Shown: piece after piece, positions 1-64,000 of the stretch | Layout: each line of letters opens with the position of its first letter | How positions within the stretch are numbered: the stretch's first letter is position 1 | Notes under the pieces: generated by a model | Seen by the model: the letters and a program-made list of their open reading frames with translations, nothing else | The model's database searches: none | Told to the model about the DNA's origin: nothing | Made by a program: the position numbers and the translations under genes | From: Methanomassiliicoccaceae archaeon | GTDB lineage: Archaea > Thermoplasmatota > Thermoplasmata > Methanomassiliicoccales > Methanomassiliicoccaceae | NCBI GenBank assembly: GCA_040776945.1 | Contig: JAXGZN010000001.1 | Span: 640,001-704,000 of the forward strand | Reading direction: 5' to 3' | Length of the DNA: 64,000 nt

Positions 1-3000
1 GGAGCGGCCCTCGGTCGGCTGCCTGGTTAATATCTGCACCGGGCCGCGGGAACGCACGTGCATCTTCCCCGACACCATGTGGTGCAGCTTCTGGTAGTAG
101 ATCACCCCGGTAAAGATCTCGGCCTCGATCCTCTTACCGGACTGGCCATCGTACATGACCTCCTTTCCGGTGGTGTTGAAGCCTGCTCGGCCCAGGGCCT
201 CGCGCAGTGCCTCCTCCTTCTCCCCCGAGAATGCGGTGCCGTCGATCGAGCGCGCTTCCATCGCCCCGACCTTGCCGCCGATCATCTCCAGGACGTGGGC
301 GACGGTCATGCGCGATGGTATGGCGTGGGGATTGATCACCAGGTCCGGCGTCACCCCGTCGCAAGTGAACGGCATGTCCTCCTGGGGCACGATGAGGCCG
401 ACCACGCCCTTCTGCCCGTGCCGGGACGCGAACTTGTCCCCGAGCTCAGGGACCCTCTCGTCCCTGACCTTGACCTTCACGAGACGGGACCCGTTCTCCG
501 ACTCGGTGAGCATGACCGAGTCTACCCAGCCGCTCTCTCCCGGCCGGATGGTGATGGAGGTCTCCCTCCTCTTCTGCGGGGTGAGGAAGTCCGTTTCCTC
601 CTCCAAGAACCTTGGCGGGGAGGTCTTGCCGACCAGCACGTCGCCGCCGGAGACCAGCGTTTCCGGCGAGATCAGGCCGTCCTCGCCCAGGTTGGCGTAG
701 GACAGGTCGGTTCGCGCTCCGCGCACGTCCGGTGAGGGGATCTCGAAGTGGTCCTCCTGCCCTCCGGGATACCGGCGCTCCTCGGCGCGGTAGGTCCGGA
801 GGAAGGATGAGCGGCCAAGGCCGCGCTCTATGGACGCCCTGTTGAGGATCAGGGCGTCCTCCATGTTGTATCCGTGGTATGATATGACGGCGACGACGAA
901 GTTCTGGCCCGCCGGACGGTCGTTGAACGCCACGAAGTCCATCGGTTTGGTCTGCACCATGGGCTTCTGCGGGTAGTGCAGGATGTGTCCCCTGGTATCA
1001 GGGCGCTTACGATAGTTGGTGCAGCTCAGGCCCAGCGACTGCTTGGCCATTCCCGAGCCCATGGTCACCCGCGGGGAGGAGTCGTGCTCGGGGTACGGCA
1101 CCACGCCGGCGGCCACTCCCAGGATGACCATGGGGTCGACCTCCATGTGGGTGTTCTCCGAGGTTATCAGCAGCGGGACCTTCATCTCCCCGCCGCAGTG
1201 CTTGCACCTCACGACCGCGTCTCCGGTCTCCGCACCGGGGTTCATCCAATCGACATCGGTCGGCGACAGCGCGCGGGCGCAGGAGGCGCATCTCTCCGGT
1301 GACTCGAACGGCTCGACCGCCACCAGGGAATCCTCTTCCTCCTCGGCATCTATCCATTCCATAACGCCCTCGCGCAACAGGTCGGCCCACTTGACCTTCC
1401 CGTCCCGGATGTCCTCGATGTGCTTGCGGGTGATGACCGGGCGGCCCTCCTGGACCACGAGCAGAGGGCGGCGCAGGCGGCCCTCGTCGCAGTTGATGAT
1501 GACCTCGCTCATCTCCTCGTCGTAGCGGATGTTGATCTCGTTGGACAATAGTCCTTGACGCCTGCCGGCACGGATCTCCGACACCAGCACGCGGGGGTTC
1601 TCGATGTATCCGACCAGGTCGCCGTTAACGTACACCTTCGCCCCGGTGACGGCCTCGCCTGCCTTGACCTCGACCACGCCGCGGTCTCGGAGGAGCCATT
1701 GCACGTCCTCCTCGCGGAAGCCCTCGGACACGTCGATGATCAGGGCGGCGTTCTTGACCAGGCCGCAGTTCTGGCCCTCGGGGGTCTCGTTCGGACACAA
1801 ACGGCCCCACTGAGTGGGATGCAGGTCACGGGCCTCGAAGTGAGGCTGGGAGCGCGTGAGCGATGAGGTCACCCTCCTCAAGTGGGACAGGGTGCTCATG
1901 TTGGACGTGCGGTCCAGCAGCTGCGACACGCCGGCCCGGCCGCCGACCCAGTTGCCGGTGGCGAGCGCGTGCAGCAGGCGGTGCGTCAATAGGTCCGGCC
2001 TTATGGCCGAGCCGATGCGAAGGTCCTTCTTCCTTGCGAACGAACGCTCCAGCTGGTACTTCAGATCCTTCATCAGGTTTGTGAAGGCGACCCGGAACAG
2101 GTCCTCCATGAGGTCCCCCGACAGCTTCAGCCGCTTGTTCGCGTAGTGGTCCTTGTCGTCCTCCTTCCTCATGCCGATGCTCAGCTCCAGCACGGAGCGG
2201 GCGATACGGCCCAGGAAGTAGGCCTTCTTGATGCGGTCGTCCTTGGTGTCCCCGAGGTGGGGCAGCAGGGAGCGGTCGATGATGGACTCGACCTTCTTCT
2301 CCCGGTACTCGCGAGCCTGGCCAGTGGCGAACTTGCGCTCCAGGTAGTTGAGGGCGTCCTCGGTGGTGAACACGCCGTTGGGAGGGTACAGCTTCTTGTC
2401 GTGGCACTCCTCGATGTTGGCGTACACGATGTTGGCCATGTCCGGCACGCTGACGATGGCGTCGTAGATCTCCTTGTCGTTCTCCATCCCCAGGGCCTTC
2501 ATCAGGATGACGAGTGGGATCTGCCCGGAGGCCGCCGGCACGGTGACCATGAGGATGCCGTCCTTCTTCTTCTCCACCAGGGTAAGGGCCCGATACCCTT
2601 CTTTCTGAGAGAAGACCTTGGCGACCTCAAGCTGGGTGCCGTAGCGCTCGTTGTACTCGACCATGACCCGGTTGGGAGCGAGGTCCTCAAGGGATATCAG
2701 CACCCGCTCGGTCCCGCCGATGATGAAGTATCCGCCGGGGTCCGCGGGGTCCTCGCCGGCCTCGATGAGCTTCTCGCGGTACTCGGACTCGGTGAGCTCC
2801 CGCTCATCCTCCATGCTCTCCTTGTAGAGGTTGCATCGCTTTGACCGGAGCATGATCGGCAGGTCGCCGATGTGCACCTTCTCCGGTTCTTTCTCGATGC
2901 CGTCCTCGATTATGGTGAAATCCAGCTCGATCGGCGCCAGGTAGTTGAGGTTCCTCAGCCTCGCCTCCATGGGCGTCAGCTTGTGCGTCGCCCCGTTGGC

Positions 3001-3300
3001 CTCCCTTACCACGGGGTTGAGGATGCGTATGGTGGGCCGGCTGTATTGCGGATCGATGGTGCCGGTCTTCTCGTCCCTGCGCCTTCCGACCCTGATTTCG
3101 ACCTTGCGGCCGTCGGTACGGTCCTGCTCCAGCCTGATTATCCCCCTGCTGGTATCGTCCGCCGAGACCCTCAGGTTGTCCACGATCTTCTGCATCCGAC
3201 TGTTGGGATTGTCCATCGTGGACAGGAAATCGTTGAAGCTGGAGATGTGATGGTTGACGATGGACCGGTCCTTGAAATAGAGTTCTATAAGATCACGCAA
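1..3300 (-). CDS. rpoB: DNA-directed RNA polymerase subunit B (undivided; runs off window start)
   Basis: TTG start at 3300 ([25 protein letters not shown]); motifs [19 protein letters not shown] and [12 protein letters not shown] read on the minus strand; follows rpoH. Absent from the ORF track because there is no stop in the window. Confidence 0.96.
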
Positions 3301-3307
3301 TTCGTTC

Positions 3308-3580
3308 TCACCCCTTGAGCTCCTTGCTTATTACAAGGCGATATACTATGAACTCCTCGGCGGTGTCGCTCTTTCTTCTGATCTGGATTATCCTGCCGGG
3401 ATGTATCGGTCCCTCTATGCGCTCCAAGAGCCGGATGCAGGCATCGTCCCTCCGGATCTTCGGCAACTGGTCCCTGGTTATCTTCAAATCGGCCAAGATC
3501 TTCTCGGCCTCCTGCTCCGAGAGCAGGGAATGTTCTGGCACGAGATCGTGCTCCAAGACGTTCAAATCCGACTCTACCAC
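3308..3580 (-). CDS. rpoH: RNA polymerase subunit H (Rpo5)
   Basis: HDLVPEH..L, QLPKI...D, RKSDTA...YRLV; directly upstream of rpoB. Confidence 0.95.
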
Positions 3581-3701
3581 CTAGATCACCTCGCCCGTTG
3601 TCAATGGAAAATGGTTTTGACTAAGAGTCAGGTCAATAAAAGACTGCCGCGCTGGCTTCCCGAACGTTTTACCTTCCATCGTTCCTCTCCCATTTCCAGG
3701 G

Positions 3702-3843
3702 CGGGCCCGCGGGGATTTTCGGAGCACGCGGGAAGGCCGCGCGCCTTTCGAACCCCGGACCACCTGGTTAAAAGCCAGATGCTCTTTCTAGGGAGCGGTA
3801 AGAGAACTCTCCCCACCGTCCTACCTAGCTGAGCTACGGGCCC
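3702..3843 (-). tRNA. tRNA-Lys(UUU) with two introns (3786-3822 in the D-loop, 3716-3746 in the T-loop)
   Basis: Removing both inserts gives a 74-nt cloverleaf: GGGCCCG TA GCTC AGCTAGGTA GAGC A TCTGG CT TTT AA CCAGG TGGTC CGGGG TTCGAAT CCCCG CGGGCCC G; both inserts form bulge-helix-bulge motifs. Confidence 0.93.
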
Positions 3844-4009
3844 ATTGCAAGCTAGTTCGCATTGCAGAACCCCATGTAAAGACTCTAATTATTTAAAGGT
3901 TGCCTATGTGGCCGGTGCCGGGGCCGGCGGCCTGACGATATTCGAGGCCGCTCGGGCCACGGCCGGGACGCGCGTCCCATTATTGACATAATATAATCAT
4001 GAAAGATGT

Positions 4010-4714
4010 TCACGACCTCTTCCGTGCGCTGAGGCGGGAGAGGACCGGATCGCTCCTGAGCTCCCGGAGCGCGTCGGCGGCGATCCATCTGGCGGCCTTG
4101 CTGTCGCGCTTTGATATCCTCAACCCGCGCTCCACCGCCGCCCGGTTCAGCTCGAGGTTGCGCTTTCCTATCTGCCTCAGTGCCCAGTTCACCGCCTTGC
4201 GGACGTAGTTCCGAGGGTCAGCGCTCTCCCGCTCGATCGCGTCGAGGAAGGTGGTGAACTCGACGTTCCCGGCCTTCTTGTCATGCACCGCCAGCACGGC
4301 CATCAGCACGAAGCCGGCGCGCTTTACGAACTCCTCCTGTCGCGTGGACCACTCGATGGCCTTAGGCCAGGCGTACGGGGTCCTTCGGAAAAGGTTGGTG
4401 CAGGTCTGGTCGCAGAGGTCCCAAGAACGGAGGTCCGATGCCCACGCCTCCATCTGCGCCTCGGTCACCTTCGCCGGCTCATCCACCATCGTCGCCAGCA
4501 GCCTAGCCTCGAGAACCCCTGTGTCCCACAGCGCCGCGGCAAGCCCGTGGTCCCTGCCCGCGCGCCGGGCCATGGCCCGCAGCTGCGGCACCGAGGTGCC
4601 GCCGTACGCGCTACCGGTGTCGATTCCGTAGCGAGCCATCGCCTGCCTGGACGCCTCGTTGGCGCGTCCTCTCAGCTCGGCCAAGAGCTCCTCGAGCGCC
4701 TCCTCCGGATTCAC
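4010..4714 (-). CDS. DNA alkylation repair protein (AlkD-like HEAT repeat)
   Basis: SWDLCDQ, EEFVKRAGF, DPRNYVRKAVNWALRQIGK; GTG start at 4714 inferred. Confidence 0.85.
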   Translation of the reverse strand: MNPEEALEELLAELRGRANEASRQAMARYGIDTGSAYGGTSVPQLRAMARRAGRDHGLAAALWDTGVLEARLLATMVDEPAKVTEAQMEAWASDLRSWDLCDQTCTNLFRRTPYAWPKAIEWSTRQEEFVKRAGFVLMAVLAVHDKKAGNVEFTTFLDAIERESADPRNYVRKAVNWALRQIGKRNLELNRAAVERGLRISKRDSKAARWIAADALRELRSDPVLSRLSARKRS

Positions 4715-4793
4715 GTCCTGATGATGGCGTGCGGCGGTAAAAGGGCTGCGGCCAGGGTGAAGTATATCTCCATTCCCGCCGATGGCTGGACCC

Positions 4794-5525
4794 ATGAGGA
4801 TTGCACACATCACCGACCTCCACTTCTCCGCCTCATTGTTCGTCCAGGAGTACGCGGACAACGTCGAGCGCATCATAAAGGCCGAACGGCCAGACCTGCC
4901 GGTGGTCACCGGAGACCTCACCACCGAGGGCTACATCCACGAGTTCGAGGCGGCCAAGAAGTACCTGGACGGCCTGGAGGTGAGGGACAGGCTGATCGTC
5001 CCCGGCAACCACGACTCCAGGAACCTCGGCTATACGATATTCGAGGAGCTCATCGGCCCCCGCTTCCCGGTCCACCGCGGGGAAGGGATCACGGTGATGG
5101 GGCTCGATTCGACGGAGCCAGACATTGACGACGGCCATGTGGGGAGGGAGCACTACGGGGACATAATTAACAACCTGTCTGGCCCAGGGATCAAGGTCCT
5201 GGCGCTTCACCACCATCTCATCCCCATTCCCGGAACGGGGAGGGAGAGGCAGATCCCCGTGGACGCCGGGGACCTGCTGGGCATATGCAAGGAGGTGGGG
5301 GTGGACATCGTGCTCTCCGGCCACAAGCACCTGGCGTGGGTGTGGAACCTCGATGGCTGCCATCTCATCACCGCGGCGACATCCACGACCCGCCGCCTGA
5401 AAGGCCGCTCCCGACCGGCGATGAACATGATCGATATCGTGTCGGGAGAGGTCACGGTGCGCATGATATGCACCGACGACCTCCATGAGGAAACGGTGAT
5501 GAGAGGTCGTCTCAGATATCATTGA
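4794..5525 (+). CDS. Calcineurin-like metallophosphoesterase
   Basis: HITDLH, TGDLT, PGNHD, HHH and SGHKH motifs. Confidence 0.9.
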   Translation: MRIAHITDLHFSASLFVQEYADNVERIIKAERPDLPVVTGDLTTEGYIHEFEAAKKYLDGLEVRDRLIVPGNHDSRNLGYTIFEELIGPRFPVHRGEGITVMGLDSTEPDIDDGHVGREHYGDIINNLSGPGIKVLALHHHLIPIPGTGRERQIPVDAGDLLGICKEVGVDIVLSGHKHLAWVWNLDGCHLITAATSTTRRLKGRSRPAMNMIDIVSGEVTVRMICTDDLHEETVMRGRLRYH

Positions 5526-5552
5526 AATCCTGCCTCATGCATTACCCTCACG

Positions 5553-6554
5553 ATGTCCCCGGACAGCGAGGCCGGCAGCGGCGCCAAGATCACGGTCATG
5601 GGCTACGACAGCTCGGCGGTGGTCCGCGAGGAGGTGTCCTCGATGGCCGAGGCGCTGGACCGCATAGGGCTGAAGAATGTCACCTGGATCATCGTGCGCG
5701 GCAGGCTCGGGAATGAGGGGCTTGATTCGCTCAAGGAGCGGCTCAATATCCACCCGGTGGCGTTAGAGGAGATAGTCGAGCGATATGGATCGAGACCGAA
5801 ACTGGTGGACTATGAGGAGCATATCTTCATAACTTGGCGGCTGCTGCGCCTGGCGGACCGGGAGGTCGTGGAGAGACAGGCGATAAGCCTGCTGGGCGAA
5901 GGCTACCTGATCTCCTTGGTCCCTGAGGACCATACCTTCTCGAGGACCGTGGACGCCCTGGGGAACGAGCATAACCAGGTGCGCGGTCTGGGCGCCGATT
6001 ACCTGCTCTATGATATCATCGATACAGCGATCGATGATTACTTCGGTGTCTCCGAGAACCTGGGGGATCTCATCGAGGATGCCCAGGACCGTGTGCTGAT
6101 CGACACCGGAACGAGGTCGCTGGCTGAGATCCAGCAGCTGCGGAGGGAGCTGATCAAGTTGCGGAAGGCCATCTGGCCGCTCCGGGAGGCTATCAACGTC
6201 CTGGTCAAGGGGCAGTCGGACCTGGTGGACGAGTATACCGCGCCGTACTACCGGGACGCCTATGACCATACCATCGAGCTAATGGATACCGTAGACACCC
6301 ACAGAGACATGCTATCCGAGATGCTGGACGTCTATCAGAGCAATGTCAGCAATCAGCTGAACAAGATCGTGAAGGTGCTGACCCTCATCTCGGTCGTCTT
6401 CGCGCCCCTCACCTTCATCGTCGGACTTTACGGTATGAACTTCGACCACATGCCGGAGCTGAGGTCCCCGCTAGGCTACCCGGTCGTGCTAGCGGTGATG
6501 CTCATCATCGCCATCCTCATGATCGTCCTGTTCAGGCGACGGGGTTGGCTCTGA
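5553..6554 (+). CDS. corA: CorA Mg2+/Co2+ transporter
   Basis: GLYGMNF..MPEL motif and two C-terminal TM helices. Confidence 0.93.
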   Translation: MSPDSEAGSGAKITVMGYDSSAVVREEVSSMAEALDRIGLKNVTWIIVRGRLGNEGLDSLKERLNIHPVALEEIVERYGSRPKLVDYEEHIFITWRLLRLADREVVERQAISLLGEGYLISLVPEDHTFSRTVDALGNEHNQVRGLGADYLLYDIIDTAIDDYFGVSENLGDLIEDAQDRVLIDTGTRSLAEIQQLRRELIKLRKAIWPLREAINVLVKGQSDLVDEYTAPYYRDAYDHTIELMDTVDTHRDMLSEMLDVYQSNVSNQLNKIVKVLTLISVVFAPLTFIVGLYGMNFDHMPELRSPLGYPVVLAVMLIIAILMIVLFRRRGWL

Positions 6555-6615
6555 GCAGAACGGCGGTCTTATATACCAAGACAAAACTGTATCGGCTCAA
6601 ATTTCGGTGATCATC

Positions 6616-6786
6616 ATGGAGACAGAGAAGATTTGCAGCTCATGCGGCGTCAGGCTGGGCAAGAACGACGGTATGACGTTCTTCAAGTGCCCCGAGTGCG
6701 GCGTAGTGGAGATCGGTCGCTGCCCCAACTGCAGGGACCAGAGCGTGACCTACACCTGCACCAAGTGCGGTTTCACCGGACCTTAG
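6616..6786 (+). CDS. Small zinc-ribbon protein (DUF1610/HVO_2753-like), 56 aa; not in ORF track
   Basis: METEKICSSCGVRL..FKCPECG..IGRCPNCRDQSVTYTCTKCGFTGP*, four CxxC; usual position upstream of EF-1beta. Confidence 0.88.
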   Translation: METEKICSSCGVRLGKNDGMTFFKCPECGVVEIGRCPNCRDQSVTYTCTKCGFTGP

Positions 6787-6795
6787 GTGAGCGCC

Positions 6796-7062
6796 ATGGG
6801 AAAGGTCGCTGCCGTTTACAACATGGTCCCGGAGAGCCCTGAGGTCAACCCTGAGGAGATCGTCAAGGCCCTGCCGGCCGTCCTCCCGGACGGCGTGGGG
6901 ATCAACAGCGTTTCCATCAAGCCCTTCGCTTTCGGTCTTAAGATCATCGAGGTCACCGCCATAATGGACGACACCTCGGGCATCATCGAGAAGCTGGAGG
7001 AGGCGCTCCGCTCCATCCCCAAGGTCCAGAGCGTCGAGAACACCACCATCACCCTGATCTGA
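6796..7062 (+). CDS. ef1b: Translation elongation factor 1-beta
   Basis: MGKVAA..MVPESPEV, PFAFGLK motif, ~88 aa. Confidence 0.9.
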   Translation: MGKVAAVYNMVPESPEVNPEEIVKALPAVLPDGVGINSVSIKPFAFGLKIIEVTAIMDDTSGIIEKLEEALRSIPKVQSVENTTITLI

Positions 7063-7121
7063 AACCGCTTCGGCGCACGAGCGCCAAATCCTAATTTTTC
7101 TCACTTCCGATGTGTCGAGCC

Positions 7122-7565
7122 TTAAGGCTCGAGGAGCTCGAATCCGGTGCCTGCATCACGGACCTTGCGGGCGCTCGAGCCGATAAGCTCGAACATGATC
7201 ACTTCGAGCACCTGCCATACTACCACTCCGCTGCGGACGCATCCCGCTGACGCTTTCCCCTCGCGGCCGAACGCCGCGTGCACGTGGAGCATCGGACGGC
7301 CGTCCTCGTCCGGGAAGAGCGTGCCCACGCCGGTCAGCTCATGCACGTCCGGCAGCGTATGCTTCATAGGCTCGACCGGACGGGCGTCAGCGTCCCGGGG
7401 GCCACAGACGATAACGCTGCCGCGGTCAGCGGCGCCGACCATCAGCAGGGCCGCTCGCTGGACCCCGTGCTCTGACGCGAACTTCTCGAGGATCTCGTGG
7501 ACCACCTCGCCCTGCTCCAGCCGGATGATGAACACTCGACCCCTGGTCGCCTCTGAGAACTTCAT
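7122..7565 (-). CDS. PPC/DUF296 domain protein
   Basis: IIRLEQGE, ELTGVGT, LHVHAAFG motifs. Confidence 0.85.
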   Translation of the reverse strand: MKFSEATRGRVFIIRLEQGEVVHEILEKFASEHGVQRAALLMVGAADRGSVIVCGPRDADARPVEPMKHTLPDVHELTGVGTLFPDEDGRPMLHVHAAFGREGKASAGCVRSGVVVWQVLEVIMFELIGSSARKVRDAGTGFELLEP

Positions 7566-7598
7566 GGCGTCACCGAAAAAGAAGAAGGATGAAGGGGT

Positions 7599-8945
7599 TT
7601 ACTCTGGTGGAGCGCGGATGAAGTCCTTGTCCATCAGCAGCTTGGTCTGGTCCCTAGCCCGCCTGATGGCGCTCTCGGCGCGCTGCCACAGCTCATCGCG
7701 GCTCAGGTTCACGCGGGCCACGCCGGTCTCGATGGCCTTCATTCCCACCGCCACGGCCTCGCGGGGGAATACCTCCCAGTCGTCCATGGTCGGTACGATG
7801 TACTCTTCGCTCAAGCCCTTGTCCTCGGCGGTCTTGGCGATCTCCAGAGCGGCGGCGATGCACATCTCGTCGGTGATCGTCCTGGCGCGAACGTCCAGCG
7901 CCCCGCGGAAGATGCCCGGGAAGCCCAGCGAGTTGTTGACCTGGTTGGGGAAGTCCGAGCGGCCGGTAGCGACGATGCGCGCGCCCGCCTCCTTGGCCTC
8001 CCAGGGCCAGATCTCCGGTATGGGGTTGGCGGTAGCGAAGACGATGGCATCCTTGGCCATGCCCTTGACCCAGTCCTTCTGGATTACGCCGGGGCCGGGG
8101 CGCGAAGCCGCGACCAGAATGTCCGCGCCGGCCATGGCCTCCTTGATCCCGCCGACCACGTTCCTGGCGTTGGAGTGGGTGCACATGAACCACTTCTCGG
8201 CGTGCGTTTTCTTGATGTCCTCGCGGCCCTTGTGCAAGGTGCCCTTGCTGTCGCACATGACGATGTTCTTGATGTCGAAGCCCGCGGCGACCATGACCCG
8301 GGCGATGGCAATGTTCGCAGCGCCAGCACCGACCATGGCGACCTTGGACTCGGATATCTTCTTGCCCACGACCTTGTGGGCGTTGATGGCGCCGGCAGTG
8401 ACTATGGTGGCGGTGCCCTGCTGGTCGTCGTGCCACACGGGGATGTCCATCTCCGCCCGCAGGCGGTCCAGGATCTCGAAGCACTTGGGGTTCTCGATAT
8501 CCTCGAGGTTGATGCCGCCGAAGGAGGGGGCGAGGTATTTCACCGTCTTGATGATCTCCTCGGTGTCCTTGGTGGCCAGGCAGATGGGCACCGCGTCCAC
8601 GCCGCCCAGGTACTTGAACAAGAGTGCCTTGCCTTCCATGACCGGCAAACCAGCCTCGGGACCGATGTCCCCGAGACCCAGGACCCTCGTGCCGTCGGAA
8701 ACGACCGCGACCATGTTGCCCTTGCTGGTGTGCTCATAGACCTTCTCGGGGTTCTTTTTGATGTCCTTGCATGGCTCCGCCACGCCGGGAGTGTACCAGA
8801 TGGCGAAGTCCTGGAAGTTCCTGACCGGGCACTTGGCGGTGATCTCGATCTTTCCCTCGTAGAAGGGGTGGTACTTCATGGCCAGCCTAGCCGGCTCATA
8901 CGCCTTCTTCAGCAGCTCTTCCTCGGTCTTCTTGTCCATCGTCAT
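7599..8945 (-). CDS. NAD(P)-dependent malic enzyme
   Basis: YTPGVAEP, DGTRVLGLGDIGP, INLEDI, HDDQQGTA, GAGAA, ATGRSDFPNQVNN. Confidence 0.95.
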   Translation of the reverse strand: MTMDKKTEEELLKKAYEPARLAMKYHPFYEGKIEITAKCPVRNFQDFAIWYTPGVAEPCKDIKKNPEKVYEHTSKGNMVAVVSDGTRVLGLGDIGPEAGLPVMEGKALLFKYLGGVDAVPICLATKDTEEIIKTVKYLAPSFGGINLEDIENPKCFEILDRLRAEMDIPVWHDDQQGTATIVTAGAINAHKVVGKKISESKVAMVGAGAANIAIARVMVAAGFDIKNIVMCDSKGTLHKGREDIKKTHAEKWFMCTHSNARNVVGGIKEAMAGADILVAASRPGPGVIQKDWVKGMAKDAIVFATANPIPEIWPWEAKEAGARIVATGRSDFPNQVNNSLGFPGIFRGALDVRARTITDEMCIAAALEIAKTAEDKGLSEEYIVPTMDDWEVFPREAVAVGMKAIETGVARVNLSRDELWQRAESAIRRARDQTKLLMDKDFIRAPPE

Positions 8946-9134
8946 AGTGATGTCGCTCCACCGGGCTTGATACTCGATAGCAGGGCCCGGCTGGGTCGAA
9001 ATCCCCGATTTTATTATTAAACTGTTCGGTCGGCCCGCCCACTATCTGACGCCTTCCCGTTCGTTAAGGGCGGCGTATTTACTATATTCGTACAATGAAA
9101 TCGAAACGCATGTCTTTTTTTGGATTCTTGGACG

Positions 9135-10280
9135 CTAAGTGTCAGCCTCGTCCATATCCACCAGCTGTGTCTGATACTCGAAGCGAACGTCCCCCAAGAT
9201 TGTTGATGCGGAACCGCTTCGGAAGTCGCTTGCCGGCATCCAGGCTCTCCTGGATGCTGCGTGCCTCCTGGAGGAGCCGTTCGGCCTTGCGGCGTCGCGA
9301 CGCAAGATGCTCTTCCTTGAGCTTCTCAGAGAAGAAGTAATAGTTCGCTCGCGATGGAAAGACGCGTTTCGAGGCGTAGACGCCATCTTCCTCGTTAACG
9401 AGCTCCCAGACGTTCGCGTTGAAGGTTTGGAACACGGCATCGTCCGAGGAGTTCAGCTTCTTCGACGTCAGATAGTCGTTCGAATCCAGGACGATGCTTT
9501 CCAAGTTCCTCTTGTCGTTCGCGCCCTTGTCGAAGACGATCAACGAACCATCTTTCAGCACGTTGCGCACTTGATCGTAAGTACGCCGGAAATGCTCCTG
9601 GTCGTTGATGTTGCCCGGCTCGACGGTCATTCCGATCGGCACGTTCACCGGCGGAGCGAGCTGCGCTACGCCGAGCGTCACCTGCTTCTTGTCCGGTCGG
9701 TGGTCGCGAGAGTAACCGAACTTCGCCAGCTCGTTCATGTCCCCGTAGTAAACGATGGAGGTCCAGTCCATCAGCACGTCCGTCGTCTCGCACCCAAGCA
9801 GCTTCAGGACGCGGTCCTGAAGCTCTCGAACGATGCTCTCGCGGTTGCGTCCTAACGTCTCGATCGCCCGGTACAGCGTCTTGACGTTGAAGTTCGGAAG
9901 CTCGTAGTACTCCCTAACTTCCGACCTATTCAACCATTGACCAGCCTGAAGAACGCTGAAGTTGTCCCCCAATTCGTAGGCGAGCAGACCGCGGACCAGA
10001 GGATCGAGCGGAATCCCCTTAGCCTTGTGCCGGCCGATGACGGCCGGCAGCTCGAGATCTTCGTACCAACCGTCGACCATCAGCGAGGTGCCGATGGAAA
10101 ACGATTTATTGTCGTTCGGCGTGATGACGGCTGTCCTCAGTCTGAGCTGTCTTTGCACACACTACAGGAGGGCTGAGGACACTTTTAACCTCTCACCATC
10201 CTCCGCTCGCGAGCGGAGGCCAGCGTGATCGTCCCGGTCAAAACGAGAAATATTTAATTCAGCCCATTGTCAAAGTCAGG
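9135..10280 (-). mobile_element. IS1634-like element, 3'-truncated (transposase ORF 9142-10158, frameshifted tail to 9135)
   Basis: DWTSIVYYG, FGYSRDHRPDKKQV, PGNINDQ, IVFDKG motifs; candidate end CCTGACTTTGACAA at 10267-10280; the C-terminal part of the transposase is missing. Confidence 0.8.
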
Positions 10281-10336
10281 CTCGAGGTCCAAAGCCGACC
10301 GTCATCGCTCCGTTCGAGGAATACATACGCGCGCGA

Positions 10337-11392
10337 TTGGCCGAGTGCGATCTCTCGGCCAGACGGATCATGGAAGAGATCGAGGCGAAGGGCTACCGCG
10401 GCGGTTATACCGCCGTAAAGGACCTCGTGCTGCCGATCAAGCGGGACCGCGCCGTTCGCGCCGAGATACGCTTCGAGACCAGGCCGGGAGAGCAGGCGCA
10501 GGTGGACTGGATCGATCTCGGAAAGCAGGGGATCGACCATGAAACGGTGCATCTGTACTGCTTCACCATGGTGCTCGGGTACTCGCGCTACGCCTACGCC
10601 GAGTTCACCGACAACGTGCGCACTGAAACCTTTGTGCAGTGCCACCTCAACGCCTTCCGGTACTTCGACGGCCTGCCGCGCACCGTGCTGTACGACAACA
10701 CCAAGAACGTGGTGCTGCTCCGCGCGCTCAAGAGCTCCGAGTCCACCTTCAATCCTCTCTACCAGGACTTCGCTCAACACCACGGCATAACGCCGCGGCT
10801 ATGCCGTCCCGGCATCGCCGGAGCGAGGACCAAAGGCAAGGTGGAGCGGTTCATCCAGTATCTGGAGCGGGACTTCTTCATCGGCCGGTCGTTCGATTCG
10901 CTCAACGACATCAACTGGCAGCTCATCGTTTGGCTGTCCAAGGCGAACTCGCGCGTGCACGGCACCACGAACGCGGTGCCGTGCGAACGGCTGAAGGAAG
11001 AGGGGCTGAGGCCGCTTGGCCTTGAGAGGCCGTACCTGGTCACCCTGGTCGAGTTCAGAAAGGTGACCAGAGATTGCTTCGTTTCCTATCGCGGCGCAAG
11101 ATACTCGGTGCCGTGGCGCTACGCCGGACGCGAATGCCAGCTGCATGTGCGCTTCGACAGGTTCGAGGTCCTGGTCGACGGCGAGGTCATCGCCAGGCAC
11201 GAGGTCGTGCCTGGACCTCGCACCATCAGGGTGAAGGAGCATTTCGCCGGGCTGCACAAGATCAAGCGGGACGAGAACCTGGAGCGCCACAGGAAGCGGA
11301 TGGGGGTGGTGTTCGATCCTCTTCTCGTTCCGCCGGAGGTCCAGGTGAGGGAGCCGTCTTATTATGAGAGGTTCGCAGGAGGCAATGAATGA
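10337..11392 (+). pseudogene. istA: IstA transposase, N-terminally truncated
   Basis: RFETRPGEQAQVDW, LGYSR, LYDNTK, TKGKVER; N-terminal HTH cut at the IS1634 end. Confidence 0.85.
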
Positions 11393-12172
11393 CGACGAAC
11401 GAGATCTACGAGAGAGTGCACGAGATCGAACTCGATGAAACTGAGCACCGCTGAATCGATACTCGATTCGGTCGAGAACGAGGCGAAGACGGACGCCTCG
11501 TTCCTGGAGATGCTGGACCATCTGCTCGCCGAGGAAGTGAGACATCGCCGGTCCTCGTCCATCGAGACGCGAACACGGTTAGCGAACTTTCCGTCCAGGA
11601 AGCACTTGGACGACTTCGATCTCGGGTTCCAGCCGAGCATCGACCGCCGGGTGTTCGACGACCTGCGCACGCTGCGGTTCCTCGCGAACGGGGAGAACGT
11701 GATGCTGCTCGGTCCGCCTGGTGTCGGGAAAACGCACATCGCCATCGGCCTCGGCATCGAGGCCATCCGCGCCGGGTACAGCGCCTACTACCTTAACTCG
11801 GCCAGCATGATCGCCAAGCTGCGCTCGGGAGCGCAGCGGGGCACGCTGGAGCGGGCGCTGAAGAACCTGTGCCGTCCGAAGCTGCTCATCGTGGACGAGA
11901 TCGGCTACCTGCCGATGGACCGCGAAGCGGCGAACTTGTTCTTCCAGCTGGTATCTCGACGATACGAGAAGGGCAGCACCATCTACACTTCGAACAAATC
12001 GTACGGGGAATGGGGCGAGGTCCTGGGCGACAACGTCATCGCCAGCGCGGTGCTGGATCGCATACTGCACCACAGCGTCACGCTGAACGTTCGCGGAGAT
12101 AGCTATCGGCTGCAGCATCGCCGGAAGGCCGGCTTGACGGTAACGCCTCAAGGGGCAGGAGTCTTTAAATAA
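11389..12172 (+). CDS. istB: IstB AAA+ helper ATPase; natural ATG (11389) is out of frame with the main ORF (11435-12172)
   Basis: GPPGVGKT Walker A, LLIVDEIGY, TSN, LDRILHH..GDSYR. Confidence 0.88.
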
Positions 12173-12230
12173 GGATGGTCAATATTCAAATGGCAGTTCT
12201 GGTTAATTTTCAAGCGGCATTGACATTATC

Positions 12231-12776
12231 TTGCTGAAATACCTTCACATAGGAGAGAATATGCTATTAGAACTCGATCATGAGAGCACTCTGCATTGGT
12301 ACAAGAAGCCGTTCAAGGGTCACTTCGAGCTGAAAGAAGGGGCGCGCTCTCAGCGGGTCTTCGCATCGCTGGATATTTCCAGGATCAAGCTCAAGGGTGC
12401 CGGGACGGTCGACGGCAAGAGGGTGGAGCTCAGCTTCGTTGATGATGACCTCCACTACATCGTGCCGGTCAAGGTCGAGGGCCACGAGGGGGAGTGGGGC
12501 ACCTTCAGGAGCAGGAGCAGCCTCATGTTTGAGCCCGCCGTGCTCAAGGTCCACGATGGCCGGGAGTATCTTCTTAAGAAGATCGAATGGAATGAGTTCC
12601 GTCTCTATACTGGTGAGGGTCGAACGGTGATGACCATGTTCATGGACCGCGTCGATAGCCCCGTTACCAAGATGGACATGAGGTTCGAGAAGGTAAGGGC
12701 AGAGGAGAAGGACTACCTTTTGCTCGCTACCCTCGTGTTTTGGGAAGTGGTCTTCTTCAACCGCCAGTCGTCATAG
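12231..12776 (+). CDS. Hypothetical beta-rich protein (possibly LURP-one/Tubby-like)
   Basis: 181-aa ORF of alternating beta strands with a C-terminal hydrophobic helix; fold is a guess. Confidence 0.6.
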   Translation: MLKYLHIGENMLLELDHESTLHWYKKPFKGHFELKEGARSQRVFASLDISRIKLKGAGTVDGKRVELSFVDDDLHYIVPVKVEGHEGEWGTFRSRSSLMFEPAVLKVHDGREYLLKKIEWNEFRLYTGEGRTVMTMFMDRVDSPVTKMDMRFEKVRAEEKDYLLLATLVFWEVVFFNRQSS

Positions 12777-12790
12777 AAAAGGAGAGGGGG

Positions 12791-14878
12791 CTATGCCCCC
12801 CAATACATAGTCGCATGGTTTGCGTTTGTTCTTAGCCCCTTTAATTGAGGGGAATCGTATATTGTTGTGGCTGTTAGTTTTATTCCCGTTTTTATCATCG
12901 CGTTATATCCCCCCACTGTAGTTATTTGAGCCGATAATCCCAACGCTGTGCCGGCTACTTTTGCAGTCTTCCCTTCAAACATTCTTACACCGACATCATC
13001 TACCCACATTTTTGTTGTGGCCGTAGCAATCTTCTTTTCGGCTACATTTGCGAATCTATCAAACACTTTTGTTTTGGAAACAAATTTACTCATAGAAGAA
13101 CCGCCTATGTAGCCTGTGGCACCGCCTAATAGGGCACCAAATAGGCCTCCTTTTACAGTTTCTTCAACATTCCAATTACTGTTTAGGCCTGATTCAATTG
13201 TGCCCTGAACCCCTCCTGATATTGCTCCCACCTCCGCAGCACTCAAACCGATAGATACTGTACTTCCCATGCCAAAAGTTGCTCCAGCGACAGCCCCACT
13301 AATGGCACCGCCTGCAGCTCCTGCGATCATTGCATTAGTATTCCAATTACTCGATGCTCCCGCCAGCACTGCTCCTACCACTGCCCCAATGATGGCTCCA
13401 CCGGCGATTTGAGCTATGAAGTTCAAAATTTGGCCAGTAGGGTCAGTATGGATTAGTGGGCTGTTAACACAGTAAACAAACCTATTCAGTGTTTGAGGGT
13501 TCGAATTGTTACCTGTCAACGGGTCCAGAGCCGTGAACCGCCCAAGCTCCGGATCGTAGTACCTCGCCCCGAGGTACACGAGGCCGGTGCTGTCCCGGAC
13601 CTCGGAGGCGAAGGTCAGGCGGTCGAATCCTTCCGATCCTACGACTTCGCCGAACGGCTCGTAAGTTAGTGCGTAATAAGAGACGCTCGCCACATCGTGA
13701 ACGCCGTTCCTCAGCACGAACCTCGACGAGCCGAGAGCGTCCGCGAGGTAGGCGTAGCTGTCGTCACCTTCTAGCCGAAGCTCGAGGCGAGAGTTCACGT
13801 ACACGAACTTGGAGACGTTCCCGTCCGCGACCTCGTACGCCGGATCGTGACCTTGATATACGCTGGTGACGACGCCTTCGGAGTCGGAGACAATTGCGCG
13901 AGCGCTGTTAGCGTCGTAGGCGTACGATGCTAAGGCGGTAAGAGGAGACCATATTCCACTGTTGTTCGTCTGTTTCTCCACCGAGATCATCTGCCCGAAG
14001 GAGTTGTACTCGAAGTGGAAACGCCCGGCGGTGGAGTTCTTCCATATGACATTTCCGTCGTTGTCGTAAGCGTACGAGAACGTGCCGTCGGAGGTCAGCT
14101 TGTTGTAGCTCGAGTACGAGTACGAGCGATTGGTGCCGTCGTTCATCCACAGCCGGTTGCCCATCGAGTCGTAGCCGTAGCGAAGCGTGCCCCAGACGCC
14201 GGTCGCCTTGGTCAGGCGGCCGAGCATGTCGTACTCGTATTGCTCGGTTCCGGCCGAGCCGACGGCGTCGACGATCCTGACGACGTTGCCGACATCGTCG
14301 TACGAGTACCGCAGGTCCATGAAGGTCCCGTTTCCATCGTACGCGCTGATCCTAGTGATCCATCCTCTGAAGTTGTAATTATACGACATGGTGGAGTTGC
14401 CGTCGCACTCGCTCTTCGCAGCTACGGAATCATCCTTGTTGTATGTGAACGAAATAAGCTCGTCGTTACCGGATAGTACGCGATCCAGCCGTCCGTAGTC
14501 GTCGTATTGATAGGTGATGACGGACGAGTCGGGATAGGTCACTCCGGTCACGGCCCCGGTAGCGTCGAAGCTGTAGGAGAACGAGAACGCGGTGCCGTTG
14601 ATCGTCTCGGTCATCGCATCCACGAGGTTACGGTCGTTGTACGAGTACGAGAAGTTGCCGAGGCTGTTCCTGGCTTCGATCACGTTCCCGGCCGAGTCGT
14701 ACCTCGTGATGTACTTGTCATCAGTACCGACCACACGGATCAATCGGCCCGAGGTGTCGTATTCGGACGATTGCACGTCCCCTCCTCGGTCGGTCCAGGT
14801 GGTGATCCGTCCAGCATTATCATATGTCCACGATTTCCACCGAGCGGGAGATGATGTGCCACAAATATATCTGTTCAT
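12791..14878 (-). CDS. Rhs/YD-repeat protein fragment: C-terminal core plus variable tip
   Basis: YD repeats (YDxxGR/GN), core signature YLGARYYDPELGRF..LDP..NRFVYC.NSP..TDPTG, then ~210-aa Gly/Ala-rich hydrophobic tip; N-terminus missing. Confidence 0.92.
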   Translation of the reverse strand: MNRYICGTSSPARWKSWTYDNAGRITTWTDRGGDVQSSEYDTSGRLIRVVGTDDKYITRYDSAGNVIEARNSLGNFSYSYNDRNLVDAMTETINGTAFSFSYSFDATGAVTGVTYPDSSVITYQYDDYGRLDRVLSGNDELISFTYNKDDSVAAKSECDGNSTMSYNYNFRGWITRISAYDGNGTFMDLRYSYDDVGNVVRIVDAVGSAGTEQYEYDMLGRLTKATGVWGTLRYGYDSMGNRLWMNDGTNRSYSYSSYNKLTSDGTFSYAYDNDGNVIWKNSTAGRFHFEYNSFGQMISVEKQTNNSGIWSPLTALASYAYDANSARAIVSDSEGVVTSVYQGHDPAYEVADGNVSKFVYVNSRLELRLEGDDSYAYLADALGSSRFVLRNGVHDVASVSYYALTYEPFGEVVGSEGFDRLTFASEVRDSTGLVYLGARYYDPELGRFTALDPLTGNNSNPQTLNRFVYCVNSPLIHTDPTGQILNFIAQIAGGAIIGAVVGAVLAGASSNWNTNAMIAGAAGGAISGAVAGATFGMGSTVSIGLSAAEVGAISGGVQGTIESGLNSNWNVEETVKGGLFGALLGGATGYIGGSSMSKFVSKTKVFDRFANVAEKKIATATTKMWVDDVGVRMFEGKTAKVAGTALGLSAQITTVGGYNAMIKTGIKLTATTIYDSPQLKGLRTNANHATMYWGA

Positions 14879-15153
14879 TGATAGTTATATACATTCAGAA
14901 TCGTTCCGAGCGGGGCGATGGTCCTTTGGCGGTAGATAGCCCATCTTCGTTTACCAGGGAGCATTGTGAGGCATGTTCATTCTCAAATCACCTATCGGAC
15001 GAGCAACGAACATCATACTGCACGCGTGAAAGCGATGACATCGCGTGCTGAATTGATTGGACCGGGCTCGGCCGATCATGAGCATGGATCGATGTGCAAG
15101 CCATCTTCCTGCACAGGGTGATTAGATATACGCCCCGTCCCTTCCTTCGAAGC

Positions 15154-16770
15154 ATGACCAAGGTGCTCCGGGCGCTCATCATCGACGGCTACGTGGACGA
15201 GCCGGCGTGCCTGGGGGTGCCGCCGTACATCTCCCCGCAGGTCAGGGCGGCGGTGGGCGCGGCCCGCGTGGCCGGAGCTGAGGCCGAGTACCTGACCATC
15301 GATCAGGTACGCCGCGGTGCCGCGTTACCGCATGCCGCCGTTAGCTTGATCATGGCCGGTTCGGCGGTCCCGGGGAAGTACCTGAGGGCCATGCCCGCCT
15401 CGGGGAGAGAGGTAGCGAACTTGGCGGAGCGGTTGCCAGGGATAAGGGTGCTGGGCGGGCCAGCCGCTTTGGAAAAGAGCGAACTTGGGCGGTTCGAGCA
15501 CCTGGCTCTCAAGGACCCCGCCGCCGCGGTGCACGATCTCCTCACCTCGGGAAGCGCAGGCCAGCGTTGGAGGTCCATGGAGGAGTGGAACGCCTGGCTG
15601 CTGGCCGGGGCCGATACGGTGCTCCACCACCCCGATTTCCCGCAACCGCTGGTGGCCGAGGTAGAGACCTACCGCGGATGCGTCCGCTACGCTTCCGGCG
15701 GATGCTCCTTCTGCGTGGAGCCGATGAAGGGTGCGCCGTCCTTCCGGGACGAGGATGATATCATCGCCGAGTGCCGGAAGCTCCGCGAGCTGGGAGTGGC
15801 GAACTTCAGGTTAGGAGCGCAGACCTGCATCGTGTCGTACAAGGCCGACCTATCTTCCGGCGACCCGCCCCGGCCGAGACCGGAGGCGGTGGAGCGGCTG
15901 TTCGCCGGCATCGCGGCCCTTGGGCCAGAGGTCCTGCACGTGGACAACGCTAATCCCGCGGTCATCGCCTCCTATCCTGAGGAGTCGGAGAAGGTCCTTA
16001 GGGCTCTGGTCGAACATTGCACCAGCGGCAACGTGCTCGCCCTCGGCCTGGAGTGCGCCGACCCCGAGGTCCGGGAGGCGAACAACCTGAACGCCAGCGC
16101 GGAGCAGGCCATGGAAGCGATCAGGGCGATCAATCGCATCGGCTCGGAGACAGGCAAGAGCGGCCTTCCCAGGTTGCTTCCGGGCCTCAACCTCATCGTC
16201 GGCCTGGAGGGCGAGATCGGCGAGAGCCTGGAACTCGACAAGGCATTCTTGCGCGCCGTGCTGGACGAGGGCCTCATGCTCAGGAGGATCAGCGTCCGGC
16301 AGGTAATCCCGGTGCGCCGCGAGTTCCCGCCGACGGTCGGTCACAGGGAGTTCATCAAGTTCAAGGAGTTCGTGCGGGAGCACATAGACCGTCCGATGCT
16401 CGAGCGCACGGTCCCTCAAGGAACGGTCCTGTGTAAGGTGTTCACCGAGCTCCGCGACGGCAACACCACCTTCGGGCGGCAGATCGGCTCGTACCCGCTT
16501 CTCGTGGGCATTCCATACCCGGTCGATATCGGCAGGTTCGTCGACGTCAAGGTCGTTGGCTGGGGGTACCGCAGCGTCACCGCCATCGAGCATCCTCTGA
16601 GGATAAATTCCTGCCCGCTCAAGGCCCTGGAGGCGTTGCCGGGCGTCGGAAGGAAACGCGCCATCCGGTTGTTCAACAAGAGGCCGATGAAGAACATGGC
16701 CGACCTGACCAAGGCGCTGGACGATGCCCAGATAGCTAAGGATCTCGATGGCCTCGTCGCCTTTGACTGA
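15154..16770 (+). CDS. Radical SAM protein with TRAM-like and helix-hairpin-helix C-terminus (COG1031-like)
   Basis: DGYVDEPACLGVPPYISP, ETYRGCVRYASGGCSFC, HVDNANP, LEALPGVGRKRA. Confidence 0.85.
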   Translation: MTKVLRALIIDGYVDEPACLGVPPYISPQVRAAVGAARVAGAEAEYLTIDQVRRGAALPHAAVSLIMAGSAVPGKYLRAMPASGREVANLAERLPGIRVLGGPAALEKSELGRFEHLALKDPAAAVHDLLTSGSAGQRWRSMEEWNAWLLAGADTVLHHPDFPQPLVAEVETYRGCVRYASGGCSFCVEPMKGAPSFRDEDDIIAECRKLRELGVANFRLGAQTCIVSYKADLSSGDPPRPRPEAVERLFAGIAALGPEVLHVDNANPAVIASYPEESEKVLRALVEHCTSGNVLALGLECADPEVREANNLNASAEQAMEAIRAINRIGSETGKSGLPRLLPGLNLIVGLEGEIGESLELDKAFLRAVLDEGLMLRRISVRQVIPVRREFPPTVGHREFIKFKEFVREHIDRPMLERTVPQGTVLCKVFTELRDGNTTFGRQIGSYPLLVGIPYPVDIGRFVDVKVVGWGYRSVTAIEHPLRINSCPLKALEALPGVGRKRAIRLFNKRPMKNMADLTKALDDAQIAKDLDGLVAFD

Positions 16771-16816
16771 AGCGACGATTGGAACTTATTTATGCGCGGA
16801 TGGCCTGACTTCGGGC

Positions 16817-17911
16817 ATGGAGGGCCTTCACCTCGCCAAATACCCGTTCCTCAAGGACGCAGCAGAGCACGTGAAGGACCAGGGCGTCACGTTAGACGAT
16901 CTATTGGAGCACCAGGCGTTCCGCCAGGCCCGGGCGCGGGGCAAGGCCAGGGTCATCGACGCGCTCGAGGACGGCATCGTCCGCCTCCGCCCCATGGGGA
17001 CGGCCGAAGAGCAGCTGGAGGAGATCCTCTCCTACCCCATGGCCAGGATGTTCGTCTCCAGCGTCGGTGATAAGTTCCTCACCAGGCGCTACGCGCTCGC
17101 TGAGGGGGTGGCGATGTGCGAGCGTCTGGAGAGGGAGAGGAGCGACATCGTCGAAGAGGTCGCCTACCAGCTCGGTGTTCCCGTGACCACGGACGTCGAT
17201 GAGAGCGACGAGCTCACGGTGCGCATGCACTTCTCCGATTATCTGAGGTTCACGTCGCGCATGCGCAGCAAGGAATGGAAGCTGGTGAACACCGAGGTCA
17301 AGGACGGGCACGTGACCCTGAACCAGGTCAAGTTCGCCCGGGTCATGCAGCAGGCGCTCCAAGATAGGATAGAAGCGGAGCTGCCCCTGCCGGTCACCGA
17401 CAGCATCGTTCGCGCGCTGGGCGACGACCTTCGAGAGCTGAAGGACCGTACCGCGATCAAGCGTGACCAGTTCAAGGCCGAGGACTTCGGCAAGGTCAGC
17501 GTGGAGAACTTCCCGCCGTGCATGAAGCACCTCATCGGCATGGCCCAGGCGGGGGAGAACATACCGCACTCCGGGCGGTTCGCGCTGACCGCGTTCCTGC
17601 ATCATGTAGGCCTATCTTCCGACGAGATCCTGGCGCTGTACGCGACCTCGCCGGACTTCGATCAGTCGAAGACCAAGTACCAGGTGGACCACATTACTGG
17701 AGAAACGTCGGGCACCGAGTACACCCCGCCGGAGTGCTCGACGATGAAGAGCTACGGCATCTGCTACGAGCCGGACTCTTTGTGCAACCATCCCAAGGAG
17801 TACGTCAAGCACCCGCTGTCGTACTACCGCATCAAGAACCTCCCGCCCCGGAAGGCCGGTCCTAGTCCTTCACCTTCTTCCATATCTCCATCGCCCGCTG
17901 GACCGCAGTGA
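16817..17911 (+). CDS. priL: DNA primase large subunit
   Basis: LAKYPF, FPPCM, GENIPHSGRF, PDFD..KTKYQVDHI, YTPPEC..MKSYGIC, KHPLSYY. Confidence 0.95.
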   Translation: MEGLHLAKYPFLKDAAEHVKDQGVTLDDLLEHQAFRQARARGKARVIDALEDGIVRLRPMGTAEEQLEEILSYPMARMFVSSVGDKFLTRRYALAEGVAMCERLERERSDIVEEVAYQLGVPVTTDVDESDELTVRMHFSDYLRFTSRMRSKEWKLVNTEVKDGHVTLNQVKFARVMQQALQDRIEAELPLPVTDSIVRALGDDLRELKDRTAIKRDQFKAEDFGKVSVENFPPCMKHLIGMAQAGENIPHSGRFALTAFLHHVGLSSDEILALYATSPDFDQSKTKYQVDHITGETSGTEYTPPECSTMKSYGICYEPDSLCNHPKEYVKHPLSYYRIKNLPPRKAGPSPSPSSISPSPAGPQ

Positions 17912-18542
17912 GGTTGCCGATCACGGCGAACCACAGCATCACCAGCTCGAACATTGAGAGATATATGCCGGCCCCGAGGTGGACCCATCCTGAGGTGAGG
18001 TACGCGGCCGCGTCGCTGGGAGGGGCGGAGCCGGTGAAGAGGACCATGAAGAACGCCTGGACGATGGGGGCTGCCGTCAAAAGCACGACGCGGTCGGCCC
18101 GGCCCAGCAGGCCGGCGTACAGCCGCCCCGCCCCGACCGCCTGAGATTGCGTGCCCATGTAGCTGGTGAGCAGCACGCCGATGATGGCCAGCATCCCGAT
18201 GTAGGGGTTGCACCACGCGCTGACCGCCACCGCGCCGATCATGACCACGTCGGAGTAGCGGTCCAGGATGTGATCGAGCAGGTCCCCGCGCTTCGAAGCC
18301 CGCCCGGTGATCCTCGCCACCTTTCCGTCCACCGCGTCGAGGAAGCCGCTGATCAGCACCGCCAGAGCCGACAGGGGCAGCAGCAGCTCCCAGCTCAGGG
18401 GACTGGCGAAGATAAGGAGTCCGGCCACGCAGGCCATGACGAAGGAGGCCCAGGAGATGGTATTGGGGTTGAACCTCGATAGCCGCTTCGCGCTCGGCAG
18501 CATGATGAACTCTACCTTGTCGCGCTTGGAATCTAGTACCAT
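17862..18542 (-). CDS. CDP-alcohol phosphatidyltransferase
   Basis: DAVDGKVAR...SKRGDLLDHILDRYSD signature. Confidence 0.92.
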   Translation of the reverse strand: MVLDSKRDKVEFIMLPSAKRLSRFNPNTISWASFVMACVAGLLIFASPLSWELLLPLSALAVLISGFLDAVDGKVARITGRASKRGDLLDHILDRYSDVVMIGAVAVSAWCNPYIGMLAIIGVLLTSYMGTQSQAVGAGRLYAGLLGRADRVVLLTAAPIVQAFFMVLFTGSAPPSDAAAYLTSGWVHLGAGIYLSMFELVMLWFAVIGNLTAVQRAMEIWKKVKD

Positions 18543-19060
18543 CCCAGAACCTCCTGGCTCCAGTCGATATTTCCCACGGCGTACTTTTCCCTTTCTCCTG
18601 CCAGGACGTCCTCGACGGCGTCGGCGACCTGGTCCTTGGACATCTCCGTGGTATCGATCTCCACCGTCTCCCGCTCGGACTCGACCGCCTCCACCAGGAT
18701 AACGTCCAGCGCCTCCGCTTCCATGTTCTCCCTGACCTTGGCGTCGGCCCATCCCCTGCCCATCAGGCGCTTCTCCAGCACAGAGGGGCGGCAGCGGAGG
18801 ACTATCACAAGCTCCGAGGGCACCAGGTGAGAGAGGTGCCCGATCAGCAGGACCTCACCGGCCGGCAGAAGCGCCGGAACACGGTCCGCGAGGACGTCAA
18901 CATCGACCTCGAGGCTGCCTCTCTCCTCGTCCACGCCCTCGTGCAGGCCATGCTCCCTGATGAGGTCGCCGAGCTCTACGACATGGCGGCCTCTCGCCCT
19001 GAGAGCAAGACCGGCGCTGCTCTTCCCCGTGCCCGGAGTGCCGGTGATGGAGATGATCAC
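18533..19060 (-). CDS. Adenylate kinase, AK6/Fap7 family
   Basis: ITGTPGTGKS, GHLSH, LRCRP..L..RL..RGW..KVRENMEAE. Confidence 0.9.
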   Translation of the reverse strand: MIISITGTPGTGKSSAGLALRARGRHVVELGDLIREHGLHEGVDEERGSLEVDVDVLADRVPALLPAGEVLLIGHLSHLVPSELVIVLRCRPSVLEKRLMGRGWADAKVRENMEAEALDVILVEAVESERETVEIDTTEMSKDQVADAVEDVLAGEREKYAVGNIDWSQEVLGWY

Positions 19061-19333
19061 GTGCGGAGGAACGGACGCCGTGCATAAAAAGGATTCATGA
19101 ACATTGAGGGGTTGCGGGGCTAAGCCCCTGACCCCGGTGCCCCGCGGACCTTCTTCCCATCTCAGCGATTCTCACGACGCTTGCCAAGGTATTAAACAGG
19201 TTTTAGAGCATGCTACACTTATCTTTTTATATTATGATCCTCGCGGAGATGGTGCCAGCAGCATGTTCTTCAACGAGCGCCTGTCCAACAGCCCCTGAGA
19301 GCGGCCTCGAGCAGATGCGAGTGACGGGAAACA

Positions 19334-20146
19334 TCAGCTTCGAGACCCCGGCCCGGCCTGACATCGCATGAAGAGCTCGTCGGCGAAGCCCAGTCGGCCG
19401 AAGGCGTCCAGACGGTACGCCTCGGCCCGCCGGCGCATGGTCGGGGGGCACTCGACGGCGAAGGGGAAGGGATACTCGACGTCCATCAGCGTCAGGTTCT
19501 CGGCGGGAGCGAGGCCGAAGCTCACGTCCCTTCCGTCCAGCGCGGAGCGGACCTCCTCCACGCTCGCCCTGCCCTCCCCGGCCTTGATCATGGCCGCGAC
19601 CATCCTGCGCACCATGTTGCGGAGGAACTCCCTGCCCCTGATGTCGATGATCAGCATGCCCTTCTCCTCCCGCACCGTGACGCTCTCCATTGTCTTGATG
19701 GTGGAACGGCCGTCAGGCTTGCAGAAACGCCGGAAATCGTGCCGCCCCTGCAGGGCATCCCCGCATTCGATCACCTTCGTGACGTCCAGATCGCCGGCCG
19801 GAAGGACGTACCGGTACCAACGGCCTTTGGCCCTCCGGGGGCTGAAGGCAGACGGCACGTCGGCAACGCCGTAAACGTAGAGGTCCTCGACGGCCGAGTT
19901 GACCGCCCTGAGCAGCTCGGTCCGGGGAAAGTTGGTATCGAAGGCGGCGACGTTCCCCAGCGCGCTGACCCCCCGGTCGGTGCGGCTGGCGAAGCGGAAG
20001 CGGGAGGCGGCGACCGAGCCGAAGGCCTTCACTTCCAGGAGAGCGGCGATGAGCTCCGATTCCACGGTGCGCTCCCCCGGCTGCCTCTGGGAGCCCATGA
20101 ACGCCCGCCCGTCGTAGGCGAGCTTGACGGCGGCGCGCCAGACCAC
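19334..20146 (-). CDS. truA: tRNA pseudouridine(38-40) synthase
   Basis: KLAYDG..F.GSQRQP, ASRTDRGVSA, GRHDF, FLRNMVRR, APAENL; GTG start inferred. Confidence 0.93.
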   Translation of the reverse strand: MVWRAAVKLAYDGRAFMGSQRQPGERTVESELIAALLEVKAFGSVAASRFRFASRTDRGVSALGNVAAFDTNFPRTELLRAVNSAVEDLYVYGVADVPSAFSPRRAKGRWYRYVLPAGDLDVTKVIECGDALQGRHDFRRFCKPDGRSTIKTMESVTVREEKGMLIIDIRGREFLRNMVRRMVAAMIKAGEGRASVEEVRSALDGRDVSFGLAPAENLTLMDVEYPFPFAVECPPTMRRRAEAYRLDAFGRLGFADELFMRCQAGPGSRS

Positions 20147-20188
20147 GTCAGGATTAAGTAGAACTGGCCTATTAATGGTTCCGAGGGC

Positions 20189-20899
20189 ATGGGCGATTTC
20201 AGGGTCGTTCTGGTCGAGCCAGAACATGAAGGGAACGTCGGGGCGGTGGCCCGGGCGATGGGCAACTTCGCCTTCGACGACCTGTGCATGGTCAACCCCT
20301 GCCCCCTCGGGGACGAGGCGCTCAAGCGGGCGAAGCATGCCGGGCATATTCTCAGCAAAGCGGCCATTGTCGACACTCTCGATGAGGCGGTCAAGGGATG
20401 CTCCCTCGTGGTGGGGACGACCGGCGTGGTGACCCACGGCCCGAGGCGGTACATCCGGATACCGATGCCCGCGCGCGAGCTCGCGGCGAAGACCGCGGGC
20501 TACGAGGGGCGCATCGCCCTGCTGTTCGGCCGCGAGGGCCTCGGGCTCACGCAGGACGAGCTGGCAAGGTGCGATCTGCTGGCCCATGTGCCATCGAGCG
20601 ATGAATACCCCACTTTGAACCTGTCGCACGCGGTGAGCATCGTTCTCTACGAGCTGTACCAGACCCGCGGCCACCGCCTATCCAGGAACCCGGTGTCCTC
20701 GGAGGAGGAGCGCGAGCTCCTGCACAAGTACTTCGCTCGCCTCCTGGTGGCGATCGACTACCCCGAGTTTCGCAGAGAGAACACCGCGACGATGTTCCGC
20801 CGGATGATGGGCCGGAGCGTCCCGACCAAGTGGGAGTTCTACACCATCATGGGCGTCATCGGGGATGCTGCCAGGATCATCGAGAAGCACAAGAGGTGA
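20189..20899 (+). CDS. trmJ: SPOUT tRNA methyltransferase, TrmJ family
   Basis: VLVEP..GNVGAVARAMGNF, LFGREGLGL, YPTLNLSHAV. Confidence 0.85.
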   Translation: MGDFRVVLVEPEHEGNVGAVARAMGNFAFDDLCMVNPCPLGDEALKRAKHAGHILSKAAIVDTLDEAVKGCSLVVGTTGVVTHGPRRYIRIPMPARELAAKTAGYEGRIALLFGREGLGLTQDELARCDLLAHVPSSDEYPTLNLSHAVSIVLYELYQTRGHRLSRNPVSSEEERELLHKYFARLLVAIDYPEFRRENTATMFRRMMGRSVPTKWEFYTIMGVIGDAARIIEKHKR

Positions 20900-21943
20900 T
20901 CAGTACCTTCGAGGCTGGGCGACCAGCTCCTCTAGGGTGTCGTCCAGCTCCTTTCGCTCCTTGGAACGCTTCCCCTCCTTGGGCGCCAGCTCCCGGATGC
21001 CGGTGATCACCGCCATCACCCTGATGATGTCCTTGCACTCTGGGTCGACCCTAGCTCCAAAGATCACCTGGGCCTCGGGGTCCAGTTGCTCGCTCATGCC
21101 CGTGAGGACCCTGGTCGCCTTCTTCACCGAGAGCTTCTCGCCCCCGGTCACGTGGATCAACGCGCCGGTAGCGCCCTCGTAGTCGATCTCCAGCAGGGGG
21201 TTGCTCAGCGCCTCGCGCACCGCTCCCTCGGGGTCGGTGCTCTCGCCGTACAGGATGGTGGACACGCCCTTGTGGCGCATAATGGTCCTCAGGTCCGCGA
21301 AGTCCAGGTTCACCAGCGAGGGCATGGTGACCGCCTCGACCAACCCCTTGATGATCTCCGAGACCAACTGGTCCATGACCCCGAAGCCCTGCTCCATGGG
21401 CAGGTGATTGACCATGTCCAGCAGGCGGTTGTTGTCCAGGAGCAGCATCATGTCGGAGTTCTCGTTCAGCCTACTGATGCCTTGGCGCGCAGATGACATC
21501 CTCCGGCCGCGCTCGAACTCGAACGGCGTGGTGGCCATCGATATCACCAGGGAACCGTTCCTCCTCGCCTGCCTGGCCACCACGGGCGCGGCACCTGTCC
21601 CGGTGCCGCCGCCCAGGCCCACGGTGATGAAGGTGAGGTCGGCGTCCTGGAGGATCGCGTTCAGCGGTTCCAGGGCGTTCTCCATGCACGCCTCCCCCAC
21701 GTCAGGGATGCCTCCGGCACCGAGGCCGCGGGTGACCTGGCTACCGATGAGCAGTCTCTGGTCGGCGTTGATGGTCCGGAGGTGGCTCTTGTCGGTGTTG
21801 ACCGCCACGGTCTTGACGCCGCGTATACCGATGCTCATCAGGCGATGCACGCTGTTGCAGCCGCCTCCGCCGCACCCGATGACCAGTATCTTTAGGTCTG
21901 CGCATTCTCGACGCAGTTCCTCCTCGGTATCGCTTGGACTCAC
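20900..21943 (-). CDS. ftsZ: Cell division protein FtsZ (FtsZ2 type)
   Basis: GCGGGGCN, GLGGGTGTG, NLDFAD; downstream of a CdrS-like gene. Confidence 0.92.
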   Translation of the reverse strand: MSPSDTEEELRRECADLKILVIGCGGGGCNSVHRLMSIGIRGVKTVAVNTDKSHLRTINADQRLLIGSQVTRGLGAGGIPDVGEACMENALEPLNAILQDADLTFITVGLGGGTGTGAAPVVARQARRNGSLVISMATTPFEFERGRRMSSARQGISRLNENSDMMLLLDNNRLLDMVNHLPMEQGFGVMDQLVSEIIKGLVEAVTMPSLVNLDFADLRTIMRHKGVSTILYGESTDPEGAVREALSNPLLEIDYEGATGALIHVTGGEKLSVKKATRVLTGMSEQLDPEAQVIFGARVDPECKDIIRVMAVITGIRELAPKEGKRSKERKELDDTLEELVAQPRRY

Positions 21944-21983
21944 AGGACCGCCTCCGCTCTCATCCCGGAAGGGATGGACGCGG

Positions 21984-22292
21984 CTAGTGACCTTCCTCCA
22001 TCTTGGTCAGCCTTCTTCTCGTGTACTCTCTCACCGCGTTCCTTATCGCATCATCGATGGAGACCGAATCCCCATCTTTCACCAGGCACTCGAGCTCCAC
22101 CACGTTGCCCTTCGGCAGCTCCACGGTCACCCTCTCGATGTGCTCCGGGGTGAAGTTGCTCTCCACGAAGCTGTCAATGGCCGCGCGGATGGCGTCAGAG
22201 ATTGTGGGGAACCTGCCCTCCTTGACAAGTAAGCCCAGCGCCTCGACCTTGTCGCTCGGTATCCTGATGGTGATCCTTTCCGTCTCGCTCAT
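21984..22292 (-). CDS. cdrS: Ribbon-helix-helix regulator, CdrS-like, two tandem RHH units
   Basis: ERITIRIP..LV.EGRFP..SDAIR repeated as ERVTVELP..LVKDG..DAIR; cdrS-ftsZ2 synteny is known in euryarchaea. Confidence 0.75.
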   Translation of the reverse strand: MSETERITIRIPSDKVEALGLLVKEGRFPTISDAIRAAIDSFVESNFTPEHIERVTVELPKGNVVELECLVKDGDSVSIDDAIRNAVREYTRRRLTKMEEGH

Positions 22293-22310
22293 GCTTACCG
22301 CTCGAGAGTA

Positions 22311-22341
22311 TGTCCGACGATATTGACAATTTTGTCGGACA
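22311..22341. promoter_or_regulatory. Inverted-repeat operator candidate upstream of cdrS-ftsZ2
   Basis: TGTCCGAC-N15-GTCGGACA between an AT-rich TATA-like region and the cdrS start. Confidence 0.5.
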
Positions 22342-22586
22342 ATCGTCATTATAGTATATTGACTATATAAGATTATAGAGCCGGCTCTCAGATAGCCAGC
22401 GGGACGGCCGACCATTAGGCCTCATTTATTCATATGATCGTATCAAAACTCTCGCCGGCCGGTGGCGTCGGACGCCGAGCTTCCGGGGAAGGATCGAGCG
22501 CTCTGTCCGTCTGGACTGTCCTTTCATACTTAAGCTAACGCAAAAGCTTTATAAAGGTATATAAATACGCAGGTCCAGGTGACCTT

Positions 22587-23135
22587 ATGGCCAAGATAAA
22601 AATCGAGAACGTCGTCGCTTCCACGTCCCTGGGTGAGGAGCTTGACCTGCAGGCGATCGCTCTGGCCCTGGAGGGCGCGGAGTACGAGCCGGAGCAGTTC
22701 CCCGGTCTTATCTACAGATTGAAGGAGCCTAAGACCGCGACCCTGCTGTTCCGGAGCGGCAAGGTCGTGTGCACCGGGGCCAAGAGCCTGGAGCATGTGA
22801 AGGTGGCCATCAACAAGGTCGCCAAGCAGATCGAGAAGGCCGGCATCAAGATCAAGATGGAGCCTAAGGTCGAGGTCCAGAACATCGTCGCCTCCTCCGA
22901 CCTCGGCCAGGAGATCAATTTGAACGCGATAGCGATATCGCTTGGCCTGGAGCGCGTGGAGTACGAGCCGGAGCAGTTCCCCGGCCTGGTGTATCGCTTG
23001 GACGAGCCGAAGGTCGTCGTCCTCCTGTTCGGCTCCGGAAAGCTCGTGTGCACTGGCGCGAGGAAGCCGCAGGACGTCGAGGCCGCGGTCAGCAAGATCA
23101 CCGAGGAACTCAAGGCGGCGGGGCTGCTGCGCTGA
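22587..23135 (+). CDS. tbp: TATA-box binding protein
   Basis: Two repeats of YEPEQFPGL.YRL.EPK..LLF.SGK.VCTGA. Confidence 0.97.
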   Translation: MAKIKIENVVASTSLGEELDLQAIALALEGAEYEPEQFPGLIYRLKEPKTATLLFRSGKVVCTGAKSLEHVKVAINKVAKQIEKAGIKIKMEPKVEVQNIVASSDLGQEINLNAIAISLGLERVEYEPEQFPGLVYRLDEPKVVVLLFGSGKLVCTGARKPQDVEAAVSKITEELKAAGLLR

Positions 23136-23974
23136 GCGCCTTAACGGTTTTCGACAACCATATTCACCTCCAGCCCTCCGGAGGGGGGGTGGAGGCTATG
23201 AAGGTCTTTTTTCGGGCAGGGGGGACGCACGCGGTGCTCTGCCATCTGCCATATGCCGAGGTGCCCATCGGCTCCGGCGCGGACTTCGCGGAATCGTACC
23301 GCATCACCCTGAGGATGGCGGAAAGGGTGAACGGCGAGACGGACGCCAGGGTCTTCGCCTGCGTAGGGCCGTATCCGATGCTGCTCATCGGCCTGGCGGA
23401 GCGTTTCGGCCTTGAGCGTGCGGTGGACATCATGAAGGCCGGGATGGAGGAGGCGCAGACGCTGGTGCTCGAAAGAAGGGCGGTAGCGATAGGAGAGATC
23501 GGAAGGCCTCACTTCCCGGTGAGCGCGGGCATCATGGATGCATCGAACGACATAATGCGCTACGGGATGGAGCTGGCCAGGGAGGCGTCCTGCCCGGTGG
23601 TCCTGCACACCGAGAGCGCCGATCCCGCGGTCATGGCCGATCTGGCACGAATCGCTGACCGCGCCGGGCTGGGCAGGGAGAGGGTCATCAAGCACTACTC
23701 ACCGCCGCTGGTGCTGGAGGAGGAGAACCATGGGCTGTTCCCGTCGGTCCTCGCCAGCAGGCAGGCGGTCCTCGAGGCCCTGTCCAAGGGCGACCGGTTC
23801 GTCATGGAGACCGATTTTCTGGACGACCCGTCCCGCCCCGGTGCGGTGATGAGCATCAACACCGTTCCGAAGCGGACCAAGGCCCTGCTGTCGTCCGGAG
23901 AGCTGAGCGTGGAGCGGGCGATGCGCATCCACAAGGACAATCCAGAGCGGCTTTACGGCATAACGCTGGAATGA
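23132..23974 (+). CDS. TatD-family metal-dependent hydrolase
   Basis: DNHIH, GEIGRPHF, LHTE, KHY, METDFLDD..RPGAV; start uncertain (possible CTG at 23132). Confidence 0.85.
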   Translation: MSALTVFDNHIHLQPSGGGVEAMKVFFRAGGTHAVLCHLPYAEVPIGSGADFAESYRITLRMAERVNGETDARVFACVGPYPMLLIGLAERFGLERAVDIMKAGMEEAQTLVLERRAVAIGEIGRPHFPVSAGIMDASNDIMRYGMELAREASCPVVLHTESADPAVMADLARIADRAGLGRERVIKHYSPPLVLEEENHGLFPSVLASRQAVLEALSKGDRFVMETDFLDDPSRPGAVMSINTVPKRTKALLSSGELSVERAMRIHKDNPERLYGITLE

Positions 23975-23975
23975 C

Positions 23976-24251
23976 CTAGTGGCGGATGGAGAAGGAGTCG
24001 AAATCCCCTGTGCCCGGAGACCAGTCCACGACGAACCGCTCCACCTCGGCGACCGGGTGCTCAGAGCACAGTCTGTGTACGACCCGCTCGATGTCCGGCC
24101 TCTCGCCCTCGAACACCGCCTCCACCGACCCGTCCGGCAGGTTGCGGACCCAGCCATGAACGCCAGCGGCGATCGCATATCGCCGGGCATAGGCGCGGAA
24201 GGACACTCCCTGGACCTTCCCATAGAACCTCACCTCGGCCCTCGCTATCAT
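23976..24251 (-). CDS. acyP: Acylphosphatase
   Basis: GKVQGVSFR, GWVRNLPDGSVEAVFEG; ATG at 24251. Confidence 0.92.
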   Translation of the reverse strand: MIARAEVRFYGKVQGVSFRAYARRYAIAAGVHGWVRNLPDGSVEAVFEGERPDIERVVHRLCSEHPVAEVERFVVDWSPGTGDFDSFSIRH

Positions 24252-24513
24252 ATACTGGTGATGGGCCGGGCTTCCTATGTAAGTGTTGGGCTGGCCGTCC
24301 CTTCCGGTGAGCGGTGGTGCCTGACGCCGCGTTCCGGTCCACGGCCTTCCGGCTTCGTCGAGGCCTCCCCGCAGTTCTCCGGCGATGGAACGAAACGGCC
24401 TGTCGTCCATTCGCCCGATCGCGGAGAGGGCTCTCCCTGGGTGTGAGAAGATAAAAATCCTGTGTCAATTTATTAATACCTAAAATGGGATTTTACCGAA
24501 CAAGGGATGCACT

Positions 24514-25647
24514 ATGAAATCTTTGGTCGAGGAAGCGCTGGCTAGAGAGAGCGCTACCGGAGGCTCGTTCGGGCCCTCGGTCGCGCCCATAAGACCTGGC
24601 GTCCAGCAGGCGAGCTCCGCGGACGCGGAACTACTGGACCTTCTGCAGAAGCTTAAGACGAACATCAAGATCATCGGCTGCGGGGGCGGCGGATCGAACA
24701 CCATCAACAGGATAGCCCAGGAAGGCATCACCGGTGCCGAGCTGTATGCCGCGAACACCGACGCCCAGCACCTGCTGGCGGTGCGCTCGCCTCACAAGGT
24801 GCTGCTGGGCCGCAGGTCCACCCGGGGCCTCGGGGCCGGAGCGCTCCCCAAGGTCGGGGAGGAGTCGGCCATGGAAGCTGAGGAGGAGCTCCGCAAGGCC
24901 CTCATCGACGCCAACATCGTGTTCGTCACCGCGGGCATGGGCGGCGGCACCGGGACCGGATCGGCGCCCTATGTGGCCAAGATCGCCAAGGACATCGGCG
25001 CGCTGACCATCGCCGTGACCACCCTGCCCTTCAGGGGCGAGGGGAAGATGAGGATGGAGAACGCCGAGTGGGGGCTGGAACGGCTGAGGAACGCGGCCGA
25101 TACTGTGATCGTGATCCCCAACGACAAGCTGCTGGAGCTGTGCCCGAGGCTGTCCATCAACGCTGCGTTCAAGGTCGCGGACGAGGTCCTTATGCGCGCC
25201 ATCAAGGGCATCACCGAGCTGATAACGAAACCCGGCCTGGTCAACCTGGACTTCAACGATGTCAAGACCATCATGAAGGGCGCCGGCGTGGCCATGATCG
25301 GATTGGGAGAGAGCAACGGGCAGACCGAGGACCGGGCCATGGAGGCGATCGAGGATGCCCTGAACTCGCCGCTGCTGGACGTGGACATAGGCTCCGCCAC
25401 CGGAGTGCTGGTTAACGTCGTCGGCGGAGGGGACATGACCATCCAGGAGGCGCAGAAGGTGGCCGAGGTGCTCCAGTCCAAGGTGCAGCCGAGCGCGCGC
25501 ATCATCTGGGGCGCCGCCATAGACCCCACCCTCGATCATAAGATCAGGGTCATGGTGGTCATCACCGGGGTCAAGTCAAAGCAGATCCTCGGCCGCGCGA
25601 GGGAGACCTCGAGGCTGAAGGACACGGACGTCGACTTCATCAAGTGA
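24514..25647 (+). CDS. ftsZ: Cell division protein FtsZ (FtsZ1 type, paralogue a)
   Basis: [27 protein letters not shown]-terminal DVDFIK. Confidence 0.96.
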
Positions 25648-25834
25648 GCGGGCATGGATGAGGATCTAGCATAGCGCACCTCCGGGCCGGGGCCCTCCCG
25701 GCCCGTTTTTGCCCCGACCAGATAATGTCTGGAACGTGTGACTGGCACCGAAACCTTTTAAACTATAAATGCTTCTTAACCCTCGCCCGGGCTACCAGTA
25801 TTGATTAGGCTGGCCTTGCCCAGGAGGGCTTATA

Positions 25835-26941
25835 ATGAAGTCATTCCTCAGTGACGCCATATCCCGCGCTGGTGCCCAGGGCGGGGATCTCGGTCCCACC
25901 TACAGCAACGAGTACTCCTCGGCCGACCAGGAGCTAGTACGGATACTGGAGAGCCTGAAGACCAACATCAAGATCATCGGCTGCGGGGGCGGAGGAACCA
26001 ACACCATCGACCGGCTCTCCGAGGTGGGCATCATGGGGGCCGAGATCTACGCCGCGAACACCGACGCCCAGCACCTGCTGGCGGTGCGATCGCCGCACAA
26101 GCTTCTCCTCGGCCGAAGGTCGACGAGGGGGCTCGGGGCCGGGGCGCTGCCCCAGGTGGGAGAGGAAGCGGCCAGGGAAGCAGAGGATGAGCTGAGGAAG
26201 ATCCTGACCGGATCGGACATCGTCTTCGTCACCGCGGGCATGGGCGGCGGCACCGGGACCGGATCGGCGCCCTACGTTGCCAAGCTCGCCAAGGACATGG
26301 GCGCGCTGACCATCGCGGTGGTCACCTACCCGTTCAAGGCCGAAGGGGTCATCCGCTCGGAGAACGCTGAGTGGGGATTGGAGAAGCTCAGGCAGGCGGC
26401 GGACACCGTCATCGTGGTGCCGAACGACAAGCTGCTGGAGCTGTGCCCCCGGTTGGCGCTGAACGCCGCGTTCAAGGTGGCGGACGAGGTTCTGGTCCGC
26501 GCCATCAAGGGCATCACCGAGCTGATAACGAAACCCGGCCTGGTCAACCTGGACTTCAATGATCTGAAGACGATCATGAAGGGTGCCGGCGTGGCCATGA
26601 TCGGCATGGGAGAAGGTGACGATGATGACCGCGTCGAGCACGCGATCGGCGAGGCCATCAACTCTCCGCTCATAGACGTGGACATATCCGGCGCCACCGG
26701 CGCCCTGGTCAACGTGAGCGGCGGCGACAACATGAGCATCTCCGAGGCGGAGAAGGTCGCCGAGATCATCCAGAGCAAGATCGCCCCCAACGCTAGGATC
26801 ATCTGGGGAGCGGCGGTCGACCCCACCCTCAGGGACACTGTCAGGGTCATGGTGGTCATCACCGGGGTCAAATCGAAGAACATCATCGGTCCGCGCGAGG
26901 AAAGGTCCAAAAGGGTGGTAGACGTCGACTTTATTAAGTAG
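25835..26941 (+). CDS. ftsZ: Cell division protein FtsZ (FtsZ1 type, paralogue b)
   Basis: Same motifs; canonical position upstream of secE-spt5-L11. Confidence 0.96.
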
Positions 26942-26987
26942 TTGTCTCTAACCTACCGCACGAATCACCACCGAAGGGTGTCATAAG

Positions 26988-27212
26988 ATGGACGTTGTGG
27001 AGAAGTCCTGGGAAGTCCAAAAGGACATCGAGGAGCGGGTCCAGAGGATCGGCAAGGGCAAGTACGGCCGAGTCATCAAGATGGCCCGCAAGCCCTCCAC
27101 CGATGAGTACATCAAGGTCGTCCAGATCACCGGTCTCGGCCTTCTGCTTATCGGCGGGGTAGGCTTTCTCATCTACTGGTTGATGACGTACCTCCCAACG
27201 TACTTCGGCTGA
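26988..27212 (+). CDS. secE: Protein translocase SecE/Sec61-gamma
   Basis: [15 protein letters not shown], single [15 protein letters not shown]. Confidence 0.92.
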
Positions 27213-27237
27213 CCAGCCTCGTTCAGGATTGATTGAC

Positions 27238-28113
27238 ATGAAGGAAGATCAACAGGCCGTAGCCGCCTCCGCGGGAGGCAGCGGCATGCTCTCATTCGTA
27301 GGAAAGGGCGGGGAGGCCAAGGTGCCCGCCTCTGGCTCGACCAGCTGGAGCTTTCAGCTCAAGAGCAAGGAGCCCGCCAAGAAGAAGGTCCGCATGAAGG
27401 TGTCCATAGTCCTTACCCCGGCGGACGCGGCGGAGTGGGCGGTCCGCCTCTACGACGCCACCGGAAGCTCGCTCTTCGATACTCACAGCTCGCAGTCGCA
27501 TCCGGAGTTCGACTTCTTCCTGGAAGGCGCCAAGCCCAAGGAGCTGAGGCTGGAGGCCCATGCCCCGGTCGGCTCCGCCTACCAGGACAAGATCGATGTA
27601 GTGCTGGAGGCCTGCCTGGTGGAGTCGCCGTCGGAGTGCGACCGGCTGGAGTTCCTCGCCGAGGCCAGGCAGTCCATCCTCGCGCTCAAGACCTCCATAG
27701 GTCACGAGAGGGACGTCGCCGACGGCATAAGCGCGCGGGCCAAGTCCGGCCGGTCGGACATCTCCGCCATTCTCGCTCCTACCAACCTGCGAGGGTACGT
27801 GCTCATCGAAGGCATGAACACCGACCGCATGAGGGACGCGGTGAAGGGCGTGCGCAAGGCGCACAGCTTCGTCGACGGGGAGATGAACTTCAACGAGATC
27901 GACCACTACCTCGCGCCCAAGCCCCTGGTCTCCGGCATCACCGAGGGCGACGTGGTCGAGCTGGTGGCCGGGCCGTTCAAGGGCGAGAAAGCCAGGGTTC
28001 AGAACATCGACGAGGCCAAGGAGGAGATCACCGTGGAGCTGTTCGAGGCGATGGTCCCCATCCCGGTCACGGTCCGCGGAGACCATGTCAGGGTTCTAGA
28101 GAAAGACAGGTGA
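27238..28113 (+). CDS. spt5: Transcription elongation factor Spt5 with ~145-aa N-terminal extra domain
   Basis: KTSIGHE, LRGYVLIE (NGN domain) and GDVVELVAGPFKGEKARV (KOW). Confidence 0.92.
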   Translation: MKEDQQAVAASAGGSGMLSFVGKGGEAKVPASGSTSWSFQLKSKEPAKKKVRMKVSIVLTPADAAEWAVRLYDATGSSLFDTHSSQSHPEFDFFLEGAKPKELRLEAHAPVGSAYQDKIDVVLEACLVESPSECDRLEFLAEARQSILALKTSIGHERDVADGISARAKSGRSDISAILAPTNLRGYVLIEGMNTDRMRDAVKGVRKAHSFVDGEMNFNEIDHYLAPKPLVSGITEGDVVELVAGPFKGEKARVQNIDEAKEEITVELFEAMVPIPVTVRGDHVRVLEKDR

Positions 28114-28119
28114 AGCTAT

Positions 28120-28599
28120 ATGGCAGATACAGTGGAAGTGCTAGTTGAAGGCGGCCGGGCTACCCCCGGCCAGCCGCTGGGCCCGGCCCTCGGCCCCCTG
28201 GGGGTCAATATCCCCAAGATCGTCGCCGAGATCAACAACAAGACCCGGGCGTTCGACGGGATGAAGGTCCCGGTCAAGATCATCATCGATTCCAAGACCA
28301 AGGACTTCGAGATCAAGGTCGGCACCCCGCCCACCGCTTCGCTCATCACCAAGGAGCTGGGAGTGGAGAAGGGCAGCGGGTCACCCAAGACGAGCAAGAT
28401 CGGCAACCTGAGCATCGCCCAGGCCATCAAGATCGCCGAGATGAAGGGCGACTCCTTGATGGGCAAGGACCTCAAGATGCGCGTACTGGAGGTCGTCGGC
28501 ACCTGCACCTCGATTGGCGTTACCATCGAGGGGATGGAGCCGAAGACGGCCCGCAACGAGATACTGGCCGGCAAGTTCGACCAGCAGCTCGTCCAGTGA
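28120..28599 (+). CDS. rpl11: 50S ribosomal protein L11
   Basis: GGRATPG.PLGPALGPLGVN, VGTPPTA. Confidence 0.97.
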   Translation: MADTVEVLVEGGRATPGQPLGPALGPLGVNIPKIVAEINNKTRAFDGMKVPVKIIIDSKTKDFEIKVGTPPTASLITKELGVEKGSGSPKTSKIGNLSIAQAIKIAEMKGDSLMGKDLKMRVLEVVGTCTSIGVTIEGMEPKTARNEILAGKFDQQLVQ

Positions 28600-28705
28600 A
28601 CGGGGCCCTGCCCCCATCCAAAACATTTTTAAGCATCTCCCTATTAAGGGAACCCGCACTGTAGGAGAGCTTCATTGCTCAATTGCACTACAGGAGGTAT
28701 CTTAT

Positions 28706-29344
28706 TTGGTAGAGAAAACAACCCTAGCGGCCGTCAAGAAGGCCCTTGAGTCCTCCCCCAAGAGGAACTTCAAGGAGTCTGTTGACCTGGCCATAAACCT
28801 CAGGGATGTGGACCTGTCCGTTCCCAAGAACAGGATACAGGAAGACGTTGTTCTGCCACATGGAAGGGGTAAGGCGCTCAGGGTCTGCGTAATCGGTGGC
28901 GCCGAGCTTGCCGCGAAGGCAAGGGACGTCGCCGACATGGTGATCACTCCCGATGAACTGGGAAAGATAGCCGATGACAAGAAGCAGGCCAAGAAGGTCG
29001 CCTCTCAGGTCGATTATTTCATCGCCGAGGCCCCCTTGATGCCCCAGATCGGTAAGCGTTTGGGTATCGTCCTCGCGCCGAGAGGAAAGATGCCCAAGCC
29101 CATACCGCCAGGGGCAGACCCCGCGCCCCTGATCGACAACCTGCGAAAGTCCGTATCGGTCCGCACCAAGGACCGCAAGACCTTCCAGGCTCCGGTCGGG
29201 ACGGTGGACATGACCCCCGAGCAGATTGCAGAGAACGTCGACGCCGTCCTAAAGAGGGTGATCGGCAAGCTAGAGAAAGGCAAGATGAATATCGACTCGG
29301 CCTATGTCAAGACGACCATGGGTCCGTCGGAGAGACTGATCTAG
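28706..29344 (+). CDS. rpl1: 50S ribosomal protein L1
   Basis: KRNFKESVDL, LPHGRG, LAPRGKMP, VKTTMGP; TTG start after GGAGG. Confidence 0.96.
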   Translation: MVEKTTLAAVKKALESSPKRNFKESVDLAINLRDVDLSVPKNRIQEDVVLPHGRGKALRVCVIGGAELAAKARDVADMVITPDELGKIADDKKQAKKVASQVDYFIAEAPLMPQIGKRLGIVLAPRGKMPKPIPPGADPAPLIDNLRKSVSVRTKDRKTFQAPVGTVDMTPEQIAENVDAVLKRVIGKLEKGKMNIDSAYVKTTMGPSERLI

Positions 29345-29355
29345 GAGGCATCAAG

Positions 29356-30348
29356 ATGGCACATGTAGCATCTTGGAAGAAAGCGAAGGTCAAGGAGCTC
29401 GCCGATGTCATGGTGAAGAACCCTGTCGTCGCCATCGTCGATATCCACGGGATCCCCTCCCCGCAGATGCAGGACATGCGTCACGGGCTGAGGAAGCACG
29501 CCGCCGTCATGATGACCAGGAACAACCTGCTGCTCATCGCCATCGACGAAGCGGCCAAGGAGAGGCCCGGACTGGAGAAGCTGAAGCCGCTGGTTGCGGG
29601 GCAGTGCGCCATTGTCGCCACCCCCATGAACCCCTTCAAGCTGTACCAGCAGATGGAGGCCACCAAGTCCAAGGCCCCCGCCAAGCCGGGCGACATCGCT
29701 CCCGAGGACATCGTCGTGAAGGAGGGCGAAACGCCCTTCAAGCCCGGCCCCATCGTGGGCGAGCTGCAGAAGGCCGGTATCCCCGCTGCCATCGAGGGCG
29801 GCAAGATCGTCATCCGCAAGGAGAAGCTCCTGGTCGAGAAGGGGCACAAGGTGCCCGAAGAGCTCGCCAAGATACTCCCCAAGCTGGAGATCCTGCCCAT
29901 GATCGTCGGGATGGACCTCAGGGGCGCGTTCGAGGACGGCATCCTCTACGAGAAGGCCGTGCTTAACGTTCCCGCGGGCTACTACCCGACCATGCTGGCC
30001 ACCGCGGCCAGGAACGCAACCGCCCTAGGTGTGAGCATCGTTTACCCGACCAAGCAGACCATCGGTCCGCTCATGGGCAAGGCCTACCGCGAGGCATCCG
30101 CGCTCGGGGTCAAGGCCGCCATTCCCACCAAGGACACCATCGGTCCACTCCTGGCGAAGGCAAGGGCAGAGATGCTTGCCATCGCCTCCCGCGTGCCGGG
30201 GCTGGAGGATGACCGTATAAAGCAGCAGCTCACCGTGGCCGCTGCGCCTGCGCCTCAGGAGAAGAAGGCAGAGACGAAGGAAGAAGAGAAGAAGCCCGAG
30301 GTCACTGAAGAGGAAGCAGCAGCAGGCCTTAGCTCTCTGTTCGATTGA
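29356..30348 (+). CDS. rpl10: 50S ribosomal protein L10 (P0)
   Basis: AHVASWKK, NPFKL, PAKPGDIAP.DI, acidic tail AAAGLSSLF. Confidence 0.96.
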   Translation: MAHVASWKKAKVKELADVMVKNPVVAIVDIHGIPSPQMQDMRHGLRKHAAVMMTRNNLLLIAIDEAAKERPGLEKLKPLVAGQCAIVATPMNPFKLYQQMEATKSKAPAKPGDIAPEDIVVKEGETPFKPGPIVGELQKAGIPAAIEGGKIVIRKEKLLVEKGHKVPEELAKILPKLEILPMIVGMDLRGAFEDGILYEKAVLNVPAGYYPTMLATAARNATALGVSIVYPTKQTIGPLMGKAYREASALGVKAAIPTKDTIGPLLAKARAEMLAIASRVPGLEDDRIKQQLTVAAAPAPQEKKAETKEEEKKPEVTEEEAAAGLSSLFD

Positions 30349-30369
30349 AAAAACATTGGAGGAATAGAA

Positions 30370-30678
30370 ATGGAGTACATATACAGCGCTTTGGTCCTTC
30401 ACGCCGCTGGAAAGACCGTAGACGAGGATGCGATCGCGAACGTCCTGAAGAGCGCCGGCGTTGAGCCGGACGCCGCCAGGGTAAAGGCCCTCACCGCCTC
30501 CCTGGAAGGTGTCAACATCGACGAGGCCATCGCCTCCGCCGCCGTTGCCGCCGCTCCCGCCGCCGCGGCCCCCGCCGCTGCCCCGGCCGAGAAGAAGGCA
30601 GAGAAGAAGGAAGAAGAGAAGAAGCCCGAGGTCAGCGAGGAAGAGGCTGCCGCGGGCCTGTCCGCCCTGTTCGGCTGA
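30370..30678 (+). CDS. rpl12: 50S ribosomal protein L12 (P1)
   Basis: [11 protein letters not shown], Ala-rich hinge, [13 protein letters not shown]. Confidence 0.97.
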
Positions 30679-30750
30679 ACGAGTGGCTTCGGAGGGCTCG
30701 CCCTCCTTCCTTCGAACGGGCCTCGGCCCCCCTTCCAACCCTTTTCCCTT

Positions 30751-31098
30751 TTATTCCAATCTGCTGACGACCTGTCCCATCTCCCTCTCCAGAAGGGATG
30801 CGATGTCGCGGTCCATGCGCTTCTTGAGGTCCGGGGGCACCATGGCGATGCCCAGGTTGACGCCGCACTTACCGAGCTTCACCAGCGCGTACGCCTCGCG
30901 GGCCTTGGCGTCCATCAGCTCGGCGACCGCGGTCCGCACGTCGCTCTTAAGCTTGGGGTCCTCGTCCAGTTTCTTTCGGATGTATCGCTTGATCTCATCC
31001 TTGATCAGGTCCCTGGCCGCCTCCACTACCAGATCCTCGACCTTGACCGCTCCCAGAGGGTCCTTGATGATGGAATTTAGACCATCCTCGCCGTTCAT
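30751..31098 (-). CDS. Hypothetical helical protein
   Basis: 115-aa ORF with genome-typical codon usage. Confidence 0.65.
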   Translation of the reverse strand: MNGEDGLNSIIKDPLGAVKVEDLVVEAARDLIKDEIKRYIRKKLDEDPKLKSDVRTAVAELMDAKAREAYALVKLGKCGVNLGIAMVPPDLKKRMDRDIASLLEREMGQVVSRLE

Positions 31099-31177
31099 GA
31101 TGGTAAAGGTGAGCCCCGGCCCTATGAACTGTTCCCCATAGATTATATGTGGGCATGGGAATCCTTTGGAGACTTGC

Positions 31178-32128
31178 ATGCGTCTGTCGGACTACTATCG
31201 CTTGGCGGTGGAGGAGGCCAAGAAGGCCGACCCCCGGAGGGGGGCGGAGCTGGATTCGTTGCTGGCAAGAGCCAGGAAAAGGTACGATGGTCTCGATGCC
31301 AGGGGCCGCGATCTCTTCGACACGGACTCGCTATGGAACCCCTACGCCGACAGCCGCGTCCTTTACGATGACGGACGCGAGATAGGGTCGGTCATTTGGG
31401 GCATCGATATCACGCCGGCAGAGGCGATGCTCGCCGATCGGCTGCGGGAGAGGGGGAACAGCATCGACGCGATCATAGGCCATCACCCTCGGGGGCGTGC
31501 GCAGGCCGCGGCGTACAAGGTCGTCCCCATCCAGGAATCGATGATGTGCTCATGGGGCGTGCCCATCACCGCGGCGGAGTGCATAGTCTCTTCCCGTGCG
31601 CACGAGGTGATGTGCGCGACGCATGCCATAAACCACGCCCAGACAGTGGATGCCTGCCGTTTGCTCGACCTGCCGTTCATGTGCCTGCACCAGCCCTGCG
31701 ACCTCCTGGGACAGGAGTTCATGCAGCGGCTGATGGACGAGCGCGCCCCGGACCGCCTGGACGACCTGTTGGACGTCCTTCAGGAGGTGCCGGAGTACGA
31801 GCATGCCGTCCGCGAGTGCAACCCCCCTGAGGTATTCGCTGGCGCCCGTGACCGGCGCGCCGGCAGGATCGCGGTGAAGTTCGCTGGTGGGACCTCGGCT
31901 CCGAAGGGAATGTACGAGCAGTTGGGGCGGTCGGGAGTCGGCACCGTCATGTGCATGCACGTGCCGGAGAGCCACGTCGAGGAGGCGAGGAAGCACCACG
32001 TGAACATCGTGGTGGCCGGGCATATGGCCTCCGATTCGCTGGGCTGCAACCTGCTGGCCGACATCTTCGAGAGCAAGGGCCTGAGCATCGTCCCCTTCTC
32101 GGGGTTCCACCGGGTGAGGCGCTCATGA
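31178..32128 (+). CDS. NIF3 (NGG1p-interacting factor 3)-like protein
   Basis: NPYADSR, GIDI, GHHP, GGT, MH, AGHMASDSLG.N. Confidence 0.85.
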   Translation: MRLSDYYRLAVEEAKKADPRRGAELDSLLARARKRYDGLDARGRDLFDTDSLWNPYADSRVLYDDGREIGSVIWGIDITPAEAMLADRLRERGNSIDAIIGHHPRGRAQAAAYKVVPIQESMMCSWGVPITAAECIVSSRAHEVMCATHAINHAQTVDACRLLDLPFMCLHQPCDLLGQEFMQRLMDERAPDRLDDLLDVLQEVPEYEHAVRECNPPEVFAGARDRRAGRIAVKFAGGTSAPKGMYEQLGRSGVGTVMCMHVPESHVEEARKHHVNIVVAGHMASDSLGCNLLADIFESKGLSIVPFSGFHRVRRS

Positions 32129-33303
32129 CCTCGCAGCGCTATGACCGGGCGAGCCGCGTTCTGAAGGACCCCGCCAAGCTGTCGTTCGACTATGTGCCCG
32201 AGCGCCTGGTACACCGTGACCGGCAGATGGAGCGGCTGTGGATGCTGTTCCGCCCGGTCCTGGAGTCCAGCGTCTCGCAGACCGCCTTCCTCATCGGGAA
32301 CGTGGGCACCGGGAAGACCGCGACCAGCAAGCGCTTCTGCCTCGACCTGGTTAAGCAGGGACGAACGGAAGGTAAGGCCATCGACTTCATCGTGGTGAAC
32401 TGCCGGCAGAGGAGCACCGAGTCCGCCGTGCTGCTCCGTCTGGTCAACTACTTCGATGAAAGGTTCCCCGACCGCGGTTTCTCCACCGCGGAGATGCTGC
32501 GCACTTTGCACAAGCACCTGGAGAAGGAGAGGCTGCACCTCGTGGTCGTCCTCGATGAGGCGGACGTGCTGCTGCGCAAGGGCGCCGGGGACCTCATCTA
32601 TCACCTGTCAAGGTTCGACGAGGAGAAGGTCGGCGGCCGAGCATCAATGTCGCTGATCATGATCTCGCAGAAGTACCTGCTGGACATGCTGGACCCCGCA
32701 TCCCGCTCGACGTTCCGAAGAGCGAACGTCATCACCTTCGACAAGTACTCCGCGCCGGAGCTGAGAGACATCGTCGCCGACCGCGTGCAGCTTGCGTTCT
32801 TCCCTGGAGCGGTGCCCGACAGCTCCATCGATCTCATCGCCGACGCATCGGCGGAGATGGGGGACGCGAGGTTCGCCATCGAGATCCTGGAGAAGGCGGG
32901 CATGATGGCCGAAGAGGAGGGCAGCCCCCAGGTAACGCCGGAGAATGTGCGGGCCGCGAAGGCGCTCACCTACAACGTGGTCACCGGCACCAAGGTCGAA
33001 GAGCTGGACGTGCAAAGGAAGCTCGTCCTGCTGGCGGTCGCCCGAGCGTCCAGGGACCAAGCGTACGTGACCACTAGGGAGGTCGAGGGCGCTTACAAGA
33101 TCGCCGCCGAGGAGTATGGCGAGCGGGCCCGCGGACATACCCAGTTCTGGGCCTACCTGCAGCAGCTGGCGAACGAAGGCCTGGTAGAAACGAAGGTCAC
33201 CGGCGACCCGTCCGGCGGACGAACGACCTTCATATCTGTCCCGGACATGCCGGTGAAGGTCCTCAGGGAGATGCTGGAAAAGATGCTGGTGTCTAAAACC
33301 TAG
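32125..33303 (+). CDS. cdc6: Orc1/Cdc6 replication initiator
   Basis: DYVPERLVHR, GNVGTGKT, VLDEAD, GDARFAI, winged-helix C-terminus. Confidence 0.93.
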   Translation: MTSQRYDRASRVLKDPAKLSFDYVPERLVHRDRQMERLWMLFRPVLESSVSQTAFLIGNVGTGKTATSKRFCLDLVKQGRTEGKAIDFIVVNCRQRSTESAVLLRLVNYFDERFPDRGFSTAEMLRTLHKHLEKERLHLVVVLDEADVLLRKGAGDLIYHLSRFDEEKVGGRASMSLIMISQKYLLDMLDPASRSTFRRANVITFDKYSAPELRDIVADRVQLAFFPGAVPDSSIDLIADASAEMGDARFAIEILEKAGMMAEEEGSPQVTPENVRAAKALTYNVVTGTKVEELDVQRKLVLLAVARASRDQAYVTTREVEGAYKIAAEEYGERARGHTQFWAYLQQLANEGLVETKVTGDPSGGRTTFISVPDMPVKVLREMLEKMLVSKT

Positions 33304-33363
33304 ATGGTCCTAGGCGCATGCGTAGGATTTAATAGCCTACAGGCGCATTTGGTTTTTGTTCAT

Positions 33364-33729
33364 ATGCAAGGAAAGAAATGCTGCTGCCGGAAAAGGTGCG
33401 GACCGGGACGGCCCATGAAGCCGAGGAACATCGCTAAAGCTCCCGCGGCAACCCGCTTCGGCCCTTCGGGCGCCCAGCCCGCCTCCGCGCCCCTGATCAT
33501 GACGCTCGACGAGCTTGAGGCCTTGCGGCTGGTCGATTACGAAGGCCTCATGCAGGAGGAGGCGGCGGCGCGCATGGGGGTGTCGCGAGGCACGGTCTGG
33601 CGGTGCCTATCCAGCGCCCGGACCAAGACCGCCACCATGATGGTGGAGGCCAGGGGCCTCGAGATCTCCGACCTGAGCGCGGAACCGAAGGGTGGTGGGC
33701 CGCTCTCGCCACCGGAAGATATTAATTAG
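33364..33729 (+). CDS. DUF134 (UPF0251) HTH protein
   Basis: LDELEALRLVDYEGLMQEEAAARMGVSRGTVWR.L.SAR. Confidence 0.9.
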   Translation: MQGKKCCCRKRCGPGRPMKPRNIAKAPAATRFGPSGAQPASAPLIMTLDELEALRLVDYEGLMQEEAAARMGVSRGTVWRCLSSARTKTATMMVEARGLEISDLSAEPKGGGPLSPPEDIN

Positions 33730-33800
33730 TTTTGTTCATATGCACATTATACCCGCTGGCGGTTTCTTTCAAACTGCCGCGCGGGAAAGGAGATGAGCGC

Positions 33801-34124
33801 ATGAAGATGGCAATAACCTGCAACGGAGAGGGAGAGGACCAACCGATCGAGGAGCGCTTCGGGCGATGCTCCGTTTTCGCCCTCTATGATAGCGCCTCAG
33901 GAGCGTTGAGCTACGTCAACAACAAGGCAAAGGACGCCAGCAGCGGAGCCGGGGTCAAGGCGGCCCAGCAGCTGATCGACATGGGGGTTGAGCTGCTGAT
34001 AACCGGCCGGGTGGGGCCGGGAGCGAAGGAGGTCCTGGACGAGGGAGGAATAAGGGTGAAGGAGTGGACGGCGGGCACGGTGGGGGACGCGGTCCGCCGG
34101 TTCGGGGCCGCGGCCCCTTCATAG
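33801..34124 (+). CDS. NifB/NifX-family Fe-Mo cluster-binding protein
   Basis: ERFGRCS.F, GAGVKAAQ, ITGRVGPGA. Confidence 0.88.
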   Translation: MKMAITCNGEGEDQPIEERFGRCSVFALYDSASGALSYVNNKAKDASSGAGVKAAQQLIDMGVELLITGRVGPGAKEVLDEGGIRVKEWTAGTVGDAVRRFGAAAPS

Positions 34125-35030
34125 GCCCTTCAACCTTACGAGGCCTCCGGGCGGCGTTCTATCGAGGAGCGCCATAATGTTCTCCCAAGTGTCCCTGAGA
34201 GCTATCTCCGCGGGAGAGCCCGGGGCGTATACCGGAAGAGGCTGGCCATTGATGATGGCCTCGCCGACCAGCTCGTCGAAGGGCAACCTGCCAACTATCG
34301 TGATCTCCCTTCTAGCGCACTCCCTTTCGATGTCCTCGCTCTGGGCGGGGTTCAGGTCGTGCTTGTTTATGATGATCGCGCAGGGGATGCCAAAGTGGTC
34401 GGCTAGATCTACGACCCGTGAAAGGTCGTGCCCGCCGGAGACGGTCGGCTCGGTGACGATTATCGCCAGGTCCGTCCCGGTGATGCTGGAGATCACGGGG
34501 CATCCTGTGCCCGGCGGCCCGTCCACCAGCACAAGGCTGGCCCCCTGGAGCATTGCCTCCTCCCTCGCTACCGCTCTCACCCTCGCGGCCAGCTTCCCGG
34601 AGTTGGGCTCGCCCGGAAGCATGTCCGCGTCCACCACCGTGCCGTAAGGCGTGTCCCGCACGAATATGTCGCCGCTGACCGCTTCGCTGAGCTCGACGGC
34701 TCCCGAGGGGCAGACGATGTGGCATACCCCGCATCCCTCGCAGGCCATGCTGTCCACCTTCAGGTCCTTGATCGCTGAGAAACGGCAGTGCTCCTCGCAC
34801 TTCCCGCACCTGGAGCACCGGTCGGGGTCGATCCAGGCCTTCAGGCCCCCGATGAAAGGGGTTGATGACCGGACCTCTCCCTGCAGCAGAAGGGAGAGAT
34901 TGGAGGCATCCACATCACAATCGGCGATGACCTGCTTGCCAGCGTAGCAGGCGAAGCCCGCGGTCATGGTGGTCTTGCCCGTTCCCCCCTTGCCGCTGAG
35001 GACCACGACCTGACGGAGAGGCATGCTCAT
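34119..35030 (-). CDS. MinD-superfamily P-loop ATPase with 4Fe-4S insert
   Basis: SGKGGTGKT, DCDVD, CSRCGKC...C, CEGCGVC...CP, DGPPGTGCP. Confidence 0.9.
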   Translation of the reverse strand: MSMPLRQVVVLSGKGGTGKTTMTAGFACYAGKQVIADCDVDASNLSLLLQGEVRSSTPFIGGLKAWIDPDRCSRCGKCEEHCRFSAIKDLKVDSMACEGCGVCHIVCPSGAVELSEAVSGDIFVRDTPYGTVVDADMLPGEPNSGKLAARVRAVAREEAMLQGASLVLVDGPPGTGCPVISSITGTDLAIIVTEPTVSGGHDLSRVVDLADHFGIPCAIIINKHDLNPAQSEDIERECARREITIVGRLPFDELVGEAIINGQPLPVYAPGSPAEIALRDTWENIMALLDRTPPGGLVRLKGL

Positions 35031-35857
35031 GCCCTCACCTCCTCAAAGAGCTGGACCATGCTTTCCCGGAACCCTGGGTAGTTGTCCACCAGCACCTCCC
35101 CCCGCGAGTACAGCTCGGCGATCCGCCGATCGAACGGTATTCGCAGCAGCACTGGAATGCCGGACCTCTCGCAGAACTCCTCCAGCGGCCTGTAGGGGCC
35201 GCGGTCCCGATTGATGATTATGGCCGCGGGGATCCCCATCCTATCGAGGACTTTGGTCATTATCTTCAGGTCGTGCAGCCCGAAGGGGGTCGGTTCGGTC
35301 ACCATAAGGCACCGGTCGCACCCCTGCACGGCCTCCACCACCGGGCAGGAGGTGCCCGGGGGGCAATCGATGATAGTATGATCTCGCCCTCCGGCCAAGG
35401 CCTTGAGCTCTCGGATAATTGGCACGCTCAGCGCCTGGCCCACATCGAGCTCGCCTGAGGCAAAGGCCATCTCGCCGGCAAAGCCCTCGCTGACGGCCCC
35501 GACCCTCCGGGACTCCAGGACCAGCGCCCCGGTAGGGCATACCAGCTGGCATCCGCCGCATCCATGGCAGAGGTTGGGGATCACCTTGATCCGGTTCTTG
35601 ACCTTCACCAGGGCGCTGAAGCGGCAGGCATCTGCGCATTTGCCGCAGCCGTTGCATCGATCTATATCTATCCGGGGCGAAAGCACCCCTACCGGCCGAA
35701 CGCTGTTGATCTGAGGCCGGAGGAATATATGCGCGTTGGCCCCTTCCACATCGCAGTCCAGGAACTGGACATCTTCCTCTATGGCCAAAGCCAGGTTGAC
35801 CGCCACGGTAGTCTTGCCAGTACCTCCCTTGCCACTTGCCACCGCTATCCACAACAC
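35027..35857 (-). CDS. MinD-superfamily P-loop ATPase with 4Fe-4S insert (paralogue)
   Basis: SGKGGTGKT, CNGCGKC, CHGCGGC, DCPPGTSCP, EPTPFGLHDL. Confidence 0.9.
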   Translation of the reverse strand: MLWIAVASGKGGTGKTTVAVNLALAIEEDVQFLDCDVEGANAHIFLRPQINSVRPVGVLSPRIDIDRCNGCGKCADACRFSALVKVKNRIKVIPNLCHGCGGCQLVCPTGALVLESRRVGAVSEGFAGEMAFASGELDVGQALSVPIIRELKALAGGRDHTIIDCPPGTSCPVVEAVQGCDRCLMVTEPTPFGLHDLKIMTKVLDRMGIPAAIIINRDRGPYRPLEEFCERSGIPVLLRIPFDRRIAELYSRGEVLVDNYPGFRESMVQLFEEVRA

Positions 35858-35866
35858 ATCACCTGC

Positions 35867-36229
35867 CTAGTGGTGGCCGTGCTCCTGGCACGCGTTGTTC
35901 AGGCTGGCCGCTTCCAGCTCTCCTCTCTGCCACGCCTCGAGGGCGTCTCTTACCGTCCCACGGGCGCCGACGTAAACCTCGATGTTGAGCGACGCGAGCA
36001 TGTCCACTGCCTTGGGGCCCAGGTTGGAGCATGCCACCACGTTCACGCCGTTCTTTGCCAGCAGCTCCGGCGGGAACCCTACCCCTCCCAGATGCTCGCT
36101 GGTGTTCTTGATCGTGACCGCGGTCTTGCTCTCCGTGTCGTAGATCACATATCCGGGAGATTTGCCGAAGTGTCCGCCGACGATCTCGTCCAATCCCTTG
36201 TCGCCCATCACTGGTACCGATACTTTCAT
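35867..36229 (-). CDS. NifB/NifX-family Fe-Mo cluster-binding protein
   Basis: GHFGKSP, SEHLGG, LGPKA, C-terminal ACQEHGHH. Confidence 0.88.
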   Translation of the reverse strand: MKVSVPVMGDKGLDEIVGGHFGKSPGYVIYDTESKTAVTIKNTSEHLGGVGFPPELLAKNGVNVVACSNLGPKAVDMLASLNIEVYVGARGTVRDALEAWQRGELEAASLNNACQEHGHH

Positions 36230-36511
36230 CCTGTTCACCTGCTGTATTGTTGCCTCGCCCGATGGCGAGTTAACACCTTGAATATTGTGCATAAGCTTAA
36301 AATTATCCCCTGCTCCTTCCGCTCGCAACGTAACATTTCCGAGCGGGAGCGCGCCTTTCCTGCCGGCGGCCAAGGGCCGGAGGAACAAGGCGCGTGGTCC
36401 AATATTTGAGTTTTTAAAAAAGTATTTCACCTCATACTTAATCAATCTCTTGTCCCGTCGGCCCGTTCATGCCGATGGGGAACGCATCTTGACCATCTGC
36501 GGGGTGAGGGC

Positions 36512-37429
36512 ATGGCGCTGGAAGAGGAGCATGTTGTGAAAAGGGGGAACGCGGGACCATCGCCCTTGGCCCCTGAGGATGCCATCGACGACGCCATCTC
36601 GAGGAACGTGGTCCACTTCGACCTCACCGCTTCCCGGGCCAGGAGATGGACCTATCTTGCCCTGATCGGGCTGGTCGGCGTCGCCATCACCGTCCTGGCA
36701 TGGCAGGCTGTGTCGATGTTGGTGTACGAGATGAAAGGCATCGTGTACCCCTCGCCCTTGGACACCGTGATGAGGCTCGGGGACCTCATTGCGGGAGCGA
36801 GGCTGTACGACCACACCATCGCCGAGCACATGTTCAGCAGCCTGGCCCGGTGGGGCATCGGGTACCTGCTGGCGGCGGCCTCGGGCATCGTCATGGGCAT
36901 GCTCATGGGCTCGAGCGCGGTGATCAACGGCATAGGCATGACCCCCATGACCGTGCTGCAGCTCATCCCCGGCCTGGCGTGGATACCGATCGCCCTGCTG
37001 TTGTTCGGTCTGGGCGAGACCGCGACGATCTTCATGATATACATGACCGTGCTGCCGGCGGTGGCCATCAGCACCGCCTCCGGGATAAGGGAGGCGCCCC
37101 CCGTCTATCGCCGGGCGGCCAGCATCCTGGGGACCTCCAGAACGGGCATGTTCTTCCGAGTGCTCCTGCCGGCCGGATCGCTGCAGATGCTCAACGGCCT
37201 TCGCATCGGCCTGGCCAATGGCTGGAGGGTGCTCATCGCCGCGGAGATGATCGTAGGCGTGGGCCTCGGCCTCGGCTACGTTCTGGTGCAGTCCCGGTGG
37301 ACCTTGGACTTCGAGGCGGCCTTCGTCTCCATCCTGGTCATCTGCGGCATCGGCCTGTTCATCGAGAAGATCCTTTTCAGCGTGGCCGAGAGGCGGTTGC
37401 GCGACCGCCTGGGCCTGGAGGTCGATTGA
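36512..37429 (+). CDS. ABC transporter permease (SsuC/TauC/NitT family)
   Basis: SSLAR, QLIPGLAWIP, VLLPA, WRVLIAAEM. Confidence 0.9.
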   Translation: MALEEEHVVKRGNAGPSPLAPEDAIDDAISRNVVHFDLTASRARRWTYLALIGLVGVAITVLAWQAVSMLVYEMKGIVYPSPLDTVMRLGDLIAGARLYDHTIAEHMFSSLARWGIGYLLAAASGIVMGMLMGSSAVINGIGMTPMTVLQLIPGLAWIPIALLLFGLGETATIFMIYMTVLPAVAISTASGIREAPPVYRRAASILGTSRTGMFFRVLLPAGSLQMLNGLRIGLANGWRVLIAAEMIVGVGLGLGYVLVQSRWTLDFEAAFVSILVICGIGLFIEKILFSVAERRLRDRLGLEVD

Positions 37430-37430
37430 G

Positions 37431-38249
37431 GTGCTTCGGTTCGACAACGTCTCCAAGGCCTTCGTGGACGAGGAGAGCGGACGGGGGCTCCTGGCCCTCA
37501 GGAACGTGGACCTGTCCATCGAGGAGGGGGAGTTCATCTGCATCATCGGCCCGTCCGGCTGCGGCAAGTCGACGCTGCTGAACCTGGCGGCCGGGTTCGA
37601 GCGGCCGTCGCGAGGACGGGTCACCCTGGACGGCAAGGAGGTAGCCGGCCCGCATCCCCGCATCGGAATGGTGTTCCAGGAGCAGAGCCTGTTCCCCTGG
37701 TTGTCCGTCCTGGACAATGTGGCCTTCGGGCTGCGGAACGCAGGGATGCCGAGGGCCGAGGCAAGGTCGCGGGCCAGGGATATGCTGGAGATGGTCGACC
37801 TGGCGAGGTTCGAGCGCACGCGCCCCAGCGCCCTGTCCGGCGGCATGCGGCAGAAGGTGGCGATCGCGCGGACGCTGGTCCTTGAGCCGGAGGTGCTCCT
37901 GCTGGACGAGCCGTTCGGGGCCCTGGACGAGCAGGGCCGCAAGCACATGGACCTTGAGCTGCTCAAGCTGTGGGAGGGCGGCGGACGAACGTTCCTGTTC
38001 ATCACCCACAACATCGAGGAAGCGATCGTGCTGGGCAGCCGCATCGTGCTCATGGGGACGAACCCTGGGCACGTGAAACGCGAGTGGCGCGTCGACCTTC
38101 CGAGACCGCGGGACCTGTTCCGCGAGGACACCGTGCGATTGAGAAAGGAGATATCTCGCTCCCTGCAGGACGTGCTGGCGGAGTGCGGGTGCAAGCGGAC
38201 GGAGCTGCTGGCACCGATCGAGATCAAGGACATGGAGATAAGAACATGA
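37431..38249 (+). CDS. ABC transporter ATPase (SsuB/TauB family)
   Basis: GPSGCGKST, LSGGMRQ, LLLDEPFGALD. Confidence 0.93.
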   Translation: MLRFDNVSKAFVDEESGRGLLALRNVDLSIEEGEFICIIGPSGCGKSTLLNLAAGFERPSRGRVTLDGKEVAGPHPRIGMVFQEQSLFPWLSVLDNVAFGLRNAGMPRAEARSRARDMLEMVDLARFERTRPSALSGGMRQKVAIARTLVLEPEVLLLDEPFGALDEQGRKHMDLELLKLWEGGGRTFLFITHNIEEAIVLGSRIVLMGTNPGHVKREWRVDLPRPRDLFREDTVRLRKEISRSLQDVLAECGCKRTELLAPIEIKDMEIRT

Positions 38250-39226
38250 AAATTGGAAAAGTGGCGTTGGTAGCGGCGGTCGTTGTCGTCCTGATAGCTG
38301 CCGCGGCGGGGGCCGTGCTCGTCATGAGCGCCCCTGTGGAGAAGAAGGACATGGAACTGAGGCTCACCTACTCGAACAAGATCGACTACGAGCCGCTGAT
38401 CATCGCCCAGGAGAAGGGCTTCTTCAAGGACGAGGGGCTGAACGTGACCGCGCTCGTCGTCAGCGGGGGAATCCAGTCCGCGGAGGCCCTGGCCACCGGC
38501 TCCGCGGACATGGGGGCCATGGGCGACGCGCCGGCGGTGACGCTGATGGCCAAGAACATGGGCGCCAAGATGGTCGCCAGGTACGGCGACGGCGAGGGGC
38601 AACACCGGCTGGTGGGATGGACAGACATCGGCAGCGTGAGCGATCTCGCGGGGAAGAAGGTGGGAGTGCAGTTCGGCTCCAGCAGCCAGGGCGCGTTCCT
38701 CCGCCTGCTGGAAGCGAACGGAATCAGCGCCGGTGACGTCACCCAGGTGCCCTTGAGCCCGGCGGACATGCCCAATGCAGTGAAGACGAGGCAGGTGGAC
38801 GCGATCATCGGCAGCGAGCCATGGCCGACCAACGTGGAGAACGCCAACGGCGCGGACGTTCACGAGATCGCCAACTCCAGCGGCCTGGGCAGCACCTACC
38901 CGCTGGCGCTGATGGTCACTCAGAAGCTCATCGACGAGAGGCCGGAGGCGGTGACCGCGGCCCTGAAGGCCATCGACCGGGCCATCAAGTACATGGAGAC
39001 CGACCGCGATGCGGCCATCACCCTGTGCGCCTCGAAGATCGGAATATCGGCCGAGGACGAGAAAAAGTGCCTGACCACCGTGAGCTACGATCTGGGGCTC
39101 AACGAGACGGACATCATCAGCCTGCGCTCGGTGGGCGAGTTCCTGGCGTCCAGCGGCAAGATCGCCGCCCTGCCGGACATCGAGGCCTCCATCGACCGCA
39201 CCTACCTGGACGCGGTGAAGGACTGA
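38246..39226 (+). CDS. ABC substrate-binding protein (SsuA/TauA family)
   Basis: N-terminal membrane anchor, AQEKGFFKDEGL, DLAGKKVGV..GS, EPW. Confidence 0.88.
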   Translation: MKIGKVALVAAVVVVLIAAAAGAVLVMSAPVEKKDMELRLTYSNKIDYEPLIIAQEKGFFKDEGLNVTALVVSGGIQSAEALATGSADMGAMGDAPAVTLMAKNMGAKMVARYGDGEGQHRLVGWTDIGSVSDLAGKKVGVQFGSSSQGAFLRLLEANGISAGDVTQVPLSPADMPNAVKTRQVDAIIGSEPWPTNVENANGADVHEIANSSGLGSTYPLALMVTQKLIDERPEAVTAALKAIDRAIKYMETDRDAAITLCASKIGISAEDEKKCLTTVSYDLGLNETDIISLRSVGEFLASSGKIAALPDIEASIDRTYLDAVKD

Positions 39227-39237
39227 GCTCCGGAGGG

Positions 39238-40308
39238 ATGCCGATGAGACCGCGGGAGAGGATGGAGGCGGCGCTGCGAGGGGGAGCGCCGGACCGCGTC
39301 CCGGTGTTCCTGCGCGACCTCACCCTGGGCCTCGATGTCATCGGCGTCCCCACCCCGGAGGTGTGCTCTGGCAAGTTCAACGCCGAGCTGTCATCCAGGG
39401 CGGTGGTGGCAACGCAGCGAGCGCTCGGCCACGACGCGGTGGTCGGCAGCATCCAGTTCTGCGGGCTGGAGACCGAGATGCTGGGCGGCGAGCTGCATTT
39501 TCCAGAGCGGACGATACCGACGATCCTACACCCGCCGTTCGCTTCCCCCGAGGACGTGGACCGTGCCGAGCTGCCCGACCCCCTGAGGGACGAGCCGCTC
39601 TCGAACGTCGTGAAAGCGTACGAGCTCACCTCCTCGAGCGTCGGCGATGAAGTGGCCATTCTGGGCAACATCGAGGGTGCGGTGACCAAGGCGGGGATGC
39701 TCCGCGGGCTCGAGGCCCTGCTCATGGACCTGCTGACCGACCGCGGGTTGGCGGAGCGGACGATCGAGTTCGCCGCCCGCATGGGCGAGGATCTCGCTGA
39801 CGCGCTCGCATCACATGGTGTGAACAGCGCGCTGTTCGTCGCCGCCGCTTCCGACAACCCGGACATAATAGGCCCGGATGATTTTCGAAGGTACTCGCTT
39901 CCCGGGCTGAGGCGAGTGGTGGACGTCGTCAACGCTAACGGGCTGCCGACGGTGTTCCATCCCCATGGCATCTTCACCGAGCCGATGTTCTCGCCCCTGG
40001 TGTCGGAATCGATCGCGCAGGGCATCGCCGGCTTCCAGTTCGCCGAGCGCAACGACCTCGCGTTCGCGAAGCGGGAGTGGGGGAATGTGACATGCATACT
40101 GGGTGGAGTGGACGCGTTCACCACGCTGCTCCTCGGCCCGGAGGAGCGCATAATCAGGGAGACGGAGGACTGCCTTCGATCGTGCGGACCGTCTGGCTAT
40201 GTCATGATGTGCTCCTGCTCGCTGCACCGCGGCATGCCCCTTGGGAACGTCAAAGCGATGGTCGACGCCTGCCGCCGGTGGGACCCCGACCGCTTGAGAT
40301 CACCTTGA
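39238..40308 (+). CDS. Uroporphyrinogen decarboxylase/MtaA-CmuA superfamily protein
   Basis: RERM..AL.G..PDRVPV, RGLEALLMDL, LGGVD..LL.G, CSC..P..NV.AM. Confidence 0.85.
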   Translation: MPMRPRERMEAALRGGAPDRVPVFLRDLTLGLDVIGVPTPEVCSGKFNAELSSRAVVATQRALGHDAVVGSIQFCGLETEMLGGELHFPERTIPTILHPPFASPEDVDRAELPDPLRDEPLSNVVKAYELTSSSVGDEVAILGNIEGAVTKAGMLRGLEALLMDLLTDRGLAERTIEFAARMGEDLADALASHGVNSALFVAAASDNPDIIGPDDFRRYSLPGLRRVVDVVNANGLPTVFHPHGIFTEPMFSPLVSESIAQGIAGFQFAERNDLAFAKREWGNVTCILGGVDAFTTLLLGPEERIIRETEDCLRSCGPSGYVMMCSCSLHRGMPLGNVKAMVDACRRWDPDRLRSP

Positions 40309-40338
40309 GCTCGGAGCTCGCTTCTCCTCTCATTGGAC

Positions 40339-41718
40339 TCAGCAGAACCAATGGGCGCGAGGCTCGCAGGAGCGGTGGGCGACGATGGTCTTCTTCTTAG
40401 TGAACATCTGCAGCCTGCTCATCGACGAGGGGATGCCGCTCTGCTTCCACCCCTGGAAGTACTCGCCGCCGGGCAGCGTGCGGACGCACTCGTTGATCCA
40501 AACGTTGCCGACCTCGAGACGATTAGCGACGTCGAGGCCATCCTTAGGGTCTGATGTCCACACTGTCGCCCCCAGCCCGTACCTCGTGTTGTTGGCCAGG
40601 GCGATCGCTTCCTCATCATCGCGGACGGCGCGCACCGGGCACACCGGCCCGAAGGTCTCCTTTCGCACGAACTCGAGAGCGTCGTCCGTGTGCCGGAGCA
40701 CGGTCGGAGGGTAATAGAACCCAGGACCTTCAGGGATCTCGCCCCCGAACAGCAGCTCTGCGCCACGATCGACGGCATCCCGGACGACGCGGTGCACCTC
40801 ATCTCGGGCTTCCCCGCGTATCAGCGGGCCGACGTCCTCATCGAGGCTCAGGCGCCCGGCGATGCTGACCAGGCGACCCAGCAGCTCGTCGGTCACGGCC
40901 TCGTGCGCGTACACCCGCTTTATGCGCACGCACACCTGCCCCCCGCGGCTGAAGGTGCCGTAGGCGATGCCCCTGGCCGCCTGCTCGATGTCGGCGTCCT
41001 GGCGCACGATGCTGGCGTCGTTGCCCGAGAGCTCGAGGATCAGGGGCTTGATGCCGGCGTTCCTCGAGATGTCCAACCCGGTCTCGATTCCTCCGGTGAA
41101 GACGATGGCGTCGAGGTCGGAGGTGACCATCAGCTTCCCGATGTCCGCTCCCCCGACCACCGGGACGTAGAGGTCCTTGGGATAACCGGCCTCGCAGACC
41201 AGCTCGGCGATCTTCAGCCCGGACAGCGTGGACAGCTCCGACGGCTTGAACACCACGGCGTTGCCGGCGAGCAGCGCCGGAATGGCGGTGATCATCGTCT
41301 GCCAGAAGGGGAAGTTCCAAACTCCGATGTGGCCGATGACGCCGTGCGGGAGGAACGATATCGTCGCGTCGGTGGACGTCCATGATGAAGGAAGAGGATA
41401 CGGGCGGTCTCCCGTGGCCAGGTGCTCCTCGATGTAGTGATCGATCCCCGAGAGGGCGCTGTTGTACGCCCCAATCAGCGCCTTCTTTGGTATGCCGACC
41501 TCCTCGTGCATGAGGCCCACGACCTCATCGCGGCGGCGGAGGCAGACCGCTTCCAGGTCCTTGATCAGCGTGGCACGATCCTCCCGTGAGGTGCCGCGGT
41601 ACCACTCCTTCTGGCAACGCCTCGCCCGGGCCAGGGCGTCGCGGAGCTCGGCCGGTGTGGACGATGCGATCTCTCTTATTATCTGCCCCGTGCGGGGGTT
41701 GACGGAACGGACGACCAC
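40339..41718 (-). CDS. Aldehyde dehydrogenase family protein
   Basis: WNFP, KPSE, FTGG, LELSGND, GQVC, ETFGPV, GWKQSG. Confidence 0.93.
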   Translation of the reverse strand: MVVRSVNPRTGQIIREIASSTPAELRDALARARRCQKEWYRGTSREDRATLIKDLEAVCLRRRDEVVGLMHEEVGIPKKALIGAYNSALSGIDHYIEEHLATGDRPYPLPSSWTSTDATISFLPHGVIGHIGVWNFPFWQTMITAIPALLAGNAVVFKPSELSTLSGLKIAELVCEAGYPKDLYVPVVGGADIGKLMVTSDLDAIVFTGGIETGLDISRNAGIKPLILELSGNDASIVRQDADIEQAARGIAYGTFSRGGQVCVRIKRVYAHEAVTDELLGRLVSIAGRLSLDEDVGPLIRGEARDEVHRVVRDAVDRGAELLFGGEIPEGPGFYYPPTVLRHTDDALEFVRKETFGPVCPVRAVRDDEEAIALANNTRYGLGATVWTSDPKDGLDVANRLEVGNVWINECVRTLPGGEYFQGWKQSGIPSSMSRLQMFTKKKTIVAHRSCEPRAHWFC

Positions 41719-41929
41719 GAAGCTCTAATCCCGTGGCCGGTATTGATGCTTTGTCCGCCGGAGTCGAGCGATAGTCTCGAATCTATTCCGTTGAAGCTCT
41801 AGATCACAACTCCACGACCTCCGCGCGCTTGCGGTCGATGAACCGCTTCCGCGTGCCGTTGCCGGAGCCCTTGTGAACGACCTTGACGCCCCAGGCTTTC
41901 TGCATGGTCTCCACCGACGCCATGATCAA

Positions 41930-42110
41930 TTACGCTGGCCTGGGACCGGACTTCCGCCGCCAGCCTGGTAAGTATGGCCCCGAGGCCGGCCGCCCAGTCG
42001 ACCACTCCGTCCCAGATGTCCTCGATGATCGAGGTCAGCGGATCGAGGATAGTATCGCGGACGAGGTCGATGAGCCACGTCGCGAGCGAGGTCGTCTGCT
42101 TATTTACGAT
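41930..42110 (-). pseudogene. Degenerate orphan tip cassette 4
   Basis: SLATWLIDLVRDTILDPLTSIIEDIWDGVVDW.. aligns by eye with FVTWAIEFITDLVTDIFGPFIDDV.. of the other cassettes. Confidence 0.55.
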
Positions 42111-42131
42111 CTCGGTTCCGGCTTAAACGGA

Positions 42132-42566
42132 TCAGTAAGGCCGGTTCTTCCAGTCTCTTGGCAGCTCCGGCAGAGGACCGTGATACCTCTGGTACGCCGA
42201 TCTCATGGCCAACCCGATGTCGTAGGTCACGAGGATGGTCGATCTCTTTTTCTTCAGCCGTATTATACCTCTTCTCTTGTCCTTGCCGGTCACGGTGGTG
42301 TACTTGTTAGGAGAGACGTAGATCCACGCTATGTCTTCCCATCGGACGTCCTTTGGTTTAAAAAACGGTATTCGAGTTTCACCCCATCCTTGTCGATTCG
42401 CACTCGCAGCGGCCTTGAGACGTATTCCGTCTGTACAATAATAATTGGGACCATCAGGCTGCCGAAAAATCCGTATATCAGGAGAAGCGGGTTCGGCACT
42501 ATGATATATAATTGAAAAAATGACCATCGGGCTAAAAGCGCGGCATTCGTTACCTAAAGTAGCCAA
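42132..42566 (-). pseudogene. Frameshifted 2-TM + PH-like partner (immunity-like) gene
   Basis: Alternative frame gives LLLIYGFFGSLMVPIII..RPLRVRIDKDGVKLEYRF, joined at a T6 run to KPKDVRWEDI..MRSAYQRYHGPLP. Confidence 0.6.
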
Positions 42567-42586
42567 ACAAAAGGAAGGAATGCCGC

Positions 42587-43593
42587 ATGAAATACTCTAG
42601 TTAGATACATAAAGATTGCACGACCGCCTGCGCGGTCAGCGCAGGCGGGAAGGCCGTGATGAGCGCCGAGGTCACCACCGACGCTGCCGGCCTCAGCGAA
42701 CTGCACGCGCGAATGAACGGTTGCGAGTACAGCGTGATGATGGAATCGAGCACCTACTCATACGTCGCCTATCGATTCTTCGAACGACTGGGCATCGAGA
42801 CGCACGTGGTCCACGCTCGTAGCTTGAAGATGATCACTGACAGCGACAAGAAGACCGACCGCTCGGACGCGGAATGGATCGGCCGCTGCCTGCGGCTGTG
42901 GAAGCTCGGCGAGATCGAGCTTTCGATGTCTTACTTTCCGACGGAGGTCGAGGCGGAGCTCAAGGACCTCTGCCGGTACAAGGAAGAGCTATCCTCCAAG
43001 CTGGGCGACGACGTGCGACGAATAAGATCGCACATGAGCCGCAATTGCCTGGAACTACCTCCACAGTTCCAGAACCTGTCGACCAGGAAGTCCAGGAACT
43101 TCATCATCGTGACATACGCGAACGATTACACCTTGGTGAAGCGAGTGAGCGGCTACGCCTCGCTGCTCATCGAGTCAGAACAAGTAGTCAAGGAGATCGA
43201 GAGCAGGGGAGCGAACGACATGAACGTCGAACTGCTTGAATCTATACCGGGCATAGGACGGCAGACCGCCGTGCAGCTGATGTCGATGATAGTGGACGTG
43301 ACCAGGTTCAAAGATCCCGAGCGGCTTTGCGCATACTTCGGCATGGTGCCTCGAGTTCGCGATTCGGGAGGCAAGGAACATCATGGCCGCATGACGACGA
43401 GGACAACATGATGCGCTCGATCATGGAACGAGTTACTTCGAGCCATATCCACTTCTGCGATTCGACGATAACCGCATACTTCGAACGCAAAGCGAAGGAG
43501 ATGGGGAACAAGAAGGCGCTCACTTCGGCAGCGAGGAAAATGCTGGTCGTGATCCACACGGTTCTGATGAGGAAAACGCCGTTCACCGCCTGA
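42587..43593 (+). mobile_element. IS110-family transposase, frameshifted near both ends
   Basis: HKDCTTAC, MES, KKTDRSDA, LESIPGIG..TA, AYFGMVP...DSGG, AARKML..I..VL; frame change near 43400. Confidence 0.88.
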
Positions 43594-43918
43594 GCTACCT
43601 CAGGCGGTCTTACGTCCGATGTGCGCTCAACGAGATAAGAGGATAAGGACCGAGGACCATGCCGTCGACTGCTTTTGCGGGCCTTGAACGGATGCCGCCT
43701 TTAAAAATCATCGAGCTCAAAAGGTCCAGGCCTGGAATGTCATACTGCGGATCTTGCCGCCAAAGTAAATTAGGTTGTTCCTCGAACTCGGGAACACGCT
43801 CACGGACGAGCTTGCATAGCGTAAGCTATAAACAATGGGCATCACAATTCAGTAAAAGCCGCACTTTTAGCCTAAGTAAATCAGTGGATCGTGACAAAGG
43901 GCATCTTACGGGCCTCCC

Positions 43919-44188
43919 TTATGCGATATATATTAAGACCAGGGGATCACCGATCTGCACTTCCTTCGGGCGCCTTATAACCCCGAGGTAGGTGATTGGG
44001 ACGAGGAGCAATAGGGCAATAGCGGTGAAGAAAAAGATGCCTACCAATTGTGCCGCCCAGAAATCGGTGATGATGTACATTAACAGGCCGATGCAAAATA
44101 GGAAAATGGAGGAGAAAATCGCCAGGCCCATGAAATGGATGTCAGGGGGGTTTCTTATTTGTACCCTACTTTTCTCTGCGCCTTTCAT
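43919..44188 (-). pseudogene. Truncated 2-TM partner (immunity-like) gene
   Basis: Two TM helices then RRPKEVQIG, matching the layout of the neighbouring partner genes; premature stop. Confidence 0.6.
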
Positions 44189-44192
44189 GCAA

Positions 44193-44663
44193 TCATCTAC
44201 TCATAATAAGTTCATCGCCAGGCAAAGTTCTCATCATCATTTTTTCATATTTCGCCTTGATGTCTGTCGCTAGTCGACTAGGGATTATATACGGATACAA
44301 CCGACCAGAGGCATACAGATGGCGCTCGTCCTTAAGTCCGATCGTTGTCTGCCTTTTCATTGATAGCTTACGAATATCTGAAAAACGAATTAAGACATCT
44401 GGCCCGACTACGAACCTCATGCAAATTTGGTTCTCCATAACAATGACAACTTTAGGCTTCAGACGATATTCCCTATAAGATGAGACGATTATTGGAGGCA
44501 CCCCGATAAACAGGGAGAGAAATATTCCACCTATGCCCCATACGCCGGCTAAAAATAGGAAAATGCCGCCAATAAGGAAACAAAGTCCAATGAGAATAAT
44601 AAAATAAAACTCAAATGGTTTTCCATTGTCGATTGAGCAAAGGCGCTCTTCCGTCTCACTCAT
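44193..44663 (-). CDS. 2-TM + PH-like partner (immunity-like) protein of cassette 3
   Basis: ATG 2 nt after cassette stop; 2 TM, KPKVVIV, IRFSDIR, IKAKYEKMM. Confidence 0.75.
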   Translation of the reverse strand: MSETEERLCSIDNGKPFEFYFIILIGLCFLIGGIFLFLAGVWGIGGIFLSLFIGVPPIIVSSYREYRLKPKVVIVMENQICMRFVVGPDVLIRFSDIRKLSMKRQTTIGLKDERHLYASGRLYPYIIPSRLATDIKAKYEKMMMRTLPGDELIMSR

Positions 44664-44665
44664 TT

Positions 44666-45469
44666 TCAATCCCAATCACACCCCTCATATGACATCCATG
44701 CACCTATTCCACCGAATATGAGCGAGATGCCGCCCATATATGGGTCTACTACCGCTCCCGCAAGCGATATGATTAAGGATTCTATCGATATGAAGAAACC
44801 GATTATACCCATCGCAGCATCATTGGCGATGACCGAGTAGAGACCTAAAGCTAATGCGATTATGCCATCGGCTAGAATGATGCCGGACAAGATTTTTGTG
44901 GTAGAGACATAAAGCAGATCGGCAACGCCCAATATGCTAGTGAATACCCCCACGGCTGCAGCCCCCAAAGCCCAAGCGGTCTCGTCCGGAACCTGTTCGG
45001 TCCCGCCATTAGACGCGACATTGTAGGTCCAAGCTTGCCATGGCGCGACTCCATACATTGGAGTTCCCTGATCCCACTGAGCGGTAGACTGTATTCCTAA
45101 AGCATTATAAGCTATCACACCGACAATGCCCATCATCATGTAACCTACTAGGTTGGATGCTCCGAGCGTAATCACTTGGACCGATGTGCTCACGACCTTC
45201 GCAAGGACCGCTACAATCGAGAGAGCGGAATAGAACTCTCCATGAATGGCATCGGCAAGTTTGTTCGCAGTTCTTGGATCTATTGACCCAGATGTTTCCA
45301 GTTCTTCAACCACTAGGTGAGCCATGGACTGAACATGCTGGCAATATTGCATCCATTGCTCTCTAATCATATCGATGAGCGGGCTGAATACTTCTTCAAT
45401 AACGTTGTTAATGAACTCGATCGCCCACGTCACGAACGCCTGGAGAGCGTCGATGATGTCGTCGATCGC
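44666..45469 (-). pseudogene. Start-less orphan tip cassette 3 (multi-TM)
   Basis: Frame opens directly after the previous gene with AIDDIIDALQAFVTWAIEFI, then a divergent hydrophobic tip. Confidence 0.8.
45411..45444. repeat. 34-bp cassette-junction repeat, copy A
   Basis: ATGAACTCGATCGCCCACGTCACGAACGCCTGGA; identical at 46693-46726, 30/34 at 48409-48442, 31/34 inverted at 51206-51239. Confidence 0.95.
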
Positions 45470-45473
45470 TCAA

Positions 45474-45923
45474 CTACCGGCCTTGGTACTCCGGCGGATA
45501 GCGGCCCATGGCCTCGCGGTACTTGGCCCGGACGGCCTCGCTGATCTCGTAGCTGAGAGGATATGGACACATTTTCCCGTGGAGGAAGACGGAACCGCCC
45601 CTGGCCCACCGGCCCATGAACGTCGAGGAATTGCCGGGGTCCGAGTACACCGACTTGACCTGAGACCATCGAACCTCATTTTTCCTCGATAATGGAAATT
45701 GGAAGATGATGCCATCATCATTGATGTCGATGAGCTTTGGGAATCGGAGATAGTTCCTATCAAGGTTAGCTAAATAGAAGACAGATGGTAGGAGAATCGC
45801 GACTACCAGAGACAATAGGCCCCCTCCATCTAGATAGAAAGTCAGGCCAATGATGAGCAATATAGTGGCAATAATAAACAACCACGCCACATCCTTGGTC
45901 TGTCTCGGATTATCATATCTCAT
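45474..45923 (-). CDS. 2-TM + PH-like partner (immunity-like) protein of cassette 2
   Basis: ATG 4 nt after cassette stop; 2 TM, PKLIDINDDGI, VRWSQVKSVY, VRAKYREAMGRYP. Confidence 0.78.
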   Translation of the reverse strand: MRYDNPRQTKDVAWLFIIATILLIIGLTFYLDGGGLLSLVVAILLPSVFYLANLDRNYLRFPKLIDINDDGIIFQFPLSRKNEVRWSQVKSVYSDPGNSSTFMGRWARGGSVFLHGKMCPYPLSYEISEAVRAKYREAMGRYPPEYQGR

Positions 45924-45927
45924 GTCA

Positions 45928-46775
45928 TCACTCCAGCGACTTTATAGAGCAGTAGATACCCACGCCCCCGAACAACGCCGACATGCCGGCGACGATCCTC
46001 GCCGATGGCAACGGTGTCATCCAGTGGAGACTGCCGAGTACACCAGCGGCACCGCGGACACGAAGATCGCCACCACCGAGAGGTTGAAGCTCCCGACGGC
46101 CATGGCGAGCCATCCCAGAGCGGAGCCCACGATGCTCAGCGCCAGGTAGAACGCCTCCTTCATGACCACCGCTCCGCTCAGCACCAGACCTCCGGCGCCG
46201 ACGAAGGTCCCGAGGATGCTCATGCATCCCCCGAACGCGCCCCAGGCCGTTTGCTCTTTTGACGAGGTGAAGGTCCAATCGCATAGTGACTCCAACACTA
46301 CCCTGGTCCAGGTCCTCAAGGTTTCCAGCGCATCGTCGACCGGACCGCTCAGCACCCCATCGTCCCCATTGATATATGAGAACACCTCGCTCAGTATCAG
46401 AGCAACGACCATCGGAGCGACGAACGCCACGATCATCCCGTAGACGCTGGTCACCGGGGTCAGGGCAATGAGCAGGATGTCGATTACGACCGCTATTCCC
46501 ATCAGCACCGTGAACAGCTCTCCGGTGAGCGCGCTGCCGAGAGCGCGCTGAGAGCCATCGCTGACCGTGCCGGTGCCGGAGAAGTCCAGGGCAGCCCGGT
46601 CGACCGCTGCGTTCACTCCTTCCAGATAATCGAAGATGTAGCTCTTGACGTCATCGATGAACGGCCCGAATATGTCGGTCACCAGATCGGTTATGAACTC
46701 GATCGCCCACGTCACGAACGCCTGGAACGCGTCGGCGATCTCGTTAACAGCCTGGACGAAGCTCGACGCGAGATT
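45928..46775 (-). pseudogene. Orphan tip cassette 2 (multi-TM), frameshift near 46030
   Basis: VQAVNEIADAFQAFVTWAIEFI..; last helix IVAGMSALFGGVGIY lies in another frame and resembles ISLIFGGIGAW of cassette 3. Confidence 0.8.
46693..46726. repeat. 34-bp cassette-junction repeat, copy B
   Basis: Identical to 45411-45444. Confidence 0.95.
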
Positions 46776-47038
46776 ATGGGGCGCTGATCCATGAAGACCA
46801 TCCAGTCGCAGATAGTTCTTACAAGTCGTCGATCGCTTCTCCCTTTGCTTGCCCGATTGTGCCCAGGCTCTCATTGCCTTGCTCATCATTCATCGGTAGA
46901 CTCAATGGATATCGGCCCATGTGCTCTCGATACGCTTCCCTAACTACGTGGTGATGGACCGCTTCATCGGAGAGTACCTCGCCTGTGCGTTCAAGAGGAG
47001 GTAGCCGTCCTTGGTGTGCCATCGATGCTTAGTCTTCA

Positions 47039-47665
47039 TTAATATGATGGCTTGCCATCCATATACTTAGTCATCCTCCCTATTCCGATCCCCTTATCCA
47101 GGACTGGGACCATCCAGTGCTCTCTGATCGCTTCGGTCAGGGTGATGATCTGGCCGGGAGGCTTGGGGCCAGAACGATACTGCTTGCCCCTCACCGTTAT
47201 CACCACGAAACCGATGGGCGCATCCTCCCAGAGAAGATCGCTGCGATTATTCACGTTCTGGCGTAGCTTGCCCCTCACGACTTCAATCAAAGTGACCTCG
47301 TCCCGGGGCACGAAACCGTCGAAGCCGAGTAAACGTTGGTACAGGAACGTATACATCTCGATGCCGTTCGACCTTAACCTCGTCTTCGTTGATGCTAGTC
47401 TCATATCACGGAAGTGATACTCACTGACCCATAGGAGAAGGACGATCCCTGAGCCTCCGCCGATAGCGGCTACATACCTCACATCTTCTCCACCGTAGAT
47501 TACGAGGTTTCCCATTAAAATGAGAATCGAAATGACACCCATTCGTATTAACCAAACGAAGGACATCACTTGAAGATGGTTTTGCAAGGTGGAGTCCAAG
47601 ACAAAGGGGGGCAATTGCTCCTCAAACAGGACCTCACCATCTGAAATACGTTTAGTTTCACGCAT
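47039..47665 (-). CDS. 2-TM + PH-like partner (immunity-like) protein of the main gene
   Basis: ATG overlaps the end of the 1164-aa ORF; two TM helices then a beta-rich domain (LRSNGIEM, VPRDEVTLIEV). Confidence 0.75.
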   Translation of the reverse strand: MRETKRISDGEVLFEEQLPPFVLDSTLQNHLQVMSFVWLIRMGVISILILMGNLVIYGGEDVRYVAAIGGGSGIVLLLWVSEYHFRDMRLASTKTRLRSNGIEMYTFLYQRLLGFDGFVPRDEVTLIEVVRGKLRQNVNNRSDLLWEDAPIGFVVITVRGKQYRSGPKPPGQIITLTEAIREHWMVPVLDKGIGIGRMTKYMDGKPSY

Positions 47666-50600
47666 TCCTAGCCCTCTCAGCAGCCGTGTATAGACTGAAC
47701 GTCGAAACGCTGATATCAAATATGGCAAAGCCCAATAAGAATTTACCTACAGTCGGTAGCTTTACTGGTTTTACCAAATATATGGCGAATCCAAGTATGG
47801 ATAAAACAAATCCAATGCAACTCAGTTGCAAAGATTCCAGCGGATTCTCGACTGCCAACGACCATAGTGCTAAAGCGAAGCCGATGGTAGCAATGGCAAA
47901 TGATACGACTCCCAATGGATCGATGGCCATCAGCATCTGTATCTTTTCCGCCAAGAAATTGAAGATGGAGATGGAAAGCCCCAGGACTATTTCAATCTGG
48001 CTTGCTAGTTCGCTCCCGATGATGGTTTCCATCTGATTGCGCAGTTGATCGCCCCCGTTTATCAAACTCAATGGATTGAACCCTAATGCCGTTTGCAGAA
48101 CCGTGCTGACCATTAGCGTCAGCACCAAGGGGATGACTACCTCATTTATCAAGAATGAATATGGCATGAGCACGACGGACAGGATCATAATCGCCGCTGT
48201 TACCGCTGTAGCCACAATCATCAGGGCATCGATCATGTCAATGATGGGCGCTCCGATGGTAGCAGCCCCTTCATTCTCAGTCATACTCCCAGACTGTATG
48301 GATTGTGTTGCAACTGTAAGTAGCGATGAAATTACTCCGCAAGCTCCTGAACTCCCAATGCCGAGATTGCCTAAAACGCTCCCTACCGCCGTCTCTATTG
48401 TATCCGTGATGAAGTCGATCGCCCAGTCCACGAACGCCTGGAACGCGTTCACTATCTTCGTCACCGCCGTCTGTATGACCGATATGTAGGCGTTCGTGAT
48501 GGTGCTTATCAGCTTCACCCCGGCCTCGTACACCATCTCGGCGAGGTTGTAGAGCGTGGTGCCGATGGCGACGAGGCAGTCGAAGACGAACTCGAGGACC
48601 TCGCCGACGGTCAGATAGTCAGGCGCTTCACCTAGAGGTGACGACTGGATATTGTACGGTAACCTCGATTGGATATCGGCCGGCAGGTGGAGCAGGTACA
48701 GGTTGCTGGGCGAGATCACCACGCTGTTGCCGATCTGCGCGTTGGTCGGATCGTGCGTCAGCTTCCCTAGCAACTCTTCCGCCGCATAATTGCTCATCGT
48801 TTTCTCGAACACTGCAACGATGTGTCCTGAGCTGAACGCCTGCGAACCATCGGTCGAGTAGAACGATCCGCCGGAGAGCTCGCTCCCTGAGGGATTGGAG
48901 GTCAGCACATCGCTGAACTTTGATTCGAGCGCTAGGTAGCGAGGGACTATGATGGTGTTCACGCCGGGAGAGAAGTGCGCGCTAGATCCTTGGACAGTAA
49001 CGTACAGCATGTATACCTGCCCGTCGGCAGTATACCGGTAGTTGTTCGCGCCGATGACGTAGAGGTCGCTGTTCTCCTCGGTCGAATTGACGATGATGAG
49101 GTTGCTCTTCGGGGCGATCGCCGTCTCGACGAAGAATCCCACCTCACACTCGCTGTTCACGTTAAACCAGCCATCGCTTAGATCGCCATGTGAATAGTAC
49201 TCGGTATGTCCGTTGCTGTAGTAGAAAGTGAACGGATAATCGCAATGATTTGGGTCCGTGTCCTCCATGTCCAGCTTGATATCGTCGTATGCGGGAGGAT
49301 TGCCGGCGTTATCGGCCACCGCCATCATCACGAAACCCTTGCTCGTTCCGGTATCGTCCACCTGGATGTAATAGTTGAAGTTGAAGTACCGGTCCTCGTG
49401 CGTGTACACGTCGTACAGACGCTCGGTGGACAATGCGATCGTAGAATCGGTCACATCGTCGTAATAGGTAAGGACGAAGAAGATGTCGTGCACGTTACCC
49501 CAGTTTATGTCTTCCCACAGATTGAGGAAGTTGATGTTCACGTGCAGCATCATGTCCCCGAGATACTTGTCCACATTGTCTCGGAAGCCGTCCCCGTCGG
49601 TGTCCGCGCAGGTGGGGTCGAGAGGCTGGTTGCACGGCGTGATGCCCTCGATCTCGTCACGGTCCCAGATGCCGTCCCCGTCGGTATCATAGAGCACCGG
49701 GTTGGTGATCCACCCGTCCTCGCCGAAGCTCACCTCTTCGCCGTCCCAGATGCCGTCCCCGTCAGTATCTTTGACCAATGGGTTCGTTTTCCCCTCAAGC
49801 TGCAAGATGACGTACTGCACCTGGCCGTCCGATCCCGCGTAGTTCTGATCGGCGACCATGAACTCGAAGGTGCCTCCCTGGCGATAGAGCGAGATCGTAT
49901 AGTGCGGCGACAACGGTATGTAGGTCTCGAACACGTTCGCCCCGACATTCCATTGATCGTAGAGGCACAGGTTAGGCAAACCGGAGCCGACCTTGTACAT
50001 CCATACTTCGATGTCCTGGGCGCGGTCGGTGACGATGCCGACGTGCACCCTGACCGCGGTGATCTCCACCGACGCAGGAATGGAGGGGATGGTGATGGAC
50101 ATTATCGCACGGTCGCTCCACGAGCCGTTGGGCACTTTGTAGAACTTGTCGGTGGACCAGCTCTGCGACCATCGTTCCGCGCCGTCCATCAGGCCGTCGT
50201 CATCGGTGTCGGGGTCCCAAGGACTGGTGTGGCCGTAGATCGTTCCGAAGTATCCCTCGTCGGCGTCCTTGAGGCCGTCGGAGTCGGTATCGTCGGAGAA
50301 CGGATCGAGGTACCTATCGTTGGTCCGATCCGCTTCCATGCGATCGACCGCACCGTCGTTGTCGCTGTCGATCAGCAAGTGAAGCTCGGCGACCGACACC
50401 GAGGCGGTGCCGATCTTGAACAGGATGTTCAGCTGGGTGCCCCACATGTAATCGACGAAGGTCGAGGGATCGATGCGGAACGACGCGGTGGTCCACGAGG
50501 AACTCGCCTGAATGGTTTTCACGTCGACGAACGAAGTGCCGGTCCATTGCGATACCACGAACTGATTCTGGGAGCGATACACCAGCTCGACCTCGTGGAA

Positions 50601-51152
50601 GTTGCCGGATACAGGACCGTTCACGAAGAACAACGCGCTGCCATCGGTCGTGCTGCGGTAGGTGCGGCCTCCGTCCGAGAGGACCGAGGACCAGTGGCCG
50701 TTGTTGTAGATGTTGATGCCAGGGTTGCGGTACCGGCCGCTGTCGTCGTACACCCCGCCGACCACGGTGTACAGGTCGCACGGGCGCATGGTCACCGAAG
50801 TAACGTTAGAGATGGATGACACGAACCTCAGCCGAATGTTGTATCCCGGAGCGGAAGCGTCCGCGTCGTAGTACACGCCGCGCTGCAGGGAGATCACGGC
50901 CGAGTTGCCCCAGCGGTACAGGTTGCCGATGGTCACGTACCCATCGAAGGACAGCTGTTGTACCTCGATGTACTCCGCCGCATCGCTGTACGTGATCTCC
51001 AGCGTGAACACCATCGTCTGCACCGGGACGTTGACGAGCATCGTCGCCCCGGCGGTGCCGTTGGCCACCGTCCCGTCGAACGTCCATCCGGACTCGAACC
51101 CCACGCCGGGATTGTGGTACGAGGCCGGGGTGAAGCTGATAAGCACCATCAC
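47658..51152 (-). CDS. Large surface-type protein (5'-truncated): beta domains, DTDxDG Ca-binding repeats, P-proprotein-like domain, amphipathic linker, multi-TM variable tip
   Basis: DSDNDG, DTDSDG, DTDDDG and 3x DTDGDG; VRVHVGI..DIEVW..FMVADQ..DGQV; AT-richer hydrophobic last ~245 aa. Confidence 0.85.
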   Translation of the reverse strand: MMVLISFTPASYHNPGVGFESGWTFDGTVANGTAGATMLVNVPVQTMVFTLEITYSDAAEYIEVQQLSFDGYVTIGNLYRWGNSAVISLQRGVYYDADASAPGYNIRLRFVSSISNVTSVTMRPCDLYTVVGGVYDDSGRYRNPGINIYNNGHWSSVLSDGGRTYRSTTDGSALFFVNGPVSGNFHEVELVYRSQNQFVVSQWTGTSFVDVKTIQASSSWTTASFRIDPSTFVDYMWGTQLNILFKIGTASVSVAELHLLIDSDNDGAVDRMEADRTNDRYLDPFSDDTDSDGLKDADEGYFGTIYGHTSPWDPDTDDDGLMDGAERWSQSWSTDKFYKVPNGSWSDRAIMSITIPSIPASVEITAVRVHVGIVTDRAQDIEVWMYKVGSGLPNLCLYDQWNVGANVFETYIPLSPHYTISLYRQGGTFEFMVADQNYAGSDGQVQYVILQLEGKTNPLVKDTDGDGIWDGEEVSFGEDGWITNPVLYDTDGDGIWDRDEIEGITPCNQPLDPTCADTDGDGFRDNVDKYLGDMMLHVNINFLNLWEDINWGNVHDIFFVLTYYDDVTDSTIALSTERLYDVYTHEDRYFNFNYYIQVDDTGTSKGFVMMAVADNAGNPPAYDDIKLDMEDTDPNHCDYPFTFYYSNGHTEYYSHGDLSDGWFNVNSECEVGFFVETAIAPKSNLIIVNSTEENSDLYVIGANNYRYTADGQVYMLYVTVQGSSAHFSPGVNTIIVPRYLALESKFSDVLTSNPSGSELSGGSFYSTDGSQAFSSGHIVAVFEKTMSNYAAEELLGKLTHDPTNAQIGNSVVISPSNLYLLHLPADIQSRLPYNIQSSPLGEAPDYLTVGEVLEFVFDCLVAIGTTLYNLAEMVYEAGVKLISTITNAYISVIQTAVTKIVNAFQAFVDWAIDFITDTIETAVGSVLGNLGIGSSGACGVISSLLTVATQSIQSGSMTENEGAATIGAPIIDMIDALMIVATAVTAAIMILSVVLMPYSFLINEVVIPLVLTLMVSTVLQTALGFNPLSLINGGDQLRNQMETIIGSELASQIEIVLGLSISIFNFLAEKIQMLMAIDPLGVVSFAIATIGFALALWSLAVENPLESLQLSCIGFVLSILGFAIYLVKPVKLPTVGKFLLGFAIFDISVSTFSLYTAAERARNA
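48429..48531. repeat. 103-bp perfect inverted repeat, inner arm
   Basis: Reverse complement equals 51117-51219 base for base. Confidence 0.95.
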
Positions 51153-51219
51153 GAACGCCTACATATCGGTCATACAGACGGCGGTGACGAAGATAGTGAA
51201 CGCGTTCCAGGCGTTCGTG
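51117..51219. repeat. 103-bp perfect inverted repeat, outer arm; continues on + as a short alternative tip to 51282
   Basis: Encodes YEAGVKLISTITNAYISVIQTAVTKIVNAFQAFV on +, then TWAVEFFEGTIFKLHADFHR*. Confidence 0.95.
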
Positions 51220-51355
51220 ACGTGGGCGGTGGAGTTCTTCGAGGGGACCATTTTTAAGCTTCATGCCGACTTTCATCGATGAATTCAGAGTCCAGACATT
51301 TGGTGAAAGGGCGAGCAAATCATTTTAGCCGTCCTGGGTCTTCCTAAGGATGTCC

Positions 51356-52501
51356 ATGAAGCGCACTCCATTGTACGACGCCCATGTCGAATTAGGCGCC
51401 CGGATGGTCGAGTTCGGCGGCTGGGAGATGCCGGTCCAGTACACCAGTATCCTGGAGGAGCACCGAGCGGTCAGGGAGCGAGCGGGAATGTTCGACGTCT
51501 CCCACATGGGCGACCTGATCATCCGCGGGGCGGGAGCGGAGGACTCGCTTCGAGAGCTCCTTACCAACGACATCAAGGACCTCGCTCTGAGTAAGGGCAT
51601 CTACGCCCACATGCTGAACGAGGAAGGGAAGATCATGGACGACACCTTCACCTTCCGCGCAGGTTCTGACACCTACCTCCTGGTCCCGAACGCCTCGCAT
51701 GCCCAGCAGATCCATGAGTGGGTCCGCGACCACGTTCGAGGAGCGATCGTCACCAATGTCTCGGAGCGCGTGGCGGCCATCGCCCTGCAGGGGCCGAGAG
51801 CGCAGGAGGTGCTGCAGCGCCTCACCGACAAGGACCTGAAGAGCGTGAAGAGGCTATACAGCGATATCGTCAACCTCAAGGTCTCGTCGCCGAGCGGACC
51901 CGAGCGCTTCCTTCCCGATGTTCTAAACTTCCCCGCGCCCCTGCCCGGCACCACGCAGAGCTACGTCACCCGCACTGGCTACACCGGCGAGGATGGGTTC
52001 GAGATCCTCGTGGAGCGCGGAGCGGCGGTCGCGGTGTGGAACGCGCTGCTCGCCGCGGGCAAGGACCTCGGGCTCATGCCCTGCGGACTAGGGGCCAGGG
52101 ACCTCCTCCGCCTGGAGATGGGGTACCTGCTCTCGGGCACCGACTTCGACGGCACACAGAGCACCCTGGAGACCGGGCCTGCTTGGGCGATCAAGTGGGA
52201 CCATGCGTTCATCGGCCGGGAAGCGATGATGAAGCAGAAGGAGCGCGGCGGATATCGCAAGCTTGTTGGGCTCGAGCTCCAGAACAGGGGCATCCCCCGG
52301 CATGGCTATCCCGTCGTCGTCGGCAACCGTGAGGTCGGCATGGTGACCTCCGGTACTCTGTCACCCATCTTGCAGAAGGGCATTGCCCTCGCGTACGTGG
52401 ACGCGGAGCTCACCAAGGAGAACACCGAGCTCGCGGTGAGGATCAGGGACAATTATGTCCGTGCCATCGTGGTCAAACCGCCGTTCATCAGGAAGGGGTG
52501 A
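51356..52501 (+). CDS. gcvT: Glycine cleavage system aminomethyltransferase T
   Basis: KRTPLY, FGGWEMPVQY, FDVSHMG, TGYTGEDGFE, GLGARD.LRLEMG. Confidence 0.95.
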   Translation: MKRTPLYDAHVELGARMVEFGGWEMPVQYTSILEEHRAVRERAGMFDVSHMGDLIIRGAGAEDSLRELLTNDIKDLALSKGIYAHMLNEEGKIMDDTFTFRAGSDTYLLVPNASHAQQIHEWVRDHVRGAIVTNVSERVAAIALQGPRAQEVLQRLTDKDLKSVKRLYSDIVNLKVSSPSGPERFLPDVLNFPAPLPGTTQSYVTRTGYTGEDGFEILVERGAAVAVWNALLAAGKDLGLMPCGLGARDLLRLEMGYLLSGTDFDGTQSTLETGPAWAIKWDHAFIGREAMMKQKERGGYRKLVGLELQNRGIPRHGYPVVVGNREVGMVTSGTLSPILQKGIALAYVDAELTKENTELAVRIRDNYVRAIVVKPPFIRKG

Positions 52502-52504
52502 GGG

Positions 52505-53560
52505 ATGAGGACCAAGGTCGTGGACACGCTGCAGGACCTGCTGGCCATGGACAGCGACCTGCACGCGGACATGAGCACCATCCTCAGGTTCACCCGCCGC
52601 AGACTGGAGTCCGCAGGAATGCGCGTCCGCCAGGTCGGGCCTCAGCGCTACCCGGCGCTCATCGCCACCTACGGCAAGAACGGCATGCTGTTCTCCGGGC
52701 ACCTGGACACGGTGCCGGTGGGCGACAACTGGACGATGTTCCAGGGGGAGGAGGACGGCAACCGCATCTACGGCCGCGGCACCTGCGACATGAAGGGCGC
52801 GTGCGCCGCCATGATCGAGGCCGCCGGCGAACTGGTGGACGACGACGTCCCGTTCAGCATCTGCCTCACCACCGACGAGGAGGAGCAGATGGAAGGCGTA
52901 GACGCCATCGTGAAGGAGGACATCGTGCGCAAGGCCAAGGGCGTCCTGATCATGGAGCCGACCGAGCTGGCGCCGGCGTACCGCGAGAAGGGTGTCTTCC
53001 GCTTCCGCCTGACGACACGAGGGCGCGCCGCGCACGCCAGCCAGCCGTGGCTGGGAGACGACGCGATACTCAAGATGCACTATTGCCTCGATCGGCTTCT
53101 CGACCTGGCGGAGATGTCCTCTCAGCGCTCAACGGGCATGACCGTCTGCTTCTCTACCATCCGGGGGGGCAACAAGAACAACGTGGTCTCGGACCACTGC
53201 AGCGTGGAGGTCGACATCCGGCATCCGTCCACGCAGACCGCCAATGACATCGAGGACATCATCGCGAACCGCCTGCGAGGCGAGGTGTACGAGATGGACA
53301 TCGAGTACACCCTGGGGGCGTTCGAGTCCGACCCGGATTCGGAGATCAGCCGGGAGCTGTCTAACTTTTTGGGCACCGATCCCATCGTCGTGCCCTACGC
53401 CACCGAGGCGCCGAAGTACGCGGCGGTGAACCCGCATGTGTACATCTGCGGGCCCGGCGACCCCCGCCTGGCGCACACCGTCGACGAGTACGTCGAGATA
53501 CAAGAGCTGGAGGAGGCGCACGACATGATCGTGCACCTGGCCAAGTACGTTCAGGGGTAG
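52505..53560 (+). CDS. M20-family metallo-hydrolase (ArgE/DapE-like)
   Basis: SGHLDTVP, GRGTCDMKG, DEE, EPT, AH..DEY. Confidence 0.9.
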   Translation: MRTKVVDTLQDLLAMDSDLHADMSTILRFTRRRLESAGMRVRQVGPQRYPALIATYGKNGMLFSGHLDTVPVGDNWTMFQGEEDGNRIYGRGTCDMKGACAAMIEAAGELVDDDVPFSICLTTDEEEQMEGVDAIVKEDIVRKAKGVLIMEPTELAPAYREKGVFRFRLTTRGRAAHASQPWLGDDAILKMHYCLDRLLDLAEMSSQRSTGMTVCFSTIRGGNKNNVVSDHCSVEVDIRHPSTQTANDIEDIIANRLRGEVYEMDIEYTLGAFESDPDSEISRELSNFLGTDPIVVPYATEAPKYAAVNPHVYICGPGDPRLAHTVDEYVEIQELEEAHDMIVHLAKYVQG

Positions 53561-54843
53561 ACTCTGGAAACCGTCCGGGGGAACGGCACCGCGTCGCGGA
53601 TGTGCTCCAGCCCGCAGATGAACTTGACCACCCTCTCGATGCCGAGCCCGAACCCGGAGTGCGGCACCGAGCCGAAGCGGCGGAGATCGATGTACCACTG
53701 GTACGGCTCCATGCAGATGTCCTGCTCCCGCATCCTGGCGACCAGCTTGTCAAGGTCGGTCTCCCTCTCCGAGCCGCCGATGATCTCGCCAAAGCCGCCC
53801 GGAGCGAGGAGATCAGCGCAGGCGTAGGTGCGCGGGTCCTCGGGGTCCTCTTTCATGTAGAAGGCCTTGCACTCCTTAGGATAGTTCGTCACGAACACCG
53901 GAACGGTCTCCTCGGCGGTGAGCGCTCTTTCTTCGGGAGCGCCGAGGTCGCAGCCCCAGCCGATGTCGTAGCCCTGACCGCGCAGCTTATCCATTGCCTG
54001 GACGTAGGTCATGCGCTTGAACGGGGGGACGATCGCCTTCAGCGGCTCAATGTCCTTGCGCATCAGCGACAGTTCGTCGGCGGCGTTCTTGAGGACGGCC
54101 TCGACCATCGCTGTCACCATCTGCTCCTGGATCTCCATGTTGCCCCTGTTGTCCACCCACGCCTCCTCCAGCTCGAGGTGCCAATACTCGGTGAGATGCC
54201 TGGTGGTCCGCGATTTCTCGGCCCGGAAGGACGGGGTGATGGAATACACTCGGTCCAGCGAGAAGATCAGCGCCTCCAGGTACATCTGGGCGCTCTGGCT
54301 CAGGTAGGCGTCGCGGTCGAAGTACTTCAGTTTGAACAGCGTGGTCCCGCCCTCGCAGGCGTTCGTCGTCAGGATCGGCGGCGTCACCTCGGTGAAGTCA
54401 TTCTCCCTCAGCCAGTCCCTCGCGCCGGCCATAGCTGCGGCCTTGATGCGCATGACCGCCGTCTGCTCGCGGGAACGGATCCACAGGTGGCGGTTGTCGA
54501 GCAGCAGCTCCTCGCTCTGGTACTCGGTTATTGGGAAAGTGTCCGCCGGTCCCACCACGGTGAACGAGGACGCGCGAAGTTCCTTGCCCCCGGGGGCGCG
54601 CTTGTCGTCGAACAGCTTGCCTCTCACCTTGACCGACGATTCCACGGTCGCATCGTGCGCCGCCTCGAACTCCGTCTCCGGCAGGTTGCCCTTCTTCACC
54701 GTGACCTGGATGATGCCGGTGTGGTCCCGGAGGACGAGGAAAACGATCGCACCGCTGGACCGGGCCCGGTAGATCCATCCTCTTGCCTCGACCTCAGCGT
54801 CGGCAGGGGCGCTGAAAAGCCGCTTCACTGGAAGATAGGACAT
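53551..54843 (-). CDS. asnS: Asparagine--tRNA ligase
   Basis: FRAEKSRT.RHLTEYW, EIIGGSERE, WYIDLRRFGSVPHSGFGLGIER, PFPR. Confidence 0.93.
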   Translation of the reverse strand: MSYLPVKRLFSAPADAEVEARGWIYRARSSGAIVFLVLRDHTGIIQVTVKKGNLPETEFEAAHDATVESSVKVRGKLFDDKRAPGGKELRASSFTVVGPADTFPITEYQSEELLLDNRHLWIRSREQTAVMRIKAAAMAGARDWLRENDFTEVTPPILTTNACEGGTTLFKLKYFDRDAYLSQSAQMYLEALIFSLDRVYSITPSFRAEKSRTTRHLTEYWHLELEEAWVDNRGNMEIQEQMVTAMVEAVLKNAADELSLMRKDIEPLKAIVPPFKRMTYVQAMDKLRGQGYDIGWGCDLGAPEERALTAEETVPVFVTNYPKECKAFYMKEDPEDPRTYACADLLAPGGFGEIIGGSERETDLDKLVARMREQDICMEPYQWYIDLRRFGSVPHSGFGLGIERVVKFICGLEHIRDAVPFPRTVSRVYP

Positions 54844-55062
54844 CGGCCGTCCATCAGCGTTCAACTATCAAATCGTTTCGCCCCGCCAGTCGCTGGCATG
54901 GAGCTTGCATTATTGCCTCGCCAGGAGTAGGCCGTTCTGTGGGAGAGCAGAGGCAGCCCGATATCGTTCTGGGAGGGAACGGGATAGCAGTTCATGATGT
55001 TGGTCAAGGTGCACGTTCAGGCCGGAGAAGAGCATTTATCCGGGTCTGGCCATCGGAGCAGC

Positions 55063-55503
55063 GTGAGGATACGGTCGGCCGGCATCGAGGAGCTGCCGGA
55101 GGTGCAGAACATCGAGAACTCCTGCTTCCAGGAGGAGCGCTACTCCACCGAGGTGCTCGCCGCCATGCTCGAAGAGGAGGGCTTCGAGACGTTCCTGGCC
55201 GAGGAGGACGGCGAGATCATGGGCTCCGCCACCGTGAACTATCGAGATGACCTTATCGCCGCGCAGCTGGTCTCCATCGCCGTGCTGCCTCAGCATCGCG
55301 GAAGGGGCGTGGCTAAGGCCTTGCTCTCCGAGGCGGAGGCCCGAGTAGTGCGAAGGGGCGCCGACATAATGGTCCTGCAGGCAGGAGTGACCAACATCGC
55401 CGCGCTGACCCTTTACCTGTGCTATGGGTACGTGCTCCGGGGCGTGATAGGCGATTACTATGGCCCCGGCCGGGATGCGTATTTCATGGACAAGATGCTC
55501 TAA
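55063..55503 (+). CDS. GNAT N-acetyltransferase (RimI-like)
   Basis: SIAVLPQHRGRGVAKALL, N.AA..LY, YY.PG.DAY.M. Confidence 0.88.
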   Translation: MRIRSAGIEELPEVQNIENSCFQEERYSTEVLAAMLEEEGFETFLAEEDGEIMGSATVNYRDDLIAAQLVSIAVLPQHRGRGVAKALLSEAEARVVRRGADIMVLQAGVTNIAALTLYLCYGYVLRGVIGDYYGPGRDAYFMDKML

Positions 55504-55623
55504 TCGCAACCGGCGAGCTTCAAGCGTCCTACCAGTCCAGCGCGCTCGAGGAAAATCAATATATAGACATCGTAGTATTCGCCGTGCTGTCATCCCTTGT
55601 GGATGTTGGCCGGGTGAAGGAAG

Positions 55624-55791
55624 ATGGAAGAGACCCTATGTAATGTTGAATTCATCAAGGACAACAACGACTATATCGCAAGAGTTCAGAGCGAGATAGG
55701 CGGGGTGAGAGAGTACCGCAGCTCCTCCCTGGAAGAGGTGCTTGAGCAGGTCATCATCGATCTCCAAGAAGAGTTCGAGACCGCTGGATAA
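55624..55791 (+). CDS. Small acidic protein, 55 aa; not in ORF track
   Basis: MEETLCNVEFIKDNNDYIARVQSEIGGVREYRSSSLEEVLEQVIIDLQEEFETAG*; GGTGA SD-like element upstream. Confidence 0.7.
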   Translation: MEETLCNVEFIKDNNDYIARVQSEIGGVREYRSSSLEEVLEQVIIDLQEEFETAG

Positions 55792-55877
55792 GGCCGTTTC
55801 GGCCCCTTGTGAATAGAGCCGTTGCTATTCATAGGGCATATCTTCCTATACATCCTATAGTGTCAGGAGGTCATCCT

Positions 55878-56225
55878 ATGCATAACCGGGAAAAGTCCGA
55901 ATATGATTCGGTGATATCGAACTACTTTGGGGACGAGCAGGTCACCGCGCTGATCAACCTCAAAGTGGAGACCAAGGACGCCGACATCATCGCTGAGGCC
56001 ATTGCGGAACAGGACGCGGTCGATGACGTGTACCTGGTGACGGGAGACACAGATATCGTGGCGGCCGTCAAGTTCGATACCTATGGTCAGCTGAAGCGTT
56101 TCCTAATGGACACCGTGACCAGCATTCCAGGGGTGAAGGAGAGCAAGACCTTCATGGTGGTAACCACCTTCAAGAAGGGTGGCGAGCTCAGGTACGAGCG
56201 GACCGAAGGTCCGGAAAGCAAGTGA
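55878..56225 (+). CDS. Lrp/AsnC ligand-binding (RAM) domain protein
   Basis: VYLVTGDTDIV, IPGVKESKTF; no HTH. Confidence 0.85.
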   Translation: MHNREKSEYDSVISNYFGDEQVTALINLKVETKDADIIAEAIAEQDAVDDVYLVTGDTDIVAAVKFDTYGQLKRFLMDTVTSIPGVKESKTFMVVTTFKKGGELRYERTEGPESK

Positions 56226-56263
56226 TGAGGAGCAATCCTCCCCGCTCGACGGGGGTGAGACCA

Positions 56264-56518
56264 ATGGTAGACAACGTGAAACTCAAGCAGATAATGGACG
56301 TGTTGGACCAGTTGGCAGAGGACACCTCGGTGCCTCGCAACATACGACGCGGCGCTACCGACGCCAAGGGGCGGCTGCAGCAGACCAACGAGGCCATGGA
56401 CGTCAGGGCGGCCAGTGCCGTTCACATATTGGACGAGCTGGCCAACGACCCCAACATTCCCCTCCACGGAAGGACGCTGATCTGGAACATCATCAGCCAG
56501 CTAGAGACGGTCAAGTGA
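56264..56518 (+). CDS. UPF0147 family protein
   Basis: DTSVPRNIRR, LDELANDPNIPLHGRTLIW. Confidence 0.92.
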   Translation: MVDNVKLKQIMDVLDQLAEDTSVPRNIRRGATDAKGRLQQTNEAMDVRAASAVHILDELANDPNIPLHGRTLIWNIISQLETVK

Positions 56519-56565
56519 GCCGCCTCAAAACCTTTTAATCAATCGTTCACAATCAGCCTCGACAG

Positions 56566-56637
56566 GCGGGCGTAGTCTAGTGGTTAGGACTTAAGCTTCC
56601 CAAGCTTGAAGCCCGGGTTCGAATCCCGGCGCCCGCA
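56566..56637 (+). tRNA. tRNA-Gly(CCC)
   Basis: GCGGGCG/CGCCCGC acceptor stem, TAAGC TT CCC AA GCTTG anticodon arm, GGTTCGAATCC T-arm. Confidence 0.96.
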
Positions 56638-56950
56638 CACCTTATTAACATTCTCTGACTCTGCTGCAAAGCTCATCCAGTATGTTCGAGCGGATATTTT
56701 TATCCGCAATGGTAGCGAGGCGACCATGATGGCGACCAGATATGCCTGGATACGAGACTGCCATGGACCTTGGCCTATCGATCCGGACAATGAAATAGAC
56801 CGACCGAGTGAACATGATATCTAATTGTTGAACTATCTGGCCAACCTACATTTCCCTTGGAACGCAAATTTTGCAACGGTGCCCGAAACTATCCCTCCTC
56901 GTTCATAATTTAAGGATAACTGAGAAAAAACCCTACAGCCTTTCAGGGCC

Positions 56951-57820
56951 GTGGACCGAAGTGCCAGGACCCTATCGCTCGTCGTGATACTCTCGATCGT
57001 TCTGCCTCTCATCTTCGTCGCTTCCATGTCGGCCAGCGGAGCGGGGTCGGCGGACCTTGCAACGCAAGGGCTGATCCTCGCGATGACACTGCCCCTTCTG
57101 TCCCTATCGGTCTACATGTGGATCACCGGAAAGGGCGCCATGCTGATCGCCGGGCACAATACCTCACCCCGGGCCGTCAGGGACCTGTACGACTCCAGGG
57201 CCATGGCGAAGTTCGTCGGAAAGCTGGTAACGGCGTTCCTCATCCTCCTGCTGATAGGCCTGGAGTCCCTGATCCTTGGCCTGGGGTCCCTGTTCGCGCT
57301 CCTTCTCGCCGCTGCCATTGTCCTCATGGTCGCCAGCATCGTGTACATGAACACCGGCCGCAGGTTCCTCAAGGAGGGCGCGGACCCCTCCAAGGTCGTG
57401 ATGACGCCCGCGGACAAGAAGCGCAAGAGGATGGTCACGCTCGCTGCCCTGGGCGTTACCGGGGCCGTCCTGGCGATCGCGTTCTTCCTCAGCACCACGG
57501 GGAGCGTGAGCTTTTCGCTGGAGGACGATGCCTTTGTGGTCACCGCCCCATTCGTCGACGAGCGCATCCTCTTTGTTAACATCTCCGAGGTGGAGCTCCG
57601 GGAAAGCTTCGACAACGGCCGCCGGGTCAACGGGTTCGGAGGGACGGAGATAAGCAGCGGCAACTTCCAAAACGACGAGCTCGGACGCTACACCCTGGCG
57701 AGGTACAATGAAGTCGCGAGCTGCATCGTCGTGCGTTATGACGGAGAGGTGCTGGTCTTCAACCTGGCCACGGCCGAGGACACGGCCAGCGCCTATGAGC
57801 AGCTTGTGTCCAGAGCATGA
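56951..57820 (+). CDS. Membrane protein, DUF3784-like plus C-terminal bacterial PH domain
   Basis: GKGAMLIAGHNT..YD, several TM helices, RVNGFG..SGNFQNDELGRY. Confidence 0.75.
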   Translation: MDRSARTLSLVVILSIVLPLIFVASMSASGAGSADLATQGLILAMTLPLLSLSVYMWITGKGAMLIAGHNTSPRAVRDLYDSRAMAKFVGKLVTAFLILLLIGLESLILGLGSLFALLLAAAIVLMVASIVYMNTGRRFLKEGADPSKVVMTPADKKRKRMVTLAALGVTGAVLAIAFFLSTTGSVSFSLEDDAFVVTAPFVDERILFVNISEVELRESFDNGRRVNGFGGTEISSGNFQNDELGRYTLARYNEVASCIVVRYDGEVLVFNLATAEDTASAYEQLVSRA

Positions 57821-57853
57821 AGGGCGCAGCAACCAGGACCGCCTCTTCAGCGC

Positions 57854-58846
57854 CTACTTGTCCCGGCCCGCCGCTATTCTGCACGTCGGCGAGTCCTCCG
57901 CGGCCCCAGCCGGCAGCGACTCCGCCTCGATGTACACCCTGTTCGTCTCGGAGTAAGCGCTCTTGAGGTCCGCCTCGATGCGGCGAATGGCCTGGTGCAT
58001 CTGCTCGGCCGTTGTCCCGGCGGTGAAGCACACGCCCATGTTCACCAGCAGGTCGTGGGGGCCCATGTACATGGTGAGTATGTCCCCGGCCCGCTCCACC
58101 GCGGGGTCCGCCTCCACCCTGCGGCGGATGTCCGCTAGCTCCTCGCGGCTGACGCCCTCGCCCACCAGCAGCCCCATGGTCCTCCTGATCAGGAACGCCG
58201 CCACGCTCATCAGCAGTAGGCCGATGGCGATGGACGCTATGCCGTCGAGGTGTGGGTTGTTGAGCAGATGCCCCAGGAATATGCCAAGGAAGGCGAAGAC
58301 CAGGCCGAGCAGGGCGGCACCGTCCTCCAGCACCACGGCGTACAGGCTGGGGTCCTTGGAGCCTTTCATGAACTGCACCGGGCTTGAACCGCCCCGGGCG
58401 GCACGGAACTGCCTGACCGCTACGGTAAAGGACGAGCCCTCGATCAGCATCGCCAGCGCGAGGACGATATACGCTGCCGTGGGGTCTCCCATCGCCACAT
58501 TCGGTGCGACGTGCCTTATGTGGGCTATGCCCTCGTAGACGGACATGCCGCCGCCAATACCGAAGATGGATATCGCGACGATGTTGGTGTAGAAGTACAA
58601 CGACTTGCCGTGGCCGAAGGGATGAGCCTCGTCAGCGGGCTGGGCGGCCTTCTTCAATCCGACCAGGAGCAGGAGGCCGTTGCCGGTGTCCACGAGCGAG
58701 TGTATGCCCTCCGAGACCATGGCCGACGAGCCGCTGATGGCCGCCGCCACGAACTTGATGATCGCGATCACCAGGTTGCCGATGACCGCCGCCACAACCG
58801 CTATCTTGGACTCGCCCTGGGCTGACAGATCGCTTTCCTGCTCCAT
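57854..58846 (-). CDS. Cation diffusion facilitator transporter
   Basis: SEGIHSLVD, HPFGHG, EDGAAL, LLVGE. Confidence 0.92.
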   Translation of the reverse strand: MEQESDLSAQGESKIAVVAAVIGNLVIAIIKFVAAAISGSSAMVSEGIHSLVDTGNGLLLLVGLKKAAQPADEAHPFGHGKSLYFYTNIVAISIFGIGGGMSVYEGIAHIRHVAPNVAMGDPTAAYIVLALAMLIEGSSFTVAVRQFRAARGGSSPVQFMKGSKDPSLYAVVLEDGAALLGLVFAFLGIFLGHLLNNPHLDGIASIAIGLLLMSVAAFLIRRTMGLLVGEGVSREELADIRRRVEADPAVERAGDILTMYMGPHDLLVNMGVCFTAGTTAEQMHQAIRRIEADLKSAYSETNRVYIEAESLPAGAAEDSPTCRIAAGRDK

Positions 58847-59045
58847 AGGAGCGAGGATGCAGATGCCTGGATGGTATTTCAACATTGAGCTGTCCGCGCC
58901 CGCACCCTTTCCGTCCAGGGGAGCGCTCGCGCCGGTCGCCTCCTCGCTGACCGGACGAGCGTCCGGAGGGTCCGTCCGTTCCGTCTCCGAAGTAACGGGC
59001 TGATGATTAAATAGCTGACATTAAAATCCCCCACGGGGAAGCCAG

Positions 59046-59670
59046 ATGCTCTGCACGAACTGCAACGCCCTGATCAGCGAAGGATCTTCCTTCTGCCCCC
59101 GATGCGGGAAGCCTGTGGTCACAGGCAACGGCGGGCAGCAGAAGGAGACGCCGACAGAACCGACCTCCATGGACCTGCCGCCGCGCCTCAATCAAGGAGT
59201 CCGGCCTGTTCAACAAGTCGTACTCGGCGATCGAGACCATCGCCCTGGAGGACCTCACCGGGGTGACCACGAAGAGGGGATTGTTCTCTTCGGCGCTGAT
59301 CATCAGCCACGAGCGCGGTGAGACCAAGATCGTGAACCTTTACAGCGTCGATCCCGCCGGAGATCCCCACGGCAAGGCAGTGGCCCCCGAGCTGGTGCAA
59401 CACCTGCTGAACAATGCCGCCCGCGGCAGGCTCGAGGATCTAGAGCGGGAGAAGCAGATGAGCCGGGTCCAGTACGTTCTCGACTTCTCCTTCCTGAGGT
59501 CGGAGATGGAGAAGGGCGGAATAGTGGTGCAGACCATCAAGTGCCCGGCGTGCGGAGCGGGGATGGCGCTCCCGCCCTCTGGCAATAATGCCAGGTGCCC
59601 CTACTGCGGGAGCATGGTCCAAGCCCAGGACATATTCGAGAAGATGAAAGGGCTGATAGGAGCGCTCTGA
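59046..59670 (+). pseudogene. Zinc-ribbon protein split by a frameshift/deletion near 59170-59190
   Basis: N-terminal CTNC..FCPRCG in one frame; KESGLFNKSY..KCPACG..RCPYCG in another. Confidence 0.6.
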
Positions 59671-59846
59671 ACCCGCTCCTGACGCGGCCTCGACCGCCCG
59701 ACGTCTGAAGCGTAGCCTGCAATCGCCCGATGATCATTTCCAGGCATGGCCAGCGGTCCGCTGTTATCAGGAACCGCCTCCGGACCGTCCTGTATTTTAT
59801 ATCCAATCATCAATTTTATAGCCCGAACCTACCTGGAGGCACCTGA

Positions 59847-60281
59847 TTGGCCAAGAGCAAGATGGATCTGGAGACGTTGCTGGGCTACTCCTTCAACGAG
59901 CCTGAGCTGATGGAGCGGGCCGTGGCTCGCGAGGGAACTGGTAAACGCGCCAAGGCGTCGGGCGCGAAGGACCCTGGCCTCAGAGTGCTCGGCGAGGCAG
60001 CTATCTGCTTCGCGGTGGTGAACCACTTCTACTCCCAGGGCATGAGCCCGAGCCAGATCGATGAAGAACGTGCGGCCAGGGTATGCCGGGAGAACTACGC
60101 CCGCGTTGCCGAGGAGATCGGTCTGGGGGATTGCCTCATACCCTCCGGCCCGCCGCGGGGAAGCTCTCTGGGAGAGAGGTTCGAACAGGTTATGGGCGCG
60201 GTGTACCTGGACGATGTCAACGCCGGCGGCACGGGGATCGGCGCCTGCTGGGAGGTCCTCCGGAAGATCAATTTGATCTGA
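59847..60281 (+). CDS. Stand-alone RNase III-like domain, degenerate signature
   Basis: LE..LGYSF..PEL..RA, L.VLGEA, FEQVMGAVYLD. Confidence 0.7.
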   Translation: MAKSKMDLETLLGYSFNEPELMERAVAREGTGKRAKASGAKDPGLRVLGEAAICFAVVNHFYSQGMSPSQIDEERAARVCRENYARVAEEIGLGDCLIPSGPPRGSSLGERFEQVMGAVYLDDVNAGGTGIGACWEVLRKINLI

Positions 60282-60527
60282 GCGGGCACGCCGCCACAGC
60301 ACCTCCCCCGCAGGGCGGCGGCCATCCGGGTCTGGCCAGCTTCAAGTACCGGCGGCCCCCAGGCGTCATGCCGGTCATAACATGGTCGACATCGGCGAGC
60401 TGATCGATCTGGTCGATAATGAGACGCTCCTCACCCTAGGTCAGAAAGCGCCCCCCTAGGCGGCCCGCCTGCCCTGGCGCGAAAAGGTCATTTGGCCCCT
60501 CCTTTCAAACCACCGTCGAGGCGAGCG

Positions 60528-60905
60528 ATGAGCCACACGGTCATACATTTCGAGATACCGGCGGACGACCCGAAGAGGATGAGGACGTTCTACGAGAGCT
60601 TGTTCGGCTGGAGGTTCTTCGATATCCCGGAGATGGGGTACACCACCATCCACACGGTCGATACCGACGATGATGGCATGCTGCGGGAGCCGGGGATTAA
60701 CGGCGGCATGTACAAGAGGACCGAGAGCGCCCAGGTGCCGCTGAACTACATCAGCGTGGAGGATGTGGACGATCTCATCGCCCGCGCGGTGAGCGGCGGC
60801 GGGAAGGTGCGCGCACCGAAGATGCGCGTTCCCAATGTGGGGGACATCGCGGTGATCGAGGACCCTGAGGGGAGCCCCCTGGGCATCATCCGTCCGGAGA
60901 TGTAG
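60528..60905 (+). CDS. VOC/glyoxalase family protein
   Basis: HFEIPADD, FY..LFGW, INGG, YISVEDVD, EDPEG. Confidence 0.9.
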   Translation: MSHTVIHFEIPADDPKRMRTFYESLFGWRFFDIPEMGYTTIHTVDTDDDGMLREPGINGGMYKRTESAQVPLNYISVEDVDDLIARAVSGGGKVRAPKMRVPNVGDIAVIEDPEGSPLGIIRPEM

Positions 60906-60985
60906 GCGCGCAGAGGCTTGCCGCCTCGGCCGCGCCGGCCGATGGATGAAAAGGCACATTACCCCTATGCTCCCAGTCATGGGGC

Positions 60986-63700
60986 ATGAGCAGCTGGCAC
61001 TCCCTCGACCTCAACGAGGTGCTGGACTCGCTGGACACGTCCGACTCGGGCCTCACCGCGGAGGAGGCCGAAGCGCGGCTGCAGAGGTACGGCCAGAACG
61101 AGCTGGTCGGGAGGAAGGGGCCGTCCCCCCTGACGATACTCGCCCGGCAGTTCACCGACCCCCTGGTCGTCATCCTGCTCATCGCGGCCGCGGTGTCCTT
61201 CCTGATCTGGCTGGTCGACCGCCGCCCGGACGAGCTCATCGACGCGGCGCTGATCGTGGCCATCGTGGTCATGAACGCCCTCCTGGGGTTCTACCAGGAG
61301 TACAAGGCCGAGCGCACCCTGGAGGCGCTGAGAGAGCTGGCCTCCCCCCGGGCCACCGTGGTCCGCGACGGTTCCGAGAGGGAAGTGCCCTCCAAGACCC
61401 TGGTCCCCGGGGACGTCATCGTCCTGGCGACCGGCGATAAGGTCTCGGCGGACGCCAGGCTGCTGGAGGCGGTGAACCTCGACGCGGCGGAGGCGTCCCT
61501 GACCGGCGAGTCCGCCCCGGTGAGCAAGGACGCCGGGAGCGTGGTGCCGGAGGACTCGCCCCTGGGTGACCGTACGGACATGGTGTTCTCCGGCACGTCG
61601 ATCGGCCAGGGGCGGGGGAGGGCGGTGGTGGTGGCCACCGGGATGGACACCGAGCTGGGCAAGATCGCCGGCCTGGTGGGGGAGGAGAGCATCGAAACGC
61701 CCCTGCAGAGAAAGCTGGCCCGCCTCGGCCGCCAGCTGGGCGTCGCCGTCCTGGTGATCGTGATCATGACCTTCCTTGTCGGCCTGTCGCGGTCGGCCGA
61801 TGTCCTGGAACTGTTCCTGTCCGCGGTGTCCCTGGCGGTGGCGGCGATACCGGAGAGCCTTCCCGCGGTGGTGACCGTCAGCCTCGCCCTAGGCCTTGCC
61901 CGCATGGCGAAGCGGAACGCCGTGGTGCGCTCCCTGCCCTCGGTGGAGAGCCTGGGGAGCGCCACGGTGATCTGCACCGACAAGACCGGGACGCTGACAA
62001 CCGGGGAGATGAGCGTCACCGATATCGCCCTCGTGGACCGCGGCATCGAGGTGACCGGGCAGGGCTACGAGCCGAGGGGCGAGCTGAGAGGAGAGAGCGA
62101 AAGATCAGGGGATGACGACGAGCTTACCTGGCTGGTGAGAGCGGGGGCGCTGTGCAACGATGCCCGGCTGGAGCATGACGGCCCCTGGACGGTCGCCGGC
62201 GATGCCACCGAGGGCACCCTCCTGGTCCTCGCCCTCAAGGCCGGGATGGACATCGAGGCGCTGCGCGCCGAGTTCCCCCGGGTGGACGAGATCCCCTTCG
62301 ACTCCAAGAGCAAGCGGATGACCACGGCGCACGTGCGCGAAGGGGAGCGCTACCTGTTCACCAAGGGAGCGGCGGAGTCTGTGCTCCCGCTCTGCGGCAC
62401 CGCCATGGTGGACGGCCGGACCGTGCCTCTGGACGACGGCATGCGCGGAACCATGATCGCAAAGGAGCGGCAGATGGCCGACCGCGCTCTGCGAGTGCTC
62501 GCTCTGTCGATGACCGCCGGGGCCGATGACGGCGTCGTGACGGAGGGGACGACCTTCCTCGGCCTGGTGGGCATGATCGACACCCCCCGCCCCGACGCCA
62601 TCGACGCCATCGGAGAGTGCCGCTCCGCGGGCATCAGGGTCATCATGATCACCGGGGACCACGGGCGCACCGCGGAGGCCATCGCCAGGCAGATGGGGAT
62701 CGGCGACGGCATCACCCCGGCGATCACCGGAAGGGAGCTGAGCGGCATGCCGGCCGAGGAGCTGGCCTCCCGGGTCCGCAAGGCCAGCGTGTTCGCCCGG
62801 GTCTCTCCGGAGCACAAGGTGAACATCGTGAGGGCGCTGCAGGCGAACGGCGAGGTGGTGGCCATGACCGGCGACGGGGTGAACGACGCACCGGCGCTGA
62901 AGCGCGCGGACATAGGGGTGGCCATGGGCATCACCGGGACCGACGTTGCCAAGGAGGCGGCGGACATCGTGCTGATGGACGATGACTTCGCCTCCATCGC
63001 CGGGGCGGTGGAGGAGGGGAGGGGCATCTACGACAACATCCGCAGGTTCGTCGCCTTCCTGCTGTCCTGCAACGGCGGCGAGATCGCGCTCATCTTCGCG
63101 GCCACGCTGCTGTACGCCCAGCCGGAGCTCCTGCCCTTCCTGCTGCCCATACAGATATTGTGGATCAACCTCCTGACCGATGGCTTCCCGGCGCTGGCCT
63201 TGGGCCTTGAGAGGGCTGATCCCGAGATCATGAAGCGATGTCCCCGGGACCCCCAAGAAGGGCCGGTGAACCGCATCATGGCCTACCGCATGGCGGTCCT
63301 GGGCGCGGTCATGGCCTTGGCCGGCCTGGTAGCGTTCCACATCAGCTTCACCGCTGACGGGGACGCCGGCCGGGCGCGGACGGTGGTGTTCTGCACCCTC
63401 GTGCTCACCCAGCTGTTCGCTGCCTTCTCCTTCCGCTCCGACCGTTCGGTCCTGGAGACCGGGCTGTGGGGCAATCCCCATCTTGTCTACGCGGTCCTCT
63501 TCTCCCTCGCGCTCCAACTGGCGGTGGTGTACCTGCCTCCCCTCAGCACGGCCTTCCGCTCCGCTCCCCTCGCCGGAGAGTGGCTGTACATCGTTCCCCT
63601 TTCCCTGCTCGGCCTGGTGGTCAACGAGGCAATCAAAAAGGTCATCATCAGGTATCGAGCTAAGAGGGACATCTGCGAGCTGAGGGACGATGGAAATTGA
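60986..63700 (+). CDS. P-type cation ATPase (P2A, Ca2+-type)
   Basis: [40 protein letters not shown]. Confidence 0.96.
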
Positions 63701-64000
63701 CGGTTCGTACGGAGAGGGCGGGGGGCAGATACTGCGCTGCTCGGTGGCGCTGTCGGCGCTGACCGGCAGGGAGGTCACGATCAACAACATCAGGGCCAAG
63801 AGAGGGAAGCCGGGCCTGGCGGCTCAGCACCTCGCCGCGGTGATGGGCGTGGCCGCACTGTGCGACGGGGACGTGGAGAACGCGTTCGTGGGCTCGACCT
63901 CGATCACCTTCCGACCCGGCAAGGTCCTGGGAGGAAGCCACGAGCTGGACGTGGGCACCGCGGGGAGCGTCACGCTGGTGCTGCAGTCCTGCCTGCTGGC
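63690..64000 (+). CDS. rtcA: RNA 3'-terminal phosphate cyclase (partial, runs off window end)
   Basis: [48 protein letters not shown]. Confidence 0.93.

What the first reader, a model, noticed from the sequence alone, without database searches (positions are those of the whole stretch)
41930..51282. Polymorphic tip-cassette array: Ca-binding surface protein, exchangeable multi-TM C-termini and paired 2-TM partner genes
Seen: one long ORF (47658-51152) has extracellular-type beta domains, six DxDxDG repeats, an amphipathic linker ending AFQAFVDWAIDFI, and an AT-richer ~245-aa hydrophobic tip. Downstream on the same strand are start-less modules (45928-46775, 44666-45469, remnant 41930-42110) that begin at this linker and then diverge. 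The first two carry an identical 34-bp DNA repeat. The main gene and both intact modules are each followed within a few nt by a small 2-TM gene. Established: this is the layout of orphan CT/immunity cassettes in CdiA, Rhs and MafB polymorphic toxin loci, where recombination at a conserved junction swaps tips. Inference: an archaeal contact-dependent, membrane-active toxin/immunity or kin-recognition system whose trunk and junction motif I do not recognise from described families. Toxicity is not demonstrated.
Basis: partly seen in the sequence, partly recalled or inferred. Interest (0 to 1): 0.92.

Follow-up and report, generated by a model that had tools for sequence, protein, structure and literature searches.

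The report
Decayed archaeal tip-cassette and immunity locus
This Methanomassiliicoccus locus is a worn-down copy of an apparently undescribed archaeal system in which giant surface fibre proteins swap a water-repelling tail together with a small partner membrane protein, laid out like bacterial toxin and immunity cassettes.

Summary
A conserved junction (…DAFxAFVxWAIEF) is followed by a variable, hydrophobic, roughly 250-aa all-helical tip. In 25 of 27 cases a small 2-TM gene sits directly downstream. Cassettes lacking a start codon stand in arrays.

Three corrections:
- The 1164-aa "main gene" is cut at its 5' end. Homologues are 1761–3622 aa with signal peptides; this genome has no N-terminal part and no second copy.
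- An inverted copy of the linker, with a 103-nt perfect core, abuts the ORF start.
- Module 1 carries a 1-nt frameshift. Further partner fragments and an IS110 element lie in the array.

Tips are a single homologous family, not assorted toxin domains. Partners fall into two families (A has a predicted PH-like fold), and these match the two tip clades exactly. One cassette is 96% identical to one in another species, against 86% for the neighbouring housekeeping gene. One tip-less relative keeps 11 partner copies in partner-only clusters.

Best reading (0.55): a membrane-active polymorphic toxin/immunity system, here reduced to an immunity island. Toxicity, binding and delivery are not shown. 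No paper describing it was found, but one key paper could not be read.

The parts
51117..51282 (+). Inverted copy of the linker (arm R, 51117-51251) followed by a 10-codon tail and a stop. The plus strand reads YEAGVKL...AFQAFVTWAVEF, then FEGTIFKLHADFHR and the stop.
   Evidence: Inverted repeat I1, 135 nt at 91%. The perfectly identical core is 51117-51219 = 48429-48531 and ends at the AFQAFV codons. Matches the tip profile at E 3.9e-18.
48532..51152 (-). Trunk cut at its 5' end. It has beta-rich domains and six D-x-D-x-D-G calcium-type repeats. The start codon lies inside the inverted linker copy, and there is no signal peptide.
   Evidence: ORF. Residue ~10 aligns to residue ~795 of the 1761-aa G010 protein, and inside open frames of 1393-3622 aa in others. 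The N-terminal 780 aa of G010 were not found in the window's own genome. The repeats match NCBIfam CglD at E 1.2e-11, far below that family's cut-off.
48397..48531 (-). Linker helix (arm L) ending in the junction AFQAFVDWA (48420-48446).
47661..48419 (-). Tip 1: 253 aa after the junction, about 10 predicted helices, acidic and poor in K/R, in the tip clade that pairs with family-B partners.
   Evidence: AF2 model of linker plus tip, pLDDT 75.6 and pTM 0.62. Hydropathy. Tree.
47042..47665 (-). Partner 1, family B: 208 aa, 2 TM plus a C-terminal domain. Its ATG overlaps the end of tip 1.
   Evidence: Alignment A3. In two RNA libraries the contig with the highest depth covers this gene.
46819..47022 (-). 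Possible C-terminal remnant of a family-A partner (…REAYREHMGRYP…).
   Evidence: Seen by eye in the translation. The family-A profile did not detect it at E <= 0.001.
45928..46889 (-). Orphan module 1: junction at 46693-46752 and a tip with a 1-nt frameshift near 46020-46045. The tail continues in another frame to 45928.
   Evidence: Window 45431-46744 is 96% identical in DNA to G002 (L035), from junction to junction.
45474..45923 (-). Partner 2, family A: 149 aa, intact.
   Evidence: E 1.6e-53.
44666..45469 (-). Orphan module 2: starts directly after a stop codon. Junction at 45411-45470, intact 251-aa tip.
   Evidence: E 1.1e-66.
44193..44663 (-). Partner 3, family A: 156 aa, intact. Predicted as a TM hairpin plus a PH-like beta sandwich with a C-terminal helix.
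   Evidence: AF2 pLDDT 81.2 and pTM 0.70. The top Foldseek hits are nearly all PH domains, at weak E-values of 0.02-0.1.
43919..44188 (-). Truncated N-terminal fragment of a family-A partner (89 aa, 2 TM).
   Evidence: Profile match at E 3.7e-10 with a stop inside.
42656..43593 (+). IS110-family transposase gene, in two overlapping ORFs, inserted in the array.
   Evidence: Pfam DEDD_Tnp_IS110 at 2.7e-12 and Transposase_20 at 3e-18. DNA contigs break at about 42567-42596 and 43801-43843.
42132..42566 (-). Frameshifted family-A partner, related to the partner in G007 (L017).
   Evidence: 86% nt to L017; two profile matches in different frames.
41930..42110 (-). Tip remnant (…ATWLIDLVRDTILDPL…) of the tip type found in G002 (L036, L037).
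   Evidence: 88% nt; E 1.8e-9.
41804..41929 (-). C-terminal remnant of a family-B partner. Relative to G002, a deletion of about 1.15 kb has fused it to the tip remnant.
   Evidence: Translation compared with A3. Collinear blastn matches to L036, L037 and L027.

Best explanation
The window holds a decayed locus of a polymorphic C-terminal cassette system. The system is found in Methanomassiliicoccales and, sparsely, in other members of the same phylum.

Intact form, as seen in relatives. A giant surface fibre protein carries an N-terminal signal peptide, fn3-type repeats and calcium-type repeats. It ends in a conserved hydrophobic helix and a long helix that closes with the junction …DAFxAFVxWAIEF. 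After the junction comes a highly variable tip of about 250 aa that is acidic, poor in K/R, hydrophobic and all-helical. The next gene encodes a cognate small membrane protein: a 2-TM hairpin plus a PH-like domain in family A, or family B. Cassettes of tip plus partner, without a start codon, follow in arrays. Recombination at the junction DNA exchanges tip and partner together.

Inferred mechanism. The tip is a membrane-inserting, probably depolarising, toxin. It is carried on the fibre of these wall-less cells and reaches a neighbour's membrane on contact. The partner is the membrane-embedded immunity protein that neutralises only its own tip type.

In this window the weapon is broken. The trunk has lost its 5' end and signal peptide, one tip is frameshifted and one survives only as a remnant. 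Three partner genes are intact, and at least the first appears to be transcribed from its own promoter. The locus therefore probably now serves only as an immunity island.

Shown: the architecture, the junction breakpoints, sharing of cassettes between species, the match between tip clades and partner families, partner-only clusters, and the truncation. Inferred: toxicity, tip-partner binding, delivery, and the promoter.
For: Layout:
- The junction motif is conserved, tips diverge after it, and tip length is a uniform ~245-275 aa.
- 25 of 27 tips have a small membrane gene directly downstream. One of the other two is a tip-partner fusion ORF.

Extent of the family:
- 585 cluster representatives match at E <= 0.001 (271 at 1e-10, 97 at 1e-30).
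- 121 of the 125 matches that reach the profile's end stop within 20 aa of the protein's C-terminus. Of the 150 listed, 105 are 520 aa or shorter and 22 are over 1200 aa. 13 of those 22 have a signal-peptide-like N-terminus.
- Full-length relatives carry fn3 and Pur_ac_phosph_N repeats.

Recombination at the junction:
- Window 45431-46744 is 96% identical in DNA to G002, running exactly from one junction to the next. The adjacent aldehyde dehydrogenase gene is only 86% identical.
- Two G008 contigs end exactly at …AFNAFVQWAI(E).

Cognate pairing:
- The tip tree splits on one branch (support 100/99) into the 19 tips paired with family A and the 6 paired with family B. None of 500 label shuffles did as well.
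- Close tip pairs have close partners: 94/94, 64/58 and 49/42% identity. Mantel r = 0.65, reached by 0 of 2000 permutations.

Immunity-like behaviour:
- The family-A profile hits 22 of 61 genomes and the tip profile 18 of 61. Six genomes have partners only.
- One of these is G003 (96% complete), with 11 partner copies and no tip. Its partner-only clusters run A-A, A-A-B and B+A+A.
- Fused double partners occur in G011 and G015.

Folds:
- Partner A is predicted as a TM hairpin plus a PH-like domain.
- The tip is predicted as a 10-helix hydrophobic module with about 10 K/R against about 27 D/E.

Truncation: (no other copy in a 99.8%-complete genome).

Expression hint: in two RNA libraries from two studies, the contig over partner 1 has depth 24.6 and 28.5, against 2.9-6.3 for the other listed contigs. 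These contigs stop at 47700 and 47760, while DNA contigs run on to 48458. TATA-like motifs lie about 20 nt upstream of each stop.

Cell envelope: a cultured member of the order has no cell wall or S-layer and bears 300-nm surface fibrils (PMC10673518, passages read).
Against: - No toxic activity, binding or delivery has been shown.
- The tip matches no Pfam, NCBIfam or PDB sequence family and no solved fold above the background expected for helical bundles.
- All tips are homologous (25 of 25 by iterative search from two of three queries). This is unlike classical polymorphic toxins, whose tips have assorted folds.
- A conserved hydrophobic helix and 4-6 TM-like segments suggest the tip may simply insert into the producer's own membrane. 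How such a domain would reach another cell is unknown.
- No release peptidase or known pre-toxin motif was found.
- The rank correlation of tip and partner identities is weak (Spearman 0.09, p = 0.11). The Mantel signal rests on a few close pairs, and most pairs sit at about 25% identity.
- dN/dS for the one close pair is 0.34 (tip) and 0.68 (partner), from few changes. That gives no sign of positive selection.
- Family-A partners scattered across many loci could equally mean a broader membrane-protein family with other roles.
- Contig depths are a poor measure of expression, and RNA libraries can hold DNA.
Confidence: 0.55

Rival explanations
1. A non-lethal self or kin recognition system. 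Tip and partner would be identity determinants that must match between touching cells, in the manner of Proteus IdsD/IdsE or myxobacterial TraA. They would govern adhesion, membrane exchange or fusion between wall-less cells rather than killing.
For: A single homologous tip family with many allelic types, and cognate small membrane partners. Tip types are shared across species and scattered on the tree. The trunk is adhesin-like. The IdsD/IdsE and TraA comparison is recalled, not drawn from a call.
Against: Partner-only clusters in a genome without any tip (11 copies in G003) make sense for protection but less for an identity tag, which needs both halves. Orphan arrays and decayed weapon genes beside intact partner genes are typical of toxin/immunity loci. 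No test here separates the two readings.
Confidence: 0.2
2. Variation of a membrane anchor with its assembly factor. The tip would be only the membrane root of the fibre, and the partner a chaperone or insertion helper made alongside it, as phage Mu swaps tail-fibre ends together with their assembly genes. Cassettes would vary to escape viruses or other agents that recognise the root.
For: The tip has TM-like segments and follows a conserved hydrophobic helix. The trunk is flanked by an inverted repeat with a 103-nt perfect core. One RNA-library contig follows the path expected of the flipped form. The Mu comparison is recalled.
Against: A membrane-buried anchor is an unlikely target for diversifying pressure. 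Genomes without tips keep many partners. No invertase gene is present; the only recombinase is an IS110 transposase. The 103-nt repeat is longer than the assembler's 31-nt word, so the flipped contig may be only an assembly path. In the flipped form the trunk would end in a 17-residue tail and would still lack a signal peptide.
Confidence: 0.12
3. A suicide or defence module acting within the cell. The tip would be a latent pore held closed by the partner and opened when the fibre is engaged, for instance by a virus. This resembles a holin/antiholin pair or abortive infection.
For: A hydrophobic helical module paired with a small membrane protein, and the rapid variation typical of conflict systems.
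Against: This reading does not predict orphan cassettes without start codons or partner-only clusters. No defence genes were noticed beside the loci examined, but the defence-system library (PADLOC) was not searched.
Confidence: 0.08

Closest known systems
Polymorphic toxin systems of bacteria (CdiA/CdiI, Rhs, MafB; Zhang et al. 2012, PMC3482391, passages read)
   Same: A large exported stalk protein, a conserved junction after which C-termini diverge, a small cognate gene directly downstream, orphan tip-plus-partner cassettes without start codons, clusters of partner genes alone, and cassettes exchanged between species. That paper lists a 2-TM immunity family (Imm-CdiI) and a 2-helix pore-type tip (Tox-WTIP).
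   Different: - No FHA, RHS, VENN, LXG or other known trafficking or pre-toxin domain was found.
- The junction motif is different.
- All tips belong to one homologous hydrophobic family of uniform length, not to assorted enzyme folds.
- The partners are PH-like membrane proteins.
- The host is a wall-less archaeon.
- Toxicity has not been shown.
Pore-forming colicins with membrane immunity proteins, and hydrophobic tips such as CdiA-CT of E. coli EC93 (recalled)
   Same: One helical, membrane-inserting fold with many specificity types. Each type is neutralised by its own small integral-membrane immunity protein, and those proteins fall into two families.
   Different: There is no sequence match, and no fold match above background. 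The tip has more hydrophobic segments than the single hairpin of colicins. There are no translocation or receptor domains of the colicin type.
VARTIG module of Thermococcales (Makarova et al. 2021, PMC8416519; abstract, introduction and one results section read)
   Same: An archaeal locus organised like a polymorphic toxin system: a large secreted protein with a recombining, hypervariable C-terminus and variable downstream genes. Its function is unknown, and conflict or self/non-self roles have been proposed.
   Different: In VARTIG the variable part is an extracellular Ig domain and the downstream genes are varied. Here the variable part is a hydrophobic helical module with a fixed kind of 2-TM partner. 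The authors report finding no closely similar module outside Thermococcales.
Membrane-anchored bacterial PH-domain proteins (Pfam bPH and PH_40 families, NCBIfam STM3941 family)
   Same: Partner A is predicted as a TM hairpin plus a PH-like sandwich with a C-terminal helix. Partner 3 matches STM3941_fam weakly, at E 8.8e-4 and 19.2 bits. For partner B, the nearest named protein-language-model clusters carry bPH_7 or PH_40, at scores of 0.92-0.93.
   Different: No Pfam family matches at E <= 0.01. The NCBIfam score is under that family's cut-off of 40 bits. The atlas hits are leads only.

Membership tests
Polymorphic toxin system (general definition, Zhang et al. 2012) | Large N-terminal secreted or stalk region with a secretion signal | tested here: not met
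   Met in relatives: open frames of 1761-3622 aa with signal-peptide-like N-termini. Not met by the window's copy: the ORF starts inside the inverted linker, has no signal peptide, and the N-terminal part is not found in the genome.
Polymorphic toxin system (general definition, Zhang et al. 2012) | Conserved junction followed by divergent C-terminal modules, with orphan cassettes downstream | tested here: met
   Window modules lie at 46017-46889 and 44666-45469, with a remnant at 41930-42110.
Polymorphic toxin system (general definition, Zhang et al. 2012) | Cognate immunity gene directly downstream of each tip | tested here: inconclusive
   The position is met (25 of 27) and the tip clades match the partner families. 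The protective function was not tested. The complex prediction gave no answer.
Polymorphic toxin system (general definition, Zhang et al. 2012) | C-terminal module is a toxin (known toxin domain or shown toxicity) | tested here: inconclusive
   No Pfam or NCBIfam family and no PDB sequence or fold match above background. Toxicity cannot be tested with these tools.
CdiA/CdiB two-partner secretion | FHA-type repeats, VENN pre-toxin motif, CdiB transporter | tested here: not met
   Pfam and NCBIfam scans of the window protein and of three full-length relatives show none of these. The junction motif is DAFxAFVxWAIEF.
Rhs / YD-repeat toxins | RHS/YD repeats and the PxxxxDPxGL boundary | tested here: not met
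   No RHS hit.
Colicin-type pore-forming domain | Ten-helix globular bundle with one buried hydrophobic hairpin; Pfam Colicin domain | tested here: inconclusive
   No Pfam hit. No such chain is among the listed Foldseek or VIA rows. All scores are in the background range for helical bundles.
PH-domain fold (partner family A) | Seven-stranded sandwich capped by a C-terminal helix | tested here: met
   The AF2 model has six strands and a C-terminal helix after the TM hairpin, at pLDDT 81. Most of the top 50 Foldseek rows are PH domains, but at weak E-values of 0.02-0.12. This is likeness of fold only, with no sequence-family membership.
Site-specific inversion switch (shufflon, or Mu G-segment type) | Inverted repeats plus a dedicated invertase, with alternative complete C-termini on both sides | tested here: not met
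   An inverted repeat is present. No invertase gene was seen among the ORFs of 39000-54000. The right-hand arm is followed by only a 10-codon tail.

The most novel reading that the evidence does not exclude
Wall-less methanogenic archaea may carry their own class of contact-dependent weapon, unrelated to the bacterial ones. A giant calcium-stiffened fibre protein would have a C-terminal hydrophobic module that is handed from membrane to membrane and opens a pore in neighbours lacking the matching PH-domain membrane immunity protein. Cassette arrays and partner-only immunity islands would record an arms race among strains in digesters and guts.
Probability: 0.4. Interest if true: 0.85.

Novelty: new variant of a known kind. 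Interest (0 to 1): 0.74.

Why it matters
Polymorphic toxin systems have been predicted in archaea but, according to the 2021 paper read here, not characterised by experiment (PMC8416519). In the 2012 survey the few archaeal cases looked borrowed from bacteria.

This family has its own trunk, junction, tip and partner families. It counts 585 cluster representatives, and it lives in methanogens of digesters and animal guts that have no cell wall. If the tips are toxins, the family offers several things:
- a tractable case of archaeon-against-archaeon antagonism;
- a possible new membrane-active protein fold;
- a role for membrane-anchored PH domains as immunity proteins;
- a natural marker of strain competition among methane producers.

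The window itself shows the end state of such a system: the weapon is lost and the shields are kept.

Tried and rejected
- Complex prediction of window tip 2 with partner 3, using alignments A6 and A2: no answer, score 0.00. This counts neither for nor against binding.
- Fold searches with the tip model. Foldseek against the PDB gave nothing at E <= 0.001. The VIA wide search gave a best Z of 9.4 over 86 residues, within the background for helical bundles.
- Protein-atlas look-up of the tip: best score 0.82, below the useful range. The picornavirus 2B and TrbL rows are not evidence.
- Word-based homologue search with partner 2 found only its own cluster. With the tip region it found two proteins, one of them annotated 'hypothetical protein' in a Methanomassiliicoccus MAG.
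- phmmer of the whole ORF against PDB sequences: 0 hits.
- Inversion. One RNA-library contig (X16) joins 48752-48429 on the minus strand to 51220-51867 on the plus strand, the path expected of the flipped form. One contig (X15) joins 45410 to 46693. Both joints lie in exact repeats, of 103 and 34 nt, that are longer than the 31-nt word of the assembly. I therefore do not count them as evidence of rearrangement. The DNA contigs of X5 and X12 simply break at these repeats.
- I considered that the missing N-terminal part might lie elsewhere after a large inversion. It was not found with the G010 N-terminal query, and neither the trunk search nor the tip-profile search found any match in the genome outside this locus.
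- dN/dS on the one close cassette pair was uninformative.
- Literature. No paper in the held library has both 'Methanomassiliicocc…' and 'polymorphic toxin'. Searches for STM3941 and for bacterial PH-domain immunity proteins led nowhere. The 2019 mBio survey of archaeal polymorphic toxins (Makarova et al.) is not held, so I cannot exclude that it or its supplements list this family. Supplements were not consulted.

Full report
**What is in the window.** All coding parts of the locus lie on the minus strand. In order they are:
- a 1164-aa ORF (47658-51152);
- a 208-aa 2-TM gene whose ATG (47665) overlaps the end of that ORF;
- module 1 (46017-46889);
- a 149-aa 2-TM gene (45474-45923);
- module 2 (44666-45469), which begins directly after a stop codon with 'AIDDIIDALQAFVTWAIEF';
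- a 156-aa 2-TM gene (44193-44663);
- an 89-aa 2-TM fragment (43919-44188);
- an IS110-family transposase gene on the plus strand (Pfam);
- a frameshifted small gene (42132-42566);
- a tip remnant (41930-42110);
- a 41-codon remnant of another small gene (41804-41929).

There are six D-x-D-x-D-G motifs, an exact 34-nt repeat at 45411-45444 and 46693-46726, and a tip that is richer in AT (47.6% GC against 58.5% for the trunk and about 64-65% for the flanks).

First, the long ORF is cut at its 5' end.
- In relatives of the same order, its residue ~10 aligns deep inside open frames of 1393-3622 aa.
- The closest relative, G010, is 75% identical. Its protein has 1761 residues and starts with a signal-peptide-like segment. 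The window's residue 10 corresponds to its residue ~795.
- In the window the frame is closed by a stop just upstream of the GTG start, and the N-terminus is not a signal peptide.
- The window's genome has 2 contigs and is 99.8% complete. It holds no other trunk, linker or tip. It also has no match to the G010 N-terminal 780 residues.

Second, an inverted copy of the linker (51117-51251, plus strand) sits directly at the ORF's 5' end (inverted repeat I1).
- Its first 103 nt are identical to 48429-48531.
- The identity stops exactly at the codons for AFQAFV, where tips diverge.
- G010 has a degenerate inverted linker remnant about 240 nt upstream of its start codon, with the same outer boundary.
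- So the inverted copy is probably old. In the window's lineage the promoter and about 2.3 kb of coding sequence seem to have been deleted next to it, and the two arms later made identical by gene conversion. That last step is inference.

Third, module 1 has a 1-nt frameshift near 46020-46045 relative to its intact counterpart in G002.

**The family.** I searched 60 relatives with the ORF and fetched 20 loci. An iterative search with the linker then found the same block in all of them. The block is a hydrophobic helix, then a long helix, then the junction (I)VDAFxAFVxWAIEF. Sequences are no longer conserved beyond the junction (alignment A1).
- The part after the junction is of uniform size, about 245-275 aa in most.
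- It carries 4-6 hydrophobic segments.
- Iterative searches from two of three window tips recovered 25 of 25 tips. The search from tip 1 recovered only itself.
- The tips are therefore one very divergent family, with a median global identity of 25%, and not a collection of unrelated toxin domains.
- 25 of 27 tips are followed at once by a small membrane gene. Of the two exceptions, one is a tip-partner fusion ORF.

A profile of A1 was run against 1.84 billion cluster representatives.
- It found 585 proteins at E <= 0.001, 271 at 1e-10 and 97 at 1e-30.
- Among the 150 listed, 121 of the 125 matches that reach the end of the profile stop within 20 residues of the protein's C-terminus.
- 105 of the 150 are 520 aa or shorter, which is orphan-sized. 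22 exceed 1200 aa, and 13 of those 22 begin with a signal-peptide-like segment.
- Full-length relatives carry long runs of fn3 and Pur_ac_phosph_N repeats.
- Named records are Methanomassiliicoccus and Methanomassiliicoccaceae MAGs, and one source annotates its protein as hypothetical.
- In a sample of the phylum, 15 of 301 genomes matched at E <= 1e-5.

**Partners.** The small genes fall into two families.
- Family A accounts for 19 of 25. These are about 150 aa and include the window's partners 2 and 3.
- Family B accounts for 6 of 25. These are about 210 aa and include partner 1.
- An AF2 model of partner 3 (pLDDT 81.2, pTM 0.70) shows a TM hairpin followed by a six-stranded sandwich and a C-terminal helix. 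Its best Foldseek matches are almost all PH domains, at weak E-values of 0.02-0.12.
- Family B may be of the same kind. hhalign between the two families gives 78% probability over 117 columns, and the atlas gives leads to bPH_7 and PH_40 clusters. This is not settled.
- No Pfam family matches either partner family. Partner 3 has a sub-threshold match to the NCBIfam STM3941 family.

**Evidence that tip and partner travel and evolve together.**
- A maximum-likelihood tree of the 25 tips splits on one branch (support 100/99) into exactly the tips paired with A and those paired with B. None of 500 label shuffles did as well.
- Close tip pairs have close partners (94/94, 64/58, 49/42% identity). 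Mantel r is 0.65, reached by 0 of 2000 permutations. The rank correlation is only 0.09 (p = 0.11), because most pairs are at the noise floor.
- Tips from one genome are scattered over the tree, and near-identical types occur in different genera and families.
- Window 45431-46744 runs from the junction through tip and partner to the next junction. It is 96% identical in DNA to G002. The aldehyde dehydrogenase gene next to the array, which lies in the same position in both genomes, is 86% identical.
- Two G008 contigs end exactly in the junction.
- Together these show that the junction is a recombination boundary and that cassettes move between species.

**Evidence bearing on function.**
- The family-A profile matches 22 of 61 genomes and the tip profile 18 of 61. 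Sixteen genomes have both, two have only small tip fragments, and six have partners only.
- G003 is of the same genus, 96% complete, and has no tip. It has 11 family-A matches, and its loci include partner-only clusters A-A, A-A-B and B+A+A. Fused double partners occur in G011 and G015.
- Two different partner families clustering together without tips is what immunity genes of polymorphic toxin systems do (polyimmunity loci, PMC3482391). It is hard to explain if partners were only assembly helpers.
- The tip model (pLDDT 75.6, pTM 0.62) is about ten helices. One hairpin is very hydrophobic and several other helices are moderately hydrophobic.
- Across 116 sequences the module has about 10 K/R against about 27 D/E, with no positively charged loops. 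That is unusual for an ordinary multi-pass membrane protein. I read it, cautiously, as compatible with a domain made to enter membranes from outside.
- No solved fold matches above helical-bundle background.
- A cultured member of the order has no cell wall or S-layer and bears 300-nm fibrils (PMC10673518). So membrane-to-membrane contact is plausible.

**Reads.** The locus is present at 97-99% of sampled words in DNA metagenomes of six studies of digesters and sludge, some of which may be its source. Contigs of two RNA libraries from two studies lie on it with 0-1 mismatches.
- In both libraries the contig with by far the highest depth (24.6 and 28.5, against 2.9-6.3 for the other listed contigs) covers partner 1.
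- Those contigs stop at 47700 and 47760, which is 35-95 nt upstream of its ATG. DNA contigs run on to 48458.
- TATA-like motifs lie at 47724-47717 and 47784-47776.
- This is a weak hint that partner 1 has its own promoter inside the end of the tip gene and is expressed more than the truncated trunk. Contig depths and RNA libraries allow no more than that.
- The two alternative joins seen in RNA-library contigs fall inside exact repeats longer than the assembler's word. They are not counted as evidence.

**Mechanism and verdict.** I commit, at 0.55, to a membrane-active polymorphic toxin/immunity system that in this genome has decayed to an immunity island.
- In the intact form, the signal peptide exports the fibre.
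- The C-terminal module is kept harmless in the producer by its partner.
- In a neighbour lacking that partner, the module damages the membrane.
- Recombination at the junction swaps tip and immunity together.
- Partner genes are retained after the weapon is lost.

Only the genetic architecture, the recombination boundary, the tip-partner correspondence, the partner-only clusters and the truncation are shown. Toxicity, binding and delivery are inferred. The rival readings are non-lethal kin recognition (0.20), anchor variation with an assembly factor (0.12) and a suicide pore acting within the cell (0.08).

The system works like a polymorphic toxin system. It fails membership of CdiA, Rhs and the other named classes, because none of their defining domains or motifs is present.

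I found no description of it. No paper in the held library holds both 'Methanomassiliicocc…' and 'polymorphic toxin'. The 2021 VARTIG paper reports no closely similar module outside Thermococcales. However, the 2019 mBio survey of archaeal systems could not be read. I therefore rate it a new variant of a known kind, of high interest as a family. The window's own copy is a relic.

Noticed in passing
window 42567-43843: An IS110-family element sits inside the array. Its transposase is split into two overlapping ORFs (42656-43411 and 43327-43593). DNA contigs of two metagenomes break at both of its ends, as expected for a multi-copy element.
   Followed up: partly
L023 (G010:C23) 7841-13126 and 7527-7629: The closest full-length homologue has an intact signal peptide and N-terminal part. 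Its tip stops about 70 residues after the junction, and no partner gene follows. A degenerate inverted linker remnant lies about 240 nt upstream of its start codon.
   Followed up: partly
L050-L052 (G003:C21, C3, C8): A genome of the same genus has no detectable tip but holds clusters made only of partner genes (A-A, A-A-B, B+A+A).
   Followed up: partly
L031 (G030:C3) 1335-3053; L056 (G011:C32) 5647-6675; L055 (G015:C15) 4356-5927: Fusion ORFs occur: one tip joined in frame to a family-A partner, and two proteins each with two family-A partner units in tandem.
   Followed up: no
L028 (G009:C1, single-contig genome) 9001-12054: A complete genome of the same genus also holds only orphan-sized modules: 549 and 310 aa plus a partner, with no long trunk. 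Loci that have lost the trunk's 5' end may therefore be common.
   Followed up: no
window 51397-52218: In the two DNA metagenomes laid, depth rises to 22-49 over part of the glycine-cleavage T-protein gene, with many short skipping joints. These are probably contigs of other organisms recruited by a conserved gene.
   Followed up: no
window 38270-40308: Upstream neighbours look, from their translations alone, like a substrate-binding protein and a uroporphyrinogen-decarboxylase-type methyltransferase. That would fit a methylotrophic methanogen. No tool was run on them.
   Followed up: no
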